The notes below the pieces were generated by a model. The model was not told where the DNA came from and searched no databases. It saw only the letters and a program-made list of their open reading frames with translations. A DNA stretch of 64,000 bases from Candidatus Galligastranaerophilus intestinavium. Its GTDB lineage: Bacteria > Cyanobacteriota > Vampirovibrionia > Gastranaerophilales > Gastranaerophilaceae. The stretch spans positions 61 through 64,060 of the forward strand of contig DVJQ01000042.1 of assembly GCA_018716625.1 (NCBI GenBank), in the 5' to 3' direction. How positions within the stretch are numbered: position 1 is the stretch's first letter; each line of letters opens with the position of its first letter. Positions 1 to 64,000 of the stretch are shown here, piece by piece. Both the position numbers and the translations under genes were made by a program.

Positions 1-1565
1 GCTACTGCTCTTTCATTCGCCCATTCTCTGATAGCAAGTATTTGTTCTGATTGTGTTGTAGAGAGCGGTACAGTGTTCTTTATAACCTTGTACAAATCCT
101 CTTCTTTTAGAGTCCTGTTTTCAGAAAATGCTTCAAACAGGGCAGAAATTACAACCTGCTCAATTTCAGCACCTACAAACCCTTCTGTTATCTCTGCGAG
201 TTTGTTTAAAAGAGTATCAGTAACCGCAAAATCTTTAGAAATACTGCCTTTTAATCTTTTCTCAAGGTGCAGTTTAAAAATAACCTTACGTTCAGCTTTT
301 GTCGGTAAGTCAACAAAAAAGATTTCATCAAATCTGCCTTTTCTTAGCATTTCAGACGGCAGAGCATTAATGTTGTTAGCCGTTGCAATGACAAATACAG
401 GCTTAGTTTTTTCCGACATCCAAGTGAGGAATGTTCCGAAAACCCTTGTAGCAGTTCCACCGTCACGCTCTCCGCCATTACCGCCAAATCCTTTTTCAAT
501 CTCATCAATCCAGAGGATAGAAGGTGCTACGGCTTCCGCTGTCTGAATTGCCTTCCGCATATTTTCTTCACTGCTTCCTACAAGTCCGGAAAAGATTTTT
601 CCTACATCAAGCCTTAGCAAAGGTAACTGCCATAATGCACTCATAGCTTTTGCCGTCAAACTTTTACCGCACCCCGGAACACCTGTTATTAAAACACCTT
701 TAGGGGCAGGAAGATTGTAATCCTTTTGAGCCTTACCGAGCCATGAGTTATTACGCTTAATAAGCCACTTTTTAAGGTTCTCCAATCCGCCCACATCATT
801 CATATTGAAATCGGACTTGATAAATTCAAGTATTCCTGTCTTTTTAATTACTTGACACTTTTCATCAAGAATTACGTCCAGTTCCTTAATCGTTAATTGT
901 CCTTTAGAGACCATTGCTCTTGCAAAAGCGTTTTCTGCTTCCTGTAAAGTCAACCCCTGCGCTGCTTTACAAAGGACTTCTTTCTCATCTTCCTTTAAAT
1001 CAATTACAATGCCGGAACTTTCATTCATCTCAATCATTTCATTAAGCAGGGATTTTATTTCATCTAATGTAGGCAGGTCAAAATCTACTACGGTAATATC
1101 TTTTTGCAGTTCCAGAGGTAGAACAAGAGAAGGTGCAATAATTACAACATTTTTGGAAACATCTGCATTCTTTAAAGAGCCGGCAACATCACGAATTTTT
1201 CTTATTAGGTTATAATCTGCATTTCTGTTATTAAGTCCTAATAGTGGGTGAATGTCCTTTAGTATTAGTATTGCCGGATTATTGTAATTATCTATGAAAT
1301 TAAGAGCGTCAATCGGCTCATTTCCATTATTTACGCTTTCCTGTCCGTCTTTTAGGTTCTTTTTTAATCCTTCCGTTGAACTCCAGATAAACACATCTCG
1401 CTTAGTTTTAATAGTTTTGACATTATTAGCAATTTTAGTGATAAGGTCTACAATTCTGATTTCTTCCCACGTTGGAATATACACGAAAGAGAACCTTGCC
1501 TTAAATAGGTTAGTTAAGTGTTGTTCAGTTTTCTTTAATCCTTCTAATACTACTGTCTGTGCCAT
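1..1565 (-). CDS. AAA+ ATPase, CDC48/FtsH-like single AAA module behind a ~250-aa N-terminal domain; the 3' end runs off the window
   Basis: Absent from the ORF track because it has no stop inside the window. My minus-strand translation from ATG 1565 (SD GAGGT 8 nt upstream, 3 nt after the stop of the upstream gene) stays open to position 1: MAQTVVLEGLKK... Walker A GVPGCGKS is encoded at 660-683. Walker B is ILWIDEIEK, followed by GRFDEIFFVDLP. The tail reads ...PLSTTQSEQILAIREWANERAVA. The + strand ORFs 73-546, 1009-1215 and 1294-1707 are antisense shadows. Confidence 0.85.
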   Translation of the reverse strand, partial: MAQTVVLEGLKKTEQHLTNLFKARFSFVYIPTWEEIRIVDLITKIANNVKTIKTKRDVFIWSSTEGLKKNLKDGQESVNNGNEPIDALNFIDNYNNPAILILKDIHPLLGLNNRNADYNLIRKIRDVAGSLKNADVSKNVVIIAPSLVLPLELQKDITVVDFDLPTLDEIKSLLNEMIEMNESSGIVIDLKEDEKEVLCKAAQGLTLQEAENAFARAMVSKGQLTIKELDVILDEKCQVIKKTGILEFIKSDFNMNDVGGLENLKKWLIKRNNSWLGKAQKDYNLPAPKGVLITGVPGCGKSLTAKAMSALWQLPLLRLDVGKIFSGLVGSSEENMRKAIQTAEAVAPSILWIDEIEKGFGGNGGERDGGTATRVFGTFLTWMSEKTKPVFVIATANNINALPSEMLRKGRFDEIFFVDLPTKAERKVIFKLHLEKRLKGSISKDFAVTDTLLNKLAEITEGFVGAEIEQVVISALFEAFSENRTLKEEDLYKVIKNTVPLSTTQSEQILAIREWANERAV

Positions 1566-1568
1566 TCC

Positions 1569-2147
1569 TTACCTCATTGCCTTTAAAACTTCCTTAAAAT
1601 TTCCCATTCCGTTAAGAGAAATATTGTTGTTCTTATCAATCCTTACTTCAATCTTGTTTCTGTACTTAGTGATAATGCTTTCATCGTACCTGTCAGAGAA
1701 GAAATAATAATTCTGATTACTTGAACCTACCCATGGACGGCTAAAATCCTGTTTATCTTCTTCATACCTGCCGTCAATGAGGACATCAATATATTTTGTG
1801 AGTTCTTTAAACATTTCCATGCCGGTTAATTCACTATACTTGTAGCCTGTAAAAACAACAACAGACAGCCCGATTTCTTGAACTGCCTTAGAAATTGCTG
1901 TAACTGCTTCTATTTGTTCCAGAGGTTCACCACCGAGAAAGGTTATACCCTCTATTTTATCCTTGTAGAATTTGATTAAGTCAATTAATTCTTCTACATC
2001 GTAGATAGTACCACCATCTTTATCCCACATTGCATGATTAGCACACCCCTTGCAATGCAAAGAACACCCTTGAACCCAGATGCAAAACCTTGTATTTGGT
2101 CCCTCGGCGGTAGTTATTGGTATGTATGAATTAATCCTAATATCCAC
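1569..2147 (-). CDS. NrdG-family radical SAM (4Fe-4S) activase-like protein
   Basis: CSLHCKGC (CxxxCxxC, encoded at 2043-2066), GITFLGGEPL, VDVLIDGRY...WVGSSNQ. It aligns motif-for-motif with the host NrdG at 51197-51688. The ORF track starts it at 2234, which would overlap the upstream gene by 98 nt. An in-frame GTG at 2147 overlaps that gene's stop and is the more likely start. Confidence 0.8.
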   Translation of the reverse strand: MDIRINSYIPITTAEGPNTRFCIWVQGCSLHCKGCANHAMWDKDGGTIYDVEELIDLIKFYKDKIEGITFLGGEPLEQIEAVTAISKAVQEIGLSVVVFTGYKYSELTGMEMFKELTKYIDVLIDGRYEEDKQDFSRPWVGSSNQNYYFFSDRYDESIITKYRNKIEVRIDKNNNISLNGMGNFKEVLKAMR

Positions 2148-2349
2148 CCTGTTGATACCCCTCGTTGTATGTATCGTTGTATACTTCCTGCTGATGATAC
2201 TCCTCGGTAAATTCAGAGTAAACAGTCTTTGCACCTGTTAATTGTTCAACTTCCTTTATGTAGTTCAAGCAGGATTTCCCCTTGATACCTACAGTTTCTG
2301 ACTCAATTCTTCCGTCCGGATATACTCGGATTTTAATTTGCTTGGTCAT
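2137..2349 (-). CDS. small DUF2997-like protein
   Basis: The 70-aa protein MTKQIKIRVYPDGRIESETVGIKGKSCLNYIKEVEQLTG... matches my recollection of the DUF2997 pattern (I.I..DG.V...V.G..G..C....). SD GAGGGG lies 9 nt upstream. The gene overlaps the upstream gene by 17 nt. Confidence 0.6.
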   Translation of the reverse strand: MTKQIKIRVYPDGRIESETVGIKGKSCLNYIKEVEQLTGAKTVYSEFTEEYHQQEVYNDTYNEGYQQGGY

Positions 2350-2908
2350 TATTTAACCCCTCTTTTAATTCTTGTAAAGTATCAATATCAAGTGTCTTAA
2401 TCTTGCTATCATCCCAATCGCCATCAAGAAATTTTGTGACATCAACTTCTGATATATCAAAGTAATGAATAGGTAATTGTTCATAATACTGATTTTCAGC
2501 AGGGTGACTTTCAACCTTTAGGATATTTTCAAGTAAAATCTCACCTTGACAGTTAATTACGTCATATACATCCACCCATCCGTTAAAAGCTTTCTTATTT
2601 TCAACAGAATGCAAGCACAAAAATATATCCGTATCCTGAACAAGTTTCATATTATGGTAAGATTTTGACGGAGAAATCACATTGCCATGGATGTTTAAGA
2701 GTTTGAAGTTTCGTTCATACATATCATATTGAAGTTCAAATGCCAGAAAAACATCGTTGCCGTAGTATCTGAAATAGCAATCTTTTATATCCTCATTATT
2801 AGGAAATTGAGCAACAAGTTTGTTATTGCTATCTTTTACGCACCAAGAATCATTAATCAATTCAATAGTATATTTATCAGGTTCTAAAATCTGTTCAGCC
2901 ATATTCAA
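2333..2908 (-). CDS. hypothetical protein (about 190 aa, no motif recognised)
   Basis: Long ORF in operon register. SD AAGGAG precedes TTG 2908 / ATG 2902. It lies 9 nt downstream of the CBS gene's stop. Confidence 0.6.
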   Translation of the reverse strand: MNMAEQILEPDKYTIELINDSWCVKDSNNKLVAQFPNNEDIKDCYFRYYGNDVFLAFELQYDMYERNFKLLNIHGNVISPSKSYHNMKLVQDTDIFLCLHSVENKKAFNGWVDVYDVINCQGEILLENILKVESHPAENQYYEQLPIHYFDISEVDVTKFLDGDWDDSKIKTLDIDTLQELKEGLNNDQAN

Positions 2909-2917
2909 ATTTTCTCC

Positions 2918-3649
2918 TTATTTATCTAAATCCCAATGAGTAATGATACCAAGCAGTTTTTCACTACTGTGACCGTTTTCAGTTACAAACAGAGCTTCAA
3001 GCCGTTTTTTATCAACAAGCGATTTTTTAAACAAATCTTTTATATAATATTCATCACAAGTCTTGGCAACAAACTTATATTCAATTTCCTTATTCTTATC
3101 AAGACTGCAAAACTCTATTAAATCTGCAATTGTCGCTTTTTGTGGTTCTTCTACAATACCGTCTTTATTCTTGTTAAAATACAGCATTAAGGAATGTGAA
3201 GAAAAAACTCCTATTAATTTCTCGGTATTATCTACAATCGGGGTACAGGTATAATTTTTCTCTAACATTGTTTCTATAACATTAGATATTATTTCTTCCT
3301 GCTTAACTTTATAAATACTGCTTTCTTTAACTGCAATGTTTAAAGCAGTTTTAGGGTGCATTATTCTATCTGCATCCCTAGAGAAATCATCATATAGCTT
3401 TTGCGTAAGAATTACATAATTTCCATTACGAACCTCAGGTTCATGCGTTAATAAGTTTCTCAGATTTCTGTAAAATTCCCAGAGATTACGGTTACGTTTC
3501 AGAACTTTATCATTCAAAATATCGAATTTTCCAAATGTCACTGCATTATTTCGATTTTTAATAAATGTTTCAAACTCGGTGTATTTATCAAGAAAATCTT
3601 GTGTTAATGTCATATCCGCCTTTCTTAATTTTGCCCCATTTTGTACCAT
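2918..3649 (-). CDS. HEPN-like (RNxxxH) N-terminal domain fused to a CBS-pair domain
   Basis: The helical N-terminal ~100 aa end in LWEFYRNLRNLLTHE, with R-N-L-L-T-H encoded at 3443-3460 (an Rx4-6H HEPN-type motif). The C-terminal half has two CBS-like units (...LIGVFSSHSLMLYF... and ...LLGIITHWDL). The start may instead be ATG 3613 (SD GAAAGG), which would put the left inverted repeat in the 5' UTR. Confidence 0.65.
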   Translation of the reverse strand: MVQNGAKLRKADMTLTQDFLDKYTEFETFIKNRNNAVTFGKFDILNDKVLKRNRNLWEFYRNLRNLLTHEPEVRNGNYVILTQKLYDDFSRDADRIMHPKTALNIAVKESSIYKVKQEEIISNVIETMLEKNYTCTPIVDNTEKLIGVFSSHSLMLYFNKNKDGIVEEPQKATIADLIEFCSLDKNKEIEYKFVAKTCDEYYIKDLFKKSLVDKKRLEALFVTENGHSSEKLLGIITHWDLDK

Positions 3650-3652
3650 ATT
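3631..3652. repeat. left arm of an exact 22-bp inverted repeat (TGCCCCATTTTGTACCATATTG)
   Basis: Its reverse complement is identical to 3802-3823. Extended to 3657, it reads TGCCCCA-N13-TGGGGCA, a recombinase-core-like palindrome. Confidence 0.9.
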
Positions 3653-3749
3653 GGGGCAAACTCTGAAAATGACTGATATAAAAGAGTCCTAGCATATAAA
3701 GAACAGAGAAATATTATTAAATTGCAACAAAATGAGGGCTGTTTACGGT

Positions 3750-3778
3750 TTGACAAAAGCCTGTGTTTTGCGTATATT
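3750..3778 (+). promoter_or_regulatory. near-consensus sigma70-type promoter TTGACA-17 nt-TATATT inside the putative invertible segment, currently reading away from the operon
   Basis: TTGACA is at 3750-3755 and TATATT at 3773-3778, with an exact 17-nt spacer. In this orientation it leads into a 12-codon mini-ORF (3806-3844) and then antisense into the recombinase gene. Confidence 0.55.
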
Positions 3779-3801
3779 TGCTATCATAGGGCAAATTGTA
3801 T

Positions 3802-3823
3802 CAATATGGTACAAAATGGGGCA
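3802..3823. repeat. right arm of the exact 22-bp inverted repeat
   Basis: CAATATGGTACAAAATGGGGCA is the reverse complement of 3631-3652. It duplicates the first 5 codons of ORF 2918-3649 in inverted orientation. Confidence 0.9.
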
Positions 3824-3857
3824 CCACATTCTGGGGCAGTTTAGGTATTAAGAACTT

Positions 3858-4403
3858 TTAAAGTTCAAAATTTTTGTAACTGAAATCTATTTCGTCCTGT
3901 TCAACCCCAATATACATGAGAGTTATTCTCTGGCTTGAATGATTAAATATTTTCTGCAATACAATAGGGTCTTTAAATTTCTGATAGTGATGATAACCGA
4001 AAGATTTTCGCATTGTATGAGTTGAAACGTGGGCGGTTATTCCGTTTTCTTTACAGGCTCTGACAATAAACCTATAGACCTGTGACCTGTCTAATCGCTT
4101 ACCTTGCTTGCCGAGAAATAAAGGTTCTTCAAGGTTTTTACCCTTTGTAAAATCTTTCAAAACTCGTTTTAATTTGTCGTTAATGTAAAAACTTTTCAAT
4201 TTCTGGGTCTTTTTCTCAACGATTGTAATATGGGTTTTATTAACAACATCCGAAACATTTAACCCTACAATATCCGAAACTCGTAAACCGGAGTTCATTC
4301 CAAGTACCCATATTACATAATCTCTTTTGTTATGTAATTTCAAGTATTGTTCAATCTTCTCAATATCTTTTCTGTTCTTTATCGGTTCAGCTTTCTTATT
4401 CAT
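3858..4403 (-). CDS. small tyrosine recombinase (catalytic domain only, FimB/FimE-sized), candidate invertase
   Basis: At 181 aa it has GLRVSDIVGL (Arg), HTMRKSFGYH (HxxR) and a C-terminal ITLMYIG (Tyr). SD GGAAGGAA is present. It sits directly beside the inverted-repeat pair. Confidence 0.85.
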   Translation of the reverse strand: MNKKAEPIKNRKDIEKIEQYLKLHNKRDYVIWVLGMNSGLRVSDIVGLNVSDVVNKTHITIVEKKTQKLKSFYINDKLKRVLKDFTKGKNLEEPLFLGKQGKRLDRSQVYRFIVRACKENGITAHVSTHTMRKSFGYHHYQKFKDPIVLQKIFNHSSQRITLMYIGVEQDEIDFSYKNFEL

Positions 4404-4485
4404 CTACATTCCTTCCTGCAACATTAAAATCGTTTCGTTGCAAGATAGAATGTAAGTAAACACAGGTTATATAAGCAAGATAGTA

Positions 4486-4611
4486 TTAATGCGTAAGCAT
4501 TGCACCGATATTTAGAAAAGCAAGCAATAGCAACTCTCCCAAAAATCCGAGAACTGGAATTAAGATTATTGCTAATAGAATGCCAAGTGCTATTTGTATG
4601 ACTTTTCTCAT
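4486..4611 (-). CDS. 41-aa hydrophobic peptide (MRKVIQIALGILLAIILIPVLGFLGELLLLAFLNIGAMLTH), below the ORF-track size cutoff
   Basis: Its ATG overlaps the TGA of the upstream Bro-N/DinD-like gene (ATGA coupling at 4608-4611). The sequence is almost entirely hydrophobic behind an N-terminal RK. Confidence 0.4.
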   Translation of the reverse strand: MRKVIQIALGILLAIILIPVLGFLGELLLLAFLNIGAMLTH

Positions 4612-5462
4612 TGCTTATTCTCTATCTGCCTTGGTTTTCTGCTCTTGGGTAAGAAATTTTCATCAGTAATAACAGGTTTTCCTGTCTGTAATTCAATTTG
4701 TTTTCGTGCTTCTTTAGCTACACTTCCGCCCTGTTTTGCTACAGATTTATTCTCTTCTAACGTTTTCGGGTTCTTTTCTTTAGAAATTTCAGTTGTTGAA
4801 ACTTCCGCTAACATATTTAAAACAAGTTCCATGTTAGACATATTATCTCTTAGGCTTTCCTTCTTTAAACCTTTAAAATCTTTATACTCACGAGTTTTCA
4901 TGCCAGACCATTCCTGTGTTAATATATCAGTAAGAATGCCGTATTGATTATCTGCAACACCACTCCTTTTCCATTCATCAGTTAATGCTTTTCTGATTTC
5001 AATGGATTTTAAGCGTTGATTTACCCATTCCGGAGAATATCCCTTGGTTAAATAATATTGTAATGCTCTGTTAATCGCAATTTCCGGGTCTTGAATTTCA
5101 TCAAGTCTTTCTCTACCGACTTTTGCAAGCCATAACTTAAAAGGTTCAGCCTTCGGACTAGGAATAGACTGAACTAAGCGTAAAACACCTTCTGTATCAA
5201 GAACATCGGTTTTATAATACTTCCCATCAGAAGATTGCATTTTCAGTTGGTTACAAGTTGTAACCAACTGACTACCTTCCTTGCGTAGTCTGTTTTTTAG
5301 CACTTTCCAATAATTATTAGGATTTTTACTATCTGACAATATACCGACAATATCAACAACAGAGAAATACCAAGTTTCTTTCTCTCTATCCCACGATGTC
5401 CTAACTTTATAATCTTCAAACAGTTTAATGGATGTCTTAATGTCTTTTTCAGTCTTTTTCAT
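4608..5462 (-). CDS. Bro-N domain / DinD-like (DNA-damage-inducible protein D family) protein
   Basis: The N-terminal WYFSVVDIVGILSDSKNPNNYWKVLKNRLRKEG...TDVLDTEGVLRLVQSIPSPKAEPFKLWLA resembles Bro-N/DinD. The size (284 aa) is close to E. coli DinD. Confidence 0.65.
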   Translation of the reverse strand: MKKTEKDIKTSIKLFEDYKVRTSWDREKETWYFSVVDIVGILSDSKNPNNYWKVLKNRLRKEGSQLVTTCNQLKMQSSDGKYYKTDVLDTEGVLRLVQSIPSPKAEPFKLWLAKVGRERLDEIQDPEIAINRALQYYLTKGYSPEWVNQRLKSIEIRKALTDEWKRSGVADNQYGILTDILTQEWSGMKTREYKDFKGLKKESLRDNMSNMELVLNMLAEVSTTEISKEKNPKTLEENKSVAKQGGSVAKEARKQIELQTGKPVITDENFLPKSRKPRQIENKQ

Positions 5463-5589
5463 GTCAACTCCTTATCTTTATTCTATCACAAACAGAAATC
5501 CTCAATCTAAGCCCACTAGGAAGCCCTTGAAGCGATTTTATTACCTTGCATGGTATAAAGTTATACCCATTTTTAACGCTTGAGTGCTT

Positions 5590-6672
5590 TTATATAGGAA
5601 CTGCAACGGTTTCAGCGATACCAAGTTTCTGATAGAGTTCAATATACAGAGGGTTTACATCAGAAGAGTGTACTTTTTTAAGCAGGTTAGAAAATGAATC
5701 GCCAAAGCCATTATTTTTAAATATCTTAATTAATGAAGGTGGTAATGGGGCTTCATTTATCAGGTCTGCAAACATTTGTTCATAGTTATTCAGCCTGACA
5801 TCACCTCTTATAACTGGTTCTTGATAAAATATTACTTCTTGCAAGGTATTTATGTAATATTTTTCAAGTGTTTCGTACAATTTTCTCTCTTTAAGTAAAT
5901 CTAACAAGGTTTTCAGCTTCAATCCGTCTTTACCCTTCTTGCCTGTAATAAAGTTAGAAATATTCTGCAATTTCGGTTTATAACGATACTGTAATTCACA
6001 GCGCAAAATATTAACCTTTTCAAGGTAAAGTGTCTTTGTTTCAGTATTGTAAGCCTCAGAAGGTATAAGAGCCTGTTCTTCTTCACTCAATCCAAGCCTT
6101 AATACAACTTCTTTAATATTTGCCTTGTCTTGCAATTCTTGTGCCTTATCGTAAAATAGGTACTGCCTATCTCCTACTTTATCTTTTTCCGTAAAATGTT
6201 TTGCAAGAGTAGTTACATATAAAGTTTTGTTTGTGTCGCTTGAGTGGTACAGTAATGACTTAAATCTCTTCTTATACATTCTATTTGCAAGGAAGTTTAT
6301 ATAATCTATAGGTGAGTTTTCCATAAAATTATTCTTTGTTAAGTGAAGAACAGATACCCTGTACTTATCAATTACATTATCTGGTAAACTATATAAACCC
6401 AAATTTTCAAAAAGTTCGTACAATTCATCTTCTGTAGGCATTTCTAAATTTGTATCGGTATATTTTTCATCATTCTTTAGATATCTGGTAGGAGTAAAGC
6501 ATAGGCTTAGCTTCTGCCTGCTTGTTTTTATAGTGTAAGCATTCTGTGGAAAATTTTTTCCCATACATTTATTCATTTGATTTAATTGAAAATCAACATC
6601 AGCACCTAAATCCTTCAACTCCGGAATAGGCGCATAAAATCCGAGTTTATCAATTAATAAGTTACCATGCAT
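5590..6672 (-). CDS. hypothetical protein (360 aa); a faint resemblance to rolling-circle/phage replication initiators is unverified
   Basis: Long ORF that overlaps the upstream gene by 11 nt. Only weak cues suggest a function (LIDKLGFY near the N-terminus, LRCELQYRYK). Confidence 0.55.
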   Translation of the reverse strand: MHGNLLIDKLGFYAPIPELKDLGADVDFQLNQMNKCMGKNFPQNAYTIKTSRQKLSLCFTPTRYLKNDEKYTDTNLEMPTEDELYELFENLGLYSLPDNVIDKYRVSVLHLTKNNFMENSPIDYINFLANRMYKKRFKSLLYHSSDTNKTLYVTTLAKHFTEKDKVGDRQYLFYDKAQELQDKANIKEVVLRLGLSEEEQALIPSEAYNTETKTLYLEKVNILRCELQYRYKPKLQNISNFITGKKGKDGLKLKTLLDLLKERKLYETLEKYYINTLQEVIFYQEPVIRGDVRLNNYEQMFADLINEAPLPPSLIKIFKNNGFGDSFSNLLKKVHSSDVNPLYIELYQKLGIAETVAVPI

Positions 6673-8083
6673 AATATTTCTCCAATGTTTTAATGAATCT
6701 ATCTATAATTTTTCCGTATTTAATATCTTCTTTAATAAGGGTATCAAAGGCTTTTAGCACTTTTCTTAGCTCTGTTCGCTGCTTCGAACATTTCTTCTCA
6801 TCTAGGTATTTGTCAATAATAATCTTACGTTCTTCACTTGATTTTCTTGCAAGGAGAAAGACCAAAGCTGTTTTTAATGGTACTGAACGTTGTTCAGGTG
6901 TGTAACTTTGTATAAATTTGTCAAAGACTGTGTAGTAGGATTTGTTAATTAACTCTATATTTTTACAGTGGTTTATAATTGAGCGGAAGAAAAAGCTAAG
7001 GATATGTCCTACACCTATTGCACCACTGTTAAACATAGTCCAAATATATATTTTCTTTGAGGGGGCAGCATTTGTGCTTAATAGCCTGCTTATTGTTCTC
7101 ATGCCGGTTATCTTTGCTGTAAATAAGATACTGCAAGGATTATAACCTCTTGTAATTCTAAAGGTTGACTGTGATTTATTATCAAGGGCTTTGTCGTATT
7201 CTTGACTGGTTTTCAAATACCCTTCTTTTATAAATCCGTCATTAAGAAGGAAACTGTTTTTAACCCTAATAGTAATAGCTTCTTTCTCATCATTAACACC
7301 TATATCTAATTCCATTTTATTTACAGGTGTTAGCTGTTTTACCTCTTCAATTAACTCTCCTGCATTACAGTCCAACTGAAACTCTGCATACATTTCTACT
7401 CCGGTTGTTATATTTAAGGAAATAAACCTATGGAATAACTCGTAAAACACCTCAATATCAATATCTTGCGTTACCTTCTTTAAGTTATCTTCTTCATCAA
7501 TAGAGTATTCTTCTAATACTGCAAATTGTTCTGTAATAAAAGAACCGGAAGATACAATATTGTAGAGTATCACAAGCATTGTTAACTGGTAGAAAGTGCA
7601 GTAATACTCTAATATATCATCAGGAGTATGCTCTCTTCCTTGTTCTTTCTGCCAATTAAAGAGTTCTCTTCCATTGAAGTTACAAACGAGATTTTTGTAA
7701 CTGTAAGAGTTTGATAGAGGAACTTCCTTTCTTCCTTTGTTTGAACCGATATATCTTAACTCTACAAGTCTATTTATATCTTCTCTTACTGTGAAGTTGA
7801 TGAAATCTTCCAAGATAAAATCATCAAATCCTAAGTACCTTTTATAATAGTCTGTTACAATACTTACTGTTTCATCATTTAGTGCAATATTATTCTGCCA
7901 TATATTCAATAAGAAAAAGTCTAATCTGTTATTTATATCTTCATCTGAAATATTCTTAGATAATAGATACGGTCTTATTACCTGCTTAATGTTGAAAGAA
8001 GATAATACACATGAGATATTGTTGTATGAAGACTCTATCTCATGAATTGTAGGTAGTATCTGTAGGATGTTGTTGTTTACCAT
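6662..8083 (-). CDS. hypothetical protein (about 474 aa, no motif recognised)
   Basis: Long ORF. I prefer ATG 8083 (SD AAGGAGAAAATC) over the track start at 8113. Confidence 0.6.
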   Translation of the reverse strand: MVNNNILQILPTIHEIESSYNNISCVLSSFNIKQVIRPYLLSKNISDEDINNRLDFFLLNIWQNNIALNDETVSIVTDYYKRYLGFDDFILEDFINFTVREDINRLVELRYIGSNKGRKEVPLSNSYSYKNLVCNFNGRELFNWQKEQGREHTPDDILEYYCTFYQLTMLVILYNIVSSGSFITEQFAVLEEYSIDEEDNLKKVTQDIDIEVFYELFHRFISLNITTGVEMYAEFQLDCNAGELIEEVKQLTPVNKMELDIGVNDEKEAITIRVKNSFLLNDGFIKEGYLKTSQEYDKALDNKSQSTFRITRGYNPCSILFTAKITGMRTISRLLSTNAAPSKKIYIWTMFNSGAIGVGHILSFFFRSIINHCKNIELINKSYYTVFDKFIQSYTPEQRSVPLKTALVFLLARKSSEERKIIIDKYLDEKKCSKQRTELRKVLKAFDTLIKEDIKYGKIIDRFIKTLEKYYAW

Positions 8084-8206
8084 GATTTTCTCCTTGTTGT
8101 TGAATGAGTACAATCTATAAAAAAATGTATGTAAGTGTGTGTGTAAAATATCTTATTTGTAGGAATTGGATAAGATACATAAACAGTTAATGCAAGTTCG
8201 TTCATT

Positions 8207-8587
8207 TTATCTATCTCCTTGTGCTAGTTCTATGCTGTAATCTTCCTGTGCTTGTATTTCTCCTAATAGAATAAATATTGAAAAGATAAGAGCTTCTGTT
8301 GCAATTTCTGAAACAGTACATCTGTACCTTATAGCCTTCCACCATAACTTTATGAGTAATAAATAAGGCAGCCGTATGATTAAACCAACTGTATTATTAC
8401 TGGGATAGACGGTAGGATTTATGTCTAATAATAAATACTGGTTTATGGAATTAGACACAAATCTTTCTAACTCAATATCTCCAGTTAACACATAGCTTGT
8501 AAGAAGATTTGTCATAGAGCTGGGTAAGTCTAAAGTAATTTCTTCTGTTGTTAGCTTTCGCTGTAATATTCTAATAAACTCTGTCAT
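8207..8587 (-). CDS. hypothetical small protein (126 aa)
   Basis: ATG 8587 is preceded by a perfect SD (AAGGAGGTTAAAA). The track start at 8611 is less likely. Confidence 0.5.
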   Translation of the reverse strand: MTEFIRILQRKLTTEEITLDLPSSMTNLLTSYVLTGDIELERFVSNSINQYLLLDINPTVYPSNNTVGLIIRLPYLLLIKLWWKAIRYRCTVSEIATEALIFSIFILLGEIQAQEDYSIELAQGDR

Positions 8588-9178
8588 TTTTAACCTCCTT
8601 TTATTATGCACAATATTTAATCTTTTCCAGAGCCATGATATATTTAACTAAATCTTGAACTATTAGTTCTTCTGACGGTTCTTCTTCTAAATCAAGATGT
8701 ACACATACTTTTGCCGTATGCTTACCTTTGCTAATATTAAAGTTCCATACATCTTGATTTCTCAATTGAATACTGCTTTCTATCTACGCTGTAGATACTT
8801 GTATGCACTGTCGTGCAGTTTTCCGAAAAATTGGCACAAAAAAATAACCCCATTTGATAACGCTACATTTCTGTAACCTCTCTTTATAGGTCGATAGCTT
8901 AGTTAGCTACCAACTGGTGATTACCGTGAAAATCGCCATAAGGCTATTTAGTTATGCCGTTCAATGTTTTTTTCACTGAACACAAATCATTATATCATAA
9001 TTTTTTGATTTTGTCAACTCAAAACCCTTGCTATGACTGATTTTGAGGCGAAGATACTATTTTATGCAAATTTTAAAATTTGTCAACCCTTTTCTGCTTG
9101 GAATAATCTTAAGTATCATAAATAGGGCATTTTAAGGCTATTTATGGTATAATTGTAGAAAAGTAAGGAAGGGTTATA

Positions 9179-10705
9179 ATGTTAAATGCAGTCAGTTACG
9201 TAAGAGTATCGTCCGAAGACCAAAAAAAACACGGATATAGTATTGGACAGCAGATAACCAATTGCATGAACTATGCTTTACAAAACAACTATAAGCTGAT
9301 AAAAACATTTAAAGATGAGGGCATATCCGCTAAAGATTTAAACCGTCCTGCTTTACAAGATTTACTAGCGTATTGTATGGATGCAACTAATGAAGTTAAA
9401 GCCGTTATAGTATGGAAATTAGACAGGATTTCAAGGAGTGTAGCGGATTATACTGCAACACTATCCCCATTTTTTGCTCAAAATGATATCCAACTTCTAA
9501 CCGTAGCAGATATTAACGGTGAGGGGCTTGATGTTGAAATGATGAGGCAAATTTCCATGGTATTTGCTGAACGTGAGCGTAAAATGACAGCATTAAGAAC
9601 CAAAGAGGGTATAAGAGGTAAAGTTGCATTAGGACAATACCCTTATCATGCCCCTGTAGGCTATGAAAATATCGAGGTTAAAGGTTCTAAATATAAGAAA
9701 ATGGTAATAGATGAAGAAAACGCATTCTTTGTAAGGCAGGCATATAACCTCTGCTTACAGGGTGACTCCATTGTGACTATTACCAAAAAATTATATAATA
9801 TGGGATTTAGGAATAAACACGGAAACAAGCACCCAAAATCTTCTATTGAATATATATTACACAACATAGCATATACAGGAAAATTCTATTATGATGATAT
9901 TTTAGTCGCAAATACTGATTATGCACCTATAATAAGCGAAGCCACTTACTATGCAGTGCAAGAAAAACTAAATGCACCAGAGAAAACAAGACAAATGCAC
10001 ACTCAATTTCCATATAACGAGTGCATGACCTGCGCTAAGTGTGGTTGTGCAATGACAGGGGAAGTTAAAAAGAAGGTATCAAAGAAAACTAAGAAGGTTA
10101 TAAGAGAATATATCTACTATCATTGTACCGGAAATCGTGGCGGTGACTGCAAAAAGCATAGTTATATCAGGCAGGAACTTATTGAAGAAGCTTTTGTGAA
10201 TATTTTGCAACATATAACAATTCCTGAACACGTACAGGAACTTGTTATTAACGGTCTAAAAAAGGCTCATAAGGAACAGAACCACGATTATGAAATGCAG
10301 AAGAAATCTATTAGAAAGAGAATTGACAAGATAGATAAGGCTCTCAAAAATGTTTTTGAAAACGATTTTGATAAACATGACCAAGGAACATTAAAGAACA
10401 TTAAAAACTGGAAGGCTGAACGTAAAACATTACTCCTTGAAGAACAAGAACTATTAAAAGCAACAGAGACCTTTTTTGTACAATCGAACTGTTTATTGGA
10501 ATTCTGCAAAGACGCTCAGAATGCGTTTTTACAGGGAAATGCCGAACAAAAAAGAAGAATCGTAAAAATAGTATGTTCGAACTTTTCTTACGATGGCGAA
10601 AACCTAGTCATAGAGCCTAAACCAATATTTAAGGCTGTCATTAAAAACAGCCTTTCCAATAAAAAACTCCCCAGGTTGGACTCGAACCAACAACCTACCG
10701 GTTAA
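9179..10705 (+). CDS. large serine recombinase (resolvase domain + recombinase domain + zinc ribbon + coiled coil)
   Basis: The N-terminus YVRVSSEDQ...GYSIGQQ gives the catalytic Ser. It also has DRISRS, a CxxC...CxxxxxC zinc-ribbon region (CMTCAKCGC...YYHCTG...C) and a long C-terminal coiled coil. SD is AAGGAAGGG. The last 13 codons are read from the antisense of tRNA-Asn. Confidence 0.9.
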   Translation: MLNAVSYVRVSSEDQKKHGYSIGQQITNCMNYALQNNYKLIKTFKDEGISAKDLNRPALQDLLAYCMDATNEVKAVIVWKLDRISRSVADYTATLSPFFAQNDIQLLTVADINGEGLDVEMMRQISMVFAERERKMTALRTKEGIRGKVALGQYPYHAPVGYENIEVKGSKYKKMVIDEENAFFVRQAYNLCLQGDSIVTITKKLYNMGFRNKHGNKHPKSSIEYILHNIAYTGKFYYDDILVANTDYAPIISEATYYAVQEKLNAPEKTRQMHTQFPYNECMTCAKCGCAMTGEVKKKVSKKTKKVIREYIYYHCTGNRGGDCKKHSYIRQELIEEAFVNILQHITIPEHVQELVINGLKKAHKEQNHDYEMQKKSIRKRIDKIDKALKNVFENDFDKHDQGTLKNIKNWKAERKTLLLEEQELLKATETFFVQSNCLLEFCKDAQNAFLQGNAEQKRRIVKIVCSNFSYDGENLVIEPKPIFKAVIKNSLSNKKLPRLDSNQQPTG

Positions 10706-10738
10706 CAGCCGGTTGCTCCGCCATTGAGCTACTGAGGA
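10667..10738 (-). tRNA. tRNA-Asn (anticodon GTT), 72 nt, no encoded CCA
   Basis: Minus strand: TCCTCAG TA GCTC AATGGCG GAGC A ACCGG CTGTTAA CCGGT AGGTT GTTGG TTCGAGT CCAAC CTGGGGA G. It folds into a full cloverleaf with a T-loop TTCGAGT. Confidence 0.9.
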
Positions 10739-10742
10739 TTAT
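10728..10742. repeat. 15-bp direct repeat copy 1 (gctactgaggattat), spanning the tRNA-Asn 5' end plus 4 flanking nt
   Basis: An identical 15-mer recurs at 10819-10833. Confidence 0.9.
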
Positions 10743-10818
10743 ATCAATCTTATTTAGCTGTCAATCGCTCAATGGCTCCGCAAGCTCCTTTTGCCATTCG
10801 GCGGTGCTTTCGCACGGG

Positions 10819-10833
10819 GCTACTGAGGATTAT
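10819..10833. repeat. 15-bp direct repeat copy 2 (orphan copy of the tRNA-Asn 5' end)
   Basis: Identical to 10728-10742. It is followed (in the tRNA sense) by non-tRNA sequence containing a GTGC-GAAA-GCAC hairpin. Confidence 0.9.
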
Positions 10834-10873
10834 TTGTCTATCGACATTTTTTATTATAACAATAAATTTTTTT

Positions 10874-10901
10874 TTGGCAAGCTGATTTTTTATGTTATTA
10901 T
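10874..10901 (+). promoter_or_regulatory. promoter TTGGCA-16-TATTAT for the GT2 gene; the -10 ends 6 nt before the ATG, so the mRNA is probably leaderless
   Basis: TTGGCA is at 10874-10879, TATTAT at 10896-10901 and the ATG at 10908, with no SD. The -35 overlaps the -35 (TTGCCA, 10875-10880) of a divergent minus-strand promoter whose TATAAT lies at 10853-10858, upstream of tRNA-Asn. Confidence 0.4.
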
Positions 10902-10907
10902 CAATTT

Positions 10908-11795
10908 ATGAAAGTTTCATTTATATGTGCAAGTTATAATTACAAAGACTATATTTCCGAAACTATCGAAAGCGTTATGGCACAAGATAATTCGGACTGG
11001 GAGCTTATAGTTTTTGATGACGGTTCAACTGATGGTTCTTGCGAACTGATTGAGCAATATACAAAAAAAGACTCGAGGGTAAAACTATATACCCATGCCA
11101 ATAACTCAAATAAAGGTTTAATCACAACACTTAAAGAAGCAGCAAAAGTTGCAAACGGCGAATGGCTTGCTTTTATTGAAAGTGATGACATCTTAAAGCC
11201 TGATTACCTTTCACAAAAATTAAGCGCTTTAGAAAAATTTCCAAACACCGACCTTATTTTCTCAGGTGTCGAAATTTTAGGCACAGAAACCCTGAAAAAG
11301 AATTATATTGAAATTTTCAAAAATCGAGATAGTCTAATTAAAGAAAATTTCAACATTGTTCACTTAATAAGAGAGAATGTTATTCCAACATTTTCATGTG
11401 TGATGATTAGAAAAGATTTGTTTGCAAATAAACTTGATTTTAATTCACCGATTGCTCAAAACATTGACTGGTGGCTCTGGGCGCAAGTTTTTGCAGAATA
11501 TAAAACTCTTTATCTAAACAAAAATTTAAGCATATGGCGCAGACACGAGGGAAGTTATATTTCAAGCGTACAATTAAGTAAAATGCCTCATTTTATTCGC
11601 TCGTTGTTTAAGATTATTTTTAAATCGAAAATAAAAATTTTACCAAGAATTTTGCTGGAAATGCATATGTTTTTTAATACGTATGAAGTTACAAAAATTT
11701 TTGGAACTCCGTCAAGGAAAATAAGAAATTTAACACTAAATGCTTTATATAGAATGAACAATATAAAGCCGGATTTGATTTATTATAATAATTAA
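10908..11795 (+). CDS. family 2 glycosyltransferase
   Basis: VSFICASYNYKDYISETIESVMAQDNSDWELIVFDDGSTDGS and ...FIESDD are typical GT2 N-terminal motifs. Confidence 0.85.
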   Translation: MKVSFICASYNYKDYISETIESVMAQDNSDWELIVFDDGSTDGSCELIEQYTKKDSRVKLYTHANNSNKGLITTLKEAAKVANGEWLAFIESDDILKPDYLSQKLSALEKFPNTDLIFSGVEILGTETLKKNYIEIFKNRDSLIKENFNIVHLIRENVIPTFSCVMIRKDLFANKLDFNSPIAQNIDWWLWAQVFAEYKTLYLNKNLSIWRRHEGSYISSVQLSKMPHFIRSLFKIIFKSKIKILPRILLEMHMFFNTYEVTKIFGTPSRKIRNLTLNALYRMNNIKPDLIYYNN

Positions 11796-11893
11796 CATTT
11801 ATATTTTTTGTTAAATTATTCTTTCAAAGGGGTTTTAACCTTTGGTGAAAAATGTTATAATTGAGCTATTCTAAGTTAAGGAGTTTCACAAAA

Positions 11894-12202
11894 ATGTGTA
11901 AAAAAGACAGTTCAATATGCTTTGCATTGGGTATTTTAGCAGGTGTTGTAGGCGGAATAGCCGCAGGCGTGCTTTTAGCTCCTAAATCCGGTGAAGAATC
12001 AAGACGAGAATTAAAAATTGCCTATGATGACTTCATGCAAAAATATTCTCCGGAAATTACCCAAGCAAAAAAACAGGCAATGGAGATGATTAAATCATCC
12101 AAAGAAAAAATTGAAGACTCGTACAAAAAATTTAACGAAAATTTAAAAGCGCAAAAATTGGCACATGCCAAAAATTGCGAAATAGATGTATATGAAATAT
12201 AA
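11894..12202 (+). CDS. YtxH domain protein
   Basis: GVVGGIAAGVLLAPKSGEESRRELK is the YtxH signature. ATG 11894 follows SD AAGGAG; the track start at 11861 is a TTG. Confidence 0.7.
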   Translation: MCKKDSSICFALGILAGVVGGIAAGVLLAPKSGEESRRELKIAYDDFMQKYSPEITQAKKQAMEMIKSSKEKIEDSYKKFNENLKAQKLAHAKNCEIDVYEI

Positions 12203-12217
12203 AGAAAGGTTTTTCGG

Positions 12218-12574
12218 ATGGATCCGGTAAATATAACCCTGATTATACTTTTGTCCGTTACAACTGTTATTATAGTTGTACTGGGTGTACTTACTGCAAA
12301 ATTAATTGCTAATCTTACGATTTTGTCCAAAAATGTTGATTCAATTGCACAAAGTATACAAAGTGAAATTCAACCAACCCTAAAAGAGCTCAGAGAAGCC
12401 GCTCAATCTATAAATTCTATCGCGAATAACGCAGACACCCAATTCAGCGGCTTTCAAAGTACCCTAAAAAACGTTCTGGGGGCTTCAAGTCTTGTCGGTT
12501 GCAAAATGAGAGGCCTAATGGACGGACTTGTAAAGGGTATAAGTTTTGGTATAAATTTATTTAACAAAAAGTAA
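12218..12574 (+). CDS. DUF948-like membrane-anchored coiled-coil protein
   Basis: An N-terminal TM helix is followed by ...NVDSIAQSIQSEIQPTLKELREAAQSINSIANNADT. Confidence 0.55.
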   Translation: MDPVNITLIILLSVTTVIIVVLGVLTAKLIANLTILSKNVDSIAQSIQSEIQPTLKELREAAQSINSIANNADTQFSGFQSTLKNVLGASSLVGCKMRGLMDGLVKGISFGINLFNKK

Positions 12575-12590
12575 AGAAAGGAATAATACT

Positions 12591-12854
12591 ATGTCAACAG
12601 GTAAATTTGTAGCAGGTTTTATTGTTGGAGGTGTTGTTGGCGCTGTAATAGGCGTACTTCTTGCACCCCAATCCGGCGAAGAAACTCGCGAAATGATCAG
12701 CAAAAGCACGAAAGAAGCATATGGCAAAGTTTCTGACGCTGCTAAAGAAATTCAACAAAAGGCAGAATCTGTTGTTGATGAAGTACAGAAAAAAGGCGAA
12801 GAAATAATAGGCAAAATTCAAGATATGATTAATAAACAAAAAAATGAAGCTTAA
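12591..12854 (+). CDS. YtxH domain protein
   Basis: GVLLAPQSGEETREMISK. Confidence 0.7.
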   Translation: MSTGKFVAGFIVGGVVGAVIGVLLAPQSGEETREMISKSTKEAYGKVSDAAKEIQQKAESVVDEVQKKGEEIIGKIQDMINKQKNEA

Positions 12855-12884
12855 TTATTTTTTATTTTGTGTTAAAATTTCCCT

Positions 12885-14189
12885 ATGAAGTACGATGTTG
12901 CAATTATAGGGTTAGGCCCATCAGGGCTTGAGTTTGCCAAATGTGCGCTAAAACTCGGATTAAAAGTTATAGCATTTGAAAAATCTTCCGCAGGCGGAAC
13001 ATGTTTAAATTTGGGTTGCATCCCAACAAAGACTATGTTAAGCTGTGCGGAAGTTTTTTCTAAAGCAAAAAATTGTGATAAATACGGTATTGAGCTTGAT
13101 TCAAGCTCGCTTGGCTTTTCATACCAACAAATGTGCAAGAAACGCTCTGAAACCGTAAACAAACTAAAGAATGCTCTGCTAAAAGATTTAACATCAAAGG
13201 GATTAGAAATTGTAAATGAATCCGCGTCAGTTAAATGTGTGAACAATAGCGCAACTGTCATTGCAAATAACATTGAATATTTCTCTGATAAAATCATTAT
13301 TGCAACAGGTTCAAAACCAAACTGTATAAGTAATTTTAGCTTTAATCACAGAGATTTTATAAGTTCGGATGACCTTTTAAAGTGCGAAGAGTTGCCAAAA
13401 AGTATATTAATCATCGGCTCGGGCGCAATAGGCGTGGAGTGGGCAACAATACTAAACGAGTTTGGTGTTAATGTTTTTGTCATCGAGATGGCAGAGCGCT
13501 TGGCACCTTCGTGCGATATTGATATTTCATCACGCATAGAACGTATTTTTAAAATGAAAAAAATTAAATTCTATAAGAATGCGACACTCCTTGAATTTAA
13601 CAGCAACATTGCAAAGCTTTCAAATGGTGAAAATATTATATGTGACAAGGTTTTGTGTGCAGCAGGCAGAAGACCTGTTTTGACACAGATTGACGGAGTT
13701 GACTTAAAAATCAATGCAGATTGTACTACTAATGTTAATAATTTATATGTGACAGGTGATGCTGCAGGGGGTAAAATGCTTGCTCATGCTGCTTCCTCTC
13801 AGGCAAGGGCGCTTTTTAACAATCTCTATAAAGGTATGGAATACATTGTTTCGGATATTCCCTCTGTAATATATACAACACCTGAAATTGCCTCTATTGG
13901 CATAAGAGAGCAGGACATTGATAACCCGCATGAATATAAAATCGTAAAATTACCGATATCTTATCTTGCAAAGTCTTGGTGTGACGGAGAAATTGACGGT
14001 TTTATAAAATTGATAATTAAAGACAAACACATAAAAGGTGCTCACATTGTATCAAAAGAGGCGTCTGCATTAATTATGCAAATAGCAATTGCTATGAAGG
14101 CAGATATGGACACAGACGAACTTTGCGATGTCGTATTTGCCCACCCAACATACTCTGAAGGGATTATGGAGGCTTTAAACAATGCATAG
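12885..14189 (+). CDS. lpd: dihydrolipoyl dehydrogenase-type FAD/NAD(P) disulfide oxidoreductase
   Basis: GLGPSG (FAD binding), the redox-active GGTCLNLGCIPTK, GSGAIGVE (NAD binding), and a C-terminal HAHPTYSE dimerisation motif. Adjacent to lipA. Confidence 0.8.
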   Translation: MKYDVAIIGLGPSGLEFAKCALKLGLKVIAFEKSSAGGTCLNLGCIPTKTMLSCAEVFSKAKNCDKYGIELDSSSLGFSYQQMCKKRSETVNKLKNALLKDLTSKGLEIVNESASVKCVNNSATVIANNIEYFSDKIIIATGSKPNCISNFSFNHRDFISSDDLLKCEELPKSILIIGSGAIGVEWATILNEFGVNVFVIEMAERLAPSCDIDISSRIERIFKMKKIKFYKNATLLEFNSNIAKLSNGENIICDKVLCAAGRRPVLTQIDGVDLKINADCTTNVNNLYVTGDAAGGKMLAHAASSQARALFNNLYKGMEYIVSDIPSVIYTTPEIASIGIREQDIDNPHEYKIVKLPISYLAKSWCDGEIDGFIKLIIKDKHIKGAHIVSKEASALIMQIAIAMKADMDTDELCDVVFAHPTYSEGIMEALNNA

Positions 14190-15057
14190 ACCCAAATTAC
14201 CGGACTATTTGAAACGCCCTATCGCCTCTCTTGATAATCAACAAAGTAAACAGGTCAGAGAAATTTTAAAACGCTATAATTTAAACACGGTGTGTGACGG
14301 CGCAAGATGCCCCAACAAGTGCGAGTGTTATTCAAATTTAAGTGCAACATTTTTAATTATGGGAAAAACTTGCACAAGAAACTGTGCCTTTTGCAACATT
14401 GAGCAAAAAGTTCCTGAGCATTTAGACCCTGATGAACCCAAAAATGTTGCACTTGCAATTAAGGCGCTTGGGCTAAAATATGCTGTCATTACATCGGTTA
14501 CAAGGGATGATTTGGATGATTACGGCGCAAATCATTTTTGTAAAACTATTTTTCAAATAAGAAAATTATCGCCCGATACAAAAATTGAAATTCTAACACC
14601 GGATTTTTGTGGGTCGTACGAGTCGTTAAATATGTTACTACAGTATAAACCTGATGTATTTAACCATAACATTGAAACAGTTAAAAATTTATACCCAAAA
14701 GCAAGGCAAATGGCTGATTATAATACCTCACTTGCTGTTTTAAAATATATAAAAGAAAACTCGCCTGACATTATTACAAAGACAGGATTAATGGTTGGAC
14801 TTGGCGAATCAAAAGATGAACTTTATGAAACTTTTTGTGATATAAAAAAGGCAAAAGTTGACATATTAACCCTTGGTCAATACATCTCGCCATCAAAAAA
14901 ACATTTGACTGTTGAGAAATATTATACTATTAGCGAATTTAGCGAACTTGAAAATCTGGCAAACAAAGCCGGTATCAAATACACTGTATTTGCTCCGCTT
15001 GCCAGAAGTTCTTATAAAGCTTCACAAGCTTACTATGACATCGTATCCAAAAAATGA
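14182..15057 (+). CDS. lipA: lipoyl synthase
   Basis: CPNKCECY auxiliary cluster, CTRNCAFCNI radical SAM cluster, ...SVTRDDL..., and a C-terminal RSSY. Confidence 0.9.
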   Translation: MHRPKLPDYLKRPIASLDNQQSKQVREILKRYNLNTVCDGARCPNKCECYSNLSATFLIMGKTCTRNCAFCNIEQKVPEHLDPDEPKNVALAIKALGLKYAVITSVTRDDLDDYGANHFCKTIFQIRKLSPDTKIEILTPDFCGSYESLNMLLQYKPDVFNHNIETVKNLYPKARQMADYNTSLAVLKYIKENSPDIITKTGLMVGLGESKDELYETFCDIKKAKVDILTLGQYISPSKKHLTVEKYYTISEFSELENLANKAGIKYTVFAPLARSSYKASQAYYDIVSKK

Positions 15058-15058
15058 C

Positions 15059-15460
15059 CTAGACTTTTGCCACTGTTTTGCCAGATTTTTTACCTCTTTT
15101 AGAGAGTCTTTCAGCATTATATTGTTGTATCTTACTGTCTATTTTTGCAGATTTTGCAACATCTTTTATGTATTTTATATACAACTCCGGCTTTATTTTT
15201 TCCATTTCAACAAGCCTTAGAACAATCCTTACTCCTGCAAGGTTTATTGCAAGATTTCTTGTAAGAAATTGGATAAGCTTCCCTTTTTCAATATCATTTA
15301 GCGAATACAGGCGCCTGTTTTGTTTTGAACGTCTTGCCACAAGGAGCTTTTGTTCATCATAAATTCTAAGCGTTCTTTGGTGTACATTAAGTATTGTTGC
15401 AACTTTCCCGATTGATAAAACGGGATCGTCAGCATTTGTTTGATTTTTTTTGTTGCTCAT
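15059..15460 (-). CDS. MerR-family transcriptional regulator (HspR-like)
   Basis: LSIGKVATILNVHQRTLRIYDEQKLLVARRSKQNRRLYSLNDI is a MerR-type HTH. Confidence 0.7.
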   Translation of the reverse strand: MSNKKNQTNADDPVLSIGKVATILNVHQRTLRIYDEQKLLVARRSKQNRRLYSLNDIEKGKLIQFLTRNLAINLAGVRIVLRLVEMEKIKPELYIKYIKDVAKSAKIDSKIQQYNAERLSKRGKKSGKTVAKV

Positions 15461-15477
15461 TTCTTACTCCAGACATC

Positions 15478-16782
15478 TCATAGCTCAGCAATTAAATCAT
15501 AGCTGTCAGCATCTATCACTTCTGCATCAACTATTTGTGAGGGGGTCAGGTGTTGTTTTGTCTTTATATAGACAAGCCCATCCACCTCGGGGGCATCCGC
15601 ATAACTTCTAGCAATTGCTAAGCCGTTATCGTGTACCTCTTCAATTATACATTGAACCTTTTTAGAAATAAAGCTTAAATTACGTTTTAGAGAAATTTCT
15701 TTTTGCAATTTTAATATTTTATTTTTTCTCGCATGTTTAACTCTCGCACTTACGTTAGGTTTTAAATTGTACGAGTACGTATTTTTTTCTCTTGAATATT
15801 CAAAAACCCCGAGTCTGTCAAATTTCATTTTTTTGACAAAATTAAACAAATTATCAAATTCTTCCTCGGTTTCACCCGGGTACCCTACAATAAATGTTGT
15901 TCTTATGACAACATCCTTAATTTGTTTTCTTAAATTGTTAATAAATTCTTCCTGATTAATTACAGGTCTTCTCATGCGGCTTAATACATCCTTATGAGAA
16001 TGTTGCAAGGGAATATCTATATACTTTACAACCTTATCAAAATTTTTATAAGCATCAATTAGATTTTGTGTGAAATTTGTCGGATACGCGTACAAAACTC
16101 TTATCCAACTAATATTTTCTATTTTATTTAATTCATACAACAATTTATCTAAAGAAGGTTTTGAGTATAAGTCAATTCCATAACTTGTAGTATCCTGCGC
16201 AATTAGGATAATTTCTGCAACACCTTTATCTGCAAGCATTCGGGCTTCTTTAACAATATCTTCGATTTTTCTTGATTGATACTTTCCGCGTAATTGCGGG
16301 ATTACACAATATCCGCAAGAATAATTACAACCTTCTGCAATTTTTATATACGAAGAACTTCCAACGGTTATTTGCGCCCTTTGTACATCCTCAGGATAAA
16401 TATAACAAGGATTCTCGCTTACATTATAAAATTTGTCAGATTCTACAGCTTTTACGATATCTTTGATATCACAAGTTCCAACAAAGCCTGAAACTTCCCA
16501 AAGGAGTTTTTTTAGCTCATGCTTATGTTTCTGAGGAAGGCAACCTGTAACAATAATTTTTTTACCCTTTTCAATCATACTAAAAATACTTTTAATACTT
16601 TCTTTTTCAGCGTCATGAATGAATGAACAGGTATTTATTACGACAGTTTTCACTTTTTCATCATCTGCATCAAGTGTTGTTTTATAGCCTGCATTCTCAA
16701 GCATGCCAAGCATCAACTCTGTATCTACCAAGTTTTTAGCGCAACCGTGATGTATAATTCCAATCAGTTTATTTTTCTTCAT
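15478..16782 (-). CDS. rimO: radical SAM methylthiotransferase, RimO type
   Basis: The N-terminal GCAKNLVDTELMLG is the RimO pattern rather than the MiaB pattern. CNYSCGYC provides the radical SAM cluster, and a C-terminal TRAM-like segment is present. Confidence 0.75.
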   Translation of the reverse strand: MKKNKLIGIIHHGCAKNLVDTELMLGMLENAGYKTTLDADDEKVKTVVINTCSFIHDAEKESIKSIFSMIEKGKKIIVTGCLPQKHKHELKKLLWEVSGFVGTCDIKDIVKAVESDKFYNVSENPCYIYPEDVQRAQITVGSSSYIKIAEGCNYSCGYCVIPQLRGKYQSRKIEDIVKEARMLADKGVAEIILIAQDTTSYGIDLYSKPSLDKLLYELNKIENISWIRVLYAYPTNFTQNLIDAYKNFDKVVKYIDIPLQHSHKDVLSRMRRPVINQEEFINNLRKQIKDVVIRTTFIVGYPGETEEEFDNLFNFVKKMKFDRLGVFEYSREKNTYSYNLKPNVSARVKHARKNKILKLQKEISLKRNLSFISKKVQCIIEEVHDNGLAIARSYADAPEVDGLVYIKTKQHLTPSQIVDAEVIDADSYDLIAEL

Positions 16783-18514
16783 CTTGTTTTATATCTTTTT
16801 GTTTAAATAAAAACACTCTAAATTTTTCACCAAACGCACCCTCAAACGAGTAGTTTTTTGCAATATATTTGCAAGTTTTAATGCCATAATCCTTGCATAT
16901 ATACTCTTTTCCATACTCAGAGGTATCTCTTTTTATAAACATTATAAAATCAGGTCTTTTGTTTGTCACGTCTTTTATAATATTATCTTCACCAAATGTA
17001 TCAAAATCTAGCGGAATAAAACTGGTTTGGTAAAAATCCCATTTTTTTTGCGTTAGATAGTTAATCATTATTCCCTCAGGCAAAACAAGTAGAGAGTCAT
17101 CTTTTGCTGAATGATTACTAAGGTAAGATATAGCCTCACCTAGCGCAAGTGCATTTTGTTTTTCCATTTTTATAGTACCTAATTTAGTTCTTATATAGGA
17201 ATCCTCTTTTGTTATCTGAAGGGCAAATATATTTATAAACACAAGCACAAGAACCATTAAAAAAGTAAAAATTGCACATTCACATTGCTTTTTAGTACTG
17301 TATAAAAATTCAAGCTCTAACAATTCGTTCAAAAATAAAATAATACATATTAGCAGCGGTGCAAACGAATATGTACCATAGAAACCAAGTTGCAACGAGT
17401 GGTAACTTTTTAGCGATGTAACTATTGCAAATAAATACAAGGTAAGGGTGATTATTGACTCTGTATTTTTATACTCTTTTCCTCTTATGAATCTTAACAA
17501 CTTTATTAAAAAAATTACTGTGCAAACATATGGCAACATGGAAAATATTATTTGCGGATGAATCCCCTGAAACATTAATATGCCAAAGTAAAAGATTGAA
17601 ATTAATGCTATAAGAGCATATTTTATAACACGTTTTTTTCTTTTTAAGGCAAAAAACATTAGTACAAAAAATATTGCACCCGTAAATATCAATGAAATGG
17701 TATTTTTAAGATTACTAATAAAAACTTTAAAGTTAAAACCGCTTACACAAAAGTTACCGTAAAAGTATTTTAATGAACTTGCTTCAAGCATTTCACCGAG
17801 GTATTTTGAATTTTTTATTAAATCAGAAACCGTAAGTCCCTGACAAAACAAAACAAGATAACTTATAAAAGGTATAATTAAACTGTACCCTACAAATTTA
17901 AAAAAAACATTGGTTTTATCTTTTTCAATTAACAGATAAAGCACTGCTATTGGGATAATTACCGGTATAAATTCAATTTTACTTGTGCAAATCCCTCCCC
18001 ATAAAATAGCACTATAGTATAAATAATTAGTATTCTTTGTTTTTACATAATTAATCAAAAAATATAAAATCCATATAGAAAACACGGAAGCAAAAACAAT
18101 CGCATACGAATAAGGCAGAATATAATTAAAAATAAAAATATCAAGCACTACTGCATACATAACAAGCAAGGATATTGCAGAGCTCACAAATTTTGATAAA
18201 AAATTTCTCGCACAAAGATATACGCCAAATATGTAGCTAAGTCCGAATATCGCACCTATTGTATAATATGTATTTAATTTAAACGGAAATATCTTGATAA
18301 AAAATGCATTAAAAAGATAAGGAAAGGGGCCATATATACAAAATATGTCTTTATACAAAACCTTACCTTGCGATATTGCATAAGGAACATACACTTCTCT
18401 GCCGCAATCAATTATTACATCTCCCCAGTGGGCGTAAGATACAATGTAGGAAATTACATATAAAAATAAAATTATTAAAAGCGGTATTTTTTCCTTTATA
18501 AGCACATTTTTCAT
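16769..18514 (-). CDS. polytopic membrane protein, possibly an ArnT/GT39-like glycosyltransferase
   Basis: About 12 or more hydrophobic helices followed by a soluble ~130-aa C-terminal domain. No catalytic motif was verified. Confidence 0.5.
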   Translation of the reverse strand: MKNVLIKEKIPLLIILFLYVISYIVSYAHWGDVIIDCGREVYVPYAISQGKVLYKDIFCIYGPFPYLFNAFFIKIFPFKLNTYYTIGAIFGLSYIFGVYLCARNFLSKFVSSAISLLVMYAVVLDIFIFNYILPYSYAIVFASVFSIWILYFLINYVKTKNTNYLYYSAILWGGICTSKIEFIPVIIPIAVLYLLIEKDKTNVFFKFVGYSLIIPFISYLVLFCQGLTVSDLIKNSKYLGEMLEASSLKYFYGNFCVSGFNFKVFISNLKNTISLIFTGAIFFVLMFFALKRKKRVIKYALIALISIFYFGILMFQGIHPQIIFSMLPYVCTVIFLIKLLRFIRGKEYKNTESIITLTLYLFAIVTSLKSYHSLQLGFYGTYSFAPLLICIILFLNELLELEFLYSTKKQCECAIFTFLMVLVLVFINIFALQITKEDSYIRTKLGTIKMEKQNALALGEAISYLSNHSAKDDSLLVLPEGIMINYLTQKKWDFYQTSFIPLDFDTFGEDNIIKDVTNKRPDFIMFIKRDTSEYGKEYICKDYGIKTCKYIAKNYSFEGAFGEKFRVFLFKQKDIKQDEEK

Positions 18515-18600
18515 ATGTAATATATACCAAAAGCTTTCAAAAAAGGCAATTTTTTTACATGGATTTTTTTTATTAATTTAGTAGATTGCGGAGTAAAATT

Positions 18601-19059
18601 ATGCAACCTGTATTACCTACAAGTCTTGATATGGTTTCTGCAAATGTTTTAGGGTTTGATGCTCAAGCCTATATAAATGATACACCTTCTACCCTAAGTA
18701 ACAGGCTCAATATACCTAACAATAATTACCTGCCGAATGACCAATTTTCAAAAGAAAAAACAGCTCATAAAAGAAATAAGAAAAATTTTGATTTTGGTGC
18801 GGCACTTGCCGGTGGTTTGTCCGCCTTTGGTCTTAGTGCACTATTTTTTACAATATTTAAAAAGAAAGCCAACTTTTCAAATCTTTCTGGCGCAAGCACT
18901 GTAAATATTAAAACAAGTTTAAGTTCGATATCAAATACAATCTCAAATATATATAAAAATACACTCAGCACTGCAAACAAGACGGCTCTGACTATTTTAG
19001 ACGGGATAAAATCCACTGCCGACAAGTTTACAAGCTTAATAAAGAAAAATCCAAAATAG
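18601..19059 (+). CDS. hypothetical membrane protein
   Basis: ATG 18601 has GGAG 7 nt upstream. There is one TM segment (GAALAGGLSAFGLSALFFTIF). Confidence 0.45.
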   Translation: MQPVLPTSLDMVSANVLGFDAQAYINDTPSTLSNRLNIPNNNYLPNDQFSKEKTAHKRNKKNFDFGAALAGGLSAFGLSALFFTIFKKKANFSNLSGASTVNIKTSLSSISNTISNIYKNTLSTANKTALTILDGIKSTADKFTSLIKKNPK

Positions 19060-19062
19060 CAA

Positions 19063-20703
19063 CTAACCAACCTCTGTAGTTAATAATTCAAGGTTATGTT
19101 TGGCTTCTTGATGATCAGGTTGGACAGCAAGAGCATTTTTGTAATATTCAACCGCTTTTTCTTTATCATCAACTATTTCATATGCCAGAGCCAAATTATA
19201 CATAGTATCTGCATCATCAGGTGCAGATTTTAAGACCTCTAAAAATTGTTCTATTGCTTTTGCGTAATCCAGCTCTTTTGTGAGCGAGAGAGCATAAGCT
19301 TTTCTGGCTTTAATATTTAGCGGATCAATATTTAGCGCATCAAAAAAAGCGGTTTTTGAATTTTTTATATCACCTATCTCATCGTACGTATAACCAAGCG
19401 CAAAATAGTATTTTGACTCTTGAGGTGAAATTGAAATCGCTCTTTTAAAATGTCCTATTGCATCCTGATAGCTTTTTATATCACAATTACATCTGCCAAG
19501 TTTGTAATATATATCCGAATTATCAGGATCATACTTTAAACCTTCAATGAACTTGTCAAAAGCTTTATTGTACTCTCCCTGCTTAAATAAATCTATAGCC
19601 CAACTGCAAATAATTCTTGAGATGTAATTCCTGATAATCTGTGTTTGCTCACTTGGCAAGTTGCCTATAAGATTTTCATACAAATCAACAGCTTTTTCAT
19701 ACTCGCCCAAACTTACATATGCTTGCGCCAAAGTATATGCAAGCGAATCCTCGTCAGGGAAATCCGAGATTAGATTTATAAGTATATCTATAGCCTCTTG
19801 AATTTGATTTTTTTGTATTAAAATCTCACAATATCGGTTTTGATAATGCAAGTAGTTAACACTTTGAGAGCCTTCAAGGTCGATAAGCTTTCTATAAGAA
19901 ATTAACGCCTGATCCCATTGTTTAATGTTGAAATACATTTGTGCAATTTTCTCAAGCAATTCAATGTCCTCACCCTGAGTCTTGCCCAGTTTTTCATAGC
20001 ATTCAAGACACTTATTCCAGTCATTTTTCTTATATGCAAGCTCTGATATTATTTTAACAACATCAGTGTCATCAGGAGTAAGTTCGGCTATCTCCTCATA
20101 CGTTTTAAGTGCATCATCACTATAACCTTCAACAAGATAAAGTTGTGCTACAGTGTGTTTTATCTTTGCAATTTCTTGCGGATCATCCTCTGCTTCAAGC
20201 AACAAATTATACATTTTTATAGCTTTCTGTGCACTTGCAATGTCAGTATACAGTTGCGCAAGATTTTTTATAGCAACAATATCTGAAGGGTTATCCTTAT
20301 AAATACTCTCATATACTGCAAGCGCTTTTCTTTTATTGCCGGAATCCAGATAAATCTTACCAAGTTCTTGTCTTGCCTCATCGTCGGATGGATCGATTTT
20401 GAGTATTGCTTCCAAATGAAGTGCAGCAAGACTTGTGTTACCTATTTCAAGATAAGATTGTATAAGCAATTTTCGAAGCTCTAAAGAATTATACTTCTGT
20501 GTTAATTCTTTTTTTAAAAAACGCTGAAGTTCAAGGTGCATCCCATTATTATACAGTTGCCTTGCACGCTCAAGCGCTTCATCAACGCTTAGTTCTTTAG
20601 GTTCTTCTTTTTCTTCTCTGTTTAGCAGAAAAAGGAAATATACCCTGAGAATTATAAAAGCAAATATTATTAGTGCACATATTAAAAGTATATTGTGATT
20701 CAT
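19063..20703 (-). CDS. TPR-repeat protein with an N-terminal membrane anchor
   Basis: It contains many 34-aa A/Y/L-patterned repeats (...AIKMYNLLLE..., ...AVEYYKNALAVQPDH...). Confidence 0.8.
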   Translation of the reverse strand: MNHNILLICALIIFAFIILRVYFLFLLNREEKEEPKELSVDEALERARQLYNNGMHLELQRFLKKELTQKYNSLELRKLLIQSYLEIGNTSLAALHLEAILKIDPSDDEARQELGKIYLDSGNKRKALAVYESIYKDNPSDIVAIKNLAQLYTDIASAQKAIKMYNLLLEAEDDPQEIAKIKHTVAQLYLVEGYSDDALKTYEEIAELTPDDTDVVKIISELAYKKNDWNKCLECYEKLGKTQGEDIELLEKIAQMYFNIKQWDQALISYRKLIDLEGSQSVNYLHYQNRYCEILIQKNQIQEAIDILINLISDFPDEDSLAYTLAQAYVSLGEYEKAVDLYENLIGNLPSEQTQIIRNYISRIICSWAIDLFKQGEYNKAFDKFIEGLKYDPDNSDIYYKLGRCNCDIKSYQDAIGHFKRAISISPQESKYYFALGYTYDEIGDIKNSKTAFFDALNIDPLNIKARKAYALSLTKELDYAKAIEQFLEVLKSAPDDADTMYNLALAYEIVDDKEKAVEYYKNALAVQPDHQEAKHNLELLTTEVG

Positions 20704-20787
20704 AATAACAATTATACAATTTTTAAACTAAATTCAAATTTTCGTAAATTTACTTTACATATTTTTAAATTTTATTATTATATTAAT

Positions 20788-21384
20788 ATGAAGAAGTTAT
20801 TAGCAACATTTTTTGTAATACTGTTTTTTAATTCTGCAATATTTGCAGCAGATGACATACTGGATTTAGACATGGACTTAATTGACTCACCGTCTTTTTC
20901 AAACAGGAAAGCTGTCACACAAGAACAGTTTGATAAAGCGATTGAGCAAAAACAACAAAAAAATAAAGGATTGATTTTAAAATTTAGAGACTGGCTAAAC
21001 AGAAACAAACCCGAAAACGACCCTGTGCTAAAAAGTTTTGAATCGGATGGCTCAGGTGAGTTAGGGATGAGTGCACATGACTTTAGTAATATTAAACCAA
21101 ACATTGTCCTATCTACAGATATTATAGATTCTTTTGGTAAAGTTGTTCCGAAAGGTCACTACCAAGTTTCATTCTTTGATAAAGATAATGCAAAACTTAT
21201 AAACTTTATGCAGGGCAACACAACATATGGCTCAATTAGGGCAATCGACACCACTGACAATTCAACAACAAACTCTATAGTCTATGCAAGAATATCATAC
21301 CCATCAGCCGATGTTGCAAGAATAATTTTCTCAAATCTTGATGTTTGCGTTGAAGGATTTGCAAGAATTGTAAAACCTATTTAG
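20788..21384 (+). CDS. hypothetical secreted protein
   Basis: The signal peptide [20 protein letters not shown] begins at ATG 20788. The longer track ORF from 20695 is unlikely. Confidence 0.55.
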
Positions 21385-22984
21385 CAGATTTTTTAAGTGC
21401 AGTTTTAATTAATCCCATAAACAGCGGGTGAGCATTTTCAGGTCTTGACTTAAATTCCGGATGAAATTGACACGCAACAAACCAGTCGTTTTTCGGATAT
21501 TCAACAATTTCACACAAAAGTCCATCCGGAGATTTTCCGCTTATAACGAGTCCTGCATCTTCTATTATTTTTTTGAAATCATTATTAAATTCATATCTGT
21601 GCCTATGACGTTCCGAGATTAACTTTTTACCATAAGCCTTATATGCCTTTGTGCCCTCTTTTAAAACGCATTCATAAGCACCAAGACGCATTGTACCGCC
21701 ATAGCCCGCAATGTTTTTTTGCTCTGACATTAAATCTATAACAGGGTAGGGTGTTTTTTCATCAAATTCTGTTGAATTTGCAGCTTTTAACCCAACAACA
21801 TTTCTGGCATATTCTATAACTGCACACTGCATTCCAAGACATAACCCCAGGAACGGAAGATTATTTTCTCTGGCATATTTAATAACATTTAGCTTGCCTT
21901 CAATACCCCTAAAGCCAAAACCCCCGGGGACAACCAAGGCGTCTACATCGCTAAGCATTTGTGCTGCTATAGAATCAGACTTGCAATCTTCAGAAGCAAG
22001 CCATTTAATTTTAACTTTAGTATCATACGCACATCCCGCATGCTTTAGTGATTCCACAACAGAGATGTACGCATCGTTAAGTTCTGTATATTTGCCTGCA
22101 AGCGCTATCGTAAGCTCATTTTTAGGGTGTTTGATTTTACTTACCAATTCTCTCCAGTTGCTCAAGTTAGGATTTTTTGATTTGCAATTTAAAATCCTTA
22201 ACACATTTTGTGCAAGGTTTTGCTCCTCAAGCGCAAGAGGTACTTCATAGATTGTATCCATATCTTTACACTCTATGACGCACTCTTTTTGTACGGAACA
22301 AAACAGCGCTATTTTGTCTTTTTCAGACTGCGATACCGGAACTTGTGTTCTTAAAACCAATATTTCAGGTTGTATACCAAAACTTCTTAATGTATTAACA
22401 CTGTGTTGAGAAGGTTTTGTTTTAAGTTCTCCAGATGTTGGCAAATATGGCAAAAGTGTAACATGTATGGACAAAGAATTTCCAATCCCTACTTCAGATC
22501 TAAATTGTCTTATTGCTTCAATAAATGGCAAACCCTCTATGTCACCTATTGTTCCGCCAATTTCCGCTATAAGAAAATCAGGTTTAAATTGTTTTGTTGC
22601 CAACTGTATTCTTGATTTTATTTCATCGGTTATATGAGGAATAGTCTGAACCGTTGCTCCAAGGTAGTCACCGCGACGTTCTTTGTTAATAACCGTTTGA
22701 TAAACACTGCCTGATGTTACATTGTTGAACTTGCCTAACGATGTATTTGTAAATCTTTCATAATGCCCGAGATCAAGATCGGTTTCTGCCCCATCATCTG
22801 TTACAAACACTTCACCGTGTTGAAAAGGACTCATTGTACCGGGGTCAACATTGATATAAGGATCAAATTTTTGTATCGTAACACTAAAGCCTCTGGCTCT
22901 TAAAAGATTGCCCAAAGAGGCGGCTACTATACCCTTTCCTAAAGAGCTAACTACACCGCCTGTTATAAAAATATATTTTGTCAT
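21377..22984 (-). CDS. pyrG: CTP synthase
   Basis: [19 protein letters not shown]..., and a GATase domain with GLCLGMQ and HRHRYE. Confidence 0.95.
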
Positions 22985-22997
22985 TATTTACCCTTAC

Positions 22998-23279
22998 TTA
23001 ATTAATTTTTGGAACCTTAAAGTAGTCAGACTCTACATCAGGAGCATTTGCCATAAGTTCCTCTCTGGTATTTTCATATTTTACGGCATCTTCTCGCATA
23101 ACATTAAAAAATTCCATAGCATGATTCATGGGCTCAACATTAGTTGTGTCAACTTCATTCATTTGCTCGACGTATTTTAAAATATCACCAAGTTGTTTTG
23201 AAAACTTTATTTTTTCGTCTTCACTAAGTTCTAATCTTGCAAGCTTTGCCACATGTTCAACATCTTTAATTTCAATCAT
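22998..23279 (-). CDS. gatC: Asp/Glu-tRNA amidotransferase subunit C
   Basis: IEIKDVEHVAKLARLELSEDEKIKFSKQLGDILKYVEQMNEVDT, at 93 aa. Confidence 0.85.
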   Translation of the reverse strand: MIEIKDVEHVAKLARLELSEDEKIKFSKQLGDILKYVEQMNEVDTTNVEPMNHAMEFFNVMREDAVKYENTREELMANAPDVESDYFKVPKIN

Positions 23280-23374
23280 AAAATCACTTCCTCATCTTAT
23301 GATAATTTATCAGAAAAACGATAATAATGCAAAATGTCTTGCAAACAAAAGAATGTGTGTAATATAATTTAAAA

Positions 23375-24019
23375 ATGAGCGCTAAGTACAATATTCTCAT
23401 AGTTGAAGATCATGCACTTACAAGATTTGCACTAAAAACTTCCCTAAGAGAGGCAGATTTTACAGGTGAAATCTTTGAGGCATCATGTGCACAAGAAGCC
23501 TATGAACAATTAGCTCTTTTTAATATTGACCTTGTAATCATGGACCTGGGCTTGCCCGGTATAAACGGAGTACAAGCAACTCAAGAAATTAAAAAGATGC
23601 ACAAAAAAATTAAAATAATCATCTTGACTTCTCACAGTGAAGAAGAAGAAGTCTTAAAATGCCTTGAAGCAGGAATTTGTGCTTATTGTTCAAAAGATAT
23701 AAAACCTGATAAATTAATTGAACTTATAAAAGATATTTTAAAGGGAAATCTATGGTTTGATTCAACTGTTTCTCAATACATACTGAATGCTAAAAAAACA
23801 ACCAGACAAAAAGCTGACGATGACTATAATTTAACACTAAAGGAGAAAAAAGTTCTTTCACTTCTGGCTGATGGCAACTCAAATCAACAAATTGCAAAAA
23901 AATTGAATATTTCCGTAAATACTGCTAAAGTTCATGTATGTAACATATTACAAAAATTATCGGTAGATGACAGGACACAAGCTGCCATAAAAGCCATAAA
24001 AGAAAATATTTTAGGTTAG
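23375..24019 (+). CDS. NarL/LuxR-type response regulator
   Basis: A receiver domain (ILIVEDH...DLVIMDLGLPG) is followed by a LuxR HTH (LTLKEKKVLSLLADGNSNQQIAKKLNISVNTAKVH). Confidence 0.85.
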   Translation: MSAKYNILIVEDHALTRFALKTSLREADFTGEIFEASCAQEAYEQLALFNIDLVIMDLGLPGINGVQATQEIKKMHKKIKIIILTSHSEEEEVLKCLEAGICAYCSKDIKPDKLIELIKDILKGNLWFDSTVSQYILNAKKTTRQKADDDYNLTLKEKKVLSLLADGNSNQQIAKKLNISVNTAKVHVCNILQKLSVDDRTQAAIKAIKENILG

Positions 24020-24043
24020 TTTAAAAATAAGGATAGAATTAAT

Positions 24044-24673
24044 ATGTCAACATTGGGAAAAATACTTATAATTGACGATAACCCAAAACTTTTGGAAGAC
24101 GCCCTACCTATGTATGGTTATGAGGTAAAATCTGCAACTGACGGACTTTTGGGTCTTAAAATTTTAAGCGAAGAAAAAGAGCCTTTTGATTTAATTTTGC
24201 TTGATGTTGTCATGCCAAATCTTGATGGTTGGGAAACGCTTAAATCAATAAGGGATAACGAAAATACAAAACATATTCCCATAATAATGTTAACCGCAGT
24301 AAATGAGGATAATAAACAGATTTCAGGTTTAAAATTTGGTGCGGATGACTATATAACAAAACCTTTTATTTTACCCAACCTGCTTGCAAGAGTTGAAGCA
24401 CTTTTAAGACGTTCAAATTGGTCAAATCAAAAAAAACACACAAGCGCTTTGCCTTTTGTGACATCTCAGCCTATCTCGCCTCTTACATCAAGGGAAAAAG
24501 AAATCTTACAACTTGTTGCCAAAGGGGCAAGTAACGCAGACATTGCACAAAAACTTTTTGTACGTGAAGTCACCGTTAAGACCCATCTTAACAGTATTTA
24601 CAAAAAACTTAATGTTGATAACAGAGTTCAGGCGGTTCTCTTAGCAATGCAGACTCAAATTATAGACAGTTAA
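24044..24673 (+). CDS. response regulator with a LuxR-type HTH
   Basis: A receiver domain (ILIIDDN...DLILLDVVMPNLDG...KP) is followed by LTSREKEILQLVAKGASNADIAQKLFVREVTVKTH. Confidence 0.85.
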   Translation: MSTLGKILIIDDNPKLLEDALPMYGYEVKSATDGLLGLKILSEEKEPFDLILLDVVMPNLDGWETLKSIRDNENTKHIPIIMLTAVNEDNKQISGLKFGADDYITKPFILPNLLARVEALLRRSNWSNQKKHTSALPFVTSQPISPLTSREKEILQLVAKGASNADIAQKLFVREVTVKTHLNSIYKKLNVDNRVQAVLLAMQTQIIDS

Positions 24674-24744
24674 TCATTTTTTACTTGACTATTACATAGT
24701 ATGTCGGACAATAGTAGAGCGGGAGATAAAAAGGATAATAAAGC

Positions 24745-25275
24745 ATGAAATCAAAAGATGAATTAGTTAGTCTTGTTTTAAATAATAAAGAAGAATTTAG
24801 CGATTATTTTTCTAAAAACAGTGATATAGATTTAAGCGAATGTGATTTTAGCGCATGTGAAATTTCTGACGTCGATTTTTCAAATATTGATTTTTCAGGT
24901 GCAAATTTTTCAGAATGCTCACTTACAAATGTAAGTTTCACAGGATGTGATCTAACGAGCGCAAACTTCTCTCGCGCAACTGTTGCTGAGTGTAATTTTG
25001 CCGAATCAGTTTTAAATGGTACGGATTTCAGCTATTCAAGCGTTACTTACTCAAACTTTACAGACGCTGATATGGCAGGATGCGTCTTTAACGAAGCAGA
25101 TCTATCTGATAGTGACTTTAGCTCAAGCGCCAATATGAGCGCATGCCGTTTTGATGAAAGTACGATTTGGCCTGATAGCGATAAATTGCCTGAAGACTTT
25201 GACTCTACATATAATTATGACTTGTCGTCATTACAAGATGAAGAAGATTCACGCAGCGACGATTTTGGCTACTAA
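24745..25275 (+). CDS. pentapeptide-repeat protein with an acidic tail
   Basis: It shows consecutive A(D/N)(L/F)xx repeats (SDVDFSNIDFSGANFSECSLTNVSFTGCDLTSANFS...). Confidence 0.85.
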   Translation: MKSKDELVSLVLNNKEEFSDYFSKNSDIDLSECDFSACEISDVDFSNIDFSGANFSECSLTNVSFTGCDLTSANFSRATVAECNFAESVLNGTDFSYSSVTYSNFTDADMAGCVFNEADLSDSDFSSSANMSACRFDESTIWPDSDKLPEDFDSTYNYDLSSLQDEEDSRSDDFGY

Positions 25276-25299
25276 TAAAAAATATGCTATAAAGTTATT

Positions 25300-26178
25300 A
25301 TGTTTAAAAAAGCATTTTCTATTTTTCTAATAAATCTGTTGTTTTCATCTGCTTGTTATTGTGCGCAAGAGATAAGACCCGAGAATCTGGAAGAGCACAA
25401 AATTCAATATGACGAGCAGGTTCAAACCCTAAAGGGCTCTTTGTTTATTAATGACACCGAAGAAGCTCAGATGGTCGTAAACAAACAACAACAAAGTGAT
25501 ATAGAAGACTTAGAAAATCTTTGGAATGCTACGGTAAATTCCAATCCGCTAATAAAATTTTGCCTTAAAAAGCTTGCAATACCTGAAGAACAAAGACGCG
25601 TCCACTCCTCGCTTATGGCAAAAAGCATGAGTGCATTAATAAGCGGTGCTGCTATGCTTCCCTCGTTTATGGGAATGCACTATTCAATCCAATCTGCGTC
25701 ATTTGCTGCCGCACGACTTGCCAATAACTGGATTAATAAAGATAACTACAAAAAACTTAAAGACGTTCCATTAACAGACACAGAAGCAATTGAACTTGCC
25801 GCATTGATTGAAGAATTACAAGACGAGATAGTTGTTACATATTATAACTACAAAGGCGCACTAATGCGTCTAAAGGACTGCAGGGCGCAACTTTTATTGT
25901 ACAACAAAAATTATAACGAGGCTCTTAAAAAAAACGACTCTCTTGAAATATCGGTTGCTTCTGCGCAATGGGAAGAACAGTTAGTTGAGGAATACAAAAT
26001 AAAACAGGATGTAAAAAAATACCATCTTATGCTGGAGCGTCTTGCAGGGAAAGAAACAACAGAAAACCTAAACGTTGCTCAATATAATCTGAAAACTCAA
26101 AATGTAGATTTAAACAACATTAATTTTTCAAAACGTGAAATCCCTGTAAATATTGAGGCATTCAATGCTAAAAATTAA
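25300..26178 (+). CDS. hypothetical secreted coiled-coil protein (paralog A)
   Basis: It has a signal peptide and shares LWNA..., a hydrophobic G/A-rich stretch and a C-terminal coiled coil with the next gene. Confidence 0.6.
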   Translation: MFKKAFSIFLINLLFSSACYCAQEIRPENLEEHKIQYDEQVQTLKGSLFINDTEEAQMVVNKQQQSDIEDLENLWNATVNSNPLIKFCLKKLAIPEEQRRVHSSLMAKSMSALISGAAMLPSFMGMHYSIQSASFAAARLANNWINKDNYKKLKDVPLTDTEAIELAALIEELQDEIVVTYYNYKGALMRLKDCRAQLLLYNKNYNEALKKNDSLEISVASAQWEEQLVEEYKIKQDVKKYHLMLERLAGKETTENLNVAQYNLKTQNVDLNNINFSKREIPVNIEAFNAKN

Positions 26179-27043
26179 CAAAAAAATTCTTAATATATTT
26201 CTTTGTTTTTCACTTATAAGCTCAAGTGTTTCAGCTATGACACTGGAAGGGCTTAACTATCCCATGCCGCCTGCAAACAGGATGGGTGTGGGTCAAAATC
26301 CTGAGGCGCCTTTTAGCGAGGTAAAAACAGTAAATGAAGGAAAAACAATTACCTCAAAAACAGGTATAAAAGAGGCGGCTTATGATTCATCCTATGCCGA
26401 TTTAAGTTTAAAACGACTTGCAGAAGATGTTTCCTACGACTTAAACATTGAATCAACAGACCTGCTTGCAGATTTACAAGTTTTGTGGAATGCAGCAGCA
26501 CAAAGAAGCGAAACTATCAAATACACCATCTACAAGCTTTCAAATCCTGACGAGAATAAACCTGATGAAAATATATTAAAAAAAATCATTAAACCAATAG
26601 CCAGTTTTTCAACTCTGGCAGGGACAGCGCTCAGCTCAAACCCGTACATGGCTTCTGGTGCACTAATAGGAGGGGGGCTTTTGGGTGCACTTGTTAAAGA
26701 TGACAAGGAAATGAACTATAAATTTACAAAAGTAAATGATGCGGATATGGTTCTTTTGGTTAGAAAAATTGATGATTTGCAAAAAAAACTTCTTAATTTA
26801 TATATTGATTATTTAACAAAAAGAGAAGTTATGGCAATGACCCTTGACAATCTTGAAAAAAGGCGAGAAATTTATCAAAAATCACAAAAATTACCCAAGG
26901 AAGAGTTAATAATAGCAGACGTGTACTACAGAAACGCGCAAAATGCCGCAAAAAAAGCAGAATCGGAATTTTGGGCTTCTCGAATGATACTTGAAAATCT
27001 CGTTGGTGCTGAAGTTTTAGCACAAATTGAAGATAAAAAGTAA
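26165..27043 (+). CDS. hypothetical secreted coiled-coil protein (paralog B)
   Basis: ATG 26165 has GAGG 6 nt upstream and a signal peptide MLKINKKILNIFLCFSLISSSVSA. It is colinear in its similarity to 25300-26178. Confidence 0.6.
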   Translation: MLKINKKILNIFLCFSLISSSVSAMTLEGLNYPMPPANRMGVGQNPEAPFSEVKTVNEGKTITSKTGIKEAAYDSSYADLSLKRLAEDVSYDLNIESTDLLADLQVLWNAAAQRSETIKYTIYKLSNPDENKPDENILKKIIKPIASFSTLAGTALSSNPYMASGALIGGGLLGALVKDDKEMNYKFTKVNDADMVLLVRKIDDLQKKLLNLYIDYLTKREVMAMTLDNLEKRREIYQKSQKLPKEELIIADVYYRNAQNAAKKAESEFWASRMILENLVGAEVLAQIEDKK

Positions 27044-27391
27044 TTATTTTTTAACTTTAATTATCCACTTAACATTCAAATCAGAATTTTGAAAAATTTG
27101 ATTTAAGTCAGGTAAATTTTGGTAATAGGGAGAATTTGCAGCAAGTTCCTCAAAGCCCTGTGTATCAAGATTTTGTCCGCTGCACTCTTGCCAGCCCTCA
27201 GGTATTTTCTCACCATAAAACAAAATTATAGCCCCAACAGGCATAGTTTCACCGGTGCCTTCAATTACTTTTACCTCAGGCACAGGCTCTTTTGCTTTTT
27301 TTGTCATAGCAGGAGCCATAACAACTAGTGTTATTGAAATTAAAAGTATTACGATAAGCATTTCTGCAAGTGTAAAGGCATCTCTTTTCAT
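27044..27391 (-). CDS. prepilin-type N-terminal cleavage/methylation domain protein (pilin or pseudopilin-like)
   Basis: MKRDAFTLAEMLIVILLISITLVVMAP is a class III signal peptide with Glu at +5. Confidence 0.75.
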   Translation of the reverse strand: MKRDAFTLAEMLIVILLISITLVVMAPAMTKKAKEPVPEVKVIEGTGETMPVGAIILFYGEKIPEGWQECSGQNLDTQGFEELAANSPYYQNLPDLNQIFQNSDLNVKWIIKVKK

Positions 27392-27432
27392 AAAACCATT
27401 CTATCATTTTTACAATATTGTGCAATTAAAAA

Positions 27433-27909
27433 TCATTTATATAATTCTTTTGAACTATATGCCCTTATATACTCGAGTATTGCTCCCCCAATTTCTTCCG
27501 TAGGGTCAAAATGAGGGCTATTGGGATATAAAATTTGTCTAATCATCATCCTGTTAAGCGGTCCGTAAGCGTCAGGGACGAGTGTTTTTCTATATATTCC
27601 GCTTAGCATCACCTGAATATTTGGCGAGTTTGTATTATTAAACCTGCTAAGCGTTGGGTACAATTTATCAATTCCTTTGACATTGTTGTCAAGCATTCTG
27701 TTTAAAATATAAAGCAATTCCAGCACCACAGCTTCACAATTTGTGGTTTTTAATTTTTCTTCAATTTGCCCAAGAGCATTTTCACCCTCATTTACAATTT
27801 GAGATACTCTTTGCTCATCAAAAGTACAATAGTTTCTATTAGGATTTGCAAAGCACATGTTTTTTCCGATATTTTGTATTGAATATGCTACAACAGGATT
27901 AATCGACAT
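27433..27909 (-). CDS. hypothetical protein
   Basis: ORF in an operon with the two upstream genes; no motif recognised. Confidence 0.5.
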   Translation of the reverse strand: MSINPVVAYSIQNIGKNMCFANPNRNYCTFDEQRVSQIVNEGENALGQIEEKLKTTNCEAVVLELLYILNRMLDNNVKGIDKLYPTLSRFNNTNSPNIQVMLSGIYRKTLVPDAYGPLNRMMIRQILYPNSPHFDPTEEIGGAILEYIRAYSSKELYK

Positions 27910-27921
27910 GATAGCCCTTTC

Positions 27922-29451
27922 TTATGAATACACAAACGGCGGTCCGTTTTTAATCTCAAGCAATATATTATCCGCCATTACTTTTAGTTCTTCAGGCGCC
28001 TTTCCTTCTTTTCTTTTACGCTCAAATTCTTCTATTAGAGGTGCAATGGCACTTTCTTTTTTTGCTTTAAAGTTTTTTATTTCTACCTCAACTAATCTTT
28101 TTTGCAAATTCAGCTCCGTATTTGCATTTTCTTTCATAACTGCAACTTCTTTTAGAGCATCTGAGCCTTCTTGAGCTATATAACTCGCAGCACTAACACC
28201 TGCCATTGCAAAAAATAGATTTCTCAAAAACGGGTTATTATTGTGTATGAGCCAATTGTACAAATGTCCTCTTGTTTCATTAAGATAACAATAGAAAAAA
28301 GACTTTCCGCTTTCTGTGCTCATGCCGGTAGGTGCATTACCCCAAATGTTTTCGACGCTATTTGCAACACTTGAAGCTATTTCTTCAGCTTTATCTAAGT
28401 CAAAACCGGCTTTTTGTGCACATTCTTTTGCCATTTGTTTGTTCGCACCCATCTTTATGAGAGTATCTCTTAAAAGTCCTTCATCTTTTGTTTTATTTTT
28501 TATGATATCGTTTAAAATATTTTGTTTTTGAGTTTTAAAGTTATCAATAAAACCCTCTTGCAGTTTTGCACCGTCTTTAAAATTTTTAAAAGTTATAATT
28601 CCAAGCATTGCAGCACCAAAGAGCATTGCAGAAGAAATAAGTGCATAGGGTAAAATACTCTTTGATTTTTGTTTATTGTCTTGTATATCTTCTTTTGATG
28701 TAAAGTTAAAACGTTCGCTATATACGCTCTTAGCAGTATCAGCCTCGCTATTTGCATTTTTAAGTACTGTTTTAAAATACTCGCCCTTTTGACTCAACAT
28801 GTTTCTTTGGAGAGCAAGTTTCCCTGAGAAAGATTTTGTTTCAATATCAATTAAATGCTCTTGCAAATCTCGTTGAATGTCAGCTTCTTGTTTTTTTAAC
28901 CATATTTTTTTAATTCCTTCAACAAATTTTTTGGCACTTAGTGTAAGCGCACTGAAAGCAAAAATTGCAATTGCACTTAGTATATTTTGTCTGTTTGGAT
29001 CACGAAGTGCCATATATGTTGCAAAACCTGTTTCTTCAACTATATTCATGTTCATACCCATAGCAGGCAGTTGCTTTATAAACGGTTCGCTAAGATTTTT
29101 CTTTGCAGAATTTTTAAAGACAAGACTCAATAGCGCACTTATAACAAATATTGAACCGGTACTTGCAAAAAGCGGAAGCATTGCTTTTTTAACATCAAAA
29201 CCCTTGTTGTCGTTATGCTCACCATATGCAAAAGCGTCCATTCCCGTTTCTTTATCAGAGATTACAAGCGTATTAAATGTATCATCCAGACTTGTTGAAT
29301 AGTCGCTATTGTCTTTTATAAAATTATTTACAACAACTCCTTCAAGTGTTGCATTTTTTTGTTTTAACTGGTGATTTGTCAGATACCTAGAGTTTATATT
29401 ATTATAAGCTGGTGTCTGAGAGTTTATTTTGGATTGTGGCAATTTCTTCAT
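27922..29451 (-). CDS. hypothetical membrane protein (509 aa)
   Basis: It has several TM segments and coiled-coil stretches; no motif recognised. Confidence 0.55.
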   Translation of the reverse strand: MKKLPQSKINSQTPAYNNINSRYLTNHQLKQKNATLEGVVVNNFIKDNSDYSTSLDDTFNTLVISDKETGMDAFAYGEHNDNKGFDVKKAMLPLFASTGSIFVISALLSLVFKNSAKKNLSEPFIKQLPAMGMNMNIVEETGFATYMALRDPNRQNILSAIAIFAFSALTLSAKKFVEGIKKIWLKKQEADIQRDLQEHLIDIETKSFSGKLALQRNMLSQKGEYFKTVLKNANSEADTAKSVYSERFNFTSKEDIQDNKQKSKSILPYALISSAMLFGAAMLGIITFKNFKDGAKLQEGFIDNFKTQKQNILNDIIKNKTKDEGLLRDTLIKMGANKQMAKECAQKAGFDLDKAEEIASSVANSVENIWGNAPTGMSTESGKSFFYCYLNETRGHLYNWLIHNNNPFLRNLFFAMAGVSAASYIAQEGSDALKEVAVMKENANTELNLQKRLVEVEIKNFKAKKESAIAPLIEEFERKRKEGKAPEELKVMADNILLEIKNGPPFVYS

Positions 29452-30145
29452 CCTTTTTTCTTGGGGTTAATAACTTTCTGATGGCTTCTTTAAGATTTTC
29501 TATTTCAAAATTTTTAAATACACTCATTTCATCTCTTATTTTTTCATCTTCTTCAAATTCTTCATCAATACCAAAGATTGAGAAAAATCTTTTAAAGCGT
29601 TTTTTAAGCGATTTTATTGAATCTGAGATTTTCTTTTCTATGAAGTTTTGGATCTCACCTACAACTGCAGCTATTTTTTCTTGCACTTTTATAAGCTCTG
29701 TTTTTATGTTTTCAACAAAAGATGCAATATTTTTTACAGCTTCGGGTATATTTTTTATAATATTAACAAGTGGTTTTATTATATTATTCGAAATACCTTC
29801 AAACACTTTTGCTATGGGTTTTGGCAGGGCATTCTGAATATTATCAAGGACTTTTGTTGTAATTTCACTTAGTCCCGCTAATTGCTTTTGAAGCTTTGAT
29901 GCAAGTTCGGCATTTTTAAGCATTGCCTCTTGTGCTGCCTTATCCATTGCTTCCGCACGCTGCATTTGTTTCCACTGCGCATAGCATTCCTGATAAGTCA
30001 TCTCGCCGGGGCGCCTTGGCTCATCTGCCTTTTTTGTTGAACCACCTCCGCCCATACCGTTACATATAGGGCAAGCACCCAACGGAAGCCCATGTGGACA
30101 AGTGTTTGCGCGTGCATTATTAACTTGTGGAGAGTAGCCACTCAT
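29402..30145 (-). CDS. hypothetical protein with an N-terminal Cys motif and a long coiled coil
   Basis: ATG 30145 is preceded by SD AAGGAA. It carries a CPHGLPLGACPICNG zinc-knuckle-like motif. The track start at 30223 is unlikely. Confidence 0.5.
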   Translation of the reverse strand: MSGYSPQVNNARANTCPHGLPLGACPICNGMGGGGSTKKADEPRRPGEMTYQECYAQWKQMQRAEAMDKAAQEAMLKNAELASKLQKQLAGLSEITTKVLDNIQNALPKPIAKVFEGISNNIIKPLVNIIKNIPEAVKNIASFVENIKTELIKVQEKIAAVVGEIQNFIEKKISDSIKSLKKRFKRFFSIFGIDEEFEEDEKIRDEMSVFKNFEIENLKEAIRKLLTPRKKDEEIATIQNKLSDTSL

Positions 30146-30350
30146 AAAAATTCCTTGTGTAAATACACCGCAACACAAGGAAACCCGTATTCCTCTTAAT
30201 CGGTTTCCGCGATATTGAGGCATATAAGTTTTCCGACTTTACGGCTGCGGCCCAGTTAAGGATTTTCACCTTATTTCCTTTTTGTAACGTTATAGTATCA
30301 TCAACTGATATCTGCGTCAAACAAATATATATTTAAGTTAAAATATATTT

Positions 30351-31142
30351 ATGAAATGTGTTATTGTAATTCCTATATATAAAAAACATCCGGACAATTG
30401 CGAAATTCTATCTCTAAAGCGTTGTGCAGAAGTTTTTAAAAGTCGCGACATAACCTTTGTTTGCCCAAAAAGCCTTGAGATTCAACTTTATTTAGATATA
30501 TTTCAAAACAATAAAATCGAGTTTTTGCGTTTTGATGATTATAACTTTAACTCAATAAGCTCTTATTCAAGGCTTTTACTAAACGCAGAGTTTTATGAAA
30601 AATTTTTAAATTGGGATTATATGCTGATTTACCAACCGGACGCTTGGGTTTTTAAAGACGAGCTTGACTATTGGACTAATATGAATTATTCCTACATTGG
30701 CGCCCCTTGGTTTTGTGGTGAAAATATGCTTGAGCTTGCAGGCAACGGCGGATTTTCATTGAGAAAAATTAAAGACATGATTAGCCTTTTAGAGGCAGAC
30801 AAATTTATATTTTTTACGCCTTTTGAATTCGCAAAATTTCACTACAAAAAAACAGGGCTATTTTATTTTTTAAAATTTGTATATAAATATTTTAAACATA
30901 TATTTTTAAGGGAAAAATTTTACCAAAATACACCACTAAACGAGGATTATGCAATTGTAAAATATGCCAAGCATTTTGATAATGGATTTAAGGTTGCTCC
31001 AGCTAAAGTTGCAGCTAAATTTTCCTTTGAAGTACATCCTGAGCTGTTATATGAGCTAAACAACAAAAGACTGCCATTTGGATGTCACGCATATTTAAAA
31101 TATAACCCCGAGTTTTGGAAGAAACATATTATAAGTAATTAA
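30351..31142 (+). CDS. DUF5672-like (glycosyltransferase-like) protein
   Basis: IGAPWF...GNGGFSLRK matches my recollection of DUF5672. Unverified. Confidence 0.45.
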   Translation: MKCVIVIPIYKKHPDNCEILSLKRCAEVFKSRDITFVCPKSLEIQLYLDIFQNNKIEFLRFDDYNFNSISSYSRLLLNAEFYEKFLNWDYMLIYQPDAWVFKDELDYWTNMNYSYIGAPWFCGENMLELAGNGGFSLRKIKDMISLLEADKFIFFTPFEFAKFHYKKTGLFYFLKFVYKYFKHIFLREKFYQNTPLNEDYAIVKYAKHFDNGFKVAPAKVAAKFSFEVHPELLYELNNKRLPFGCHAYLKYNPEFWKKHIISN

Positions 31143-31148
31143 TAAATT

Positions 31149-32057
31149 TTACTTTTGAACTTTTCTAAGAACCACTATTTCTTGCGAAGCAATTCCTAAT
31201 GGTTTATTTTTTACAATAGTATTTTCAAACTCGGTAATTATATTCAAAAATTCAGGATTTTTCATCATCTTGCAATATAATTTGCTAAACTGAAAAAGTT
31301 CTTCCGGACTAACATAACCATAACCTAAACTATTCACATGTAAAAAATTAAACGGTATTTGCTCCACTATCTCAACTTTATACATATTGTTTTCCATTAA
31401 AGAACATGCTTCTTGAAGCTCTTGTTTTGTAACGGATGCAACAAAATCACCATTTGTGGAAAATCTGCCACGCTCATTTTTGTCTGTAGAATATTTGTTT
31501 AAATTTTCACCGCAATATATATTGAATAAAACCAGTCCGTTTGGTTTTACAACTCTGACTTGCTCTTTTAAAAACAAATCCCACTGTATAAAATGTATCA
31601 TTGCATCCAATGAAACTATTTTATCAAAACTGTTATCATCAAAGGGGAGCTTTTCGCAATTTCCAACAACTGTATTAATATTGAGCTCACCTTTATTAAT
31701 ATCAATTCGACTTAACATGTCAGTTGAAATATCAATTGCAACAACTTCATTTCCTTGCTCTGCAATTGCAAATGATAATCTGCCAGTTCCGGCACCAACA
31801 TCGAGAACCTTATCTCCTTTGTCTATATACTGCAAAAAATATCTTTTTGTTACACTTTCAAAAAATGGAATTTCGACATTCTTTGCGTAATACTCACCAA
31901 CTCCGTCATGATTCCAAGCACTGTACTTATAATTGTTAACAGCTTCAATTTCTACAGGTTCCCATGGGCTAAACATTTTATCTTTTGGTTCTTCAACAAC
32001 ATTTGTTGCAACCTCTTTATTTTTCTTAAATGACTTAATTAAACTCCTAATACCCAC
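31149..32057 (-). CDS. class I SAM-dependent methyltransferase
   Basis: Motif I is VLDVGAGTGRLS, post-I is VVAIDIS, and DKIVSLD follows. Confidence 0.8.
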   Translation of the reverse strand: MGIRSLIKSFKKNKEVATNVVEEPKDKMFSPWEPVEIEAVNNYKYSAWNHDGVGEYYAKNVEIPFFESVTKRYFLQYIDKGDKVLDVGAGTGRLSFAIAEQGNEVVAIDISTDMLSRIDINKGELNINTVVGNCEKLPFDDNSFDKIVSLDAMIHFIQWDLFLKEQVRVVKPNGLVLFNIYCGENLNKYSTDKNERGRFSTNGDFVASVTKQELQEACSLMENNMYKVEIVEQIPFNFLHVNSLGYGYVSPEELFQFSKLYCKMMKNPEFLNIITEFENTIVKNKPLGIASQEIVVLRKVQK

Positions 32058-32088
32058 TTATCCCCCTTACTTAAATATATAAATTACT

Positions 32089-32174
32089 TGCCGGTGGCCG
32101 GAGTCGAACCGGCACGTGGGGTGAACCACACCAGATTTTGAGTCTGGCACGTCTACCAATTTCATCACACCGGC
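32089..32174 (-). tRNA. tRNA-Leu (anticodon CAA), class II with a long variable arm
   Basis: Minus strand: GCCGGTG TG ATGAAATTGGTAGAC... CCAGA CTCAAAA TCTGG, variable arm, GCCGG TTCGACT CCGGC CACCGGC A. Confidence 0.9.
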
Positions 32175-32301
32175 AGGTAAAATTCAATTATTAACTTGTC
32201 AATCTGTCGAATGTGATGAAATTGGTCTACATATTTTCTAAAACATGCTCCGCCTGTTTTGTCATCACAATGACTTATGAAATAATAATATCAGAAAAAA
32301 A

Positions 32302-33753
32302 TTATTTTTCCAATTCTTTTTTTATAATTTCATTTAACAATTTTGGGTTTGCTCTGCCTTTTGTTTCTTTCATTGCTTGACCTACAAAGAACCCAAAGAG
32401 TTTATCCCTGCCGCCTTTGTACGCTGCGACCTGTTCAGGATTTGCCTCAATAATCTTTCTTGCGACCGCTTCAAGCTCAGAAGTATCAGAAAGCACGCTC
32501 AAGCCTTTTTTCTCAACAAGTTGTTGCGCATCCTCACCTGTTTTCAGGATTTCAATAATAAGTTGTTTTGCAATATTATTTGAAATTGTGCCTTTATCAA
32601 GCAGAGCAAGCAACTTTGCAAAATTATCCACGCTAAGTTTCGTTTCATTAATTGAAACTTTTTCTTCTTTTAAATATGCTGCAATCTCTCCCGATAGGAA
32701 ATTAGAAGCCACCTTAGGATTTACACCTGCCTTGAGCGCTTCATCAAAGAATAGGGCAGTATCCATTTGATTAACAAGTACATTAGCGTCGTACTCACTA
32801 AGCCCAAGCCCTACATATCTTTCAACTTTTTGTGTCGGTAACTCCGGCATGGTTTTTCTTATTTGCTCAATCCACTCTCTGCTAATTTCAAGTGGCATTA
32901 AGTCGGGTTCGGGAAAATATCTGTAATCATGTGCATCTTCCTTACCGCGCATAGAAGATGTTGTACCGCTGTTGTCATCCCAAAGTCTGGTTTCTTGAAC
33001 AACTTCGCCACCTTCCTCAATAATTTCCGTTTGCCTTGCAAATTCATATTCTATTGCTCTTTGCAGCGCCCTAAAGCTGTTTACGTTCTTTATTTCAGCC
33101 CTTGTGCCAAATTCTTTTTGTCCTTTTAGTCTAACGGAAATATTAGCGTCAGCTCTCATTGAGCCTTCTTCCAAGTTACCGTCACAGACACCTATATACC
33201 TTAAAATATTTCTCAATTGCTCAACATATTCTCTTGCTTCATCAGATGAGCGCATATCAGGCTCGGAAACAATTTCAAGAAGCGGAGTCCCTGCTCTGTT
33301 TAAATCAACTAAAGAATATGATGACCCGTAAAGACCTGCAGCACCCGCATGGACAAGCTTGCCTGCATCTTCTTCCAAGTGAGCACGAGTTATACCGATT
33401 TTTTTATTGGAAATTTGTACCCAACCACCAAGACATATAGGCTCATCAAACTGTGAAATTTGATATCCCTTTGGTAAATCAGGGTAAAAGTATTGTTTTC
33501 TGTCAAACTTGCATCTTTTTGGGATTTGCGAATTTAGTGCAAGGCCTGTTAATATACCCATTCTTACTGCTTCTTTGTTTAAAACAGGTAATACACCGGG
33601 CATGCCAAGGGTAATGGCAGATGTTTGCGTATTGGGCTCTTTTCCAAATTGAGCTCCATCCGGCGCAAATATTTTTGTATTGGTCTTTAGTTGGGCATGT
33701 ACCTCAAGACCTATAACCATTTCATATTTTTCTTTCATATCCTCAAGCGACAT
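32302..33753 (-). CDS. gatB: Asp/Glu-tRNA amidotransferase subunit B
   Basis: YEMVIGLEVHAQL...DLNRAGTPLLEIVSEPD...RADANISV, plus a C-terminal YqeY-like tail. ATG 33753 follows SD AAGGAGAT. Confidence 0.95.
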   Translation of the reverse strand: MSLEDMKEKYEMVIGLEVHAQLKTNTKIFAPDGAQFGKEPNTQTSAITLGMPGVLPVLNKEAVRMGILTGLALNSQIPKRCKFDRKQYFYPDLPKGYQISQFDEPICLGGWVQISNKKIGITRAHLEEDAGKLVHAGAAGLYGSSYSLVDLNRAGTPLLEIVSEPDMRSSDEAREYVEQLRNILRYIGVCDGNLEEGSMRADANISVRLKGQKEFGTRAEIKNVNSFRALQRAIEYEFARQTEIIEEGGEVVQETRLWDDNSGTTSSMRGKEDAHDYRYFPEPDLMPLEISREWIEQIRKTMPELPTQKVERYVGLGLSEYDANVLVNQMDTALFFDEALKAGVNPKVASNFLSGEIAAYLKEEKVSINETKLSVDNFAKLLALLDKGTISNNIAKQLIIEILKTGEDAQQLVEKKGLSVLSDTSELEAVARKIIEANPEQVAAYKGGRDKLFGFFVGQAMKETKGRANPKLLNEIIKKELEK

Positions 33754-33896
33754 ATTATCTCCTTGCTTCAAGTTTTTTTATTAATATATCACAAAAATTT
33801 TCATAAAAAAGTTAATAATTCTTAATATTATTTATAAAATAGGCACATTATTTTTGTTATTTGAGTTTATTAATATATGGAAGTGGAGTGCAAGTT

Positions 33897-34667
33897 ATGA
33901 GTTATCCTGTATATAATCAACAACAGTATATGCCTCAAATGGTTCCTGCAGCATCTTGCGGGGCTGTTTCAATAAATATCATGAACCCGACCGTAGGCTA
34001 TACAAATCCGATGACGCAACAACAATATCCAAATGGCATTTATCAATATCCGCAGGCAAGTTACTATAGTCAACAGCCCATGCAAATGCCGTACCCTATA
34101 AATTATAACAATAACGTTAACAATAATTCGCTTAACGCAGTAGGTGACGATAAAAATCAAGTTCCAACACCACCTGCGCCTAATGCAACAAATAATGAGG
34201 TAAAAAATACCCAAGAGCAAAAAGAGCCCGAAAAAAAGGAAGAAACCAAAGAAAAAATTCCTCTAACCGATGATTACATAAAGTCGTTGGAAAATTATCT
34301 GAATTCTCAAGACCCAAAAATAAGGTTAATGGCGGCAAAAGATGTACTTGAAAGGTTTAAAGAAGATTCTGCAAGAAAAAATGATAAGGCTCTAACGGCG
34401 CTTTTAAACAAAACCTTACAAGACCCAAACTCTGCCGTCCGATTTTTAGCACTTGCAACTCTTGATGCAGGTTATGCAAAAGGGGATGAGCTGACAATTA
34501 AATTATTAAATAACATTAAAAATGATACACAAAGAGAACATGGTGAAGACTCACGCTTGGCTTCACAAATATTACTGAGATTAAGCGCAGGTGATAAGGT
34601 TAAATTTGTTCCGCAAGATTCACAAGACGTAAAAACAGCTGACAGTGAGTCCAAGGAGGTTGTATAA
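33897..34667 (+). CDS. hypothetical protein with a Q/P/Y-rich N-terminus and a HEAT-like C-terminal region
   Basis: ATG 33897 has GGAG 8 nt upstream. It shares motifs (VSINI..P, LNSQDPKIRLMAAKD) with 35256-36383. Confidence 0.55.
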   Translation: MSYPVYNQQQYMPQMVPAASCGAVSINIMNPTVGYTNPMTQQQYPNGIYQYPQASYYSQQPMQMPYPINYNNNVNNNSLNAVGDDKNQVPTPPAPNATNNEVKNTQEQKEPEKKEETKEKIPLTDDYIKSLENYLNSQDPKIRLMAAKDVLERFKEDSARKNDKALTALLNKTLQDPNSAVRFLALATLDAGYAKGDELTIKLLNNIKNDTQREHGEDSRLASQILLRLSAGDKVKFVPQDSQDVKTADSESKEVV

Positions 34668-35119
34668 TGTCCGGCAGATTATTAAACGTTGCCACAAAGA
34701 CAGCTGCTGTTCTTGCAACAGCAGCAACAGCGTATGATGTTCACACTTTGGGCACAAGACAGGCCAAAATCAAAAGAGAAAGCAATTATGCGGATGACTT
34801 TATTGCGCAGCAGATAGGTGCTTCAAAATTAAACTATCCCAGCGAAAAACACAGCGCCATGAAAGATTGGATTATGGGTTTTAAATATCCGCTGCAAATT
34901 TCAGAAGTTGCAAATACTGTTACAGGTTACGTAACAGGAGCCATAAAGGGCATAGGATATAATTTTGCCACTTTGGGCTTTTCAGCACTTACGTTTTTTG
35001 CAAAGTCTGACACAATGAAAAAAGCAGGTTTATTTGGACTTGGTTTATCTGTGGCATGGGATTTTATAAAAAACAGTACGAATATTTTCGAACGTACGGA
35101 TTATTTACGAAGGAAATAA
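34667..35119 (+). CDS. hypothetical protein (150 aa, hydrophobic segments)
   Basis: The start overlaps the upstream stop (TAATG). Confidence 0.5.
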   Translation: MSGRLLNVATKTAAVLATAATAYDVHTLGTRQAKIKRESNYADDFIAQQIGASKLNYPSEKHSAMKDWIMGFKYPLQISEVANTVTGYVTGAIKGIGYNFATLGFSALTFFAKSDTMKKAGLFGLGLSVAWDFIKNSTNIFERTDYLRRK

Positions 35120-35255
35120 TTTATTGCTACACTATAGCGTGTATTTAAAGGATTAATTTACAAAACTTAATAAAATCAAAAAATTTAGCAATTTATTTTT
35201 ATCACAAGATTTGTAGAAGCAGTTAAAGAATATCTATTTAAAAGGAGATTTATAT

Positions 35256-36383
35256 ATGATACAACCGCAGTATTTTCAACAAGCATATCCTCAGACGCCT
35301 TCAGCAGTAAGTATTAATATTTACGAACCCAAGAGTTATGCTTCTGCGCCAAATCAAATACCCTACGGTTACACAAACGAACTTTATTCAATGCCCCAAA
35401 ATTCGCTCTGGGCAGCTCAACCGCAAGGCTATGCACAATCTCCTGTTTATTACCCCCAGCAAGGACAAGTGCAGTATCAACCCGCACAAGTAATAAATCA
35501 ACAACCTCCGATATATTTTCCACAACAAGGACAAGCACCATATCAACCCCAACAGGTTTTAACTCCTGCTCCGGCAGCTCAAGTTCAAACAGAGCCCGTT
35601 GCACAACAGGAAATGCCCCAAAGTGCCATTGAGGAACAAACCCAAGCTGAAGCCGCTAAACCGGCACAAGAAACTCAAATGCCTGCAGTAGAAAAACCTG
35701 ACGAAGCCATGAAAATTGACACCAATGCATTGGTTGCAGACTTAAAAAGCACAGACCCAAAAGCGCAATATGAAGCAATAACTTCAATTGCTAACTTTAC
35801 CGTTGCATCTCCCGATTTAGCTTTACAGGTTGCAACAGACCCTATTAAACAAGCTTTGGCTGATGTTATTAAGTCAGATACAAGCAAACTTCCCGACTTA
35901 GCAACAGAAAAAGCTAATATCGAAGCAAAAAAACAAAAAGGTGAAAAACTCACACCGGAAGAAGAAGCTACTTTGGCTAAAAACTCACCAAAATTAGAAG
36001 CGGAAAGAAACAAGGCATTTGCTATGTTCTCACTTGCAATGGTACAAAAAGTATCAAGAGATAATGTGGAACAATACGCAAAATCACAAGCAGAACAAGG
36101 AAAAGAAGCCCCGGTGCAATTAGGACTAAATCAGTTAATAGGCTACAACGAAATTGTAAATGCAATTAAAAACGAATCAAACAGCGAATTAAGAACAGCA
36201 GCTATCCAAGCGCTTCAATATATGGCAAGGCCTGAAGAAAGTGCAGAAGTAGAAGGAATTTTAACTCCTATAACAAACGATGCAGATTCTACGGTAAGCA
36301 GCTTTGCTAAAGACGCAATTGCAAAACTAGGTCAACAAGATACAACAGAAGCAACTCAACAGGATGCATCTAAAGTAGCGTAA
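35256..36383 (+). CDS. hypothetical protein with a Q/P-rich N-terminus and HEAT-like repeats (paralog of 33897-34667)
   Basis: SD AAAGGAG is present. SAVSINIYEP and LKSTDPKAQYEAITSIANF support the paralogy. An intrinsic terminator follows. Confidence 0.6.
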   Translation: MIQPQYFQQAYPQTPSAVSINIYEPKSYASAPNQIPYGYTNELYSMPQNSLWAAQPQGYAQSPVYYPQQGQVQYQPAQVINQQPPIYFPQQGQAPYQPQQVLTPAPAAQVQTEPVAQQEMPQSAIEEQTQAEAAKPAQETQMPAVEKPDEAMKIDTNALVADLKSTDPKAQYEAITSIANFTVASPDLALQVATDPIKQALADVIKSDTSKLPDLATEKANIEAKKQKGEKLTPEEEATLAKNSPKLEAERNKAFAMFSLAMVQKVSRDNVEQYAKSQAEQGKEAPVQLGLNQLIGYNEIVNAIKNESNSELRTAAIQALQYMARPEESAEVEGILTPITNDADSTVSSFAKDAIAKLGQQDTTEATQQDASKVA

Positions 36384-36408
36384 ATGAATTCTTAAATTTA
36401 TCCTTAAA

Positions 36409-36446
36409 TAGTCCGTACTCAAAGTCTGGAGTACGGACTATTTATT
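36409..36446 (+). terminator. rho-independent terminator
   Basis: TAGTCCGTACTC - loop - GAGTACGGACTA (12-bp stem) followed by TTTATT. Confidence 0.8.
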
Positions 36447-36497
36447 AAAAATTATTAAATATTTGAATTAACAATTGCAGTATTGTTTAATTAGGAT

Positions 36498-36815
36498 ATG
36501 AGTAATGTGAAAAGATTTAACCAAAGCAACAATAATAAAAAAATTGCACAATTAAAAACATATCTTGGGTTTGAATATATAAAATTAAAAAAAGACGTAA
36601 ACGGCTTGGAGTTCAATGTTGAACATTTGCTCGAATATGCAAAAGAAATTCGCTACAACATTTGCGTAGCAAGAAAAGTTGAAGATAAAAGCTTTGTTTA
36701 TAACTATTTTGTAGAAGGTTCAAAATTAAATTTGTTTCTTGATGCTTATTTTAATGGTAAAATTGAAGGCGATATTATAGATATTGACAAGCTAAAGCCG
36801 GAAAACCTCGCATGA
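36498..36815 (+). CDS. hypothetical protein (105 aa)
   Basis: ORF whose stop overlaps the next start (ATGA). Confidence 0.45.
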   Translation: MSNVKRFNQSNNNKKIAQLKTYLGFEYIKLKKDVNGLEFNVEHLLEYAKEIRYNICVARKVEDKSFVYNYFVEGSKLNLFLDAYFNGKIEGDIIDIDKLKPENLA

Positions 36816-38590
36816 ATTCCAAAGATTTTTTAACAGAATACAGAAACATTTTGCACTCCTGTGAAAGACCATCCCGCTATATCGGAGATGAGTTTTTAAG
36901 TGCGAATAAAGATTTTAATAGTGCAGAGGGGACAATTGCTTTTGTTTTTCCGGATAAGTATGAAATTGGCATAAGTAATTTCGGGCATAAAATTTTATAC
37001 CACGTTGTAAATTCAAACCCAAAATATATGGCAGATAGAGCTTATGCGCCGGATAAAGATTTTTTAGAGCTTTTGAATAAAAATAACAAACCTCTATACG
37101 CTATGGAGTCAAAAGAGCCTCTTAATAAATTTGATTTTTTAGGCTTTGCGCTTCAGTATGAAATGGCATACACAACACTTTTAAAACTTCTTGAAAGTTC
37201 AAAAATAGAAGTTTTATCAAAAAATCGCGATGAACACTCACCAATTATTATGGCAGGAGGGCCATGTGCCTACAACCCTAAAGTGTTGGATGAATTTGTT
37301 GATTTATTTATAATTGGGGATGGGGAAGAAGTTATAATTGAGATTTTGGATTTGTATACCAAAATAAAAAATCTCCCAAGAGCAGAGATTTTAAAACAAT
37401 TAAGCAATATTGAGGGTGTGTATTGCCCTTTATTTCCCAAAAAAACAAAAAAAAGGATTTTTATTCCCGACAAAAAATCTCACCCGACAACCTCGCCAAT
37501 CTCCCATTTTGTAAGTGTACATGACAGGGCAACAGTTGAAATCAGGCGCGGGTGTGGCAGATTATGCAGGTTTTGCCAAAGTGCACATACAAATTTACCC
37601 ATAAGAGAAAGAAAATCTGAAGATATAGTTTCCCTTGCTTGTGATTATGTTAAAAACACAGGCTACGACGAGTATTCGCTTTTATCTCTTTCTTCCAATG
37701 ACCACACACATATAGAAGAAATTATAGAAAAACTGAATATTCATTTTAAGGGCACAGGTGTAAATGTTTCTCTTCCAAGCCAAAGGGCAGATAAATTTTC
37801 GCTAAAACTGGCTGAGCTTATGCAGCAGGAAAAGAAAAGTACAATAACACTTGCACCTGAAGCAGGCAGCCAAAGAATGAGGGATATAATAAATAAAAAT
37901 CTCAGCGAAGAACAAATTTTAAATGCTGTTTTATCTTGCGTTAGGAGCGGTTGGGACAAAATAAAGTTTTATTTCATAATCGGTCTGCCTTTTGAGGAAG
38001 ACGAGGATGTGCTTGCAATTGCCGAGTTGATTAAAACTATTAATAACAGATGTCGCGAAGAAAAATTAAGAATTCCTCTTATCACTTGTTCAATTTCCGT
38101 TTTTGTACCAAAACCTCACACGCCGTTTGGCTGGCATGGCCAAAACAGTGTTGAAGAAATAGAGAGAAAAAAAGCTCTTTTACTTTCAAAAAAACCGCAA
38201 ATTAAAAATGCGCGTTTAAATTTTCACTGTGCTAAAGTCTCTCAGTTGGAGGCATATTTTACTCGTGCCGGAAAAAAGGCGGGTGAGTTAATTTTTGAAC
38301 TTTATAAAAACGGATCTTATTTGGACTCTTGGGAAGAAAATATAGATTTTGAACTGTATTACTCAATTGCCAAAAAACTTGGAATAGATATAGAAAAAGA
38401 GGCAACAACCACATATAACCCTTATGACAATTGTCCTTGGGAAATTATTGACACAGGTATAAATAAAAAATGGCTTATCAATGAATACGAGCAAGCGAAG
38501 GCAGCTAAAACCACAGTCCCGTGTGAAACAAAATGCTCAAATTGCGGAGTTTGCACAAATTTTAAGGTATCAAAAATACTTGATAAATAG
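36812..38590 (+). CDS. B12-binding-domain radical SAM protein (TIGR03960-like)
   Basis: An N-terminal B12-binding-like domain, RRGCGRLCRFCQS (CxxxCxxC) and a C-terminal Cys cluster CETKCSNCGVC. Confidence 0.75.
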   Translation: MNSKDFLTEYRNILHSCERPSRYIGDEFLSANKDFNSAEGTIAFVFPDKYEIGISNFGHKILYHVVNSNPKYMADRAYAPDKDFLELLNKNNKPLYAMESKEPLNKFDFLGFALQYEMAYTTLLKLLESSKIEVLSKNRDEHSPIIMAGGPCAYNPKVLDEFVDLFIIGDGEEVIIEILDLYTKIKNLPRAEILKQLSNIEGVYCPLFPKKTKKRIFIPDKKSHPTTSPISHFVSVHDRATVEIRRGCGRLCRFCQSAHTNLPIRERKSEDIVSLACDYVKNTGYDEYSLLSLSSNDHTHIEEIIEKLNIHFKGTGVNVSLPSQRADKFSLKLAELMQQEKKSTITLAPEAGSQRMRDIINKNLSEEQILNAVLSCVRSGWDKIKFYFIIGLPFEEDEDVLAIAELIKTINNRCREEKLRIPLITCSISVFVPKPHTPFGWHGQNSVEEIERKKALLLSKKPQIKNARLNFHCAKVSQLEAYFTRAGKKAGELIFELYKNGSYLDSWEENIDFELYYSIAKKLGIDIEKEATTTYNPYDNCPWEIIDTGINKKWLINEYEQAKAAKTTVPCETKCSNCGVCTNFKVSKILDK

Positions 38591-38950
38591 CTATTTTGTA
38601 AGTTTTTGCACACATGATAAAAAATTCATTATATCAATTGGCTTTGTAATGTAATCCTCGCAACCAAGTGCTTTTGCATTTTGCTTGTCTTTATCCATTG
38701 CAAAAGCTGATACAACAAGTATTTTTGGTCTGTTGATATTTTCTTCTTTAATTTTTTTCAATAACGACAAGCCATCAAGCTTTGGAAGTTGAATATCAAG
38801 CACAACAAGGTCAAATTGCATTGATTTTATTTTCTCGTACGCCTCAAGCCCATCTGTTGCTTTTTCGACAGAGTAATTTTTGTATTCCAAAACATCACAA
38901 AAAAGCTTCATATTTGCTGCATTATCTTCGACAATTAATATTTTTTTCAT
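38591..38950 (-). CDS. stand-alone receiver (CheY-like) response regulator
   Basis: ILIVEDN...DLVVLDIQLPKLDG...KP, at 119 aa with no output domain. Confidence 0.85.
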   Translation of the reverse strand: MKKILIVEDNAANMKLFCDVLEYKNYSVEKATDGLEAYEKIKSMQFDLVVLDIQLPKLDGLSLLKKIKEENINRPKILVVSAFAMDKDKQNAKALGCEDYITKPIDIMNFLSCVQKLTK

Positions 38951-40158
38951 ACAAGAGCACCTTTTAACCTTACTTTAAATGTAGAACCTTTATTTACTGT
39001 GCTCTCAAGGGTGATTTTGCCTTTGTGAAGTTTTACCAACTCTTTTGTAATTGTAAGCCCTAAACCTGTTGAACTCTGACCCTTTGTGTATAAATTGTTC
39101 AAATGCACAAATTTAGTAAAAATTTTGTTATGATATTTCTTATCTATTCCCACACCTGTATCTTTTACTTCAAGAATAAAATCTTTATCATCTTCATATA
39201 TTTTTATAGTTATATTCCCACCCTCGGGTGTGAATTTTATAGCATTGCTCAAAAGATTAAACAAAATCTGCTGTAATTTTTGGTAATCTGCCATAATATT
39301 TTTTACACTTTGATTTATAAAGTCAACCTTTATTGCTTTTTGCTCAGATAAAGGTGACAATATATTTATAGCTTCTTGTATAACTATAGCAGGCGATAAC
39401 TCGCTCAACGATATTTTCATTGCTTTGGATTCAATCTTAGAAAGATCAAGAATTTCATTTATCATACCGAGCAGATGAAGTCCTGAAATGTGTATATCCT
39501 TTACATACTCTTCCTGTTTTTTATTTAACTCACCAAATATTTTATAACTTAACGCCTGAGAAAACCCTATAATAGCATTAAGCGGGGTTCTTAGCTCGTG
39601 AGATATATTTGCCAAAAATGCGGTTTTTGTCTTGTCAAGCTCAATGAGTTTTTTGTGTTGTTTCTCAATTGTTTCGTAGGCAATGTTTTTTTCTTCAATA
39701 GCGTCTTGAAGTGCTTTTAGTTGCATTTTAAAAACGTCGTTAAGCTCATAATCCTTTATAAGATATGCAACAACACTAACAAGAGCTTCAAATGATTTAA
39801 TCTCGTCTTGCGTATAATTATCATCCCTTATGGCAACAACAAAACCAAAAAGTGAATTTCTTATAAGCAGTTTTGTACAAATCACAAACCCGTTATTTTT
39901 GTATACATGTGTAGTTTCATCTTGATTTTGAATATAATGAAAAATCTCGTCATCGAGAGTATGATTTTTGTTATCTTTGGTAAAAAAACCTTTTAACTCA
40001 AAATCATCGGAGCTTACGAAGTAAATTCCATAATAATCTGCACTAAACACCGAGGAGATTTTAAATAAAATCTCCTTATAAAAATCCACATTAGATATAT
40101 TATTTGAATTAATAAGCTCTGTAATAAGATTAAAAGCATCAATTATTCGTTTGTTCAT
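38947..40158 (-). CDS. sensor histidine kinase (cytoplasmic, GAF-like N-terminus)
   Basis: H-box FLANISHELRTPLNAI, N-box LLSNAIKFT, and G-boxes DTGVGI and GLGLTI. Confidence 0.85.
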   Translation of the reverse strand: MNKRIIDAFNLITELINSNNISNVDFYKEILFKISSVFSADYYGIYFVSSDDFELKGFFTKDNKNHTLDDEIFHYIQNQDETTHVYKNNGFVICTKLLIRNSLFGFVVAIRDDNYTQDEIKSFEALVSVVAYLIKDYELNDVFKMQLKALQDAIEEKNIAYETIEKQHKKLIELDKTKTAFLANISHELRTPLNAIIGFSQALSYKIFGELNKKQEEYVKDIHISGLHLLGMINEILDLSKIESKAMKISLSELSPAIVIQEAINILSPLSEQKAIKVDFINQSVKNIMADYQKLQQILFNLLSNAIKFTPEGGNITIKIYEDDKDFILEVKDTGVGIDKKYHNKIFTKFVHLNNLYTKGQSSTGLGLTITKELVKLHKGKITLESTVNKGSTFKVRLKGALV

Positions 40159-40200
40159 TGAACAATTATAAAACTTTTTAAAGATTAATGCAATGCAAGA

Positions 40201-40707
40201 CTACGGCATATTAAGTCTATACCCACCCTTTGTTGCATTTTGCAAAATATCCTCATTAATTTTTGCTCTTAAATTTTTAATATATTTATACACATAATCC
40301 GTAGGCAATTCAAGAACTTTTGCAAGGTCTTTTGCATAAACTATTTCGTTTTTGTTTTGTATAAAATGCTCCAGAACAGCCTTCTCTCTTGGTGTAAGAG
40401 ATTTTTTAAATGTAAAATTTAAAGTTGAAAAAAGGTCTTTCGGCTTATCTTCTTTTTTCATTGCATCATTTTGCATATCAACCGATTTCGATGCAATTTT
40501 TAAAATATTATCTTTTGGTTTTGCAGTCTTAATTTCAGAAACAGAAGCTGCAATTTTTTCGTTCTTCAAAACAATATCAACTATATCACGTGTTTGTTTT
40601 TCTTCTTTTAAAGTTTTGCCAAGGCGTTTTGCAAATTCCTCTAAAGTTATTTTTTCAAGAGAACTTCTCCATTGTTTTATTTCTTCTTTGCTTAAATATT
40701 CACTCAT
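40201..40707 (-). CDS. OmpR/PhoB-type winged-helix DNA-binding protein lacking a receiver domain
   Basis: The C-terminal LTPREKAVLEHFIQNKNEIVYAKDLAKVL...YVYKYIKNLRAKI...GGYRL is trans_reg_C-like. Confidence 0.55.
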   Translation of the reverse strand: MSEYLSKEEIKQWRSSLEKITLEEFAKRLGKTLKEEKQTRDIVDIVLKNEKIAASVSEIKTAKPKDNILKIASKSVDMQNDAMKKEDKPKDLFSTLNFTFKKSLTPREKAVLEHFIQNKNEIVYAKDLAKVLELPTDYVYKYIKNLRAKINEDILQNATKGGYRLNMP

Positions 40708-40842
40708 TAACTGTTCCTCTTTATGTGCGAATTATTCCGTTCTTTTTAGTTATAGCACACATCAGTTTAAAAAATCCGCAAATATTTCATAAAGTAAATT
40801 TTTTTTTATTTATTTAAAAAATGTCAAAAAAGCCTTGACAAC

Positions 40843-40874
40843 ACAAAAAATAAGCCTTGCAAAAAGCAAGGCTT
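40843..40874 (-). terminator. rho-independent terminator after fba
   Basis: Minus strand: AAGCCTTGC TTTTT GCAAGGCTT followed by ATTTTTTGTGT. Confidence 0.7.
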
Positions 40875-40895
40875 AAAAATTATTGAAATTTATTA

Positions 40896-41855
40896 CTAGT
40901 CGTCAGCGTGACCTGCTGTGCCTAATACGTCTTTCATTTTGTGAATTACCATTTCTTTAACAGCAGTTCTGCCGGGTCCCATATATTCTCTCGGGTCAAA
41001 TTTTTCAGGGTGTTCAACAAAGAATTCACGAATTGTTGATGTCATTGCAAGCCTTAAATCTGTATCAATGTTGATTTTTGCAACACCATGTTTTGAAGCG
41101 TAAGCAAGCATATCTTCAGGAACACCTTGTGCATCGGGCAACTTACCGCCAAACTTATTACATTTATCAACAAAAGCCTTAGGAACGGATGAAGAACCAT
41201 GTAAAACAAGAGGGAAATCATAACCGACAACTTCATTAACAGCTTTTTTGATTTCAGCAAGTCTGTCAAAGTCGAGTTTAGCTTCACCTTTAAATTTGTA
41301 AGCACCGTGAGATGTACCTATTGCAACAGCAAGAGAATCACAGCCTGTTTCTTTAACAAATCTTGCTGCTTCTTGCGGGTCTGTATATGTTGAATCTTTA
41401 GCGTGTACTTTAACATCATCTTCAACACCTGCAAGTTTACCTAATTCAGCTTCTACTGAAACACCTCTTGCATGTGCATATTCAACAACTTGTTTTGTAA
41501 GTGCAATGTTTTCTTCAAGCGGAAATCTTGAACCGTCTATCATTACAGATGAAAAACCACCATCGATACAAGACTTACAAATGTCAAAATCAGCACCATG
41601 GTCTAAGTGAAGTGCAATCGGAACCGTAGTTGTTGCAAGTGCAGCTTCAACAAGTTTGATTAAGTATGTTTGATTTGCGTATTTTCTTGCACCAGCAGAA
41701 ACCTGCAAAATAATCGGGGAACGAGTTTCTTCAGCAGCCTCTGCAATACCTTGCAAAATTTCCATGTTGTTAACATTGTAAGCACCAATTGCATACTTGC
41801 CTGCAAGAGCCTTTTTGAACATTTCGCCTGTTCCAACGAGTTTTCTTTCTGTCAT
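40896..41855 (-). CDS. fba: class II fructose-1,6-bisphosphate aldolase
   Basis: AYNVNNMEILQGI..., LHLDHG, AIGTSHGAYKF, LVLHGSSSVP. Confidence 0.9.
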   Translation of the reverse strand: MTERKLVGTGEMFKKALAGKYAIGAYNVNNMEILQGIAEAAEETRSPIILQVSAGARKYANQTYLIKLVEAALATTTVPIALHLDHGADFDICKSCIDGGFSSVMIDGSRFPLEENIALTKQVVEYAHARGVSVEAELGKLAGVEDDVKVHAKDSTYTDPQEAARFVKETGCDSLAVAIGTSHGAYKFKGEAKLDFDRLAEIKKAVNEVVGYDFPLVLHGSSSVPKAFVDKCNKFGGKLPDAQGVPEDMLAYASKHGVAKINIDTDLRLAMTSTIREFFVEHPEKFDPREYMGPGRTAVKEMVIHKMKDVLGTAGHADD

Positions 41856-42013
41856 AAAATAATCCTCATTTGTGTACCGTATACGCCACTAATATATTAC
41901 AAAATCAAAACGATTACAAGAGTTTACAAAATATTTGAATTGGGTTTATTTATATTTACACATGTGTAAAAAAACTGTATAATTTTAATGTACAGTTTAA
42001 TTGGAGTGCTACA

Positions 42014-42448
42014 ATGGAAAATTTAAAAATTGCAATCGGTTGTGACCATGGCGGTTTCCACTTGAAGGAAAAAATCCTGGAGTATCTTGGTGTACACAAT
42101 ATTGAGTACAAAGATTTTGGCATTTATACTCTTGAACAAAGCGATTACCCGATTGTTGCAAAACAGGTTGCACAAGAAGTTGCAGCAGGCAATTTTGACA
42201 GAGGTATATTGGTTTGCGGTACAGGAATTGGCATGTCAATTACTGCAAACAAAGTAAAAGGTATTCGTGCAGTATGTCTTGAAAATACTTATTCAGCAAG
42301 AGTTTCTCGCGCACATAACAATGCAAATATACTCTGCCTCGGCGAAAGAGTCATCGGTCAAAATTTAGCACTTGATATAGTTGATGTATGGCTAAAGACA
42401 GGCTTTGAAGGCGGCAGACATAAACGCAGAGTTGATATGATTGAATAA
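42014..42448 (+). CDS. rpiB: ribose-5-phosphate isomerase B
   Basis: KIAIGCDHGGFHLKE...GILVCGTGIGMSITANK...RAHNNANILCLGERV. Confidence 0.9.
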   Translation: MENLKIAIGCDHGGFHLKEKILEYLGVHNIEYKDFGIYTLEQSDYPIVAKQVAQEVAAGNFDRGILVCGTGIGMSITANKVKGIRAVCLENTYSARVSRAHNNANILCLGERVIGQNLALDIVDVWLKTGFEGGRHKRRVDMIE

Positions 42449-42528
42449 CAACAAAATATTTGAAACTAAATATTTTTGCTGTAAGATAAAACTATAGAAT
42501 TAGTTAGTTATTTAGGAAGTTTATAACA

Positions 42529-44982
42529 ATGTTCGAAAGATTTACCGAAAAAGCAATTAGGGTAATCATGCTGGCACAAGAAGAAGCTAGACGTTTGGGG
42601 CACAATTTTGTAGGCACCGAACAAGTCCTCTTGGGTCTGATTGGTGAAGGTACGGGTATTGCTGCAAAAACACTTAAATCTATGGGTGTTACAATAAAAG
42701 ATGCGCGTGCGCAAGTTGAGAAAATAATTGGTCGCGGCAGCGGGTTTGTTGCAGTAGAAATTCCCTTTACCCCTCGTGCAAAAAAAGTCTTGGAATTGTC
42801 TTGGGATGAAGCAAGGCAGCTGGGACACAACTACATTGGTACAGAACACCTTTTATTGGGACTTATTCGAGAAGGCGAAGGTGTAGCAGCAAAGGTTTTA
42901 GAAAACTTGGGCGTTGACCTGAATAAATGTCGCAGTAATGTTATAAAACTTCTCGGCGAAACAAAATCCGGATCATCAGGCTCTCAAGGTGCAACACCTG
43001 GGGCATCGCAAAGCAAGGCAAAAACTCCAAGTCTGGATGAATTTGGTACAGATTTGACACTTGCAGCACAAGAAATGCGTCTTGATCCTGTTGTCGGTCG
43101 CGAAAAAGAAATTGAGCGCGTAATTCAAATTCTTGCAAGACGCACCAAAAACAATCCCATATTAATCGGTGAACCCGGCGTAGGTAAAACCGCGATAGCT
43201 CAAGGTTTAGCGCAAAAAATTGTTGATTGTGAAGTACCTGATATCTTGGAAAATAAAAAAATTATCCAGCTTGATATGGGACTTTTGGTTGCTGGTACAA
43301 AATACAGAGGCGAGTTTGAAGAACGTCTTAAAAAGATAATGGATGAAATACGCCAAGCAGGCAATATTATTCTGGTAATAGATGAAATGCACACACTTAT
43401 CGGCGCAGGTGCCGCTGAAGGCGCAATTGATGCTGCAAATATTTTAAAACCCGCTCTATCACGAGGTGAAATTCAAGTCATAGGTGCAACAACGCTTGAT
43501 GAGTACAGAAAACATATTGAAAAAGACTCTGCTCTTGAGCGTCGTTTCCAGCCTGTAATCGTTGAACAACCTTCAGTTGAAGAAACAATAGAAATAATAA
43601 AAGGGCTTAAACCAAAATATGAAGAGCACCATAAGCTTCATATTTCCGATGAAGCGATTGTTGCAGCAACAGAACTTTCAAGCAAGTTCATAACCGAAAG
43701 GTTTTTGCCTGATAAAGCAATTGATATTATCGATGAGGCAAGCTCAAAAGTCAGACTCAATGTTTCGGCACTTCCGCCAGAGGGAAGAGAGCTTGAAAAA
43801 CAGCTGAAAGCTATTATTAAAGAAAAAGAAGACGCAATTCGAAACCAAGAGTTTGAAAAGGCTTCTGATTTGCGCGACGATGAGGCAAATCTTAAAGATA
43901 AAATAAGAGAAATACAAGACAAATGGCGCAATGAACAGGATGAAAACAAGCCGACCGTTGGGGTAGAAGAAGTTGCACAGGTAATTTCTACCATAACCGG
44001 TATTCCCGTTACAAAAATTACCGAAGGCGAATCACAAAGACTTTTAAAACTCGAAGAAACTCTGCATGCGCGTGTAATAGGTCAAAATGAAGCAGTTGTT
44101 TCTATTGCAAAAGCTATACGTCGTGCGCGTGTTGGCTTAAAGAGTCCGAACAGACCTATTGGAAGCTTTATTTTCTCAGGTCCTACGGGTGTAGGTAAAA
44201 CAGAACTTGCAAAGGCTCTTGCTGAAGCTGTTTTTGGCTCTGAAGACAACATGGTAAGAATTGATATGTCCGAGTTTATGGAAAAACATACGACAGCAAA
44301 GCTTATAGGTTCGCCTCCGGGGTATGTAGGATATGATGATGGCGGACATATGACTGAAATCATCAGGAAAAAACCGTACTCTGTTGTGCTTTTTGATGAA
44401 ATTGAAAAAGCGCATCCGGATGTATTTAACATCATGCTTCAAATACTTGACGATGGTCGCCTGACAGATTCAAAAGGTCGTCACGTAAGCTTTAAAAACA
44501 CAATTATCATTATGACATCCAACGTTGGTGCTCATATGATTCAAAATACATCCAAGCTTGGTTTTTCTGTGTCTAACGATGAAAAGAAAGACAAATACGA
44601 AAAACTCAAAGAAACTGTTATGGAAGAACTCAAAAAAGCTTTCAGACCTGAGTTTTTAAACAGAATTGACGATATTATCGTATTTGCTCACTTGAACAAA
44701 GAAGAAATCAGAGAAATCGTTGACTTGATGTTAAATGATTTGTTCAAGCGGTTGAATGAAAGACAGCTAAAAATTGAGGTAACAGACGCTGCAAAAGATT
44801 ATCTCGCAAAAGAAGGATACTCCGAAACCTACGGTGCGCGTCCGCTAAGGCGTGTTATACAAAAGAAAGTAGAGGACGTTTTGGCAGAGGAAATCTTGAC
44901 CGGCAATTATCAACCAAACGATGAGTTGATTATGGATATGCGAGATGACCAAATTGTTATCGAGAAAAAAGTTAAAGCTTAA
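42529..44982 (+). CDS. clpC: ATP-dependent Clp protease ATP-binding subunit ClpC
   Basis: Two Clp_N repeats ([32 protein letters not shown]), two AAA modules (GEPGVGKT and GPTGVGKT), and a UVR-like linker ([12 protein letters not shown]). Confidence 0.95.
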
Positions 44983-44986
44983 TATT

Positions 44987-45012
44987 TTGCCCGCATAAGC
45001 GGGCAATTTTTT
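44987..45012 (+). terminator. rho-independent terminator after clpC
   Basis: TTGCCCGC ATAA GCGGGCAA followed by TTTTTT. Confidence 0.8.
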
Positions 45013-45064
45013 ATTATAAATTTGCAAATCTTGCTTTATTATATATAATAGTATTATTCACTTT

Positions 45065-45151
45065 GGAGAGGTGTCCGAGTGGTTTAAGGTGCAAACCTGG
45101 AACGTTTGTGTGGGGGCAACTCCACCGGGGGTTCGAATCCCCCCCTCTCCG
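45065..45151 (+). tRNA. tRNA-Ser (anticodon GGA), class II
   Basis: GGAGAGG...CAAAC CTGGAAC GTTTG, long variable arm, GGGGG TTCGAAT CCCCC CCTCTCC G, followed by a T-run. Confidence 0.9.
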
Positions 45152-45223
45152 TTTTTTATGTTAGACAAAAGTGCAATGATATATTCTTCTTTATTATTTA
45201 CAATACAAATAAAGGAGAATTTT

Positions 45224-45529
45224 ATGTTTTATAATGTTTTAAAACTTGATGATGTTGTTAAATTAGGGGAAGAAAAATTTAAAAGGGTGCCGCTTCTGGA
45301 AAATGATAACAGCAATTTAAGTATAGTTGCCCTCAAAAAGGATGAAATTATCGACACTCACACATCTGTTTGTAACGCAGCTGTTTACGTTGTAGAGGGT
45401 GAAATTGAGCTGCATTTTAGTGCACAAAAGTTTTTATTGGATGAGGGCGATATTTTGATGTTTAAAAAGGACGATGAGCACAAAGTTTTAGCTCTTAAAG
45501 ACTCGAAATTCTTATTAATTAAAATCTAG
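45224..45529 (+). CDS. cupin-domain protein (101 aa)
   Basis: ATG 45224 follows SD AAAGGAG. VYVVEGEIELHF...GDILMF...EHKVLA is cupin-like. The track ORF from 45071 runs across tRNA-Ser and is an artefact. Confidence 0.65.
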   Translation: MFYNVLKLDDVVKLGEEKFKRVPLLENDNSNLSIVALKKDEIIDTHTSVCNAAVYVVEGEIELHFSAQKFLLDEGDILMFKKDDEHKVLALKDSKFLLIKI

Positions 45530-45531
45530 AG

Positions 45532-46269
45532 CTAAATAACCTCAAAACCATATTTTACAAATTTATTTCTTATTCCCTGCACAAGTTCTTTCTTTGGTTC
45601 ATCAACGTCTAATTTGTATTCAAGGCCGAGCTTTTGCCATTTCTCGATGCCCATTTTGTGATAAGGTAAAAGCTCGACTTTTTCAATAATCGCCCTATAT
45701 TTATCCAAAAATTCTATTAACTTGTCTATATATTTTTCATCCGTTGTAAAACTTGGTACAAGAACCTGTCTTATGCGAGTTTTTTTATTAATCGAATAAA
45801 GATAATCAAGAAAATCTAAAACTTTTTTATTATCTTTGCCCGTAAGTTTTAAATGCATTTGCGAATCAAGATGCTTTATATCAAGCATTACAAGATCACA
45901 AAGTGTAATTGCGTTCTTGATATCGTCGCTTAAATCAACATAGCCGCACGTATCAAGACAGGTGTGTATCTTTATCTCTTTTAGTTTTTTAAATAAACTA
46001 AGTACAAAACCGGCCTGCAAAAGTGGCTCACCGCCTGAGAGCGTCACTCCTCCGCCTGAAAAATTGAAAAAATCTTTATATTTTAAAATGTCGTTGTAAA
46101 CACTATCAACAGTCTTTGCGCCAAGAGAATTTTTAAACCAAGTATCGGGGTTGTGACAGTACAGGCATCTAAAAGGGCACATTTGCATAAAAATTACATA
46201 TCTTACCCCCGGCCCGTCGAGCGTTCCGCCCGTTAAAACAGAATGTATATAACCCAGTTTATCTGTCAT
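45532..46269 (-). CDS. pflA: pyruvate formate-lyase activating enzyme
   Basis: DGPGVRYVIFMQMCPFRCLYCHNPDT and SGGGVTLSGGEPLLQ. Confidence 0.9.
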   Translation of the reverse strand: MTDKLGYIHSVLTGGTLDGPGVRYVIFMQMCPFRCLYCHNPDTWFKNSLGAKTVDSVYNDILKYKDFFNFSGGGVTLSGGEPLLQAGFVLSLFKKLKEIKIHTCLDTCGYVDLSDDIKNAITLCDLVMLDIKHLDSQMHLKLTGKDNKKVLDFLDYLYSINKKTRIRQVLVPSFTTDEKYIDKLIEFLDKYRAIIEKVELLPYHKMGIEKWQKLGLEYKLDVDEPKKELVQGIRNKFVKYGFEVI

Positions 46270-46288
46270 AGCAATATTTTAATACAAA

Positions 46289-46317
46289 TCGGCGCAAGAT
46301 GTTAAACCCTGCGCCGA
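46289..46317 (-). terminator. hairpin between pflB and pflA (attenuator or terminator candidate)
   Basis: Minus strand: TCGGCGCA - 13-nt loop - TGCGCCGA followed by TTTGTATT. Confidence 0.4.
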
Positions 46318-46330
46318 ATATTTGTTTTCA

Positions 46331-48583
46331 TTAGAAACGATTATGGAATGTTCTTGAAATAACATCCTCTTGTTGTGCTCTTGTCAATTTAATGAAATTG
46401 ACCGCATAACCTGAAACTCTTATTGTGAGCTGCGGATAGTTTTCAGGATGATCCATAGCGTCAATAAGCGTTTCTCTGTCTAAAACGTTAACGTTAATAT
46501 GCTGACCCATATTTGTCATATAGCCGTCAAGCATACCTTTTAAGTTATTAATCTTTTCATCCTCAGTTTTTCCAAGTGAGTTTGGAATAATGGAGAATGT
46601 GTTTGAAATTCCGTCTTTTGCGTGTTTGAAGGGCAATTTTGCAACAGAGCAAAGTGAAGCAAGCGCACCGCACTCATCTCTGCCATGCAGCGGGTTTGCA
46701 CCCGGGGCAAAAGGAACATTTGCCTTTCTGCCATCAGGCGTATTACCTGTCTTTTTACCGTAAACAACGTTTGATGTAATGGTTAAAATTGATTGTGTAG
46801 GAATTGCGTTTCTGTATGTAGGCAATTGTTCAATTTTGCTCATAAACTTCTCAACGAGTTTTGTTGCAATTTCATCAACCCTATCATCATTGTTACCGAA
46901 TTTCGGGAAATCGCCTTCAATTTCAAAATCAACTGCAATACCTTGTTCGTTTCTGATTGGTTTTACTTTTGCATACTTAATAGCGCTTAGCGAGTCAACA
47001 GTTACAGAAAATCCTGCGATACCGCAGCCCAATTTTCTTACAACATTTTGTTCCATTAATGCAAGTTGAGCTTTTTCATAGTAGTATTTGTCGTGCATAT
47101 AATGAATTATATTAAGCGCGTTAACATAAGTTGTTGCAAGCCATTCCATCATAGCGTCAAATTTTTTGATTACTTCATTGTAATCAAGATATTCTGATGT
47201 TATTGGCTCAAATCCGTTTGCAACTTTTACAAACGACTTTTCATCCACACCACCGTTAATTGCATATAAAAGTGCCTTTGCAAGGTTAGCGCGCGCACCA
47301 AAGAATTGCATTTCTTTGCCGATAATCATAGGCGAAACACAACATGCAATACCATAGTCATCTCCAAACATAGGACGCATCAAATCGTCATTTTCATATT
47401 GGATTGATGAAGTGTTGATGGAAAGCTTTGAGCAGAATTTTTTGAAATTATCAGGTAAATTTACTGACCACAAAACTGTCATGTTAGGTTCAGGTGCAGG
47501 TCCAAGGTTAGTAAGTGTGTGTAACATACGATAGCTGTTTTTTGTAACAAGTGTTCTACCGTCATCACCCATACCGCCAATTGACTCTGTAACCCAAACA
47601 GGGTCGCCGCTAAAGAGTTCATTATACTCCGGAGTTCTCAGGAAACGAACCATTCTTAATTTGATGATAAAATCATCCATTATCTCTTGGGCTTCCTGCT
47701 CGGTCAATGTGCCGTTTTTAATATCTCTTTCACTGTATATGTCAAGGAAAGTAGAAACTCTGCCAAGGGACATTGCAGCGCCGTTTTGGTCTTTAATTGC
47801 TGCCAAATATCCAAAATATGTCCACTGAACAGCTTCGCGGAAATTTTTAGCAGGTTGAGAAATGTCATAACCATAAGTTTGTGCCATTGTTTTCATTGCC
47901 TCAAGTGCTAAAATCTGTTCCGAGAGTTCTTCTCTTTCACGAATAATATCTGAGGTCATATTGAGTTTATCAGATGAAGATTTTTCGGCTTGTTTTTCTT
48001 CAATAAGTCTGTCAATACCATAAAGAGCAACACGTCTGTAGTCGCCTATAATTCTTCCTCTGCCGTATGCATCTGGCAAGCCTGTAATAATACCACTTTT
48101 TCTGCAAGCACGAATTTCGGGAGTATATGCCTGAAAAACGCCTTCGTTGTGAGTTTTTCTGTATTTTGTGAAAATTTCTTTTACTTTTTCATCTTCTTTC
48201 AGTCCATACGCCTTACAGGAAGCTTCAACCATTCTATGACCACCCCAAGGCATAATAGCTCTTTTCAAAGGTGCATCTGTTTGCAGACCTACAATAAGCT
48301 CATTATCCTTGTCAATGTAGCCTGCAGCGTATGCGTCAATTTGAGATGGAGTTGATACATCAGCATCCAAAAGGCCATTGTTTTCATGTTCTTTTTTCAT
48401 TAACTCTTTTACTTGTGACCATATATTTAGAGTCCTTTGTGTAGGTTCTGCTAAAAAGCTGTCATCTCCAAGATAAGGCGTGTAGTTATTCTGAATAAAA
48501 TCAACCACATCAATTGATTCAGTCCAAGATCCGCCGTTAAAACCCTGCCAACAAGGCATTGTTTTTTCTAATGTACATTCCAT
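46331..48583 (-). CDS. pflB: formate C-acetyltransferase (pyruvate formate-lyase)
   Basis: Active-site GIACCVSP, glycyl-radical motif [11 protein letters not shown] near the C-terminus, 750 aa. Confidence 0.95.
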
Positions 48584-48833
48584 TATTGTCTCCTTTTTTT
48601 TATTTTGTTGTTTGTGTTGTTAAACAGTCAATGTCTTTAATGACACAGTTAATATGCGTTAAAATGTCATACAGCAAAATTATATTTTAGTTATAAATCA
48701 ATGTCAAATTATTAAGTTGCAACTTTAAGGTTAACTTTTGTAAAATCTCTTTTTTTAAATATACTCTGTTTGCTCTAATTTTTACAAAATTAATTAGCCC
48801 ATGACAAAAAAATATTATAAACTAGATATAACA

Positions 48834-48930
48834 ATTAAGGAAAGCAAGGGTGAAAGTCCCTCACTGGTCCGCAGCCGTTACAGTCGGAATGCTTAATTTA
48901 CGACTGATATTACGCGACTAATGAGGAGAT
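48834..48930 (+). promoter_or_regulatory. probable cobalamin riboswitch (compact, class-II-like) in the nrdD leader
   Basis: A P1-like pairing joins ATTAAG (48834-48839) and CTTAAT (48892-48897). The enclosed core is GGAAAGCAAGGGTGAAAGTCCCTCACTGGTCCGCAGCCGTTACAGTCGGAATGC, containing the GGTGAAA.TCC and CCGCA.C.GT.A elements typical of B12 elements. CCCTCA can pair with the SD region ATGAGGAG (48921-48928). Confidence 0.6.
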
Positions 48931-48936
48931 TTTAAA

Positions 48937-51195
48937 ATGCAAAATGCACTTAACAACAAAGAAAATGTTGTTACACTTAATTCGCAATTGGTAAGCGAAG
49001 CTGTAAAAAAGGCAAGAGAAGGAAGTTTAGAGTTTAAAAATCAAGTAATAGACGCGTCTTGCGCGGTACTTGAAAATCTTTTAATTGTCAAAAAGGATGG
49101 TACAAAAGAAAAGTACAATGTAAAAAAAGTGGTAAATGCGGTTAAAAAATCTGCCGCAAGAATGTTGATAACATTTGATGAAGATGAAATTTCAAGAATT
49201 TGCGATTATGTAAATAAAAGTGTCGCAAGCCTGAAAAAAGAAAGCATCAACATACTTGAAATTCATAACATTGTAGAGAGCGCACTTGAAGAGATTAATC
49301 CCAGAGTTGCTCAAAGCTACAGAAATTACAGAAATTACAAGACAGATTTTGTACATATGTTAGACAAGGTTTTCCAAGAAAGCCAAAAAATTATGTACAT
49401 TGGGGACAAAGAAAATTCAAACTCGGATTCTGCTTTAGTTTCTACAAAAAGATCACTTATATTTAACCAATTAAATAAAGAATTATATAAAAAATTCTTC
49501 CTGACGGTTGATGACCTGCAGGCTATAAGAGAAGGTTATATATACATTCATGATATGTCAGCAAGACGCGATACCATGAACTGCTGCCTGTTTGATGTTT
49601 CGACCGTCTTAAAAGGCGGCTTTGAAATGGGTAATCTTTGGTATAACGAACCAAAAACCCTTGATGTTGCCTTTGATGTTATAGGTGACATTGTAATGGC
49701 TGCCGCAAGTCAACAATATGGTGGCTTTACCGTTGCAGAAGTTGATAAAATCCTTGCACCGTATGCTCAAAAGTCATATGAAAAAAACTATGACAGATAT
49801 GTTTGTCTTGGTTTGCCTTTTGAAAAGGCGCGCGAAGAAGCACTGAATGACGTTAAACATGATTTTGAACAAGGTTTTCAAGGCTGGGAGTACAAATTTA
49901 ACACAGTTGCCTCCTCTCGAGGCGATTACCCGTTCATTACAATGACTTTTGGTCTTGGTACGGGCGAATTTGAAAAAATGGCCTCTCTTATAATGCTTAA
50001 AACAAGAGAAGGCGGACAAGGTAAAAAATCTTGCAAAAAGCCTGTTTTATTTCCAAAGCTTGTGTTTTTGTTTGATAAAAATCTTCACGGTGAAGGCTGC
50101 GAACTCTACGAACTGTACAAAGCAGGAGTTGAATGTTCAAAAAAAGCAATGTACCCCGATTGGCTCTCTTTAACAGGTGAAGGTTACGTTGCGTCAATTT
50201 ATAAAAAATATAAAAAAGTTATCTCTCCAATGGGCTGCAGAGCGTTCTTATCACCTTGGTTTGAACGCGGAGGAATGACTCCTGCCGATGATAACGATTC
50301 TCCGATTTTTGTGGGAAGGTTTAACATTGGGGCTGTAAGCCTGCATTTGCCAATGATTTTAGCCAAAGCAAGAAAAGAAAGTAGGGATTTCTACGAAGTT
50401 CTGGATTATTATTTGGAGTTGATTCGAAAAATTCATATAAGAACTTATGAATATTTAGGTGAAATGCGTGCTTCAATCAACCCTTTGGCGTACTGTGAGG
50501 GCGGATTTTACGGCGGACATTTAAAACCGCATGATAAAATTAAACCGCTTTTAAAAGCTGCAACAGCTTCCTTTGGAATAACCGCGCTGAACGAACTGCA
50601 AGAACTTTACAACGGTAAATCATTAGTTGAAGACGGTCAGTTTGTACTTGAAGTTATGGAGTATATAAACAAAAAAGTTGCGCAATTTAAAGAAGAAGAC
50701 GGAAATCTCTACGCTATTTACGGTACACCGGCTGAAAGCTTGTGCGGACTGCAGATTCAACAGTTTAGAAAAAAATACGGTATAATTGACAAAGTTTCAG
50801 ACAGGGGTTATGTTTCAAACAGTTTCCACTGTCATGTAAGTGAAAATATTACTCCAATTGAAAAGCAAGATATTGAAAATCGTTTCTGGAATTTGTTTAA
50901 CGGCGGAAAAATCCAATATGTTAAATATCCGGTATCGTATAATACAAAAGCCATAGAAACGCTTGTTATGCGTGCAATGGATATGGGTTTTTACGAAGGG
51001 GTAAATCTATCACTTGCATATTGCGAGGATTGCGGTCATCAAGAACTCTCAATGGACACTTGCCCAAAGTGCGGTAGCATGAATCTCACTAAAATCGACA
51101 GAATGAACGGATATCTTTCATACTCTCGCGTAAACGGCGATACCCGTTTAAACGATGCAAAAATGGAAGAGATTAAAGACAGAGTGAGTATGTAA
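48937..51195 (+). CDS. nrdD: anaerobic ribonucleoside-triphosphate reductase (class III)
   Basis: An N-terminal ATP-cone, a C-terminal CEDCGH...CPKCGS zinc site, the glycyl-radical motif RMNGYLS, 752 aa. Confidence 0.95.
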   Translation: MQNALNNKENVVTLNSQLVSEAVKKAREGSLEFKNQVIDASCAVLENLLIVKKDGTKEKYNVKKVVNAVKKSAARMLITFDEDEISRICDYVNKSVASLKKESINILEIHNIVESALEEINPRVAQSYRNYRNYKTDFVHMLDKVFQESQKIMYIGDKENSNSDSALVSTKRSLIFNQLNKELYKKFFLTVDDLQAIREGYIYIHDMSARRDTMNCCLFDVSTVLKGGFEMGNLWYNEPKTLDVAFDVIGDIVMAAASQQYGGFTVAEVDKILAPYAQKSYEKNYDRYVCLGLPFEKAREEALNDVKHDFEQGFQGWEYKFNTVASSRGDYPFITMTFGLGTGEFEKMASLIMLKTREGGQGKKSCKKPVLFPKLVFLFDKNLHGEGCELYELYKAGVECSKKAMYPDWLSLTGEGYVASIYKKYKKVISPMGCRAFLSPWFERGGMTPADDNDSPIFVGRFNIGAVSLHLPMILAKARKESRDFYEVLDYYLELIRKIHIRTYEYLGEMRASINPLAYCEGGFYGGHLKPHDKIKPLLKAATASFGITALNELQELYNGKSLVEDGQFVLEVMEYINKKVAQFKEEDGNLYAIYGTPAESLCGLQIQQFRKKYGIIDKVSDRGYVSNSFHCHVSENITPIEKQDIENRFWNLFNGGKIQYVKYPVSYNTKAIETLVMRAMDMGFYEGVNLSLAYCEDCGHQELSMDTCPKCGSMNLTKIDRMNGYLSYSRVNGDTRLNDAKMEEIKDRVSM

Positions 51196-51196
51196 G

Positions 51197-51688
51197 ATGA
51201 ATTATCATGATATAACAACGGACGATATGCTAAACGGCGACGGCCTTAGGGTAGTCTTGTGGGTTTCAGGTTGCACACACCACTGTGAAGGATGCCAGAA
51301 CCCGATAACTTGGGATATTACAGGCGGTTTGCCGTTTGATAAAAATGCGGAAGACGAACTATTTGAAAAGCTTAACAAAAATCACATAAGCGGCATTACA
51401 TTTAGCGGCGGCGACCCTTTGCACCCTATGAACAGGGATGAAGTTCTAAGGCTTATAAAAAAAGTTCATAATGACTGTCCAAATAAGACCATTTGGCTTT
51501 ATACGGGATTTTTGTGGGAAGATGTAAACAGTCTTGATGAAATAAAGTATGTAGATGTTCTCGCTGATGGAAGATTTGAAAAGGAAAATCTTGATAACAA
51601 TCTTCACTGGGTTGGTAGCCCAAATCAGCGTGTTATCAATGTAAAAGAAAGCCTAAAGACAGGCAAGGTCATTCTACATAAAAGCTAA
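51197..51688 (+). CDS. nrdG: anaerobic ribonucleotide reductase activating protein
   Basis: GDGLRVVLWVSGCTHHCEGCQNP, GITFSGGDPL, VDVLADGRF...WVGSPNQ. Confidence 0.9.
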   Translation: MNYHDITTDDMLNGDGLRVVLWVSGCTHHCEGCQNPITWDITGGLPFDKNAEDELFEKLNKNHISGITFSGGDPLHPMNRDEVLRLIKKVHNDCPNKTIWLYTGFLWEDVNSLDEIKYVDVLADGRFEKENLDNNLHWVGSPNQRVINVKESLKTGKVILHKS

Positions 51689-51814
51689 TTGTAACATTTT
51701 TGTAATATTTCCTAAATATAACTAAACTTTTAATTCTTTGTGCCGACAACAGTAGAGTAAATATGCAAAGTTAGTATAAGTATGTAATATTGTTTACTAG
51801 AAAAGGATGGCACA

Positions 51815-53692
51815 ATGAGTATGAACATTGATTTATCGTCAATTTTAACAAAAATTGCGAACGATTCAAGCTTTGTTGACGGTTCAGAAGGCAAATTTTC
51901 AAAAGGTGAAACACTTTTTATCTCCGGCACTTCTGCAAAAGGTGATATGGTGACTTTGAAAGATTCCAGCGGCGACAGCTACAATGTTTCTGCACAAGAG
52001 CTAAAAGGTTATTTAACCGACGAAGAACTACAAGCATTGATGAGCAACTCGGCAACTGTTCAGGTTGGCTCAACGGAAGCAACTTCGGCAACATCAGAAG
52101 TGAGCGAAGTAGGTGAAGTTGAAGCAACAACCGAAGTAGGCGAAACTGCCGAAGTGGGCACCACATCTGCTGCAATTCAAGACGAAATCGACAAACTTGA
52201 AGCGCAACGTCAAGCAAACCTTGACAGCATGGAAACACTCAAGGATCAAATCGAAGACTTGAAAGACGAAATCCAAGATTCTATCAACGCTGCAATTCAA
52301 GAAATGGAAGAAATCGAAGAAGAGCAGAAGAAAAAAGCTCAAGAAGTTGTAGATGAAGAGCTAAGGAAATTTCAAAACTCAAATGGCGAAATGACGCAAG
52401 ATGAGTTTAACGCAAATGTCCAAAGTCAATTAGCTGCAATTAACCCTTCAATGGGCTCAGTAATTTCAGAACTTTTAAATGCAAATACAAAAACTGCACT
52501 TATGAGCAATTTATTAGGTCAACTGGATTCAAAAGTTGCAATTGACTCACAATTATGCAGCCAAATAGATGCAAAAAACACAGAATTAGATACTGCAATC
52601 GCTCAGGAAGAAGCACAAAAGGCAGCAGAAGAAGCTCAACAACAGGCTGCACAAACTCAATCAAATTCTTGCGACCCGATTGGTTTCCAAATGGAAGCTG
52701 ACAGCGACGGCGACGGCACGGTTGGAACAGTTCAGTTCGACTTCTTCTATGATTCGGATGACGACGGAAAAATCAACTCTATGGATGACTTTGTTGGTGC
52801 AAAAGCCGATAAAGCGGGTCAAGACGGTTGGAGCGAAATTGAAAACCTTGACGGTGTCGGCGGCGAGGCAGATGGTGTAATTACTGCTGACGAGTTATCA
52901 AATGCAGGCATGAAGGTTATGGTAACCGATGAAAACGGCGAACAGTATGCAATGAGCATGGATGAGTTTGAAGCTCAATATGGTGAAATTGCAATAAATT
53001 CGCAAGACGTTGAAGCAGGCGAAGAAGGCTTTGCAAGCGGTGTTGGACCTAACAACTTTGGTACTGATGCAGACAACAAACTTCTAAGCTCATTTAACTT
53101 ATCTGTCGGAGATCAAGACTTAACTGGTTATCAAACAAGCGATACAGAGGACTGGTTGGTTGAAAACTACTCAGACGTTATGGATTTAGACTCAATTGCA
53201 GCTGAAGGCGTTGATGTTTCAGGTGTTGGCTCAGGCAGTGAAGCTGTGGGTGCTGTTGAAGGCGCAGGCTCTGCTGAAGCTCAACAATATGTCGAATTTT
53301 CAAAACAGTATCGCGAAGAAGTTCTTCCAAAACTTGAAGCTCAAATTGACGAAGCTTATGCTGAACTTGGGCTATCACAAGATGCAATTACCGCATACAA
53401 AAACATAGCAAAAGCTGAGGCTGATGTCGAAGGACAAAAAGTAGCAGATGACTTAAAAGCTCAAGAAGAAGAAAAAGCTCAACAGCTCTATGAAGAAGCT
53501 CAAGCAGCTAAGGAAGCTGAAGAAGCTGCAGCAGCCGAAGAAGAAGCCGCAGCTGAAGAAGCAGCCGAAGAAGATGCTGATGTGAGCGAAGAAGACACCC
53601 CTAATTTCGATGACTTAGAAGTCGGCGAAACGGTTGACACAACTGAAAGCACCTCGGAATTAGAAGATCTTCTTGACGAAGAAGAAGCGTAA
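51815..53692 (+). CDS. highly acidic, low-complexity protein with coiled-coil segments and EF-hand/dockerin-like DxDxDG loops
   Basis: The 625-aa protein has very many D/E residues, DSDGDGTVGTVQ and DSDDDGKINSMD loops, GEADGVITADEL, and an E/A-rich tail. Confidence 0.6.
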   Translation: MSMNIDLSSILTKIANDSSFVDGSEGKFSKGETLFISGTSAKGDMVTLKDSSGDSYNVSAQELKGYLTDEELQALMSNSATVQVGSTEATSATSEVSEVGEVEATTEVGETAEVGTTSAAIQDEIDKLEAQRQANLDSMETLKDQIEDLKDEIQDSINAAIQEMEEIEEEQKKKAQEVVDEELRKFQNSNGEMTQDEFNANVQSQLAAINPSMGSVISELLNANTKTALMSNLLGQLDSKVAIDSQLCSQIDAKNTELDTAIAQEEAQKAAEEAQQQAAQTQSNSCDPIGFQMEADSDGDGTVGTVQFDFFYDSDDDGKINSMDDFVGAKADKAGQDGWSEIENLDGVGGEADGVITADELSNAGMKVMVTDENGEQYAMSMDEFEAQYGEIAINSQDVEAGEEGFASGVGPNNFGTDADNKLLSSFNLSVGDQDLTGYQTSDTEDWLVENYSDVMDLDSIAAEGVDVSGVGSGSEAVGAVEGAGSAEAQQYVEFSKQYREEVLPKLEAQIDEAYAELGLSQDAITAYKNIAKAEADVEGQKVADDLKAQEEEKAQQLYEEAQAAKEAEEAAAAEEEAAAEEAAEEDADVSEEDTPNFDDLEVGETVDTTESTSELEDLLDEEEA

Positions 53693-53714
53693 AAACTCTT
53701 AAAAAATAGTTTTT

Positions 53715-53743
53715 AGTGCCCCTTTAAAAGGGGCACTTTTTTA
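53715..53743. terminator. bidirectional rho-independent terminator between convergent genes
   Basis: AGTGCCCCT TTAAA AGGGGCACT is flanked by an imperfect A-rich tract on the left and a T-run on the right. Confidence 0.75.
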
Positions 53744-55333
53744 TATTACGCCTCTGTGTTTAAATATACGATAATAAGCTCTGATTGTTGTTGTAATTTT
53801 CTTTCTTCGCGGCATTTTAAAGAAAAATATTAACGGAATGGCGAGTATGCACATCAGCGCAAGGAGTAAAAATACATCATAAAACGCACAAAGTTTTGCT
53901 TGAGAGAGCATTTGTTTATAAAAATAACCGTTTGCCTTTTTAGCTGCTATATAAGGCGCAAAATAAGTCATAAATTTTGTTTTCATAACCATTAATTTAT
54001 AGTGAAAATTCAAATTTGTGGTACTCAAGTATGCAACCAAATAATTTTGGTGAATTTGCGAAACGCGCGTTACAAAAGTAGAAACTGCAGAGGTTGATAT
54101 AGCTGTCACTATGTTTTTAAAAAGAGCGTGTAATCCCGCAGCATCTGCAAGTTTTGTTTTTGACAAAGTCATAAAAGCAAGTGCACTTATAGGTACAAAA
54201 GTTGTTGCAATACCTATGCCCAATATAACGTTTGGCAAAATTATGCTCTCTAATGATGAGGTATTATTTAGCCTTGAAAACATAAATACGGCTGTTGCCA
54301 TAATCACCAGTCCAATTGCTGAGAGCAATCTGTTCTCAACTTTATCTGCAACTTTACCCATAACTAAAAGTCCTATAAAACATGATATTGCACGTGGAAA
54401 AACTGCAACACCTGCAAAAAACGGGGGGTATCCAAGAATATTTTGTACAAATTGAGGTATTAAAAGCAAGGTACCATACAACATGATGTTAATAAATGAA
54501 CTTATTGCAGTTCCAACAAGAAAATTTCTGTCTTTAAATACTCTGACATCAACTATAGGTTTTTTTGTTTCAAGTTCCCAAATATAGAAAAACACAAATG
54601 ATACTATTGCCATAAGAGTGAGCCAATATATCCAGTATGTATCGAACCAATTAAACTGTTCACCTTTATCAAGGACAATTTGCATACAACCCATACCAAG
54701 AATTATTGCAAATAAACCAACATAATCCATTTGCGACTTGGGCTTCTCTTGGGGCTTATCATCACTTATAAACAATTTTATAAGTGCAAGACTCAAAAGG
54801 CAAAGAGGTATATTCATAATAAACACCCATTGCCAAGAGTAGTTATCGGTTAAATATCCTCCGACAAAAGGTCCAAAAAGAGGGGAAAACATAGCGGCAA
54901 AACCAAAAAAGCCCATTGCAACGCCTTTTTTCTCCGGAGGAAAGGTTTCAAGCAGCACTGCCTGTGCTAAGGGCAAAAGCGCACCGCCTGCAGCACCTTG
55001 GAATATACGGCACAATATCAACATGTGCAAATCCTTGCAAAGCAAGCAAAGAATGCAGCCTATACAAAAAAGACTAACGCTCCAATATGCTACACTCTTT
55101 TTTCCGCAAGCATTTACCCACCAACCAAATATAGGCAGCATTATACCGCCTGAGATAATGTATGCGGTAATAATACTGTTTGCTTCATAAGGTGTAGCAC
55201 CAAAATAACCTGCAATGTGCGGTTGACAAACATTGGTTGCAGATGATGCCACCATTGACATAAATGCAGGGAGAAGTATTGTTATTGCAACAATATACGG
55301 GTTTACTTTTTTCTCTGTTGCTTGCTTGGGCAT
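53741..55333 (-). CDS. MFS transporter, DHA2 (EmrB/QacA, 14-TMS) family
   Basis: At 530 aa it has about 14 hydrophobic segments and a motif-A-like region. Confidence 0.8.
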   Translation of the reverse strand: MPKQATEKKVNPYIVAITILLPAFMSMVASSATNVCQPHIAGYFGATPYEANSIITAYIISGGIMLPIFGWWVNACGKKSVAYWSVSLFCIGCILCLLCKDLHMLILCRIFQGAAGGALLPLAQAVLLETFPPEKKGVAMGFFGFAAMFSPLFGPFVGGYLTDNYSWQWVFIMNIPLCLLSLALIKLFISDDKPQEKPKSQMDYVGLFAIILGMGCMQIVLDKGEQFNWFDTYWIYWLTLMAIVSFVFFYIWELETKKPIVDVRVFKDRNFLVGTAISSFINIMLYGTLLLIPQFVQNILGYPPFFAGVAVFPRAISCFIGLLVMGKVADKVENRLLSAIGLVIMATAVFMFSRLNNTSSLESIILPNVILGIGIATTFVPISALAFMTLSKTKLADAAGLHALFKNIVTAISTSAVSTFVTRVSQIHQNYLVAYLSTTNLNFHYKLMVMKTKFMTYFAPYIAAKKANGYFYKQMLSQAKLCAFYDVFLLLALMCILAIPLIFFFKMPRRKKITTTIRAYYRIFKHRGVI

Positions 55334-55375
55334 AATTCTAATTCCTTTGTGTTATCATAATAACACAAAGGAATT

Positions 55376-55792
55376 CTATGAAAAGTATTTATTTTTAAAT
55401 TCGTCGTCGAAATTTTTTGTATAATATCCAGTAAACTTCTCAATTCGCAACAGCATATCTTTTGAAATTATATGCTCAATTTTACAGGCAATCTCCTGCG
55501 CCTCGTCATGCTTTGCACCGAGAACTTTTTCAAAAAAATCAGACAGCGAGTTGTGTTTTTTTATAACATCCTCCGCCGCAAGTATGCCCTGCCGTGTAAT
55601 AGAAATGGCATCATATCGCCCGTAGTTTATTAAATTTTTATCGGCAAGTTTTTTTAGCGCCTCGGTTGTTGAAGCACGGCTGACACCGAGTGCGCGCGCA
55701 ATATCTACCGCCTTTACGGTGTTATTTCTTTTATAAATCAAATACAACGCCTCAAGATAATCTTCAAGACTGGACGACAGTTTATCACTCAT
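55376..55792 (-). CDS. DtxR/MntR-family metal-dependent transcriptional regulator
   Basis: SSLEDYLEALYLIYKRNNTVKAVDIARALGVSRASTTEALKKLADKNLI is a DtxR-type wHTH, and a dimerisation domain follows. Confidence 0.8.
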   Translation of the reverse strand: MSDKLSSSLEDYLEALYLIYKRNNTVKAVDIARALGVSRASTTEALKKLADKNLINYGRYDAISITRQGILAAEDVIKKHNSLSDFFEKVLGAKHDEAQEIACKIEHIISKDMLLRIEKFTGYYTKNFDDEFKNKYFS

Positions 55793-55795
55793 TAA

Positions 55796-56848
55796 TTAAT
55801 TATGAGTTTGTTTTAAGGCTTTGTCAACCTTGTCAGAGTTTCTGTAACCTATTGCGCTTCTGTAGCCCGAAACAAGATACATAACGGGGAGCATCGGCTC
55901 TATCCACTTAACACCTGAGAGCACGCCTGCAGTTGCAATGTCATCCGTATGCAGTGCAATATCGAGCGGTTCAGGTTTTCTTAGCTCTTTTTTATTAGTG
56001 TTGTCTTTGTTGCAGCAAATTTTATTTATAATCGGATTTACGATTTTGTTTCCGATTTGATTTGCAATAAAACTGCCGCCCAGAACACCAACGGTAAGTA
56101 TGCCGCTCAGGATTATCCCCGTCTTTTTAAGCGGGGTCAGCTGTTTGATTATACCCTTCTCGTTTAGTTTTTCAGCCGCAAATAAAAAGGTTCCCGCACC
56201 TACGTTACACAAAAATATGTTTGCAAAAAATTGATAAATTCCCTCTTTAATTTTATTTGTCGTTTTTTCCCTTGTTTGTTCACCCGTCAGTTTATCCGCC
56301 GCAATTCCGCCCGCAATCCCGCTTATTACGGGGATAAAACCCATTACAGAGAGCTTTGAAATTTCACCCATGATATTTTGCGATGTAATATTTTCCTTGT
56401 TTCCAAACAACTTTTCAATAAGCTTTTGCGAGCCTGATTTGTCCTTAATTTCTGCAAGCAGAGTGTCGGTATCTTTAAGGCTTAACATCTTTGTTCTGGC
56501 TTTATTTAAAATGGCTGTTACATCTTCTTTCAGATTGGGGGTTAATTTTACAAAATCATCCACAGCCTGATTTTGCAGCCTTAAAAGCTCATCTTTAGGC
56601 ACGCTTTCAATAAGCTTTTCGCCTTTAATCTTTATAAAATTAGCACCTAAAAGTGATGAGGCGGTAATTGTACCAAGAATTGCGGCGTTTTGTATTGCCC
56701 GTTTTTTCCTGTTTTCTTTTGGCTGCTCAAAAGTATCTTTGACACCGAAACCAAGAGCCGCGGTTGTTAATATAAGGGGCATATGTCTGCTTAAAGTGTT
56801 TGACAGTAATGGCTGATCAAGAAATTTTCCTACCGATGATAGTTTCAT
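55796..56848 (-). CDS. hypothetical membrane protein (350 aa)
   Basis: It has multiple G/A-rich TM segments and SD AAGGAG. It is the first gene of the putative metal-regulated operon. Confidence 0.55.
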   Translation of the reverse strand: MKLSSVGKFLDQPLLSNTLSRHMPLILTTAALGFGVKDTFEQPKENRKKRAIQNAAILGTITASSLLGANFIKIKGEKLIESVPKDELLRLQNQAVDDFVKLTPNLKEDVTAILNKARTKMLSLKDTDTLLAEIKDKSGSQKLIEKLFGNKENITSQNIMGEISKLSVMGFIPVISGIAGGIAADKLTGEQTREKTTNKIKEGIYQFFANIFLCNVGAGTFLFAAEKLNEKGIIKQLTPLKKTGIILSGILTVGVLGGSFIANQIGNKIVNPIINKICCNKDNTNKKELRKPEPLDIALHTDDIATAGVLSGVKWIEPMLPVMYLVSGYRSAIGYRNSDKVDKALKQTHN

Positions 56849-56864
56849 TTTATTCTCCTTACAT

Positions 56865-56927
56865 GTTAGTATTCCCTAACATTTGTTAGACATGCCTAAC
56901 AATATTGCAAACAAAAAACTTTGTCAA
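56865..56927 (-). promoter_or_regulatory. promoter (TTGACA-17-TATTGT) overlapping two tandem GTTAG-N6-CTAAC palindromes (candidate DtxR/MntR operators)
   Basis: The palindromes lie at 56865-56880 and 56885-56900, 20 bp centre to centre. On the minus strand the -35 is at 56922-56927 and the -10 at 56899-56904. GTTAG/CTAAC are the half-site cores of the classical DtxR/IdeR box. Confidence 0.45.
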
Positions 56928-56940
56928 TAGCAGAAAAAAA

Positions 56941-58251
56941 TTACAGAGTAGTATTTTGTGCAATATCGTCGAGATTTTCCACATCAACCTCGCGCAGGAA
57001 GTTTATGTAGCAGGAATAATACTGTGCAAGAGCGTAGGTATAGCCGATAATAATCGACCTGAAAGACTGCTCAATTACTATGAGCGAAGTTAAATCATTT
57101 GTTTTGCCTTCTTCATAGTTCTTTTTGGATGTTTTCATCATAACTTTTGAATCTTCTATAAGGCTGTCGGTGTAGTAGTTCAGATTTACCCTTGCGTTTA
57201 CAAGTTTCTCATAAGCGCTGCTCAGGTTTGCAAACGCGTTGTTTTGAACAGCGGCGTATTTTAGCTCAGCCTTTTCAATTTCAAGTTTTGCATTTTTAAT
57301 CTCAGGCGAGTAATTATACAATAGTGGTATGTTTGTAAGGCCCGCACCAACGTATGCACCATTTAGATATCTTCCCTCATCAGACATGCCGACAGGCTGA
57401 AAAAGATATCCTGCGCTTACTTCAATATCAGGTATTCTCTGACTTGTTGCAATTTTAAGATTATTTTTTGCAACGTCTATTTCCTTTTGCGCAATTTTAA
57501 GGTCAAATCTGTGCTGCTCCGCAAGAGCCAGAATATCATTGAAAGAAGGAAGCGGAGATTTTGGCGAGGGGGTTAAAAGCTTTGTAAAGCCAGCATCATC
57601 GTCAAATGTTTCCACAATTGAATCATATATAGGGTCGGTATCCATAACACTGTTAAATTCAAAGCGTGCTGCCATAATGTTTGTGCGAGCCGTATTAAGC
57701 TGGGTTTTTACATGGTTTAGCGAAATATTTGCCTGAATAACATCTGTTTCTGTGGCTTTTCCTGCCTTATATCTTAATTTAACAATTCTGTTTAATTCTG
57801 TTAGAGATTTTTCCTCCATCTCTAAAGATTCAACAATTGATTTAGCACTCACAAGGTTAATATATGCTTCTCTGACATCCATTTTAAGGTCAAAGTTTTT
57901 ATATTTTGCGTTTTCTTCGCTAACGTTATAGCTTGCCTGCGCACTTTTTTTTCTGTGTTTTCGTTTAAAAAGCTCTATTACCTGAGATATTCCGATTGAG
58001 TGCGGGTTGCCCGACCCTGCTTCGCCCATATTCCAATACGTACCAAAGCTTGGGTTTTGTAGACGATTAGCTGCTTTTATAGAATTTTTTGCAATTTGAA
58101 CATCGATGTTCTGAGCCTGCAAGTCAATACTGTTTTCAATTGCTATATTAATTGCTTCGTCAAGAGTAATCTTTGCAATGTCTTCAATAGCATAAGAAGA
58201 AGTGCAAAAACACAGTAATATTAAGATTGTAAATGCGGCTTTAAAATTCAA
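56941..58251 (-). CDS. TolC-family outer membrane efflux protein
   Basis: A signal peptide is followed by two repeated halves of alpha-helical/beta-barrel pattern (LTLDEAINIAIENS..., ...LDVAKNNLKIA...). Confidence 0.8.
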   Translation of the reverse strand: MNFKAAFTILILLCFCTSSYAIEDIAKITLDEAINIAIENSIDLQAQNIDVQIAKNSIKAANRLQNPSFGTYWNMGEAGSGNPHSIGISQVIELFKRKHRKKSAQASYNVSEENAKYKNFDLKMDVREAYINLVSAKSIVESLEMEEKSLTELNRIVKLRYKAGKATETDVIQANISLNHVKTQLNTARTNIMAARFEFNSVMDTDPIYDSIVETFDDDAGFTKLLTPSPKSPLPSFNDILALAEQHRFDLKIAQKEIDVAKNNLKIATSQRIPDIEVSAGYLFQPVGMSDEGRYLNGAYVGAGLTNIPLLYNYSPEIKNAKLEIEKAELKYAAVQNNAFANLSSAYEKLVNARVNLNYYTDSLIEDSKVMMKTSKKNYEEGKTNDLTSLIVIEQSFRSIIIGYTYALAQYYSCYINFLREVDVENLDDIAQNTTL

Positions 58252-58342
58252 CTCTCACTCTTTATAAAAATATACGCCTTTATATAATAACATTAATATT
58301 AAGTTCTGGCATGTTTTTTGTAATTCTGTTATTGTGAGGTAT

Positions 58343-59701
58343 ATGAAAAGTTATGAATTCAGATTATATTTTAGTGCCCTGATGGCGGCACTTGGCGGCT
58401 TGTTGTCTGGTTATGACACAGGCGTTATATCAGGGGCTTTGTTGTACATAAATCAAACTTGGGATTTAAGCGTATCTCAACAAGGCTTTTTAGTTAGTTC
58501 AGTATTAATAGGAGCTCTTTTAGGTGCTGCCTCAAACGGAGTTTTAGCGGATATATTCGGCAGAAAAAAAATAATAATTGCCACTTCAATTATGTTTTTT
58601 GCAGGTTCAATACTGTGCGCTGTCGCGCAAAGTCCTATGGCACTTATTCTTTCAAGGATGTTTACCGGTTTTGCTGTTGGTGCTGTTAACTTTGCAGCCC
58701 CGCTTTATTTATCGGAAGTTTCACCAAAAGAAAAAAGAGGCATGTTTGTTTCGCTCTTTCAGCTTGCAATAACAGCAGGGATATTATTTTCCTATCTTAT
58801 AAACTCCGCTTTTGCAAATTTTGAATACTCCTGGCGACTTATGCTTTTGGCGGGCATTGCCCCTGCTGCTCTGTTATTTACAGGCATGCTATTCTTAGAT
58901 GATACTCCGCGCTGGCTTGTGCTAAAAGGCAGAGATAATGAGGCAAAAGAAGCATTTAGAAAAATTCAGGGCGACATTGATGTTGACTTGGAAATAACAG
59001 AGATTAAAAAATCATTTGATAAAAAAGATAATTCTAAATTCAAATTTCAAAAATGGTTAATAATGCCTTTTGTAGTAGGTATAGGTATTATGTTTGCACA
59101 AATTTGTACAGGTGTTAACACAATAATTTACTATGCGCCTACGATATTTAAGCTTGCAGGATTTGACAGCAATCAAACGGCAATATATGCAACAAGCTTG
59201 ATTGGTATTGTTAATTTTCTGATGACATTTGTTGCAATTGCGTACAGCGATAAAATCGGAAGAAAACCCTTGTTATACATTGGCTTAACAGGAGTAATGC
59301 TCAGCCTTATTGTCATGAGCTGCGTGTTTGCATTTGCCTCATCATTAGGCGCATATATAAAATGGTTTGCTGTAGGCAGTCTACTATTCTATATTGTTTG
59401 TTTTGCATTCAGTTTGGGGCCGATTGGCATGACTTTAATATCTGAAGTATTCCCGCTAAAAGTCCGCGGAGTAGGTATGAGTATATGTATGGTGTCTAAC
59501 TTTGTATTTAATTTTATTATCACTTATTCTTTTCCGATTATGCTCAAAAATACGGGCGCTGCAAACACATTTATGATTTTTGTTGTAATTTGTATAATAT
59601 GCTTATTCTTTGTCTATTTCTTTGTTCCGGAAACAAGGGGTATTGCACTTGAACAAATCGAAGAAAATTGGAAAAACGGAGTGCGCGCTCGAGATTTTTA
59701 G
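58343..59701 (+). CDS. sugar porter family MFS transporter
   Basis: GGLLSGYDTGVISGAL, GRKK, PRWL, PETRG. ATG 58343 follows GAGGT. Confidence 0.85.
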   Translation: MKSYEFRLYFSALMAALGGLLSGYDTGVISGALLYINQTWDLSVSQQGFLVSSVLIGALLGAASNGVLADIFGRKKIIIATSIMFFAGSILCAVAQSPMALILSRMFTGFAVGAVNFAAPLYLSEVSPKEKRGMFVSLFQLAITAGILFSYLINSAFANFEYSWRLMLLAGIAPAALLFTGMLFLDDTPRWLVLKGRDNEAKEAFRKIQGDIDVDLEITEIKKSFDKKDNSKFKFQKWLIMPFVVGIGIMFAQICTGVNTIIYYAPTIFKLAGFDSNQTAIYATSLIGIVNFLMTFVAIAYSDKIGRKPLLYIGLTGVMLSLIVMSCVFAFASSLGAYIKWFAVGSLLFYIVCFAFSLGPIGMTLISEVFPLKVRGVGMSICMVSNFVFNFIITYSFPIMLKNTGAANTFMIFVVICIICLFFVYFFVPETRGIALEQIEENWKNGVRARDF

Positions 59702-61008
59702 ATGTACTCGCTGTGGAATTTCCAAGCTTTAAATGTTTTTGAAAAATAAGTCGGCTCGAGTCCGGCTTTTTGTTTTAGCGAATATAAAAAGAGTTTTTTG
59801 TCAGATAACTGTTCCCATACACTTGGTAAATACAGTGCGCGATATTGCCCATCCTGTATTATAAGACCGTCTTTGCAGGGTATTATTTTATCAAGTAAAT
59901 CCTCCTCGGAAGAAAAATGAATTTCATAAGGCTCGCTTAAAAGGGAGATTTTTATATCAATTTCGCTTAATTCGCTTTCATTAAGAGGGTTAAATCTTGT
60001 ATCGGAATATGCGCTTAAATATGCGTTATGTATCAAATCCGCAATTAATGGTCTGTGTGCGCATGATGAACCTATACAACCTCTCAGTTTGTTGTTTTTT
60101 TGCAGTGTAACAAAGCTTGCACCAAATTGGTTTAGAACACAGGGGTAATTTTTAAGCGTCACATTACCCTTACTTTTTATCGAGTTATAGGCAATTTCTT
60201 TCAATAAATTTCCAAAATATTTTGCTATATATGTATTTTTTTCACCTTCATATAAAAGCCAAGAACCATAGCCCACAACTCTTGACTTGTCGTTTGCTGC
60301 AGATGACGAGTTTCTCATATCAAGCCTTATAAAAGAGTAATTTTTTTCTTGTGCAAATTTCAGCGCCCCTATAATTGATGCAGCGCCGCATGCCTGCTGT
60401 GGGTGAAATTTTCTATAATCATTTGATTCAATCATATATGCACTAATCTCATCGAGTTTTTTTGCCTGAGTATCGCTCAGGTAGTGACTTAAATCGCTTG
60501 ATATAACAAAAGAACAGCTTTTATCATTCCAATATTTTGAAATAATGTTATTTACAACAGATGTACCGTTTTGCCCTACAATAACAGGTATTATTTTGAA
60601 ATTTTTATGCAAATACTGCAATATGGGCAGCTGAACCTCTATAGCATGTTCATCTTCAAAAGCTATATTATTTATTTCAACTTGGAGTTCAGATATTATA
60701 TCTTTATTTAGTTCAACTTCGCCAAGTGGAGTTAAAAAAGAGTCATAATCACATATTGCAGCTGTGTTCACATAGGCTTTATGCGCAGGAGAGAATATAA
60801 AAATATTTTCACCTTTTATGTGTTTAAGTGCCTGATATGCACATCTTGCAGAATAAATATAGCCGGCATGGGGGGATATTACAAGTTGGGAGATGTAATT
60901 TGAATCAATTTTTATGTCATTTTCGTACTGTTTAAACAAATTAAGCAGTTCATCAGTGTTATTTGGATAAAACCTGCCTGCGACTGAGGGATTTTTGATT
61001 TTTTTCAT
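59698..61008 (-). CDS. fusion of an AmmeMemoRadiSam system protein B (Memo-like) with protein A (AMMECR1 domain)
   Basis: The N-terminal half has SVAGRFYP...ISPHAGYIYS (Memo/dioxygenase-like). The C-terminal half has GASFVTLQKNNKLRGCIGS (AMMECR1). ATG 61008 follows GGAGTAAGA. Confidence 0.85.
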   Translation of the reverse strand: MKKIKNPSVAGRFYPNNTDELLNLFKQYENDIKIDSNYISQLVISPHAGYIYSARCAYQALKHIKGENIFIFSPAHKAYVNTAAICDYDSFLTPLGEVELNKDIISELQVEINNIAFEDEHAIEVQLPILQYLHKNFKIIPVIVGQNGTSVVNNIISKYWNDKSCSFVISSDLSHYLSDTQAKKLDEISAYMIESNDYRKFHPQQACGAASIIGALKFAQEKNYSFIRLDMRNSSSAANDKSRVVGYGSWLLYEGEKNTYIAKYFGNLLKEIAYNSIKSKGNVTLKNYPCVLNQFGASFVTLQKNNKLRGCIGSSCAHRPLIADLIHNAYLSAYSDTRFNPLNESELSEIDIKISLLSEPYEIHFSSEEDLLDKIIPCKDGLIIQDGQYRALYLPSVWEQLSDKKLFLYSLKQKAGLEPTYFSKTFKAWKFHSEYI

Positions 61009-61048
61009 TCTTACTCCGATATTTTCTAAAATCAATTATAATATATTT

Positions 61049-62050
61049 ATGGAGTATTTTACAAAGTTTGACGATAACACCTTAATTTGCGATGTATGTC
61101 CAAGACATTGCAGACTAAAAGTCGGGCAGAGCGGTTTTTGTAAAGTCAGAAAAAATACGGGTGAAAAAATTGAACTTGAATCTTACGGACACATAACCCT
61201 GCCTGCAATTGACCCTGTTGAAAAAAAGCCGCTGTACCATTTTTTCCCTTCATCAAAAATCCTCTCCTTTGGTACATACGGGTGCAATATGGGGTGCAGA
61301 TTTTGTCAAAATTACAATATAACAAAAACTCAAAACAATCCGTTTTTACTTCCAAAAGCTACGCCAAAAGAGCTTGTTAAAATTGCTAAAAAATATAACT
61401 GCAAAAGTATTGCCTTTACTTATAATGACCCTGTAGTCTTTTTTGATTATGCAATTGATGTCGCAAATTTGGCTCGTAGCGAAGGAATTTACACAGTTGC
61501 CGTAAGTGCGGGATATATATGTGCTAAGGCAAGAGAGCAGTTGTTTTCAAAAATGGATGCTATAAATCTTGATTTAAAATCGTTTTCAAGAGATTTTTAC
61601 AGAAAAAATTGTCTTGCCGATCTTGATGTTGTGCTTGATACAATTAAATATGTTCACGATAATACAAACGCTTGGCTTGAGATTACAACACTTTTAATTG
61701 AAGGACAAAACGACTCAGACAACGAGCTTGAGGCAATGTGTAAATGGCTTGTAGAAAATGTAGGCGTTAATGTTCCGCTGCATTTTAGCGCTTTTCATGG
61801 TGCATATAAATTTTCAAATATGCCTCCCACAAAATATACAACACTTAAAAGAGCCTATGACATTGCGCGCTCTATGGGGATAAATTATGTTTATACCGGT
61901 AACATTATAAACACAGAAACATCTTGCACATATTGTAGAAAATGCGGTGCAAAACTAATAGAGCGCGAGAGATTTCAAGTTACAAATTATAATCTTGATA
62001 AACTCTCGCGCTGCAAAAAATGTTCTACAAAACTTGACGGTTGTTTTTAA
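61049..62050 (+). CDS. AmmeMemoRadiSam system radical SAM enzyme
   Basis: CDVCPRHCRLKVGQSGFCKVRKN is the N-terminal Cys motif, and GCNMGCRFCQNYNI is the CxxxCxxC motif. It is divergent from the Memo-AMMECR1 gene. Confidence 0.85.
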   Translation: MEYFTKFDDNTLICDVCPRHCRLKVGQSGFCKVRKNTGEKIELESYGHITLPAIDPVEKKPLYHFFPSSKILSFGTYGCNMGCRFCQNYNITKTQNNPFLLPKATPKELVKIAKKYNCKSIAFTYNDPVVFFDYAIDVANLARSEGIYTVAVSAGYICAKAREQLFSKMDAINLDLKSFSRDFYRKNCLADLDVVLDTIKYVHDNTNAWLEITTLLIEGQNDSDNELEAMCKWLVENVGVNVPLHFSAFHGAYKFSNMPPTKYTTLKRAYDIARSMGINYVYTGNIINTETSCTYCRKCGAKLIERERFQVTNYNLDKLSRCKKCSTKLDGCF

Positions 62051-63496
62051 CTATACAATAGGCTTAGAGTCTTTTGTAAAGTCGTTTATGGTTTTTGTCG
62101 CGGTTCTTACCGTATTAAGACAGTCATTCCCGCCGACACAGCCGCCTTCGCAACACATAACCTCAATTAAATTACCAAATTCACACTCGCCTTTTTTGGC
62201 AAATCCTTTTAGTGCTCTTATTGATTCTTTGTTTATTCCGTTTACAAGGTAAGGTTTAATTTCACTTTTGCCGTTATCTGCAACTTCAACGGATTTTGCA
62301 ACTCCGCCCGTTATGCCAAAATTCCTTCCCTCGCGAGATGCCTCTACTTCAAAAGGTGTTCCTTCAAGCTCACTAAGCTCGATTTTATGAGCAATAAAGA
62401 GTGCACCCAATTCTTCATAGTTCATAACATAGTCAATATTTTCGTTTTTTAAAGCCTCGCTTTTTTTGGCAACGCAAGGTGACACAAAAACACTTATTGC
62501 ATCAGGATATTTTTCTTTGCAAATTTCAGCAGTATAGTATGCCGGAGTTTTTGTTTCAGATCTAAATGGCGCAATCTCGCCCAAATGTTTGTCTACAAGA
62601 TTGTTATAACCTGCACAACATGAGGTTGTCATAAATTTCTGCCCGTTTTCAATTCTTTCACTAAATTCTTTAGCTTCGTTTAATGCAGTTACATCAGCCC
62701 CTTGCGCAACTTCAAGCACATCATAGAACCCGCATTTTAAAAGCGCTGTTTTTAGCTGATATATTGTACAAGGCAGCTGTCCTGCTATAGATGGAGCAAT
62801 CATTGCAACAACTTTTTTGCCTTGTTTTATTTTTGTAAGGATGTCAATTATTTGACTTTTTTCATGAATTGCACCAAAAGGACAAGCGCTCACGCATTTT
62901 CCGCATGTTATGCATTTGTCAAAATCAATTCTTGCATGCCCTTGTTCGTCTTTTGAAATAGCGTCTACAGGACAAGCATTTTCACAAGGAACAACGATTT
63001 TTACAATTGCATGATATGGGCAGACCTGTATACATTTTGTGCAATTTTTACATTTTGAACTGTCAATTTGAGATTTACCGTTTACAATTGAAATTGCGCC
63101 AAATTTACAATTTTCAAGACAAGGGCGAGCAACGCAACCCTGACACAAATCCGTAACAAATATTCTGTTAGGTACACAACCTTTGCACGCTGATTCAAGA
63201 ACGGTTAAAGTTTGCTCATCCGGCTTTTCACGCTTTTGTGCTTCTTTTGCATAGTTTGAAAGTAAAACTCTCTCGTCAGAGCCTTCTATAGGAAACCCGA
63301 GTGTTGCAATAATTCTGTTTCTTAAAATTTCTCTTTCTTTATATATACAGCACCTGTAGGGCACCTCATGTCCCTTAGGGCGCATTTCAAAAGGTATTAA
63401 TCTTGTATTTTCTTCAAAATTGTCTGATAAAAACGCTTTTATTGTTTTTACCAATATTTCTTTTTTTAAGTGAGCTGCCTGATTATTCTTGTCCAT
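62051..63496 (-). CDS. [FeFe]-hydrogenase-family protein with N-terminal ferredoxin-type clusters
   Basis: There are three 4Fe-4S CxxCxxCxxxC(P) motifs. The H-cluster motifs are L1 TSCCAGY, L2 SPCVAKKSE and L3 EVMCCEGGCVGG. Confidence 0.8.
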   Translation of the reverse strand: MDKNNQAAHLKKEILVKTIKAFLSDNFEENTRLIPFEMRPKGHEVPYRCCIYKEREILRNRIIATLGFPIEGSDERVLLSNYAKEAQKREKPDEQTLTVLESACKGCVPNRIFVTDLCQGCVARPCLENCKFGAISIVNGKSQIDSSKCKNCTKCIQVCPYHAIVKIVVPCENACPVDAISKDEQGHARIDFDKCITCGKCVSACPFGAIHEKSQIIDILTKIKQGKKVVAMIAPSIAGQLPCTIYQLKTALLKCGFYDVLEVAQGADVTALNEAKEFSERIENGQKFMTTSCCAGYNNLVDKHLGEIAPFRSETKTPAYYTAEICKEKYPDAISVFVSPCVAKKSEALKNENIDYVMNYEELGALFIAHKIELSELEGTPFEVEASREGRNFGITGGVAKSVEVADNGKSEIKPYLVNGINKESIRALKGFAKKGECEFGNLIEVMCCEGGCVGGNDCLNTVRTATKTINDFTKDSKPIV

Positions 63497-63746
63497 TTTT
63501 CAACTTTCTTTCAATTACTTCCATAACCTTTTCCACAGTTGCTTTATTAACAACTTCATCATCAACCAATACATAAGGAGCCTGTGACTCTGAACATCTG
63601 GAGCAATAGTCAAGACATGTTACACCCTGAATTTCCACACTGTTGCCAAATTTCTCAGGGATCAGTTCTTCCAGTTCTTGCAATTCAGAGGCACCCATTA
63701 CAAAACATGTAGTACCCATGCATATCTTAACAACTGTTTTTTTCAT
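63483..63746 (-). CDS. thioredoxin-like [2Fe-2S] ferredoxin (NuoE/HndA-like)
   Basis: CMGTTCFVMGA...CLDYCS provides four Cys residues in the NuoE-type arrangement. The gene overlaps the hydrogenase gene. Confidence 0.65.
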   Translation of the reverse strand: MKKTVVKICMGTTCFVMGASELQELEELIPEKFGNSVEIQGVTCLDYCSRCSESQAPYVLVDDEVVNKATVEKVMEVIERKLKNGQE

Positions 63747-63755
63747 TTCATCTCC

Positions 63756-64000
63756 TTATATATAACGAACGGTGACTTTTTTAATATACTTGTTTTCAAG
63801 AATTTTTGCCATCTTTTTTATTATATTTTTACGTATTTCGATTTCTATGGGTAAATTAGGATCGTAATGTGCCTGATTTAATTTTGCACCAACCATAAAT
63901 TCTATGCAATCACTGCTTAGTAAAAATTGCATTAACTCATATGCGGCATTTTTTTCTTTATCGTTAAAACCGCTCTCAAGGTATTCTACAGTCTTTGTAA
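63756..64000 (-). CDS. 3' part of an unidentified gene (the start lies beyond the window)
   Basis: The minus strand reads open from 64000 to TAA at 63756-63758: ...TKTVEYLESGFNDKEKNAAYELMQF...KKVTVRYI. It is not in the ORF track because it is truncated. Confidence 0.45.
   Translation of the reverse strand, partial: TKTVEYLESGFNDKEKNAAYELMQFLLSSDCIEFMVGAKLNQAHYDPNLPIEIEIRKNIIKKMAKILENKYIKKVTVRYI

Follow-up and report, generated by a model that had tools for sequence, protein, structure and literature searches.

The Ycf46/Ycf35 (DUF1257)/DUF2997 cluster of cyanobacteria and plastids (for example, Synpcc7942_0416-0418 and the slr0374 operon of Synechocystis) encodes an AAA+ ATPase of the same family as the one analyzed here. 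Expression of the cyanobacterial ycf46 operon rises under stress and in the stringent response (bioRxiv 10.1101/2025.07.21.665879). Both clusters contain a DUF2997 partner, and the place of the DUF1257 protein is taken in ours by a putative DUF1257-type protein. The first-pass annotation of our locus had pointed to a link with an AAA/DUF2997/DUF1257 module, and this was correct; the AAA+ protein is of the Ycf46 type and has an adjacent DUF2997 gene. A radical-SAM enzyme, an HhH protein, TPR proteins, and a nuclease are all missing from the cyanobacterial cluster. The latter is a stress operon on the chromosome, whereas the operon described here is phase variable and carried on a mobile element. 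The single cyanobacterial AAA+ protein that we read ends in ...PLQLDIRQ, in contrast to the RGGRxΦDΦ terminus found here. A literature search returned no account of DUF2997, DUF1257, or Ycf46 in combination with a radical-SAM enzyme.

Two defense systems also invite comparison. Like the present operon, Avs/AVAST systems combine an ATPase with TPR arrays and an Mrr-type nuclease and have fast-evolving TPR parts, and one of our loci encodes a TPR-Mrr fusion that ends in the tail described below. Unlike Avs/AVAST, however, the ATPase here is a classic Cdc48-type AAA+ protein rather than a STAND NTPase, and the putative sensor, effector, and motor are encoded separately and linked by a shared C-terminal tail instead of being fused. 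With IetAS the locus shares a partial match of its AAA+ protein to IetA but lacks an IetS protease. The operon differs from both systems in its obligatory radical-SAM enzyme and pair of mini-proteins.

Operon layout and invertible promoter

Positions 1 to 3649 of the window (the whole 64,000-nucleotide stretch of DNA that was analyzed) hold the promoter-proximal half of a phase-variable operon on the minus strand. Gene A (2918-3649) encodes a protein with an RNxxxH helical N-domain followed by a CBS pair. It is followed by gene B (2333-2902 from an ATG start or 2333-2908 from a TTG start; 189 aa, no family), gene C (2137-2349; a 70-aa DUF2997 mini-protein), gene D (1569-2147, GTG start; a 192-aa activase-type radical-SAM enzyme), and gene E (<1-1565), a Ycf46-family AAA+ ATPase with a Cdc48 D2-type domain, 521 of whose 565 residues fall within the window. 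Reading of the sequence gave an A/B gap of 9 nt with the TTG start of B or 15 nt with the ATG start, a B/C overlap of 17 nt, a C/D overlap of 11 nt in which the GTG start of D lies over the end of C, and a D/E gap of 3 nt. The earlier domain calls (CBS in A, DUF2997 in C, NrdG-like radical SAM in D, and Cdc48-type AAA+ in E) held in profile searches. Since the annotated ATG of A falls within an inverted repeat, translation probably begins at M13 (3613) instead.

The locus had been presented as a five-gene unit. Five tightly packed minus-strand open reading frames (ORFs) do lie where they were placed, but the boundary was wrong, as the window edge cuts the operon. On the source contig (L004) the operon continues beyond window position 1, and at least five closely spaced genes, all outside the window, follow the AAA+ gene, giving a total of approximately 11 genes and 7.5 kb. 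The full AAA+ gene spans L004 positions 12085-13782, and its C-terminal tail, ...ARGGRTIDF, is encoded outside the window. A terminator-like hairpin lies 3' of the Mrr nuclease gene.

A 192-bp segment (3632-3823; no strand) is bounded by perfect inverted repeats of 22 nt (3632-3653 and 3802-3823) and encloses a plus-strand promoter, TTGACA-17-TATATT, at 3750-3778 (11/12 match). In the window this promoter faces away from the operon, which corresponds to the OFF state. Comparison of L012 with L004 shows the segment in opposite orientations (alignment scores, 140 versus -17). The window has the OFF form and a sister genome the ON form; both orientations are found in nature. The gene for a small tyrosine recombinase (3858-4403, minus strand; 181 aa), the presumed invertase of the segment, is kept immediately upstream of the operon in mobile loci. 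The proposal of a phase-variable promoter was therefore borne out by the repeats, the enclosed promoter, the adjoining recombinase, and the two orientations. Two recombinases and a Bro-N protein, also claimed as context, are present. The element that carries the operon is small and integrative and belongs to gut Gastranaerophilales (Melainabacteria). Well-known invertons control surface polysaccharide or restriction loci in Bacteroides. Our segment shares with gut bacterial invertons the promoter flanked by repeats, the adjacent small tyrosine recombinase, and the occurrence of both orientations; unlike those of Bacteroides, it controls an AAA+/radical-SAM operon, in Melainabacteria.

Conserved core and radical-SAM enzyme

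Protein E matched the AAA domain (E = 1e-30), with the CDC48 subfamily as its best match, and phrog_8638 over its full length (residues 10 to 520; E = 1.5e-143). It also carries a family-specific N-domain and is 39 to 42% identical to cyanobacterial plasmid homologues over at least 90% of its length. These alignments place E among the Ycf46-type AAA+ ATPases, N-terminal domain included. Protein C matched PF11211 (DUF2997) above the cutoff (E = 1.6e-15); DUF2997 was found in nearly all loci mapped, and C is the invariant partner of D and E. A fourth core protein had no match in a Pfam search. When aligned to DUF1257 by hhalign with bridging actinobacterial sequences, it scored 92.6% (E = 5e-7), versus 9.4% (E = 0.003) against four bona fide DUF1257 proteins without the bridging sequences. 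Its position and length are equivalent between L104 and L003. Together these data weakly suggest a relationship to DUF1257.

The distribution of the core was surveyed in a census seeded with the radical-SAM protein and hence biased toward loci that bear this enzyme. The invariant core consists of DUF2997, the glycyl-radical-activase-type radical-SAM enzyme, the Ycf46-family AAA+ ATPase, and the DUF1257-like protein; with a membrane HhH protein, these form a widespread five-gene module, of which the core of the mobile operon is a paralogue. This five-gene core, which lacks a nuclease, is chromosomal in 61 loci in these same bacteria. The same ORF flanks it in 32 of the 61 and, judging from its N-terminal sequence, appears to be aroA. 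The core also occurs on plasmids of Bacillus, Paenarthrobacter, and Rhodococcus, where RefSeq names its parts, and relatives were found in phages and in one streptococcal satellite. Chromosomal and mobile versions can lie on one contig (L019 and L070). Across the mobile loci, C, D, E, the DUF1257-like protein, TPR-HhH proteins, and Mrr recur.

Protein D contains the motifs GCSLHCKGC (CxxxCxxC) and FLGGEP (GGEP), read from its sequence, and matched Radical_SAM (E = 2e-10) and Fer4_12 (E = 2e-36). It also matched the pyruvate formate-lyase activase PFL-AE (E = 7e-10), and its EGPxxR loop aligns with the DGPGIR loop that touches the substrate peptide in PFL-AE. Thus, D has in common with the glycyl-radical activases NrdG and PFL-AE its small size, both motifs, and this loop. 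Unlike them, it has no adjoining glycyl-radical enzyme (no such gene was seen beside D in the loci read), carries a family-specific C-terminal extension of approximately 40 aa, and belongs to a family found also in the aerobes Rhodococcus and Paenarthrobacter. NrdG was the best NCBIfam and PHROG match of D, which would fit a plain activase of anaerobic ribonucleotide reductase in a metabolic cluster. However, D scored 121.2 bits against NrdG TIGR02491, below the curated cutoff of 126.1. In the loci read or mapped, its neighbors are module genes and no NrdD or NrdD-sized reductase adjoins it. Moreover, an nrdD and an nrdG gene lie elsewhere in the window (48937-51688), and the NrdG encoded there is just 36% identical to D, which sets D apart from the housekeeping enzyme. 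We therefore rejected this assignment, which we regard as scarcely credible; D is not the housekeeping NrdG.

Shared tail and variable genes

The ATPase and its partner proteins, including DNA-binding proteins and the nuclease, share one C-terminal peptide, (G)R-x-Φ-[D/E]-Φ-COOH. This tail was present in 168 of 832 in-cluster ORFs and in 0 of 2,497 others (p = 7e-108). Host tails (GRIVDF and RGGRALDV) and element tails (GRRIDI and RGGRTIDF) are nearly identical. In distant modules, the tails covary within the module (RRISH, RVIHF, and RVIRL in Paenibacillus; TRKVLV and NRKIKI in the Streptococcus satellite). The glycine before the arginine is frequent but lacking in about 10% of tails. The tails have G-R rather than G-aromatic, and no RVxG[FYW] glycyl-radical motif was seen on reading the module protein sequences. 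The nonuniversal glycine counts against the role proposed below for the radical-SAM enzyme, as does the occurrence of the module in aerobes, where a glycyl radical would not last.

C-terminal tails dock on several AAA+ machines: the HbYX and GQYL tails of proteasomal activators, the MIM tails of ESCRT-III recognized by Vps4/CdvC, and the RRKKAI tail of MuA recognized by ClpX. In each case, as here, a short motif at the extreme C terminus is common to several partners of one ring. The present tail differs in sequence and in being borne by the ATPase itself as well as by the partners.

The partners that bear the tail on the mobile element are TPR-HhH proteins, which change fast and contain HHH_3 domains and TPR repeats, and a membrane Mrr nuclease. 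Loci whose cores are 98 to 99% identical have TPR genes only 30 to 37% identical. Protein J, encoded outside the window, matched Mrr_cat (E = 4e-22), and the Mrr E...D...QxK core (FExEVA, GDGGVDI, and VQCKH) shows at least 90% conservation across 17 sequences. The catalytic residues are thus intact and the enzyme apparently active; this membrane-anchored Mrr-type nuclease is the candidate effector.

The first-pass annotation had instead proposed that the five window genes are self-contained, with a signal from D or E, possibly an adenosyl-type ligand, sensed by the CBS pair of A and a HEPN RNase activated in turn. Several of its observations on A were confirmed in addition to the tight gene packing. 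The RNxxxH motif is kept in all 18 homologues (R64, N65, and H69 are invariant at identities down to 26%). CBS was likewise found in 18 of 18 family members, with a Pfam match in A of E = 4.9e-10. Foldseek matched the CBS half to CBS pairs (E about 1e-8; TM-score on target, 0.7 to 0.8), and the C-terminal half, a genuine CBS pair (Bateman module), resembles nucleotide-binding CBS proteins. The N-domain was modeled with a pLDDT of 90 as three to four helices and, when compared with PDB structures, gave no match at an E value below 4, solved HEPN structures included. Weak matches to HEPN_Cthe2314, HEPN_RiboL-PSP, HepT-like, and DUF4145 (which we take to be a member of the HEPN clan) occurred in just 1 or 2 of the 18 members, leaving this domain an unconfirmed HEPN candidate.

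Against the self-contained scheme, A is present in 2 of the 17 mobile loci mapped and missing from the other 15 and from every chromosomal and plasmid copy, and its homologues elsewhere are stand-alone genes amid unrelated neighbors. The scheme also leaves out at least five further operon genes. Whereas C, D, and E always occur together, the five genes do not form a co-occurring set, and so the model, including its wiring from radical-SAM/ATPase signal through CBS to RNase, is largely refuted and highly improbable. For the same reasons of absence and independent occurrence, A is unrelated cargo in the variable slot, where it would use the promoter of the operon, and is neither core nor the effector of the module. 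Protein B, for which a domain search returned no family, belongs to a very rare family (4 clusters among 1.84 billion representatives). In each of the two contexts inspected (L012; L109/L110), its homologue immediately precedes the DUF2997 gene of this system, and B is an optional, system-specific accessory of this slot.

Proposed function of the operon

A search of PADLOC-DB v2 gave no specific component matches. Proteins A, B, C, F, G, H, and I had no match of any kind, and generic matches were returned for the AAA+ protein (IetA), the radical-SAM enzyme (pVip, viperin type), and the Mrr domain (PDC-S02/ZorD/LmuA). That core components draw only generic matches speaks against a conflict function. 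With no published description found of such a tail-coded AAA+/radical-SAM system, it is apparently undescribed; the earlier view that the mobile element carries a multigene system not yet described, with features fitting a conflict system, is upheld to that extent.

Our best reading, to which we give about even chances, is that the operon is a phase-variable, tail-coded, DNA-targeting conflict system serving defense or exclusion. The tail would act as a docking or recognition code that gathers the tagged proteins and the ATPase on one receptor within the module, either the AAA+ N-domain or the DUF1257-like/DUF2997 pair. Clients of the mobile version would be one to four rapidly swapped TPR-HhH proteins, serving as sensors and DNA binders, and the membrane-anchored Mrr-type nuclease, serving as effector; the DNA-targeting reading follows from these assignments. 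The AAA+ motor may hold, remodel, or release the nuclease once a TPR client is engaged. The radical-SAM enzyme, small and with an EGPxxR loop at the site of the PFL-AE loop, would most likely modify a protein of the complex, a role that is purely inferred. Inversion of the 192-bp promoter segment by the small tyrosine recombinase would turn the entire operon ON or OFF.

It is possible, though less probable, that the module is physiological, as has been proposed for cyanobacterial Ycf46, remodeling membrane-tethered DNA-binding proteins in nucleoid/membrane homeostasis or stress, with the mobile copy serving element maintenance, such as DNA anchoring or partitioning. The stable chromosomal location of the core, seen in its recurrent flanking ORF, and the stress- and stringent-response induction of the cyanobacterial relative raise the possibility that the core has a physiological and not an immune role, and the lack of a nuclease in the five-gene core and the invariable carriage of the operon by the element are also consistent with this notion. 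However, the mobile version has in addition an Mrr nuclease that is conserved and apparently active, several TPR paralogues with rapid turnover, and phase variation, all three typical of conflict systems, and the relatives in phages and a streptococcal satellite likewise sit poorly with a physiological role. The conflict reading also competes with one in which the element copy parasitizes or antagonizes the host module as an addiction or anti-host device, its clients docking on the host machine or its ATPase taking host clients. The presence of both versions in one genome and the near identity of host and element tails would fit such a device, but we consider it unlikely, as the element has a complete core of its own and does not need that of the host.

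Extent and gene content of the operon

The first-pass annotation described positions 1-3649 of the window as a unit of five co-directional minus-strand genes, and ORF listing and inspection of the sequence gave essentially the same genes and junctions. We refer to these genes as A to E. The CBS protein gene A (2918-3649, 243 aa) is followed by B (2333-2902; 189 aa from its ATG, with an alternative TTG start at 2908), C (2137-2349, 70 aa), D (1569-2147, 192 aa, GTG start) and E, which begins at 1565 and runs beyond position 1, where it is truncated by the window edge. B and C overlap by 17 nt, C and D overlap by 11 nt (the GTG of D lies over the end of C), and 3 nt lie between D and E. The annotation had taken these five genes for the whole operon; on the source contig they prove to be its first half only. 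This contig (L004), identified through an exact match to protein A, is a 77.5-kb metagenome scaffold on which window position x corresponds to position 13650 - x. There, E is complete at 565 aa, and further genes follow at spacings of only ~8 to 12 nt. The product of F (354 aa) has TPR repeats, two transmembrane helices and an HhH match too weak to pass the threshold, unlike its chromosomal homologues, in which an HHH_3 domain is clear. Next come G, which encodes a membrane protein of 141 aa, and H (240 aa), whose product also has TPR repeats and shares its C-terminal region with F. I (173 aa), an unnamed 73-aa membrane ORF and J (248 aa; transmembrane helices and an Mrr_cat domain, E = 4e-22) complete the series. 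A hairpin resembling a terminator lies 3' of J. Given the tight spacing and this hairpin, the operon extends over ~7.5 kb and comprises ~11 genes. In a sister element from another genome (L012, 10525-13297), two TonB_C-like proteins and an HNH endonuclease are encoded 3' of the Mrr gene, all lacking the C-terminal peptide described below.

Profile searches upheld the earlier domain labels for four of the five proteins (A, C, D and E) and returned no family match for B. C is a DUF2997 protein (E = 1.6e-15). E is a Cdc48-type AAA+ protein whose full length is covered by a match to phrog_8638 (E = 1.5e-143), a phage family without an assigned function; among solved structures its sequence recovered Cdc48 D2 domains only. 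I belongs to a conserved family whose members end ...EEVLEDNSIVLTINI, and is the fourth core protein together with C, D and E. It sits in the position of DUF1257. No Pfam match was found for I, and single-sequence hhalign against DUF1257 gave no support; comparison with the DUF1257 profile gave a weak 9.4% when strict and reached 92.6% only with bridging sequences. In J the predicted nuclease motifs are conserved, the Mrr E...D...QxK residues being kept in at least 90% of 17 sequences. At L014 (13634-15925), a single 763-aa protein combines a TPR array, Mrr_cat and the shared C-terminal peptide, which points to a functional link between the TPR and Mrr components. The TPR-HhH genes turn over fast: their products are only 30 to 37% identical between elements whose AAA+ proteins are 98 to 99% identical.

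D matched Fer4_12/Radical_SAM (E = 2e-36) and contains the CxxxCxxC and GGEP motifs. NrdG was its best NCBIfam match, although the score of 121.2 bits falls short of the 126.1 cut-off, and among solved structures its sequence recovered PFL-AE only. The EGPxxR loop of D aligns with the DGPGIR loop of PFL-AE, which touches the substrate peptide in the PFL-AE-peptide structure. The host encodes its own NrdD (48937-51195) and NrdG (51197-51688) as well as PFL-AE (45532-46269) and PFL (46331-48583) in the window, a set that fits an anaerobe; D is 36% identical to the host NrdG and 33% identical to the host PFL-AE, and is thus an extra paralogue. An assignment of D as a true RNR activase was rejected on its sub-cut-off score, the presence of the host NrdG and the lack of an NrdD-sized neighbour in the loci read. 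From its small, open activase architecture, D probably acts on a protein.

A C-terminal tail shared within the clusters

Four proteins of the operon end in related peptides of the form (G)R-x-Φ-[D/E]-Φ-COOH, hereafter the tail: E in ...ARGGRTIDF, F in ...KIGRKLEI, H in ...KLGRRVEV and J in ...GMGRRIDI. The strict pattern R-x-[ILV]-[DE]-[FILV]-COOH was counted across all loci collected at that stage, comparing same-strand ORFs in the clusters with other ORFs of at least 60 aa. It was present in 168 of 832 in-cluster ORFs and in none of 2497 others (Fisher p = 7e-108), so that within this set the tail is specific to the clusters. Seventy-four of the carriers are AAA+ proteins, without exception in the form RGGR[TA][IL][DE][FV]; the remainder are chromosomal membrane HhH proteins (HHH_3, E = 7e-17 to 2e-10), TPR-HhH proteins and Mrr proteins. 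Looser forms with a terminal W or A also occur, which makes the count by the strict pattern an underestimate.

Within each of the more remote modules the tails vary in concert. Those of the Paenibacillus module end in ...YRRISH, ...SRVIHF and ...KRVIRL, those of a Streptococcus satellite pair ...TRKVLV with ...NRKIKI, and those of Comamonas pair ...RRQVLG with ...RRRNILI. Such co-variation within a module is as expected of a peptide that binds a co-evolving receptor from the same module. The RGGR form is confined to modules with a radical-SAM enzyme, and a glycine before the tail arginine is common. A tie between this glycine and the enzyme was considered and set aside, since the Paenibacillus and Treponema modules possess the enzyme and lack the GG, and the glycine is missing in ~10% of the tails of client proteins, i.e., the tail-bearing partners of the AAA+ protein. 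These glycine-less tails, together with the occurrence of the module in aerobes, make a classical glycyl radical on the tail unlikely as a general rule.

Mobile and chromosomal versions of a conserved core

The distribution of the module was assessed from homologues of D and their contigs, a D-seeded scan of GTDB species genomes (79 loci) and a BLAST map of all loci. The conserved core occurs in two architectures. The mobile version, in which D is at least 63% identical to that of the window, was found chiefly in gut and rumen metagenome-assembled genomes of Gastranaerophilales/Melainabacteria. It begins with a small tyrosine recombinase gene and a variable slot of zero to several genes, continues with C, D and E, then with one to four TPR-HhH genes, one or two genes for I-like proteins and a gene for an Mrr membrane protein, and ends with DUF6876 and a resolvase. 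The chromosomal version (D 42 to 55% identical; 61 loci, e.g., in Gastranaerophilales, Clostridium peptidivorans, Bacillus marasmi and Acutalibacteraceae) consists of five genes, encoding one or two membrane HhH proteins, D, E, an I-like protein and C. The same flanking ORF, which we take to be aroA from its N-terminal sequence, is kept at 32 of these loci. Both versions were found on one contig (L019 and L070). The five-gene module also is carried by Bacillus cereus, Paenarthrobacter and Rhodococcus plasmids, where RefSeq gives its genes unconnected labels ('4Fe-4S single cluster domain', 'helix-hairpin-helix domain', 'AAA family ATPase', 'hypothetical' and 'DUF2997'). Paenibacillus polymyxa pPPM1a encodes AAA, DUF1257, DUF2997, the radical-SAM enzyme and two membrane proteins, a Geminocystis plasmid encodes AAA, DUF1257 and DUF2997 only, and in phages and a streptococcal satellite the AAA+ protein occurs with or without DUF1257 and DUF2997. 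In another element variant (L109, 693-4732), an Eco57I-type methylase and a T5orf172 protein precede the operon in place of the small recombinase, a gene content that suggests surroundings akin to a defence island.

A and B are not part of the core. The earlier label of A as a HEPN/CBS protein stood as regards its CBS pair and RNxxxH motif: A matched CBS in profile searches (E = 4.9e-10), recovered only CBS proteins by sequence among solved structures and had a CBS pair as the C-terminal half of its AlphaFold2 model (pLDDT 86; Foldseek E ~1e-8), and among its 25 detectable homologues R64, N65 and H69 were invariant in all 18 aligned. The HEPN fold itself obtained no structural match. Matches to the full-length model were swamped by the CBS pair, and a separate model of the N-domain (three to four helices, pLDDT 90) matched no solved structure. 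Only one or two members of the family match, and weakly, Pfam families that are HEPN-named or, by clan, HEPN-related; a HEPN identity remains plausible. The proposal that A is the output of the AAA+/radical-SAM module was not borne out, as A is present in only 2 of 17 mobile loci (L004 and L012) and its homologues stand alone elsewhere. The neighbours are a WYL protein, a PIF1 helicase and a methylase in L091, a ParE/Phd toxin-antitoxin pair in L092 and SecA in L094; in L111 the homologue follows genes for a PLD-helicase and an SMC-type ATPase. A 70-aa gene 3' of the last of these homologues was considered as DUF2997 and is not. A thus counts as independent cargo; it may be a small defence-type gene in its own right, and its family, with the invariant RNxxxH, may constitute a single-gene defence or toxin module. 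B is almost an orphan (4 clusters among 1.84 billion representatives). In the two contexts examined, homologues lie directly upstream of DUF2997: in L012 (93% identical) and in another element variant that lacks A (41% identical). B is an accessory, optional and specific to the system.

The suggestion that the operon has a phase-variable promoter was confirmed, the switching segment being seen in both orientations. Perfect 22-nt inverted repeats (3632-3653 and 3802-3823) bracket a segment of 148 bp. One arm spans the annotated start of A, so M13 is probably the true start. In L012, whose element is 94 to 99% identical, the segment is flipped (alignment score of 140 reversed versus -17 forward). 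A predicted σ70-type promoter within the segment (3750-3778, plus strand; 11/12 match) faces away from the operon in the window, the predicted OFF state, and into it in L012, the predicted ON state. In five further mobile loci, comparable repeat pairs lie 3' of the small recombinase gene. Elsewhere in the window, the 3' end of a large serine recombinase gene (9179-10705, plus strand) overlaps a tRNA-Asn gene (10667-10738, minus strand), and this overlap is the probable attachment site for the operon-bearing integrative element. Two overlapping genes without a Pfam match at 5590-8113 encode proteins of 473 to 483 aa (473 aa as called on L004, 483 aa from the TTG start in the window) and 360 aa; similar pairs (260 to 490 aa and ~355 aa) recur in related elements (L005, L009 and L011), and the pair may be the element's replication module. 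The element was also considered as a virus, and no close copy was found in IMG/VR.

Possible functions of the system

As a gene neighbourhood, the AAA/DUF1257/DUF2997 trio has been recognised before but not characterised. It ranges over plastids, cyanobacteria, Firmicutes, Actinobacteria, phages and satellites, and the literature searched describes no mechanism for it. A known defence system was rejected as an identity for the operon, PADLOC matches being generic only. We found no PADLOC model, no NCBIfam name and, in the literature searched, no description of the combination of radical-SAM, AAA+, DUF2997, DUF1257 and Mrr, in agreement with the initial view that the system is undescribed. As far as these tools tell, what is new is the radical-SAM and HhH extension of the trio, the putative tail code, and the mobile, phase-variable, Mrr-armed version.

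We infer that the tail may be a recognition code through which the ATPase and its clients meet on one shared receptor. The mobile operon could be a phase-variable, DNA-directed conflict system in which TPR-HhH proteins would sense or bind the target, the membrane Mrr nuclease would be the effector, and the AAA+ protein and radical-SAM enzyme would control assembly or release of the nuclease. We give this reading of the mobile operon about an even chance, and any specific role for the radical-SAM enzyme a far smaller one. The main rival holds that the core is a physiological remodelling machine, of which the element keeps a copy for its own maintenance; it draws support from the likeness of the core to the cyanobacterial ycf46 stress operon. 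A further scheme is, in our estimate, improbable. The tail would be the address label of an undescribed kind of AAA+ machine, and the radical-SAM enzyme would modify the label or a core protein (e.g., by hydrogen abstraction at the tail glycine or arginine), licensing the assembly or release of clients. In the mobile form, this modification would control a membrane-bound Mrr nuclease under the guidance of exchangeable TPR sensors, so that a housekeeping module common to cyanobacteria and plastids would have given rise to an immune system that is radical-SAM-gated and tail-coded.

The shared tail offers a testable organising principle for which proteins belong to the AAA+ machine, and the radical-SAM partner suggests a glycyl-radical-activase-like enzyme acting outside metabolism. 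Should the mobile version prove to be a defence system, a peptide code would hold together a motor, sensors and a nuclease that are made as separate proteins and not as fusions, and the system would be inverton-switched and common in human-gut Melainabacteria. To our knowledge, these bacteria are not yet open to genetic study; the Bacillus cereus and Rhodococcus plasmid copies provide tractable hosts for the module.

Related AAA+ proteins also occur with other partners. On a Treponema succinifaciens plasmid (L103, 4366-8590), genes for a radical-SAM enzyme and an AAA+ protein (tail ...GVRKLEM) are followed by one whose 683-aa product carries the annotation phage baseplate assembly protein V, a very different client set. 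Streptococcus satellite phage Javan368 (L001) and a Comamonas plasmid (L108) carry a different four-gene set, in which the partners of the AAA+ protein are proteins of ~575, 155 to 184 and 161 aa; this set may be another tail-coded system, borne by a phage satellite.

Follow-up and report, generated by a model that had tools for sequence, protein, structure and literature searches.

The window, a stretch of 64,000 nt, derives from Candidatus Gastranaerophilales (gut Melainabacteria). Near its left end lies a leftward operon. The product of its first gene (2918-3613, minus strand) is 231 aa long and combines a helical domain at the N-terminus with a CBS pair at the C-terminus. At its longest, the open reading frame of this gene extends to 3649, but the true start is at 3613; homologues are 223-234 aa long and begin MTLTQ. 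The second gene (2333-2908, minus strand), encoding a protein of about 189 aa of no known family, is found after the CBS gene in every case, the two-gene loci of the locked-ON lineage described below among them. Further downstream on the minus strand are genes for a 70-aa DUF2997 protein (2137-2349), an NrdG-like radical-SAM activase (Fer4_12/Radical_SAM; 1569-2234) and an AAA+ ATPase of the CDC48/FtsH class with weak IetA similarity (3-1565), which runs off the window. In related loci the ATPase is 565 aa in length and is followed by TPR proteins. PADLOC did not match the operon to a known defence system, giving only weak IetA/pVip-type domain matches. The genes upstream of the operon are co-directional with it, and strong promoters are located at 9017 and 9086 on the minus strand.

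The sequence-only reading that preceded this analysis had labelled the N-terminal domain of the CBS protein as HEPN. An RNxxxH motif (R52-N53-x3-H57) is indeed present in this domain and is invariant in 20 homologues, but the label found no backing in profiles or folds. There was no Pfam match for a HEPN domain in the protein even at E = 10, and Foldseek with the full AlphaFold model returned CBS pairs only. A single-sequence model of the N-terminal domain was too poor to use (pLDDT 52).

On the other side of the intergenic region is a gene for a tyrosine recombinase of 181 aa (3858-4403, minus strand; PF00589, E 1e-24, residues 12-167). It carries all six catalytic residues (R41, K68, H129, R132, H155 and Y164) and consists of a single catalytic domain of the ~200-aa kind, without an N-terminal core-binding domain. 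The protein aligns collinearly with FimB and FimE at 25-27% identity with the catalytic residues conserved. Its earlier description as a catalytic-domain-only enzyme of the FimB/FimE size class was borne out. It scored 43.6 and 45.3 bits against the FimB/FimE invertase models NF007370 and NF007371, for which the cut-offs are 221 and 222. On these scores the recombinase does not belong to the FimB/FimE family, and it shares the single-domain architecture of these enzymes. Assignment as a Xer chromosome-dimer resolvase (XerC/D/A/H/S) was rejected, the best score being 96 bits (XerA, cut-off 220); the alignment is confined to the catalytic half, and matches to Xer proteins cover only the Xer C-terminal halves. 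An integron (IntI with attI/attC) was likewise rejected, with integrase models scoring 40 bits against 265 and 19 against 435 and no further sites near the cargo.

Between the recombinase gene and the operon, two inverted repeat arms of 22 nt (3632-3653 and 3802-3823) are 100% complementary and are separated by 148 nt. This is the longest exact inverted repeat in the 64-kb window with arms within 500 nt of each other (the runner-up is 16 nt), and in 100 Markov-1 randomisations the longest exact inverted repeat never exceeded 16 nt. A 22-nt exact repeat is far beyond chance. The exact 22-bp repeats reported previously are thus real, but their left arm had been placed one base off (3631-3652) and the interior counted as 149 nt rather than 148 nt. 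The extension of the left repeat to TGCCCCA-N13-TGGGGCA is present at 3632-3658, as had been described.

The left arm is contained in site B, the cargo-proximal recombination site (3630-3660, unstranded), which reads TTTGCCCCA-N13-TGGGGCAAA and comprises two inverted 12-nt arms around a 7-nt core, TGTACCA (3642-3648). The outer half and core of site B are kept across recombinase families. Site A, the recombinase-proximal site (3795-3825, unstranded), holds the right 22-nt arm and has the core TGGTACA (3807-3813). In the window, site A has a perfect outer arm and a degenerate inner arm (ATTGTATCAATA). Many sister loci carry 2-3 mismatches in the outer arm of site A alongside the degenerate inner arm, while L005 and L009 have a restored inner arm. 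Judged by these mismatches, some sister copies may be frozen already. We found no further recombination sites beyond the two arms in the window, and no second site with a TGTACCA/TGGTACA core within about 6 kb downstream in related loci.

The segment bounded by the arms (3654-3801, 148 nt, unstranded) contains a candidate promoter on the plus strand (3750-3778), with TTGACA (3750-3755) and TATATT (3773-3778) separated by a 17-nt spacer. By consensus match alone, 11/12 positions agree, in keeping with the near-perfect promoter noted earlier inside the segment. Ten promoter sites this good occur on the two strands of the 64-kb window, and the chance of finding one in a given 148-nt segment is about 0.02. 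Both promoter hexamers are kept in sister families with 88%- and 86%-identical recombinases, while the spacer and the remaining interior have diverged. As the sequence-only reading had stated, the promoter in the sequenced orientation points to the right: it faces away from the operon and lies antisense to the neighbouring recombinase gene. A simple scan revealed no intrinsic terminator in or near the switch, and a scan of IMG/VR for the invariant promoter core gave no matches.

A short open reading frame, MVQNGAPHSGAV followed by a stop, spans 3806-3844 with its ATG inside the repeat, and had been interpreted as a decoy copy of the first codons of the operon. The reading frame exists, but the CBS gene does not start at the ATG of the repeat: homologues begin with MTLTQ, and in loci with other cargoes a frame opened at the repeat ATG terminates after 8-13 codons. 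This places the repeats in the 5' UTR; the supposed decoy codons are the repeat itself, and nothing is decoyed.

Both orientations of the segment are found in public assemblies, with breakpoints at the repeats, which upholds the earlier proposal that it is invertible. The OFF orientation, as in the window, is shared by 26 contigs that carry the same island, 25 of them distinct, and by 8 contigs of the 88%-identical sister family; its junction sequences are GGTGCCCCATTTTGTACCATATTGATACAAT and AGTTTGCCCCAATATGGTACAAAATGGGGCAAAATTAAG. The ON orientation, with junction sequences GGTGCCCCATTTTGTACCATATTGGGGCAAACTC and AATTGTATCAATATGGTACAAAATGGGGCAAAATTAAG, is present in 9 contigs (L021 and L065-L072), in which the segment is precisely inverted between the same repeats. 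In these ON loci the promoter faces the CBS gene, with its -10 box 63 nt upstream of the start codon, so the arrangement predicted from the sequence, a promoter flipped in front of an unchanged coding sequence, is seen in existing contigs. The interior of L021 matches that of the window at 144/148 positions as the reverse complement and at 79/148 on the same strand, with collinear flanks (389/400 matching in the left flank). The inner arms of L021 have exchanged sides, as a crossover in the core predicts. The 8 further ON contigs come from 8 samples, and the nine together represent 9 samples and several assemblers, each contig with its own SNPs. These 9 contigs correspond to just two independent events.

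In all nine ON contigs (9/9) the recombinase is dead. The gene carries a frameshift in L021, and in L065-L072, which form one locked-ON lineage, it is deleted and the crossover core of site B has additionally lost 1 nt, the C when the core is read as TGGTACA; ERZ16268227 is one source of this lineage. The recombinase is intact in all OFF contigs of families 1 and 1b (34/34, 33 distinct), and among the public contigs examined there was no ON contig with an intact recombinase of the window's family. Long contigs with an intact recombinase come, for example, from SRR28906847, ERZ28619051 and ERZ27274980. The locus had been described as captured in the OFF state. Its orientation is OFF, but this is not a chance snapshot, given that every intact-recombinase contig of the family has the same orientation. 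A protein database search found no extended proteins from the 271-aa open reading frame unique to the ON state. As a separate observation, 231-aa members of the CBS protein cluster pointed to the locked-ON lineage.

More distant relatives carry the same kind of switch. In a family whose recombinase is 77% identical, the homologous switch shares the TGGTACA core (TGGTACAAA), and for one recombinase allele of this family 3 contigs have one orientation and 4 the other. Three Logan contigs and two similar places in the 77% family end at the last base common to both orientations, and the ENA contig L029 ends at the repeat end. We read these contigs as signs of possible within-sample heterogeneity. 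A mixture of orientations is predicted for the family 2 samples ERR14087012, ERR11569339 and SRR35279341. The window's own family gave no comparable signal. The ends of its contigs L009, L010, L049 and L050 were considered as such a sign and rejected; they lie off the repeat boundary, and SNP or cargo variation fits them better. The switch architecture can be followed down to 56% recombinase identity, where 25-nt repeats lie 145 nt apart. In the 88% family a further, weak promoter-like element, read by eye, faces the cargo when the switch is OFF.

Defence-like cargoes of at least five kinds lie behind the module formed by the recombinase and switch, namely a Type ISP restriction enzyme, a methylase/GmrSD pair, a VWA-PP2C-kinase-HNH operon, the CBS two-gene pair and the DUF2997/radical-SAM/AAA+ operon. 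An identical recombinase and switch precede two unrelated operons, one beginning with the CBS gene and the other being the VWA-PP2C-kinase-HNH operon. A shared ribosome-binding site, AAGAAAGG (3619-3626, minus strand), lies just outside site B and is part of the portable module; loci with different cargo are identical in sequence up to this site and diverge directly after it.

We consider it likely, from these sequence features, that the region 3630-3825 is a site-specific DNA inversion switch of the fimS/inverton type placed before a defence-like operon. Two inverted sites with a 7-nt core (TGTACCA/TGGTACA) and GCCCCA-type arms would flank a 148-nt segment with one strong sigma-70-type promoter. 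The adjacent 181-aa recombinase would bind the arms and turn the segment round by strand exchange in the core. With the switch OFF, the predicted promoter would point away from the operon and run antisense into the recombinase gene; with the switch ON, it would drive the leftward operon for the CBS protein, its 189-aa partner, the DUF2997 protein, the radical-SAM activase, the AAA+ ATPase and the TPR proteins. Read-through from the co-directional upstream genes may mean that OFF corresponds to low rather than zero expression. An OFF bias could arise from the unlike inner arms, from interference of the OFF-state promoter with recombinase expression, or from both. If such a bias exists, a population would be mostly OFF unless the recombinase is lost.

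A more far-reaching version of the inversion switch, which we put forward only tentatively and regard as rather doubtful, is that the recombinase, the 148-nt switch and the ribosome-binding site form a portable, self-limiting phase-variation cassette that Gastranaerophilales islands place before interchangeable anti-phage operons, held OFF by antisense transcription, ON transiently, and stably ON by recombinase loss. Antisense transcription of the recombinase gene from the OFF-state promoter would keep the switch OFF. The ON state would be short-lived, since the de-repressed recombinase, aided by the asymmetric inner arms, would return the segment to OFF. Only inactivation of the recombinase would then give stable expression, which would explain why the enzyme is dead in every ON contig.

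Three other explanations have to be weighed against an active inversion switch. The segment could have inverted in the course of evolution and now be effectively static here, its repeats and promoter being a remnant or serving another role, for example antisense regulation of the recombinase, with the operon expressed by read-through or from another promoter. We judge this improbable, although it would accommodate the single orientation of the 34/34 intact-recombinase contigs of families 1 and 1b, the degenerate site A of many loci, the co-directional upstream genes with their strong minus-strand promoters (9017 and 9086) and the weak element, read by eye, that faces the cargo of the 88% family when OFF. 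It does not sit well with the window itself, where the two 22-nt arms remain perfect and the reading frame and catalytic residues of the recombinase are intact. The hexamers have been kept while nearby bases drift, a pattern not readily expected of a promoter that never faces a gene, and the 77% sister family gives signs of within-sample heterogeneity. Moreover, assemblies give the majority orientation only, hence a minority ON fraction would be invisible in them.

That the palindromic site B is mainly an attachment site for an integron-like swap of whole cargo operons, with inversion as a side reaction, is very unlikely in our estimation. The junction with the cargo is about 13 nt outside site B and not in the core, no second site with this core turned up in the window or, for any of the loci, in the 6 kb downstream, and the integron integrase models score far under their cut-offs. 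Such an exchange would account for the identical recombinase and switch before two unrelated operons with common sequence stopping just past the ribosome-binding site, for the further cargoes of sister families and for the several contig ends at the junction with the cargo (L009 and 6 similar places), but it leaves the conserved promoter between two inverted sites unexplained. A chance repeat, or an assembly artefact producing apparent inverted copies, is essentially refuted: MAG and metagenome assemblies can misjoin at repeats, but this repeat is far beyond chance, the inverted state recurs across 9 samples and several assemblers, in 9 contigs with separate SNPs, and a repeat of 22 nt is shorter than typical assembly k-mers and therefore cannot alone cause a flip.

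With an inversion switch as the preferred reading, the locus provides a sequence-defined and directly testable system in which the recombinase, the sites (core TGTACCA) and the promoter are all identified. Gut Melainabacteria are largely uncultured. The presence of the module before five defence-type cargoes points to bet-hedging control of costly defence functions in this lineage, and makes the module a guilt-by-association handle for new defence systems. If the cassette proposal is true, the module would mark undiscovered defence systems, such as the DUF2997/NrdG-like radical-SAM/AAA+/TPR operon and the CBS two-gene pair. The strict pairing of the ON state with loss of the recombinase amounts to a natural experiment on tyrosine invertase directionality.

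This type of switch (fimS/inverton) is well known, and the locus is an additional example, in Gastranaerophilales. As in E. coli fimS with FimB/FimE, a short segment flanked by inverted repeats carries the promoter of the adjacent operon and a recombinase gene adjoins the switch; FimB and FimE (~200 aa) also consist of the catalytic domain only, as does the 181-aa recombinase here. The OFF bias proposed here, and the suggested feedback of orientation on the recombinase, are reminiscent of FimE. The fimS element has 9-bp repeats and a 314 bp segment, whereas here the repeats are 22 nt and the segment 148 nt. Unlike fimS, there is one recombinase rather than two, and in place of fimbriae the cargo is a defence-like operon, carried on a Melainabacteria integrative island.

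Invertons of gut bacteria, as reportedly surveyed with PhaseFinder, are promoters flanked by inverted repeats, often with a recombinase nearby, that give phase-variable expression. The signature expected of them, both orientations in sequence data, is shared by the present locus. Most characterised invertons are from Bacteroidales and control capsule or surface genes; here, unlike these, the recombinase, switch and ribosome-binding site form a portable module before at least five defence-type cargoes. No description of an invertible promoter in Melainabacteria/Gastranaerophilales was found in the literature searched. In Clostridioides difficile, RecV switches cwpV, flgB and cmrRST, acting in trans on several unlinked switches. 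By description the two systems are alike, each with a tyrosine recombinase and short regulatory segments flanked by inverted repeats before operons in a low-GC gut bacterium, but here each switch has its own adjacent recombinase. Also related are the phase-variable restriction-modification 'epigenetic invertons' (hsdS shufflons), a survey of which includes one Melainabacteria hsdS locus (PMC7672463). There too, a tyrosine recombinase lies beside a defence locus; inversion gives population heterogeneity in defence, as it may here. The hsdS systems shuffle coding sequence, namely target-recognition domains, whereas at the present locus the repeats lie in the 5' UTR and the promoter alone flips.

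The putative invertible segment is bracketed at 3630-3825 by two exact repeats. A repeat finder placed the arms at 3632-3653 and 3802-3823, 22 nt each, 100% complementary and 148 nt apart, so the 22-bp inverted repeats of the sequence-only reading are real, with the left arm one base off in its coordinates. Among exact inverted repeats with arms no more than 500 nt apart this pair was the longest in the 64-kb window, the next being 16 nt, and the inverted-repeat length never exceeded 16 nt in 100 Markov-1 randomisations. The 12-nt core TGTACCATATTG occurs exactly in the window only at the two arms, and one further site (55083-55094) carries it with 1 mismatch. The left repeat had been proposed to extend into a palindromic recombinase-type site, which was found as TTTGCCCCA-N13-TGGGGCAAA at 3630-3660 and can be read as two 12-nt arms flanking a 7-nt core, TGTACCA. 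The right site (core TGGTACA, 3807-3813) has the outer arm and core in common with the left one, and its inner arm is degenerate. In two related loci with the segment oriented as in the window (L005 and L009, ~6591-6610), the recombinase-proximal site has GGGGCAAT as its inner arm, not GATACAAT; four extra bases match the inner arm of the other site and the remaining interior is unchanged. The change resembles the footprint of gene conversion, or of repair, between the sites.

The near-perfect promoter said to lie within the segment and to be directed away from the operon was recovered as TTGACA-17-TATATT (3750-3778, + strand, pointing right), with 11/12 consensus positions. Only ten sites in the window, on both strands, are as good. 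In a sister family with an 88%-identical recombinase (P0014) and in an 86% relative (L054) both recombination sites are present; the core is unchanged in the former and differs in the latter (TTGTTTCA). The interior has drifted in both, with TTGACA-17/18-TATATT kept in place and orientation, which points to selection on the promoter. Two other near-perfect sigma-70-type promoters (9017 and 9086, - strand; 12/12 and 11/12) lie further right and face left, into a co-directional gene row ending at the recombinase and switch, and could give rise to read-through transcription. Read-through RNA over the switch in the window orientation is predicted to fold into a 22-bp stem, to which we gave no weight.

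To the right of the switch, on the - strand, lies the gene of a 181-aa protein that is almost all catalytic domain (PF00589, E 1e-24, residues 12-167), in agreement with its earlier description as a catalytic-domain-only tyrosine recombinase. Alignment to the XerA and XerH structures gave R41, K68, H129, R132, H155 and Y164 as the catalytic positions, and the protein looks catalytically competent. It aligns collinearly to FimB and FimE of E. coli at 25-27% identity, and scored far under every cut-off against curated invertase, Xer and integron families. Directly upstream of its start codon, overlapping its ribosome-binding site, is an 18-nt inverted repeat of 83% complementarity (4405-4454; TACATTCCTTCCTGCAAC / GTTGCAAGATAGAATGTA) that could control recombinase translation. 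The gene directly upstream (4608-5462) encodes a Bro-N domain protein with a very strong match to PADLOC candidate family PDC-S13 (E 1e-131) and a match to phrog_15286; it is kept in every locus of this recombinase family where the recombinase is intact and the retrieved DNA extends far enough upstream.

Exact-protein look-up retrieved contigs with the window recombinase or with alleles of 99% identity or more, and public collections were scanned for the invariant promoter core for further contigs. The operon had been described as captured OFF (promoter facing away from it) by an invertible segment, and the survey upheld this: 26 window-recombinase loci are OFF as in the window (25 distinct contigs, L002 and L020 being the same), and the segment is precisely inverted, or ON, in L021 and L065-L072. 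L021, 79 kb long and from a Gastranaerophilales MAG, is the sole ON contig with the full operon. Its flanks are the same and in the same order (left flank 389/400 matching), and its interior is reversed, with 144/148 positions matching the window as reverse complement vs 79/148 on the same strand. The inner arms are on swapped sides, precisely as predicted by crossover in the core, and the promoter is directed at the CBS gene, 63 nt separating its -10 box from the ATG. In its recombinase gene a +1 frameshift within an A-run near codon 90 (~5510-5525; window equivalent ~4127-4140) takes out H129, R132, H155 and Y164; either a natural 'lock-ON' mutation or an error in the MAG consensus could account for it.

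The other eight ON contigs, from eight samples, were reached through the CBS protein cluster, some members of which are called at 231 aa, not 243; one of these was looked up. In L065-L071 tblastn found the recombinase down to a 16-residue remnant, and L072 is too short to reach that position. One base is missing from the cargo-side core (TGGTA-AA), and the chromosomal context differs, the locus adjoining a TPP-enzyme gene. These contigs evidently form a lineage locked ON. Their cargo is the CBS gene and a 182-185-aa partner only, which shows that these two genes form a module able to stand apart from the rest of the operon. On the aligned sequences, natural inversion has its breakpoints in the two sites, and the ON state appears fixed in loci with a mutated recombinase or core.

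In a family with a 77%-identical recombinase (P0076, P0081 and P0092) the repeats are shorter, the core is TGGTACAAA as in the window and the cargo-side site is palindromic. Both orientations are common there; allele P0092 occurs on three contigs in one orientation and on four in the other. At least three Logan contigs, plus two similar places, stop exactly at ...TGGTACAAAT, the last base common to both orientations; de Bruijn-graph assembly of a mixed population would be expected to give such ends. In this family L029, an ENA contig of 100 kb, stops at ...TGGTACAAA. IMG/VR holds a 56%-identical recombinase with 25-nt repeats, 145 nt apart, directly downstream of the gene.

The recombinase is dead in 9/9 ON contigs, which represent two independent events, and intact in 34/34 OFF contigs (the 26 window-type loci and eight of the 88%-identical sister family). 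A chance repeat or an assembly artefact is essentially excluded. That the switch is a fossil whose segment no longer flips in this genome is unlikely. Cargoes could instead be swapped through the cargo-proximal site, as their diversity suggests. Behind such switches we found, besides the operon of the window, an EcoRI-like methylase with GmrSD/HNH, a Type ISP restriction enzyme, a 158-aa protein with DUF2997, radical-SAM activase and AAA+ ATPase, and, behind an identical recombinase and switch, a VWA-PP2C-unknown-Ser/Thr kinase-TonB_2-HNH operon. This last lies ~250 nt past the recombinase stop codon (L002, L007, L011-L017, L020, L022), includes a 391-aa unknown member and is TerY-phosphorylation-triad-like. 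The sequence that its loci have in common with the window ends directly after the RBS AAGAAAGG. The cargo junction falls outside the cargo-proximal site, and searches for a third site, in the window and over about 6 kb downstream in related loci, found none, so such cassette exchange is very improbable.

The switched operon of the window lies left of the switch on the - strand and encodes a CBS-pair protein, a 189-aa protein whose family was not recognised, DUF2997, an NrdG-like radical-SAM activase and an AAA+ ATPase; the ATPase gene runs past the window edge, and TPR proteins come after it in related loci. Homologues of the CBS protein are 223-234 aa long and begin with MTLTQ, which puts the start of the CBS gene at 3613, behind the RBS AAGAAAGG; the ATG in the repeat, previously taken as its start, was discarded. 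Because of this start, and of the stop into which the repeat ATG runs within a few codons at loci with other cargoes, both repeats are non-coding; the supposed decoy codons (MVQNG) are simply part of the repeat. The C-terminal half of the first cargo protein is the CBS pair. In its N-terminal helical domain E15 and R52-N53-x3-H57 are invariant, the latter compatible with a HEPN-type Rx4H motif. Profile and fold searches on this domain gave no match, so the HEPN label remains a lead. PADLOC did not match the operon to a known defence system. DUF2997, the NrdG-like activase, the CDC48/FtsH-class AAA+ ATPase and the TPR proteins form a module (window 3-2349; L040-L047) that is found as well behind the 88%-identical recombinase and switch, there lacking the CBS pair; it goes unrecognised by PADLOC and so is a candidate new defence system.

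The host is a gut Melainabacterium. Candidatus Galligastranaerophilus intestinavium (order Gastranaerophilales) has proteins identical to the recombinase and to the CBS protein. At 9179-10738 a 508-aa large serine recombinase (Resolvase, Recombinase and Zn_ribbon_recom domains) ends within a tRNA-Asn gene (10667-10738, - strand), its final residues being read from the tRNA sequence. On this evidence an island appears to have inserted into tRNA-Asn and to take up the left part of the window, at least positions 1 to ~10.7 kb, with the 9017 and 9086 promoters at its right end. L003-L005 and L009 carry this large serine recombinase in the corresponding position. The island's far side is variable: an OLD-like TOPRIM/AAA_15 gene (L001 and L010, 1-1286) or a SLFN_AlbA_2 gene (L002, 142-1299) lies ~5 kb upstream of the switch recombinase, replacing the large serine recombinase of L003-L005.

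We infer that the adjacent recombinase carries out the inversion, that the promoter would drive the operon in the ON state, and that the system is biased to OFF. The bias may stem from the unequal inner arms of the two sites, one site being fully palindromic and the other half-degenerate in either orientation, or from antisense transcription that the promoter, in the OFF state, would send into the recombinase gene. A literature search found no account of invertible promoters from Melainabacteria; a survey lists one hsdS coding-sequence inverton for the phylum. Module portability, defence-type cargoes and an ON state tied to a dead recombinase are the notable features here. The switch would work like the invertons of gut bacteria and like fimS with FimB/FimE, although by score its recombinase is not of the FimB/FimE family.

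Follow-up and report, generated by a model that had tools for sequence, protein, structure and literature searches.

Five genes lie on the reverse strand at the beginning of the window, the 64,000-nucleotide stretch of contig DVJQ01000042.1 from Candidatus Galligastranaerophilus intestinavium analysed here. The first gene in the direction of transcription, carried on an integrated element beside a tRNA-Asn, encodes a probable HEPN-type domain joined to a CBS pair (HEPN-CBS, 2918-3613), and is followed by a gene for a protein of 189-191 aa (2333-2908) that matches no family in Pfam, NCBIfam, PADLOC or PHROGs. The next three genes, assigned by Pfam and NCBIfam, encode a DUF2997 protein (2137-2349), an NrdG-like radical-SAM enzyme (1569-2234), and an AAA+ ATPase cut by the contig end (3-1565). 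Upstream of HEPN-CBS, a repeat search located a perfect 22-bp inverted repeat, with a gene-proximal arm at 3632-3653 and a recombinase-proximal arm at 3802-3823, enclosing a 148-bp segment (3654-3801) in which a promoter scan found a TTGACA-17-TATATT promoter. Beyond the repeat, also on the reverse strand, lies a tyrosine recombinase of 181 aa (3858-4403; Pfam Phage_integrase, E=1e-24), the presumed invertase of the switch. Neither PADLOC nor PHROGs holds a model matching the HEPN-CBS protein.

The maximal open reading frame of the HEPN-CBS gene in the program-made list comprises 243 aa (2918-3649, reverse strand). However, its start was rejected, because it is situated inside the inverted repeat, whose gene-proximal arm covers codons 1-5, and because the resulting N-terminal extension is absent from every homologue. 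In all homologues (224-235 aa), the alignment starts at M13, and a ribosome-binding site, AAGAAAGG, lies 5-8 nt ahead of the M13 ATG (3613). The alignment and the ribosome-binding site together indicate that M13 is probably the true start, giving a protein of 231 aa. Residues are numbered here in the 243-aa frame; R64 and H69 correspond to R52 and H57 counted from M13.

The C-terminal part of the protein is a CBS pair, as the first-pass annotation had described. CBS domain 1 (about residues 103-160; 3170-3343, reverse strand) was matched by the Pfam CBS profile over residues 112-157 with E=4.9e-10, and CBS domain 2 (about residues 170-243; 2921-3142, reverse strand) was recognized by Foldseek and by TIGR01302, the latter over residues 209-242. 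Foldseek aligned the region to complete Bateman modules over about 143 columns, with target TM scores of 0.72-0.77; one such match was 4gqy (E=7e-9). Searches with the full-length model by Foldseek and with the full-length profile against PDB sequences returned CBS pairs and CBS proteins only, and CBS was matched in all 128 family members scanned. CBS domain 1 carries Y133, a position occupied by an aromatic residue (Y/F) in 94% of the family, and G147-V-F-S150, which is 90-99% conserved. CBS domain 2 carries a ribose-binding-type motif, G234-I-I-T237-H-W-D240, with G234, T237, and D240 conserved at 91%, 89%, and 93%, respectively. As judged from sequence, the pair thus keeps the signatures of adenosyl binding, namely the aromatic residue and G-h-h-T-x-x-D.

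The N-terminal region (ORF residues 13 to about 100; 3350-3613, reverse strand) is assigned as a minimal HEPN-like domain from AlphaFold2 models, a profile match to HepT, and sub-threshold Pfam matches. Codon arithmetic places the R64-N65-L-L-T-H69 string, the putative catalytic Rx4H motif of HEPN domains, at 3443-3460 on the reverse strand, where the first-pass annotation had reported it. The spacing in the pattern sketched around it, W.F...LR.LRN...H, differs by a few positions from the sequence itself, which reads W-E-F-Y-R-N-L-R-N-L-L-T-H. R64, N65, and H69 are invariant in 23 homologues, and in a 174-member set whose identity to the window protein descends to about 20%, with a mean column identity of about 25%, they are retained in 171, 171, and 172 members, respectively, well beyond what chance would give. 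The R/H pair, named at the outset as a point on which the HEPN assignment could fail, is therefore conserved. Besides these three residues, only F19 is near-invariant in the N-terminal domain.

The AlphaFold2 full-length model (pLDDT 87.5, pTM 0.77) renders the N-terminal region of about 100 residues as all-helical. The motif is not at the end of this region in the model: it closes the penultimate long helix (H50-69), and a loop and a last helix (H83-97) come after it. This position agrees with the HEPN definition, in which the motif lies at the 'end of helix-3' (PMC3710099). The model contains three long helices, with a helix-2 region that is short and poorly conserved; hence, the domain is at best a reduced HEPN.

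Profile comparisons point, weakly but in agreement, toward HEPN families. The N-terminal profile matched the HepT toxins 6m6w, 6m6u, and 5yep in the PDB over about 65 residues (E=5.6e-4 to 9.3e-4), and the HMMER alignment set RN..H on the catalytic RNIAVH; HI0074 scored 0.18 with the same profile. In the Pfam scan of 128 members, all HEPN matches fell in the N-terminal segment and below the gathering thresholds: HepT-like was matched by 18 members, with a best score of 22.3 bits against a cut-off of 23.5, followed by DUF4145 (9), HEPN_RiboL-PSP (8), HEPN_Swt1 (4), HEPN_Apea (4), and HEPN_Cthe2314 (3). The best single-member E values were 1.1e-4 for HepT-like and 2e-4 for RiboL-PSP. The most frequent match, also below cut-off throughout, was DUF6548 (30 of 128 members), a family absent from the genomes of the class and for which no mention was found in the literature. 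A search of a 5.8-billion-protein set, relying on shared 5-residue words, returned no free-standing relatives of the N-terminal domain.

The isolated N-terminal model (residues 13-108; pLDDT 85, from a 41-row sub-alignment) gave no Foldseek match below E=2 in the PDB or BFVD, and short helical bundles of this kind give little 3Di signal, so that the result speaks neither for nor against HEPN. The earlier proposal of a Swt1-like or HepT-like HEPN domain is partly supported, by the HepT profile match and the weak Pfam matches and not by Foldseek on the domain. By hhalign, the likeness to HepT, represented by 20 proteins from genomes of the class, and to the HEPN domain of the anti-phage protein DS-11 extended over no more than the motif helix (17-21 columns; probability 27% and 11%, respectively), and a reversed-sequence control scored E=0.43. 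The limited extent of these alignments, the lack of a fold match, the presence of three rather than four long helices, and the annotation of a homologue as 'predicted transcriptional regulator' in one source would suit a non-HEPN helical domain for dimerisation or for binding nucleic acid or a ligand, its conserved R, N, and H taking part in the binding, in which case the protein would be a CBS-regulated adaptor or transcription factor. This alternative is considered improbable: the diagnostic signature of HEPN domains is just such an invariant R-N-x3-H, preceded by a hydrophobic pattern and closing the penultimate helix (PMC3710099), the recurring sub-threshold Pfam matches are to HEPN families while the commoner DUF6548 has no known function, and the HMMER alignment to HepT covers 65 residues, reaching beyond the motif. 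On sequence evidence, the N-terminal domain is a probable RNA-cutting domain of HEPN type.

The combination of HEPN and CBS, part of the sensor-effector logic regarded as unusual in the first-pass annotation, has precedents. Fusions of the two were predicted in the 2013 HEPN survey, which proposed ligand-responsive control of RNA stability for them (PMC3710099), and in 2026 DS-11, a one-protein CBS-HEPN system of E. coli (WP_000257686.1), was validated as an anti-phage defence (DefensePredictor, Science 2026; PMC13092281) and is represented in NCBIfam by NF053863, 'CBS domain-containing anti-phage protein'. Since the design was predicted in 2013 and its defensive role demonstrated in 2026, no new principle is claimed here. 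DS-11, like the window protein, holds a CBS pair and a HEPN domain with R-N-x3-H in one protein. The window motif aligns to R330-N-D-V-M-H335 of DS-11, and hhalign sets Y133 on Y157, the aromatic residue of CBS domain 1 that contacts adenine in the DS-11 model. Each of the mutants R330A, H335A, and Y157A loses phage defence (PMC13092281); mutations in both the HEPN and the CBS parts abolish DS-11 defence, which supports the logic of a ligand-gated RNase.

The two proteins also differ. DS-11 comprises 365 aa arranged as an N-terminal domain, a CBS pair, and HEPN, whereas the window protein comprises 231 aa arranged as HEPN and a CBS pair with nothing extra. The window protein falls outside the DS-11 family, scoring 18.1 bits with NF053863 against a cut-off of 260, and in CBS domain 1 only; by hhalign, the relationship is confined to CBS domain 1 and the motif helix, with HEPN aligned over 21 columns. 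Furthermore, the HEPN of DS-11 belongs to a SAV2148-like family according to HHpred, while the best HEPN matches of the window domain are HepT-like and RiboL-PSP. The fusion found here probably arose independently of the DS-11 fusion. The Swt1-like HEPN-CBS(-HD) fusions of the 2013 survey (PMC3710099; alr3009, gi 118580987), compared by description only, are predicted to hold a catalytically active HEPN domain and to be nucleotide-responsive; some of the HEPN-CBS fusions in that survey carry an HD phosphohydrolase domain, which the window protein lacks.

Among solved structures, the sequence profile brings the N-terminal domain closest to HepT, from the type VII toxin-antitoxin system HepT-MntA (5yep, 6m6w). 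In HepT, too, R-N-x3-H lies ahead of the last helix, and the protein is a small all-helical RNase working as a dimer. HepT is controlled through AMPylation by the adjacent MNT antitoxin, whereas control of the window protein would come from the fused CBS pair; no MNT gene adjoins the window gene, and no nucleotidyltransferase family occurs in the Pfam lists of eight homologue contexts. Csm6/Csx1 (CARF-HEPN) and RNase L share the logic of a dimeric ligand-binding domain gating a composite HEPN RNase site, but their sensors are CARF or ankyrin/pseudokinase domains rather than CBS. Their ligands, cyclic oligoadenylates and 2-5A, are products of dedicated synthetases, for which the family of the window protein has no linked counterpart.

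Co-transcription of HEPN-CBS with a SAM-cleaving enzyme, as originally suggested, is plausible locally, because the radical-SAM gene lies three genes downstream on the same strand, the genes are separated by 9-15 nt, and the part scanned for terminator-like sites (2800-4500) contained none. The pairing is nonetheless not conserved: at 18 of 20 HEPN-CBS family loci, no radical-SAM, DUF2997, or AAA gene occurs within 7-10 kb, and all five genes stand together only in the window and two 96%-identical relatives. The DUF2997-rSAM-AAA genes occur in identical order in 11 other genomes of the class, none of which carries HEPN-CBS at that locus, and in three genomes HEPN-CBS and the module lie on different contigs. 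DUF2997/rSAM/AAA is a separate conserved three-gene module, and its position beside HEPN-CBS is a lineage-specific juxtaposition, not a conserved partnership; nor is the proposed link of sensor and effector to a SAM-cleaving enzyme conserved. The intervening gene of 189-191 aa was found by tblastn only in the same 96%-identical relatives (L008 and L022). A toxin-antitoxin pair formed by HEPN-CBS and this gene was rejected, given that the latter is lineage-restricted and that HEPN-CBS has no conserved partner in the other contexts.

These data also bear on the proposal, an extension of the first-pass idea, that HEPN-CBS is the effector arm of the adjacent DUF2997/NrdG-like radical-SAM/AAA+ module, with the CBS pair sensing an adenosyl product (5'-deoxyadenosine or a modified nucleoside). 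In its fullest form, HEPN-CBS would be a plug-in effector of phase-variable radical-SAM/AAA+ signalling, in which an AAA+-triggered NrdG-like enzyme releases the adenosyl product and the CBS pair fires the RNase. Besides the compact arrangement on one strand, a single metatranscriptome contig runs across all five genes, CBS pairs bind adenosyl ligands, and the place between the switch and DUF2997 is a variable slot, holding other small ORFs in other genomes and resembling the variable effector slots of some defence systems. The slot is, however, without a called ORF in four of the seven recombinase-linked loci (L070, L071, L074, and L075), and with HEPN-CBS missing from all 11 other module loci and the module missing near 18 of 20 HEPN-CBS loci, the effector arm appears unlikely, and the plug-in mechanism equally so. 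If it were true, it would represent a radical-SAM second-messenger route in bacterial immunity, with the invertible-promoter slot as a site of effector swapping.

The family of the HEPN-CBS protein comprises 576 clusters (50% identity) at E<=1e-30. Its distribution is patchy: full-length copies occur in 9 of 301 genomes of the class and a decayed copy in one genome, and the gene is missing from the genome of the same genus and from most of the genomes sampled in the organism's own family. Copies at 44-49% identity are found in gut Alphaproteobacteria MAGs, that is, across phyla, and a related-locus search from 12 close alignment rows gave 4 genome loci. A tblastn search of 50,697 phage records and 72,556 plasmid records detected no HEPN-CBS copy. 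Of eight contexts of the close subfamily (44-68% identity), at least six are defence islands or mobile elements. The neighbours include a WYL regulator with restriction-modification genes and Abi_2; ParE/Phd at a variable prophage junction; BrxC-like, PLD-helicase, and AAA_15 genes; a type I restriction-modification system with an OLD nuclease; an element rich in integrases; and GmrSD, Fic, and an ABC-3C system. The comparison of loci shows an independent mobile module, which unrelated gut bacteria carry as a free-standing gene in their mobile elements and defence islands.

Distant members (about 20-30% identity) have ordinary chromosomal surroundings and are retained within one genus of large genomes, which would suit a housekeeping role in some of the family. 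Applied to the window protein, such a role would mean a housekeeping or stress regulator, an RNase or RNA-binding protein sensing energy charge or a second messenger and tuning RNA turnover or dormancy, with no dedicated anti-phage function. The 2013 survey's own proposal of ligand-responsive RNA stability control points the same way (PMC3710099), as do the distant genes placed between glycosyl hydrolase and BipA or between SecA and a citrate transporter, and those kept beside HI0933-like oxidoreductases across the genus of large genomes. Such a regulator would hardly be expected to cross phyla at 44-49% identity, to be absent from the nearest relatives, or to concentrate in defence islands, and the window copy resides on an integrated element under a phase switch; the housekeeping reading is therefore rather doubtful here, while less so than the alternatives weighed above.

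Within the switch, the promoter (3750-3778, forward strand; 11 of 12 matches) faces away from the operon in the assembled orientation. The inverted form is represented in the DNA run X19 by its two junctions, at a depth of about 12, compared with 5.5 for the reference junction, and contigs of the inverted form join 3637 to 3827 on opposite strands in both X19 and the metatranscriptome run X25. The inverted form was not seen in three related assemblies or in four Logan DNA runs. The promoter segment inverts, and both orientations occur in public metagenome contigs. Recombinase homologues (179-190 aa) are situated upstream of the DUF2997-rSAM-AAA genes in seven related genomes, four of which hold inverted-repeat-flanked segments of 104-183 bp.

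HEPN-CBS is the first gene behind the invertible promoter, and we infer that inversion affects its expression; placed behind a recombinase-operated switch, it should be expressed in only a fraction of the cells, with its transcript predicted to start some 56 nt ahead of M13 in the ON form. The gene is covered by metatranscriptome contigs, and in X25 one contig spans 1-3622, including all five genes, although expression is poorly gauged from contig depth and metatranscriptomes can include DNA. Similar switches are known from gut bacteria as invertons, in which small FimB/FimE-type tyrosine recombinases act on promoters; invertons share the short inverted repeats, the promoter, the recombinase of about 180 aa, and the coexistence of both orientations in one sample. 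The cargo differs: invertons serve fimbrial, capsule, or restriction-modification specificity genes, whereas the window switch precedes a putative toxic RNase and a radical-SAM/AAA+ module. What is new at this locus is the placement of a HEPN-CBS gene first behind an invertible promoter, with its 22-bp repeats and 181-aa tyrosine recombinase.

Taken together, the protein is best read, with a probability of about 0.6, as a HEPN RNase that stands alone, is gated by a ligand, and is expressed phase-variably; with about 231 aa, it would unite sensor and effector in two domains of one self-contained protein. The analogy of DS-11, Csm6/Csx1, and RNase L suggests a homodimer, in which an adenine-containing ligand, bound to or lost from the CBS pair, would alter the mutual orientation of the two HEPN domains. 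Their Rx4H motifs might then assemble into a composite metal-independent RNase site or be kept from doing so, and the active enzyme would cut cellular and/or phage RNA, leading to growth arrest through abortive infection or dormancy.

CBS-gated HEPN RNases have, with DS-11, just been added to the validated single-gene anti-phage systems, and the present family of 576 clusters has an N-terminal domain without family-level annotation. The two modules of DS-11 appear to have been joined here independently, in the opposite order and within about 231 residues. Such a second, smaller solution could aid in identifying the shared ligand and in working out how gating operates, and offers an easy structural and biochemical target. 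That a potentially self-toxic gene stands behind an invertible promoter points to bet-hedging as a means by which gut bacteria carry costly immunity.

The HEPN-CBS gene is present in the ORF list as a real open reading frame of 243 aa on the minus strand (2918-3649), and its R-N-L-L-T-H motif occupies residues 64-69, encoded on the same strand at 3443-3460, exactly as the first-pass annotation had placed it. Translation probably begins at M13 (3613), because every homologue (224-235 aa) aligns from this residue, AAGAAAGG stands before its ATG, and codons 1-5 of the long ORF fall within an inverted repeat. In the Pfam scan, a CBS domain is matched at residues 112-157 (E=4.9e-10), and residues 1-100 are without any match. 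The protein has no match in PADLOC or PHROGs, and NCBIfam returns partial CBS matches only, including a weak one to NF053863 ('DS11_antiphage, CBS domain-containing anti-phage protein') at 18.1 bits versus a cut-off of 260.

The CBS pair is borne out by the Pfam domain, by structural matches to Bateman modules, and by intact ligand signatures. With the full model as query, Foldseek matches complete Bateman modules over approximately 143 aligned columns at target TM-scores of 0.7-0.77, the best matches including CBSX2 with AMP (4gqy, E=7e-9) and the CBS pairs of KpsF/YrbH. CBS1 contains G147-V-F-S150, which is 90-99% conserved, and CBS2 is closed by G234-I-I-T237-H-W-D240, in which G234, T237, and D240 are 89-93% conserved. 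The latter segment is the G-h-h-S/T-x-x-D ribose-binding signature of CBS-ligand structures. Furthermore, hhalign aligns CBS1 with the CBS1 of DS-11, a one-protein anti-phage system of E. coli, at a probability of 92%; Y133 falls on Y157 of DS-11 in this alignment, and 94% of the members have Y or F at position 133.

The motif of the N-terminal domain is the most conserved feature of that domain. The first homologue search gave 25 relatives with identity down to 26%, and R64, N65, and H69, together with five residues of the CBS pair, are invariant in the 23-row alignment. Searched exhaustively with a profile, 1.84 billion cluster representatives yielded 7,286 proteins at E<=1e-3, of which 576 reach E<=1e-30; among the best 150 matches, almost all are 220-260 aa long and matched end to end. 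Among 174 aligned members, R is kept in 171, N in 171, and H in 172, and every other N-terminal position is at most 89% conserved; thus, the R/H pair, whose loss among homologues would have spoken against the proposal, is retained.

Several comparisons point to HEPN. A 41-row profile of residues 13-108 matches the HepT (HEPN) toxin structures 6m6w, 6m6u, and 5yep over approximately 65 residues at E=5.6e-4 to 9.3e-4, with the RN..H of the family superposed on the catalytic RNIAVH of HepT, and the next match is the HEPN protein HI0074 (E=0.18). When 128 members are scanned singly against Pfam, the matches fall in the N-terminal segment: sub-threshold ones to HepT-like (18/128, best 22.3 bits versus a cut-off of 23.5), DUF4145 (9/128), HEPN_RiboL-PSP (8/128), HEPN_Swt1 (4/128), HEPN_Apea (4/128), and HEPN_Cthe2314 (3/128), and matches to DUF6548, a family without assigned function, in 30/128. 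AlphaFold2 predicts an all-helical domain (pLDDT 87.5 in the full-length model and 85.4 for the domain alone), whose penultimate long helix carries the motif at its C-terminal end, with a loop and the last helix after it; this is the same position as in the 2013 HEPN survey, which locates Rx4-6H 'at the end of helix-3' (PMC3710099). Of the Foldseek searches, the one with the full model recovers the CBS pairs, and the one with the isolated N-terminal domain model has no match in PDB or BFVD. By hhalign, only 21 columns around the motif align with the HEPN domain of DS-11 (E=0.0026) and only 17 with 20 HepT proteins (E=6.6e-4; E=0.43 for the reversed-sequence HepT control). In the subfamily of the window protein, the domain has a short helix-2 region of low conservation and is thus at most a reduced HEPN. 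The HEPN claim stands on sequence evidence and not on a fold match, and we give it a probability of roughly 80%; the window protein is likely a HEPN domain joined to a CBS pair.

Such a design is already known, and the first-pass description of it as unusual does not hold. Anantharaman et al. 2013 listed fusions of active HEPN domains to CBS, some of them carrying an HD domain as well, and proposed that they control RNA stability in response to nucleotide ligands (PMC3710099). In DS-11, defence is abolished by each of R330A, H335A, and Y157A, and its authors concluded that an adenine derivative, left unidentified, binds CBS and that CBS thereby controls the HEPN nuclease (PMC13092281). DS-11 (365 aa) comprises an N-terminal region of approximately 120 aa, the CBS pair, and a C-terminal HEPN (PMC13092281 supplement), assigned by HHpred to the SAV2148-like family (PMC13092281). 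In contrast, the window protein has the opposite domain order, lacks the extra N-terminal domain, and fails the NF053863 cut-off, and it is therefore analogous to DS-11 rather than a member of its family. In addition, the DefensePredictor supplement (PMC13092281) names a 263-aa 'CBS domain-containing protein' of E. coli, WP_001532511.1, among its predicted novel defence genes.

Four minus-strand genes follow the HEPN-CBS gene at small gaps: a 191-aa gene without family match (2333-2908), a DUF2997 gene (70 aa), an NrdG-like radical-SAM gene (120.6 bits versus a cut-off of 126.1 for the NrdG model), and an AAA+ ATPase gene truncated by the contig end. The scan of 2800-4500 returned no terminator-like site. 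This local arrangement would suit a plug-in effector of the radical-SAM/AAA+ module, in line with the proposed link to a SAM-cleaving enzyme, but across genomes the link dissolves and this reading is improbable. Over 20 loci searched by tblastn, the other four genes accompany a family member only in two 96%-identical relatives. DUF2997 is present in 39/301 genomes of the class, and among 30 DUF2997 loci fetched, 11 besides that of the window have DUF2997, radical-SAM, and AAA+ genes in the same order, none (0/11) with the HEPN-CBS or 191-aa gene upstream; in three genomes, the HEPN-CBS and DUF2997 elements lie on different contigs. The HEPN-CBS gene and the radical-SAM module are independent, and they adjoin each other in this lineage only. 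Within the module itself, the radical-SAM gene is an insertion that a DUF2997/AAA (ycf46-like) pair may have or lack, because DUF2997 stands beside a related AAA+ ATPase without an intervening radical-SAM gene in many class genomes (loci L073 and L077-L093).

The whole HEPN-CBS region lies on an integrated element. One end is marked by 9179-10738, since the ORF of a large serine recombinase (9179-10705, 508 aa; Resolvase, Recombinase, and Zn_ribbon_recom domains) terminates within tRNA-Asn (10667-10738, minus strand), and the other lies beyond the contig end that truncates the AAA+ gene. A Bro-N protein at 4608-5462 (minus strand) belongs to a defence-flagged family, as its full length matches the PADLOC candidate family PDC-S13 (E=1.2e-131).

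Close homologues (44-68% identity) occur by themselves in defence or mobile contexts: after a WYL regulator among restriction-modification, PIF1-helicase, and Abi_2 genes; after an AAA_15 ATPase in a cluster with BrxC/PglY-like and PLD-helicase genes; adjoining a type I restriction-modification system and an OLD nuclease; in an integrase-rich element; and between GmrSD, a Fic protein, and an ABC-3C system. A 35%-identical member adjoins ParE/Phd at a site where a prophage comes and goes; more distant members (approximately 20-32% identity) occupy ordinary neighbourhoods, and the gene is also retained throughout one genus of large genomes. Full-length copies occur in only 9/301 class genomes; the nearest named genome is a Candidatus Gastranaerophilales MAG. 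The same-genus genome has no copy, and a genome of the same family carries a decayed one with several in-frame stops (G183:C1:185356-185654, L035). Copies at 44-49% identity in gut and rumen Alphaproteobacteria MAGs indicate horizontal spread, and no copy was found in phage and plasmid records. Separately, a predicted 199-aa protein of a 2171-bp ENA contig (P0017) shares 99% identity with one third of the HEPN-CBS protein, but its annotation names S4 and FtsJ domains; it is probably a chimera that arose in assembly or gene calling.

The HEPN-CBS gene is probably controlled by an invertible promoter; the DNA upstream of it inverts. Perfect 22-bp inverted repeats (3632-3653 and 3802-3823) bracket 148 bp containing a plus-strand promoter, TTGACA-17-TATATT, directed away from the operon in the assembly, and a tyrosine recombinase gene (3858-4403, 181 aa) adjoins this switch. 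Three related assemblies and four DNA runs show the assembled orientation only. In the DNA run X19, contigs contain both junctions of the inverted form at a depth of approximately 12.4, one joining 3637|3827 on opposite strands and the other a 190-nt contig running from the 3801 end through the repeat into the gene-side flank AAATTAAG; the reference junction is also present (depth 5.5). The metatranscriptome X25 likewise contains the inverted junction, and its 9.9-kb contig (depth 54) covers 1-3622, including all five genes, and ends just before the repeat; RNA runs with little operon coverage have the reference junction or none, a hint only, contig depth being a poor measure of expression. 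In the inverted form, sequence arithmetic places the end of the -10 box 63 nt upstream of the M13 ATG. Homologous recombinases (179-190 aa) lie upstream of DUF2997, radical-SAM, and AAA+ genes in 7 related genomes of the same family (L065, L068, L070, L071, L074, L075, L076), 4/7 with inverted-repeat-flanked segments of 104-183 bp. The slot between switch and DUF2997 is empty or filled by unrelated variable ORFs (88-123 aa) in those genomes and is filled by the HEPN-CBS and 191-aa genes in the window. In two other elements, small tyrosine recombinases are likewise encoded 4-5 kb away from HEPN-CBS homologues, at L021:7280-7834 (184 aa, 46% identical to that of the window) and L001:2620-3201 (193 aa).

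Of the original proposal, the HEPN and CBS assignment is likely, and the radical-SAM partnership is not conserved. By analogy with DS-11, HepT, Csm6/Csx1, and RNase L, the protein may act as a homodimer in which two HEPN motifs would build one composite RNase site, gated by an adenine-containing ligand at the CBS pair. Growth arrest would follow RNA cleavage, and phase-variable expression may limit the cost of carrying the gene.
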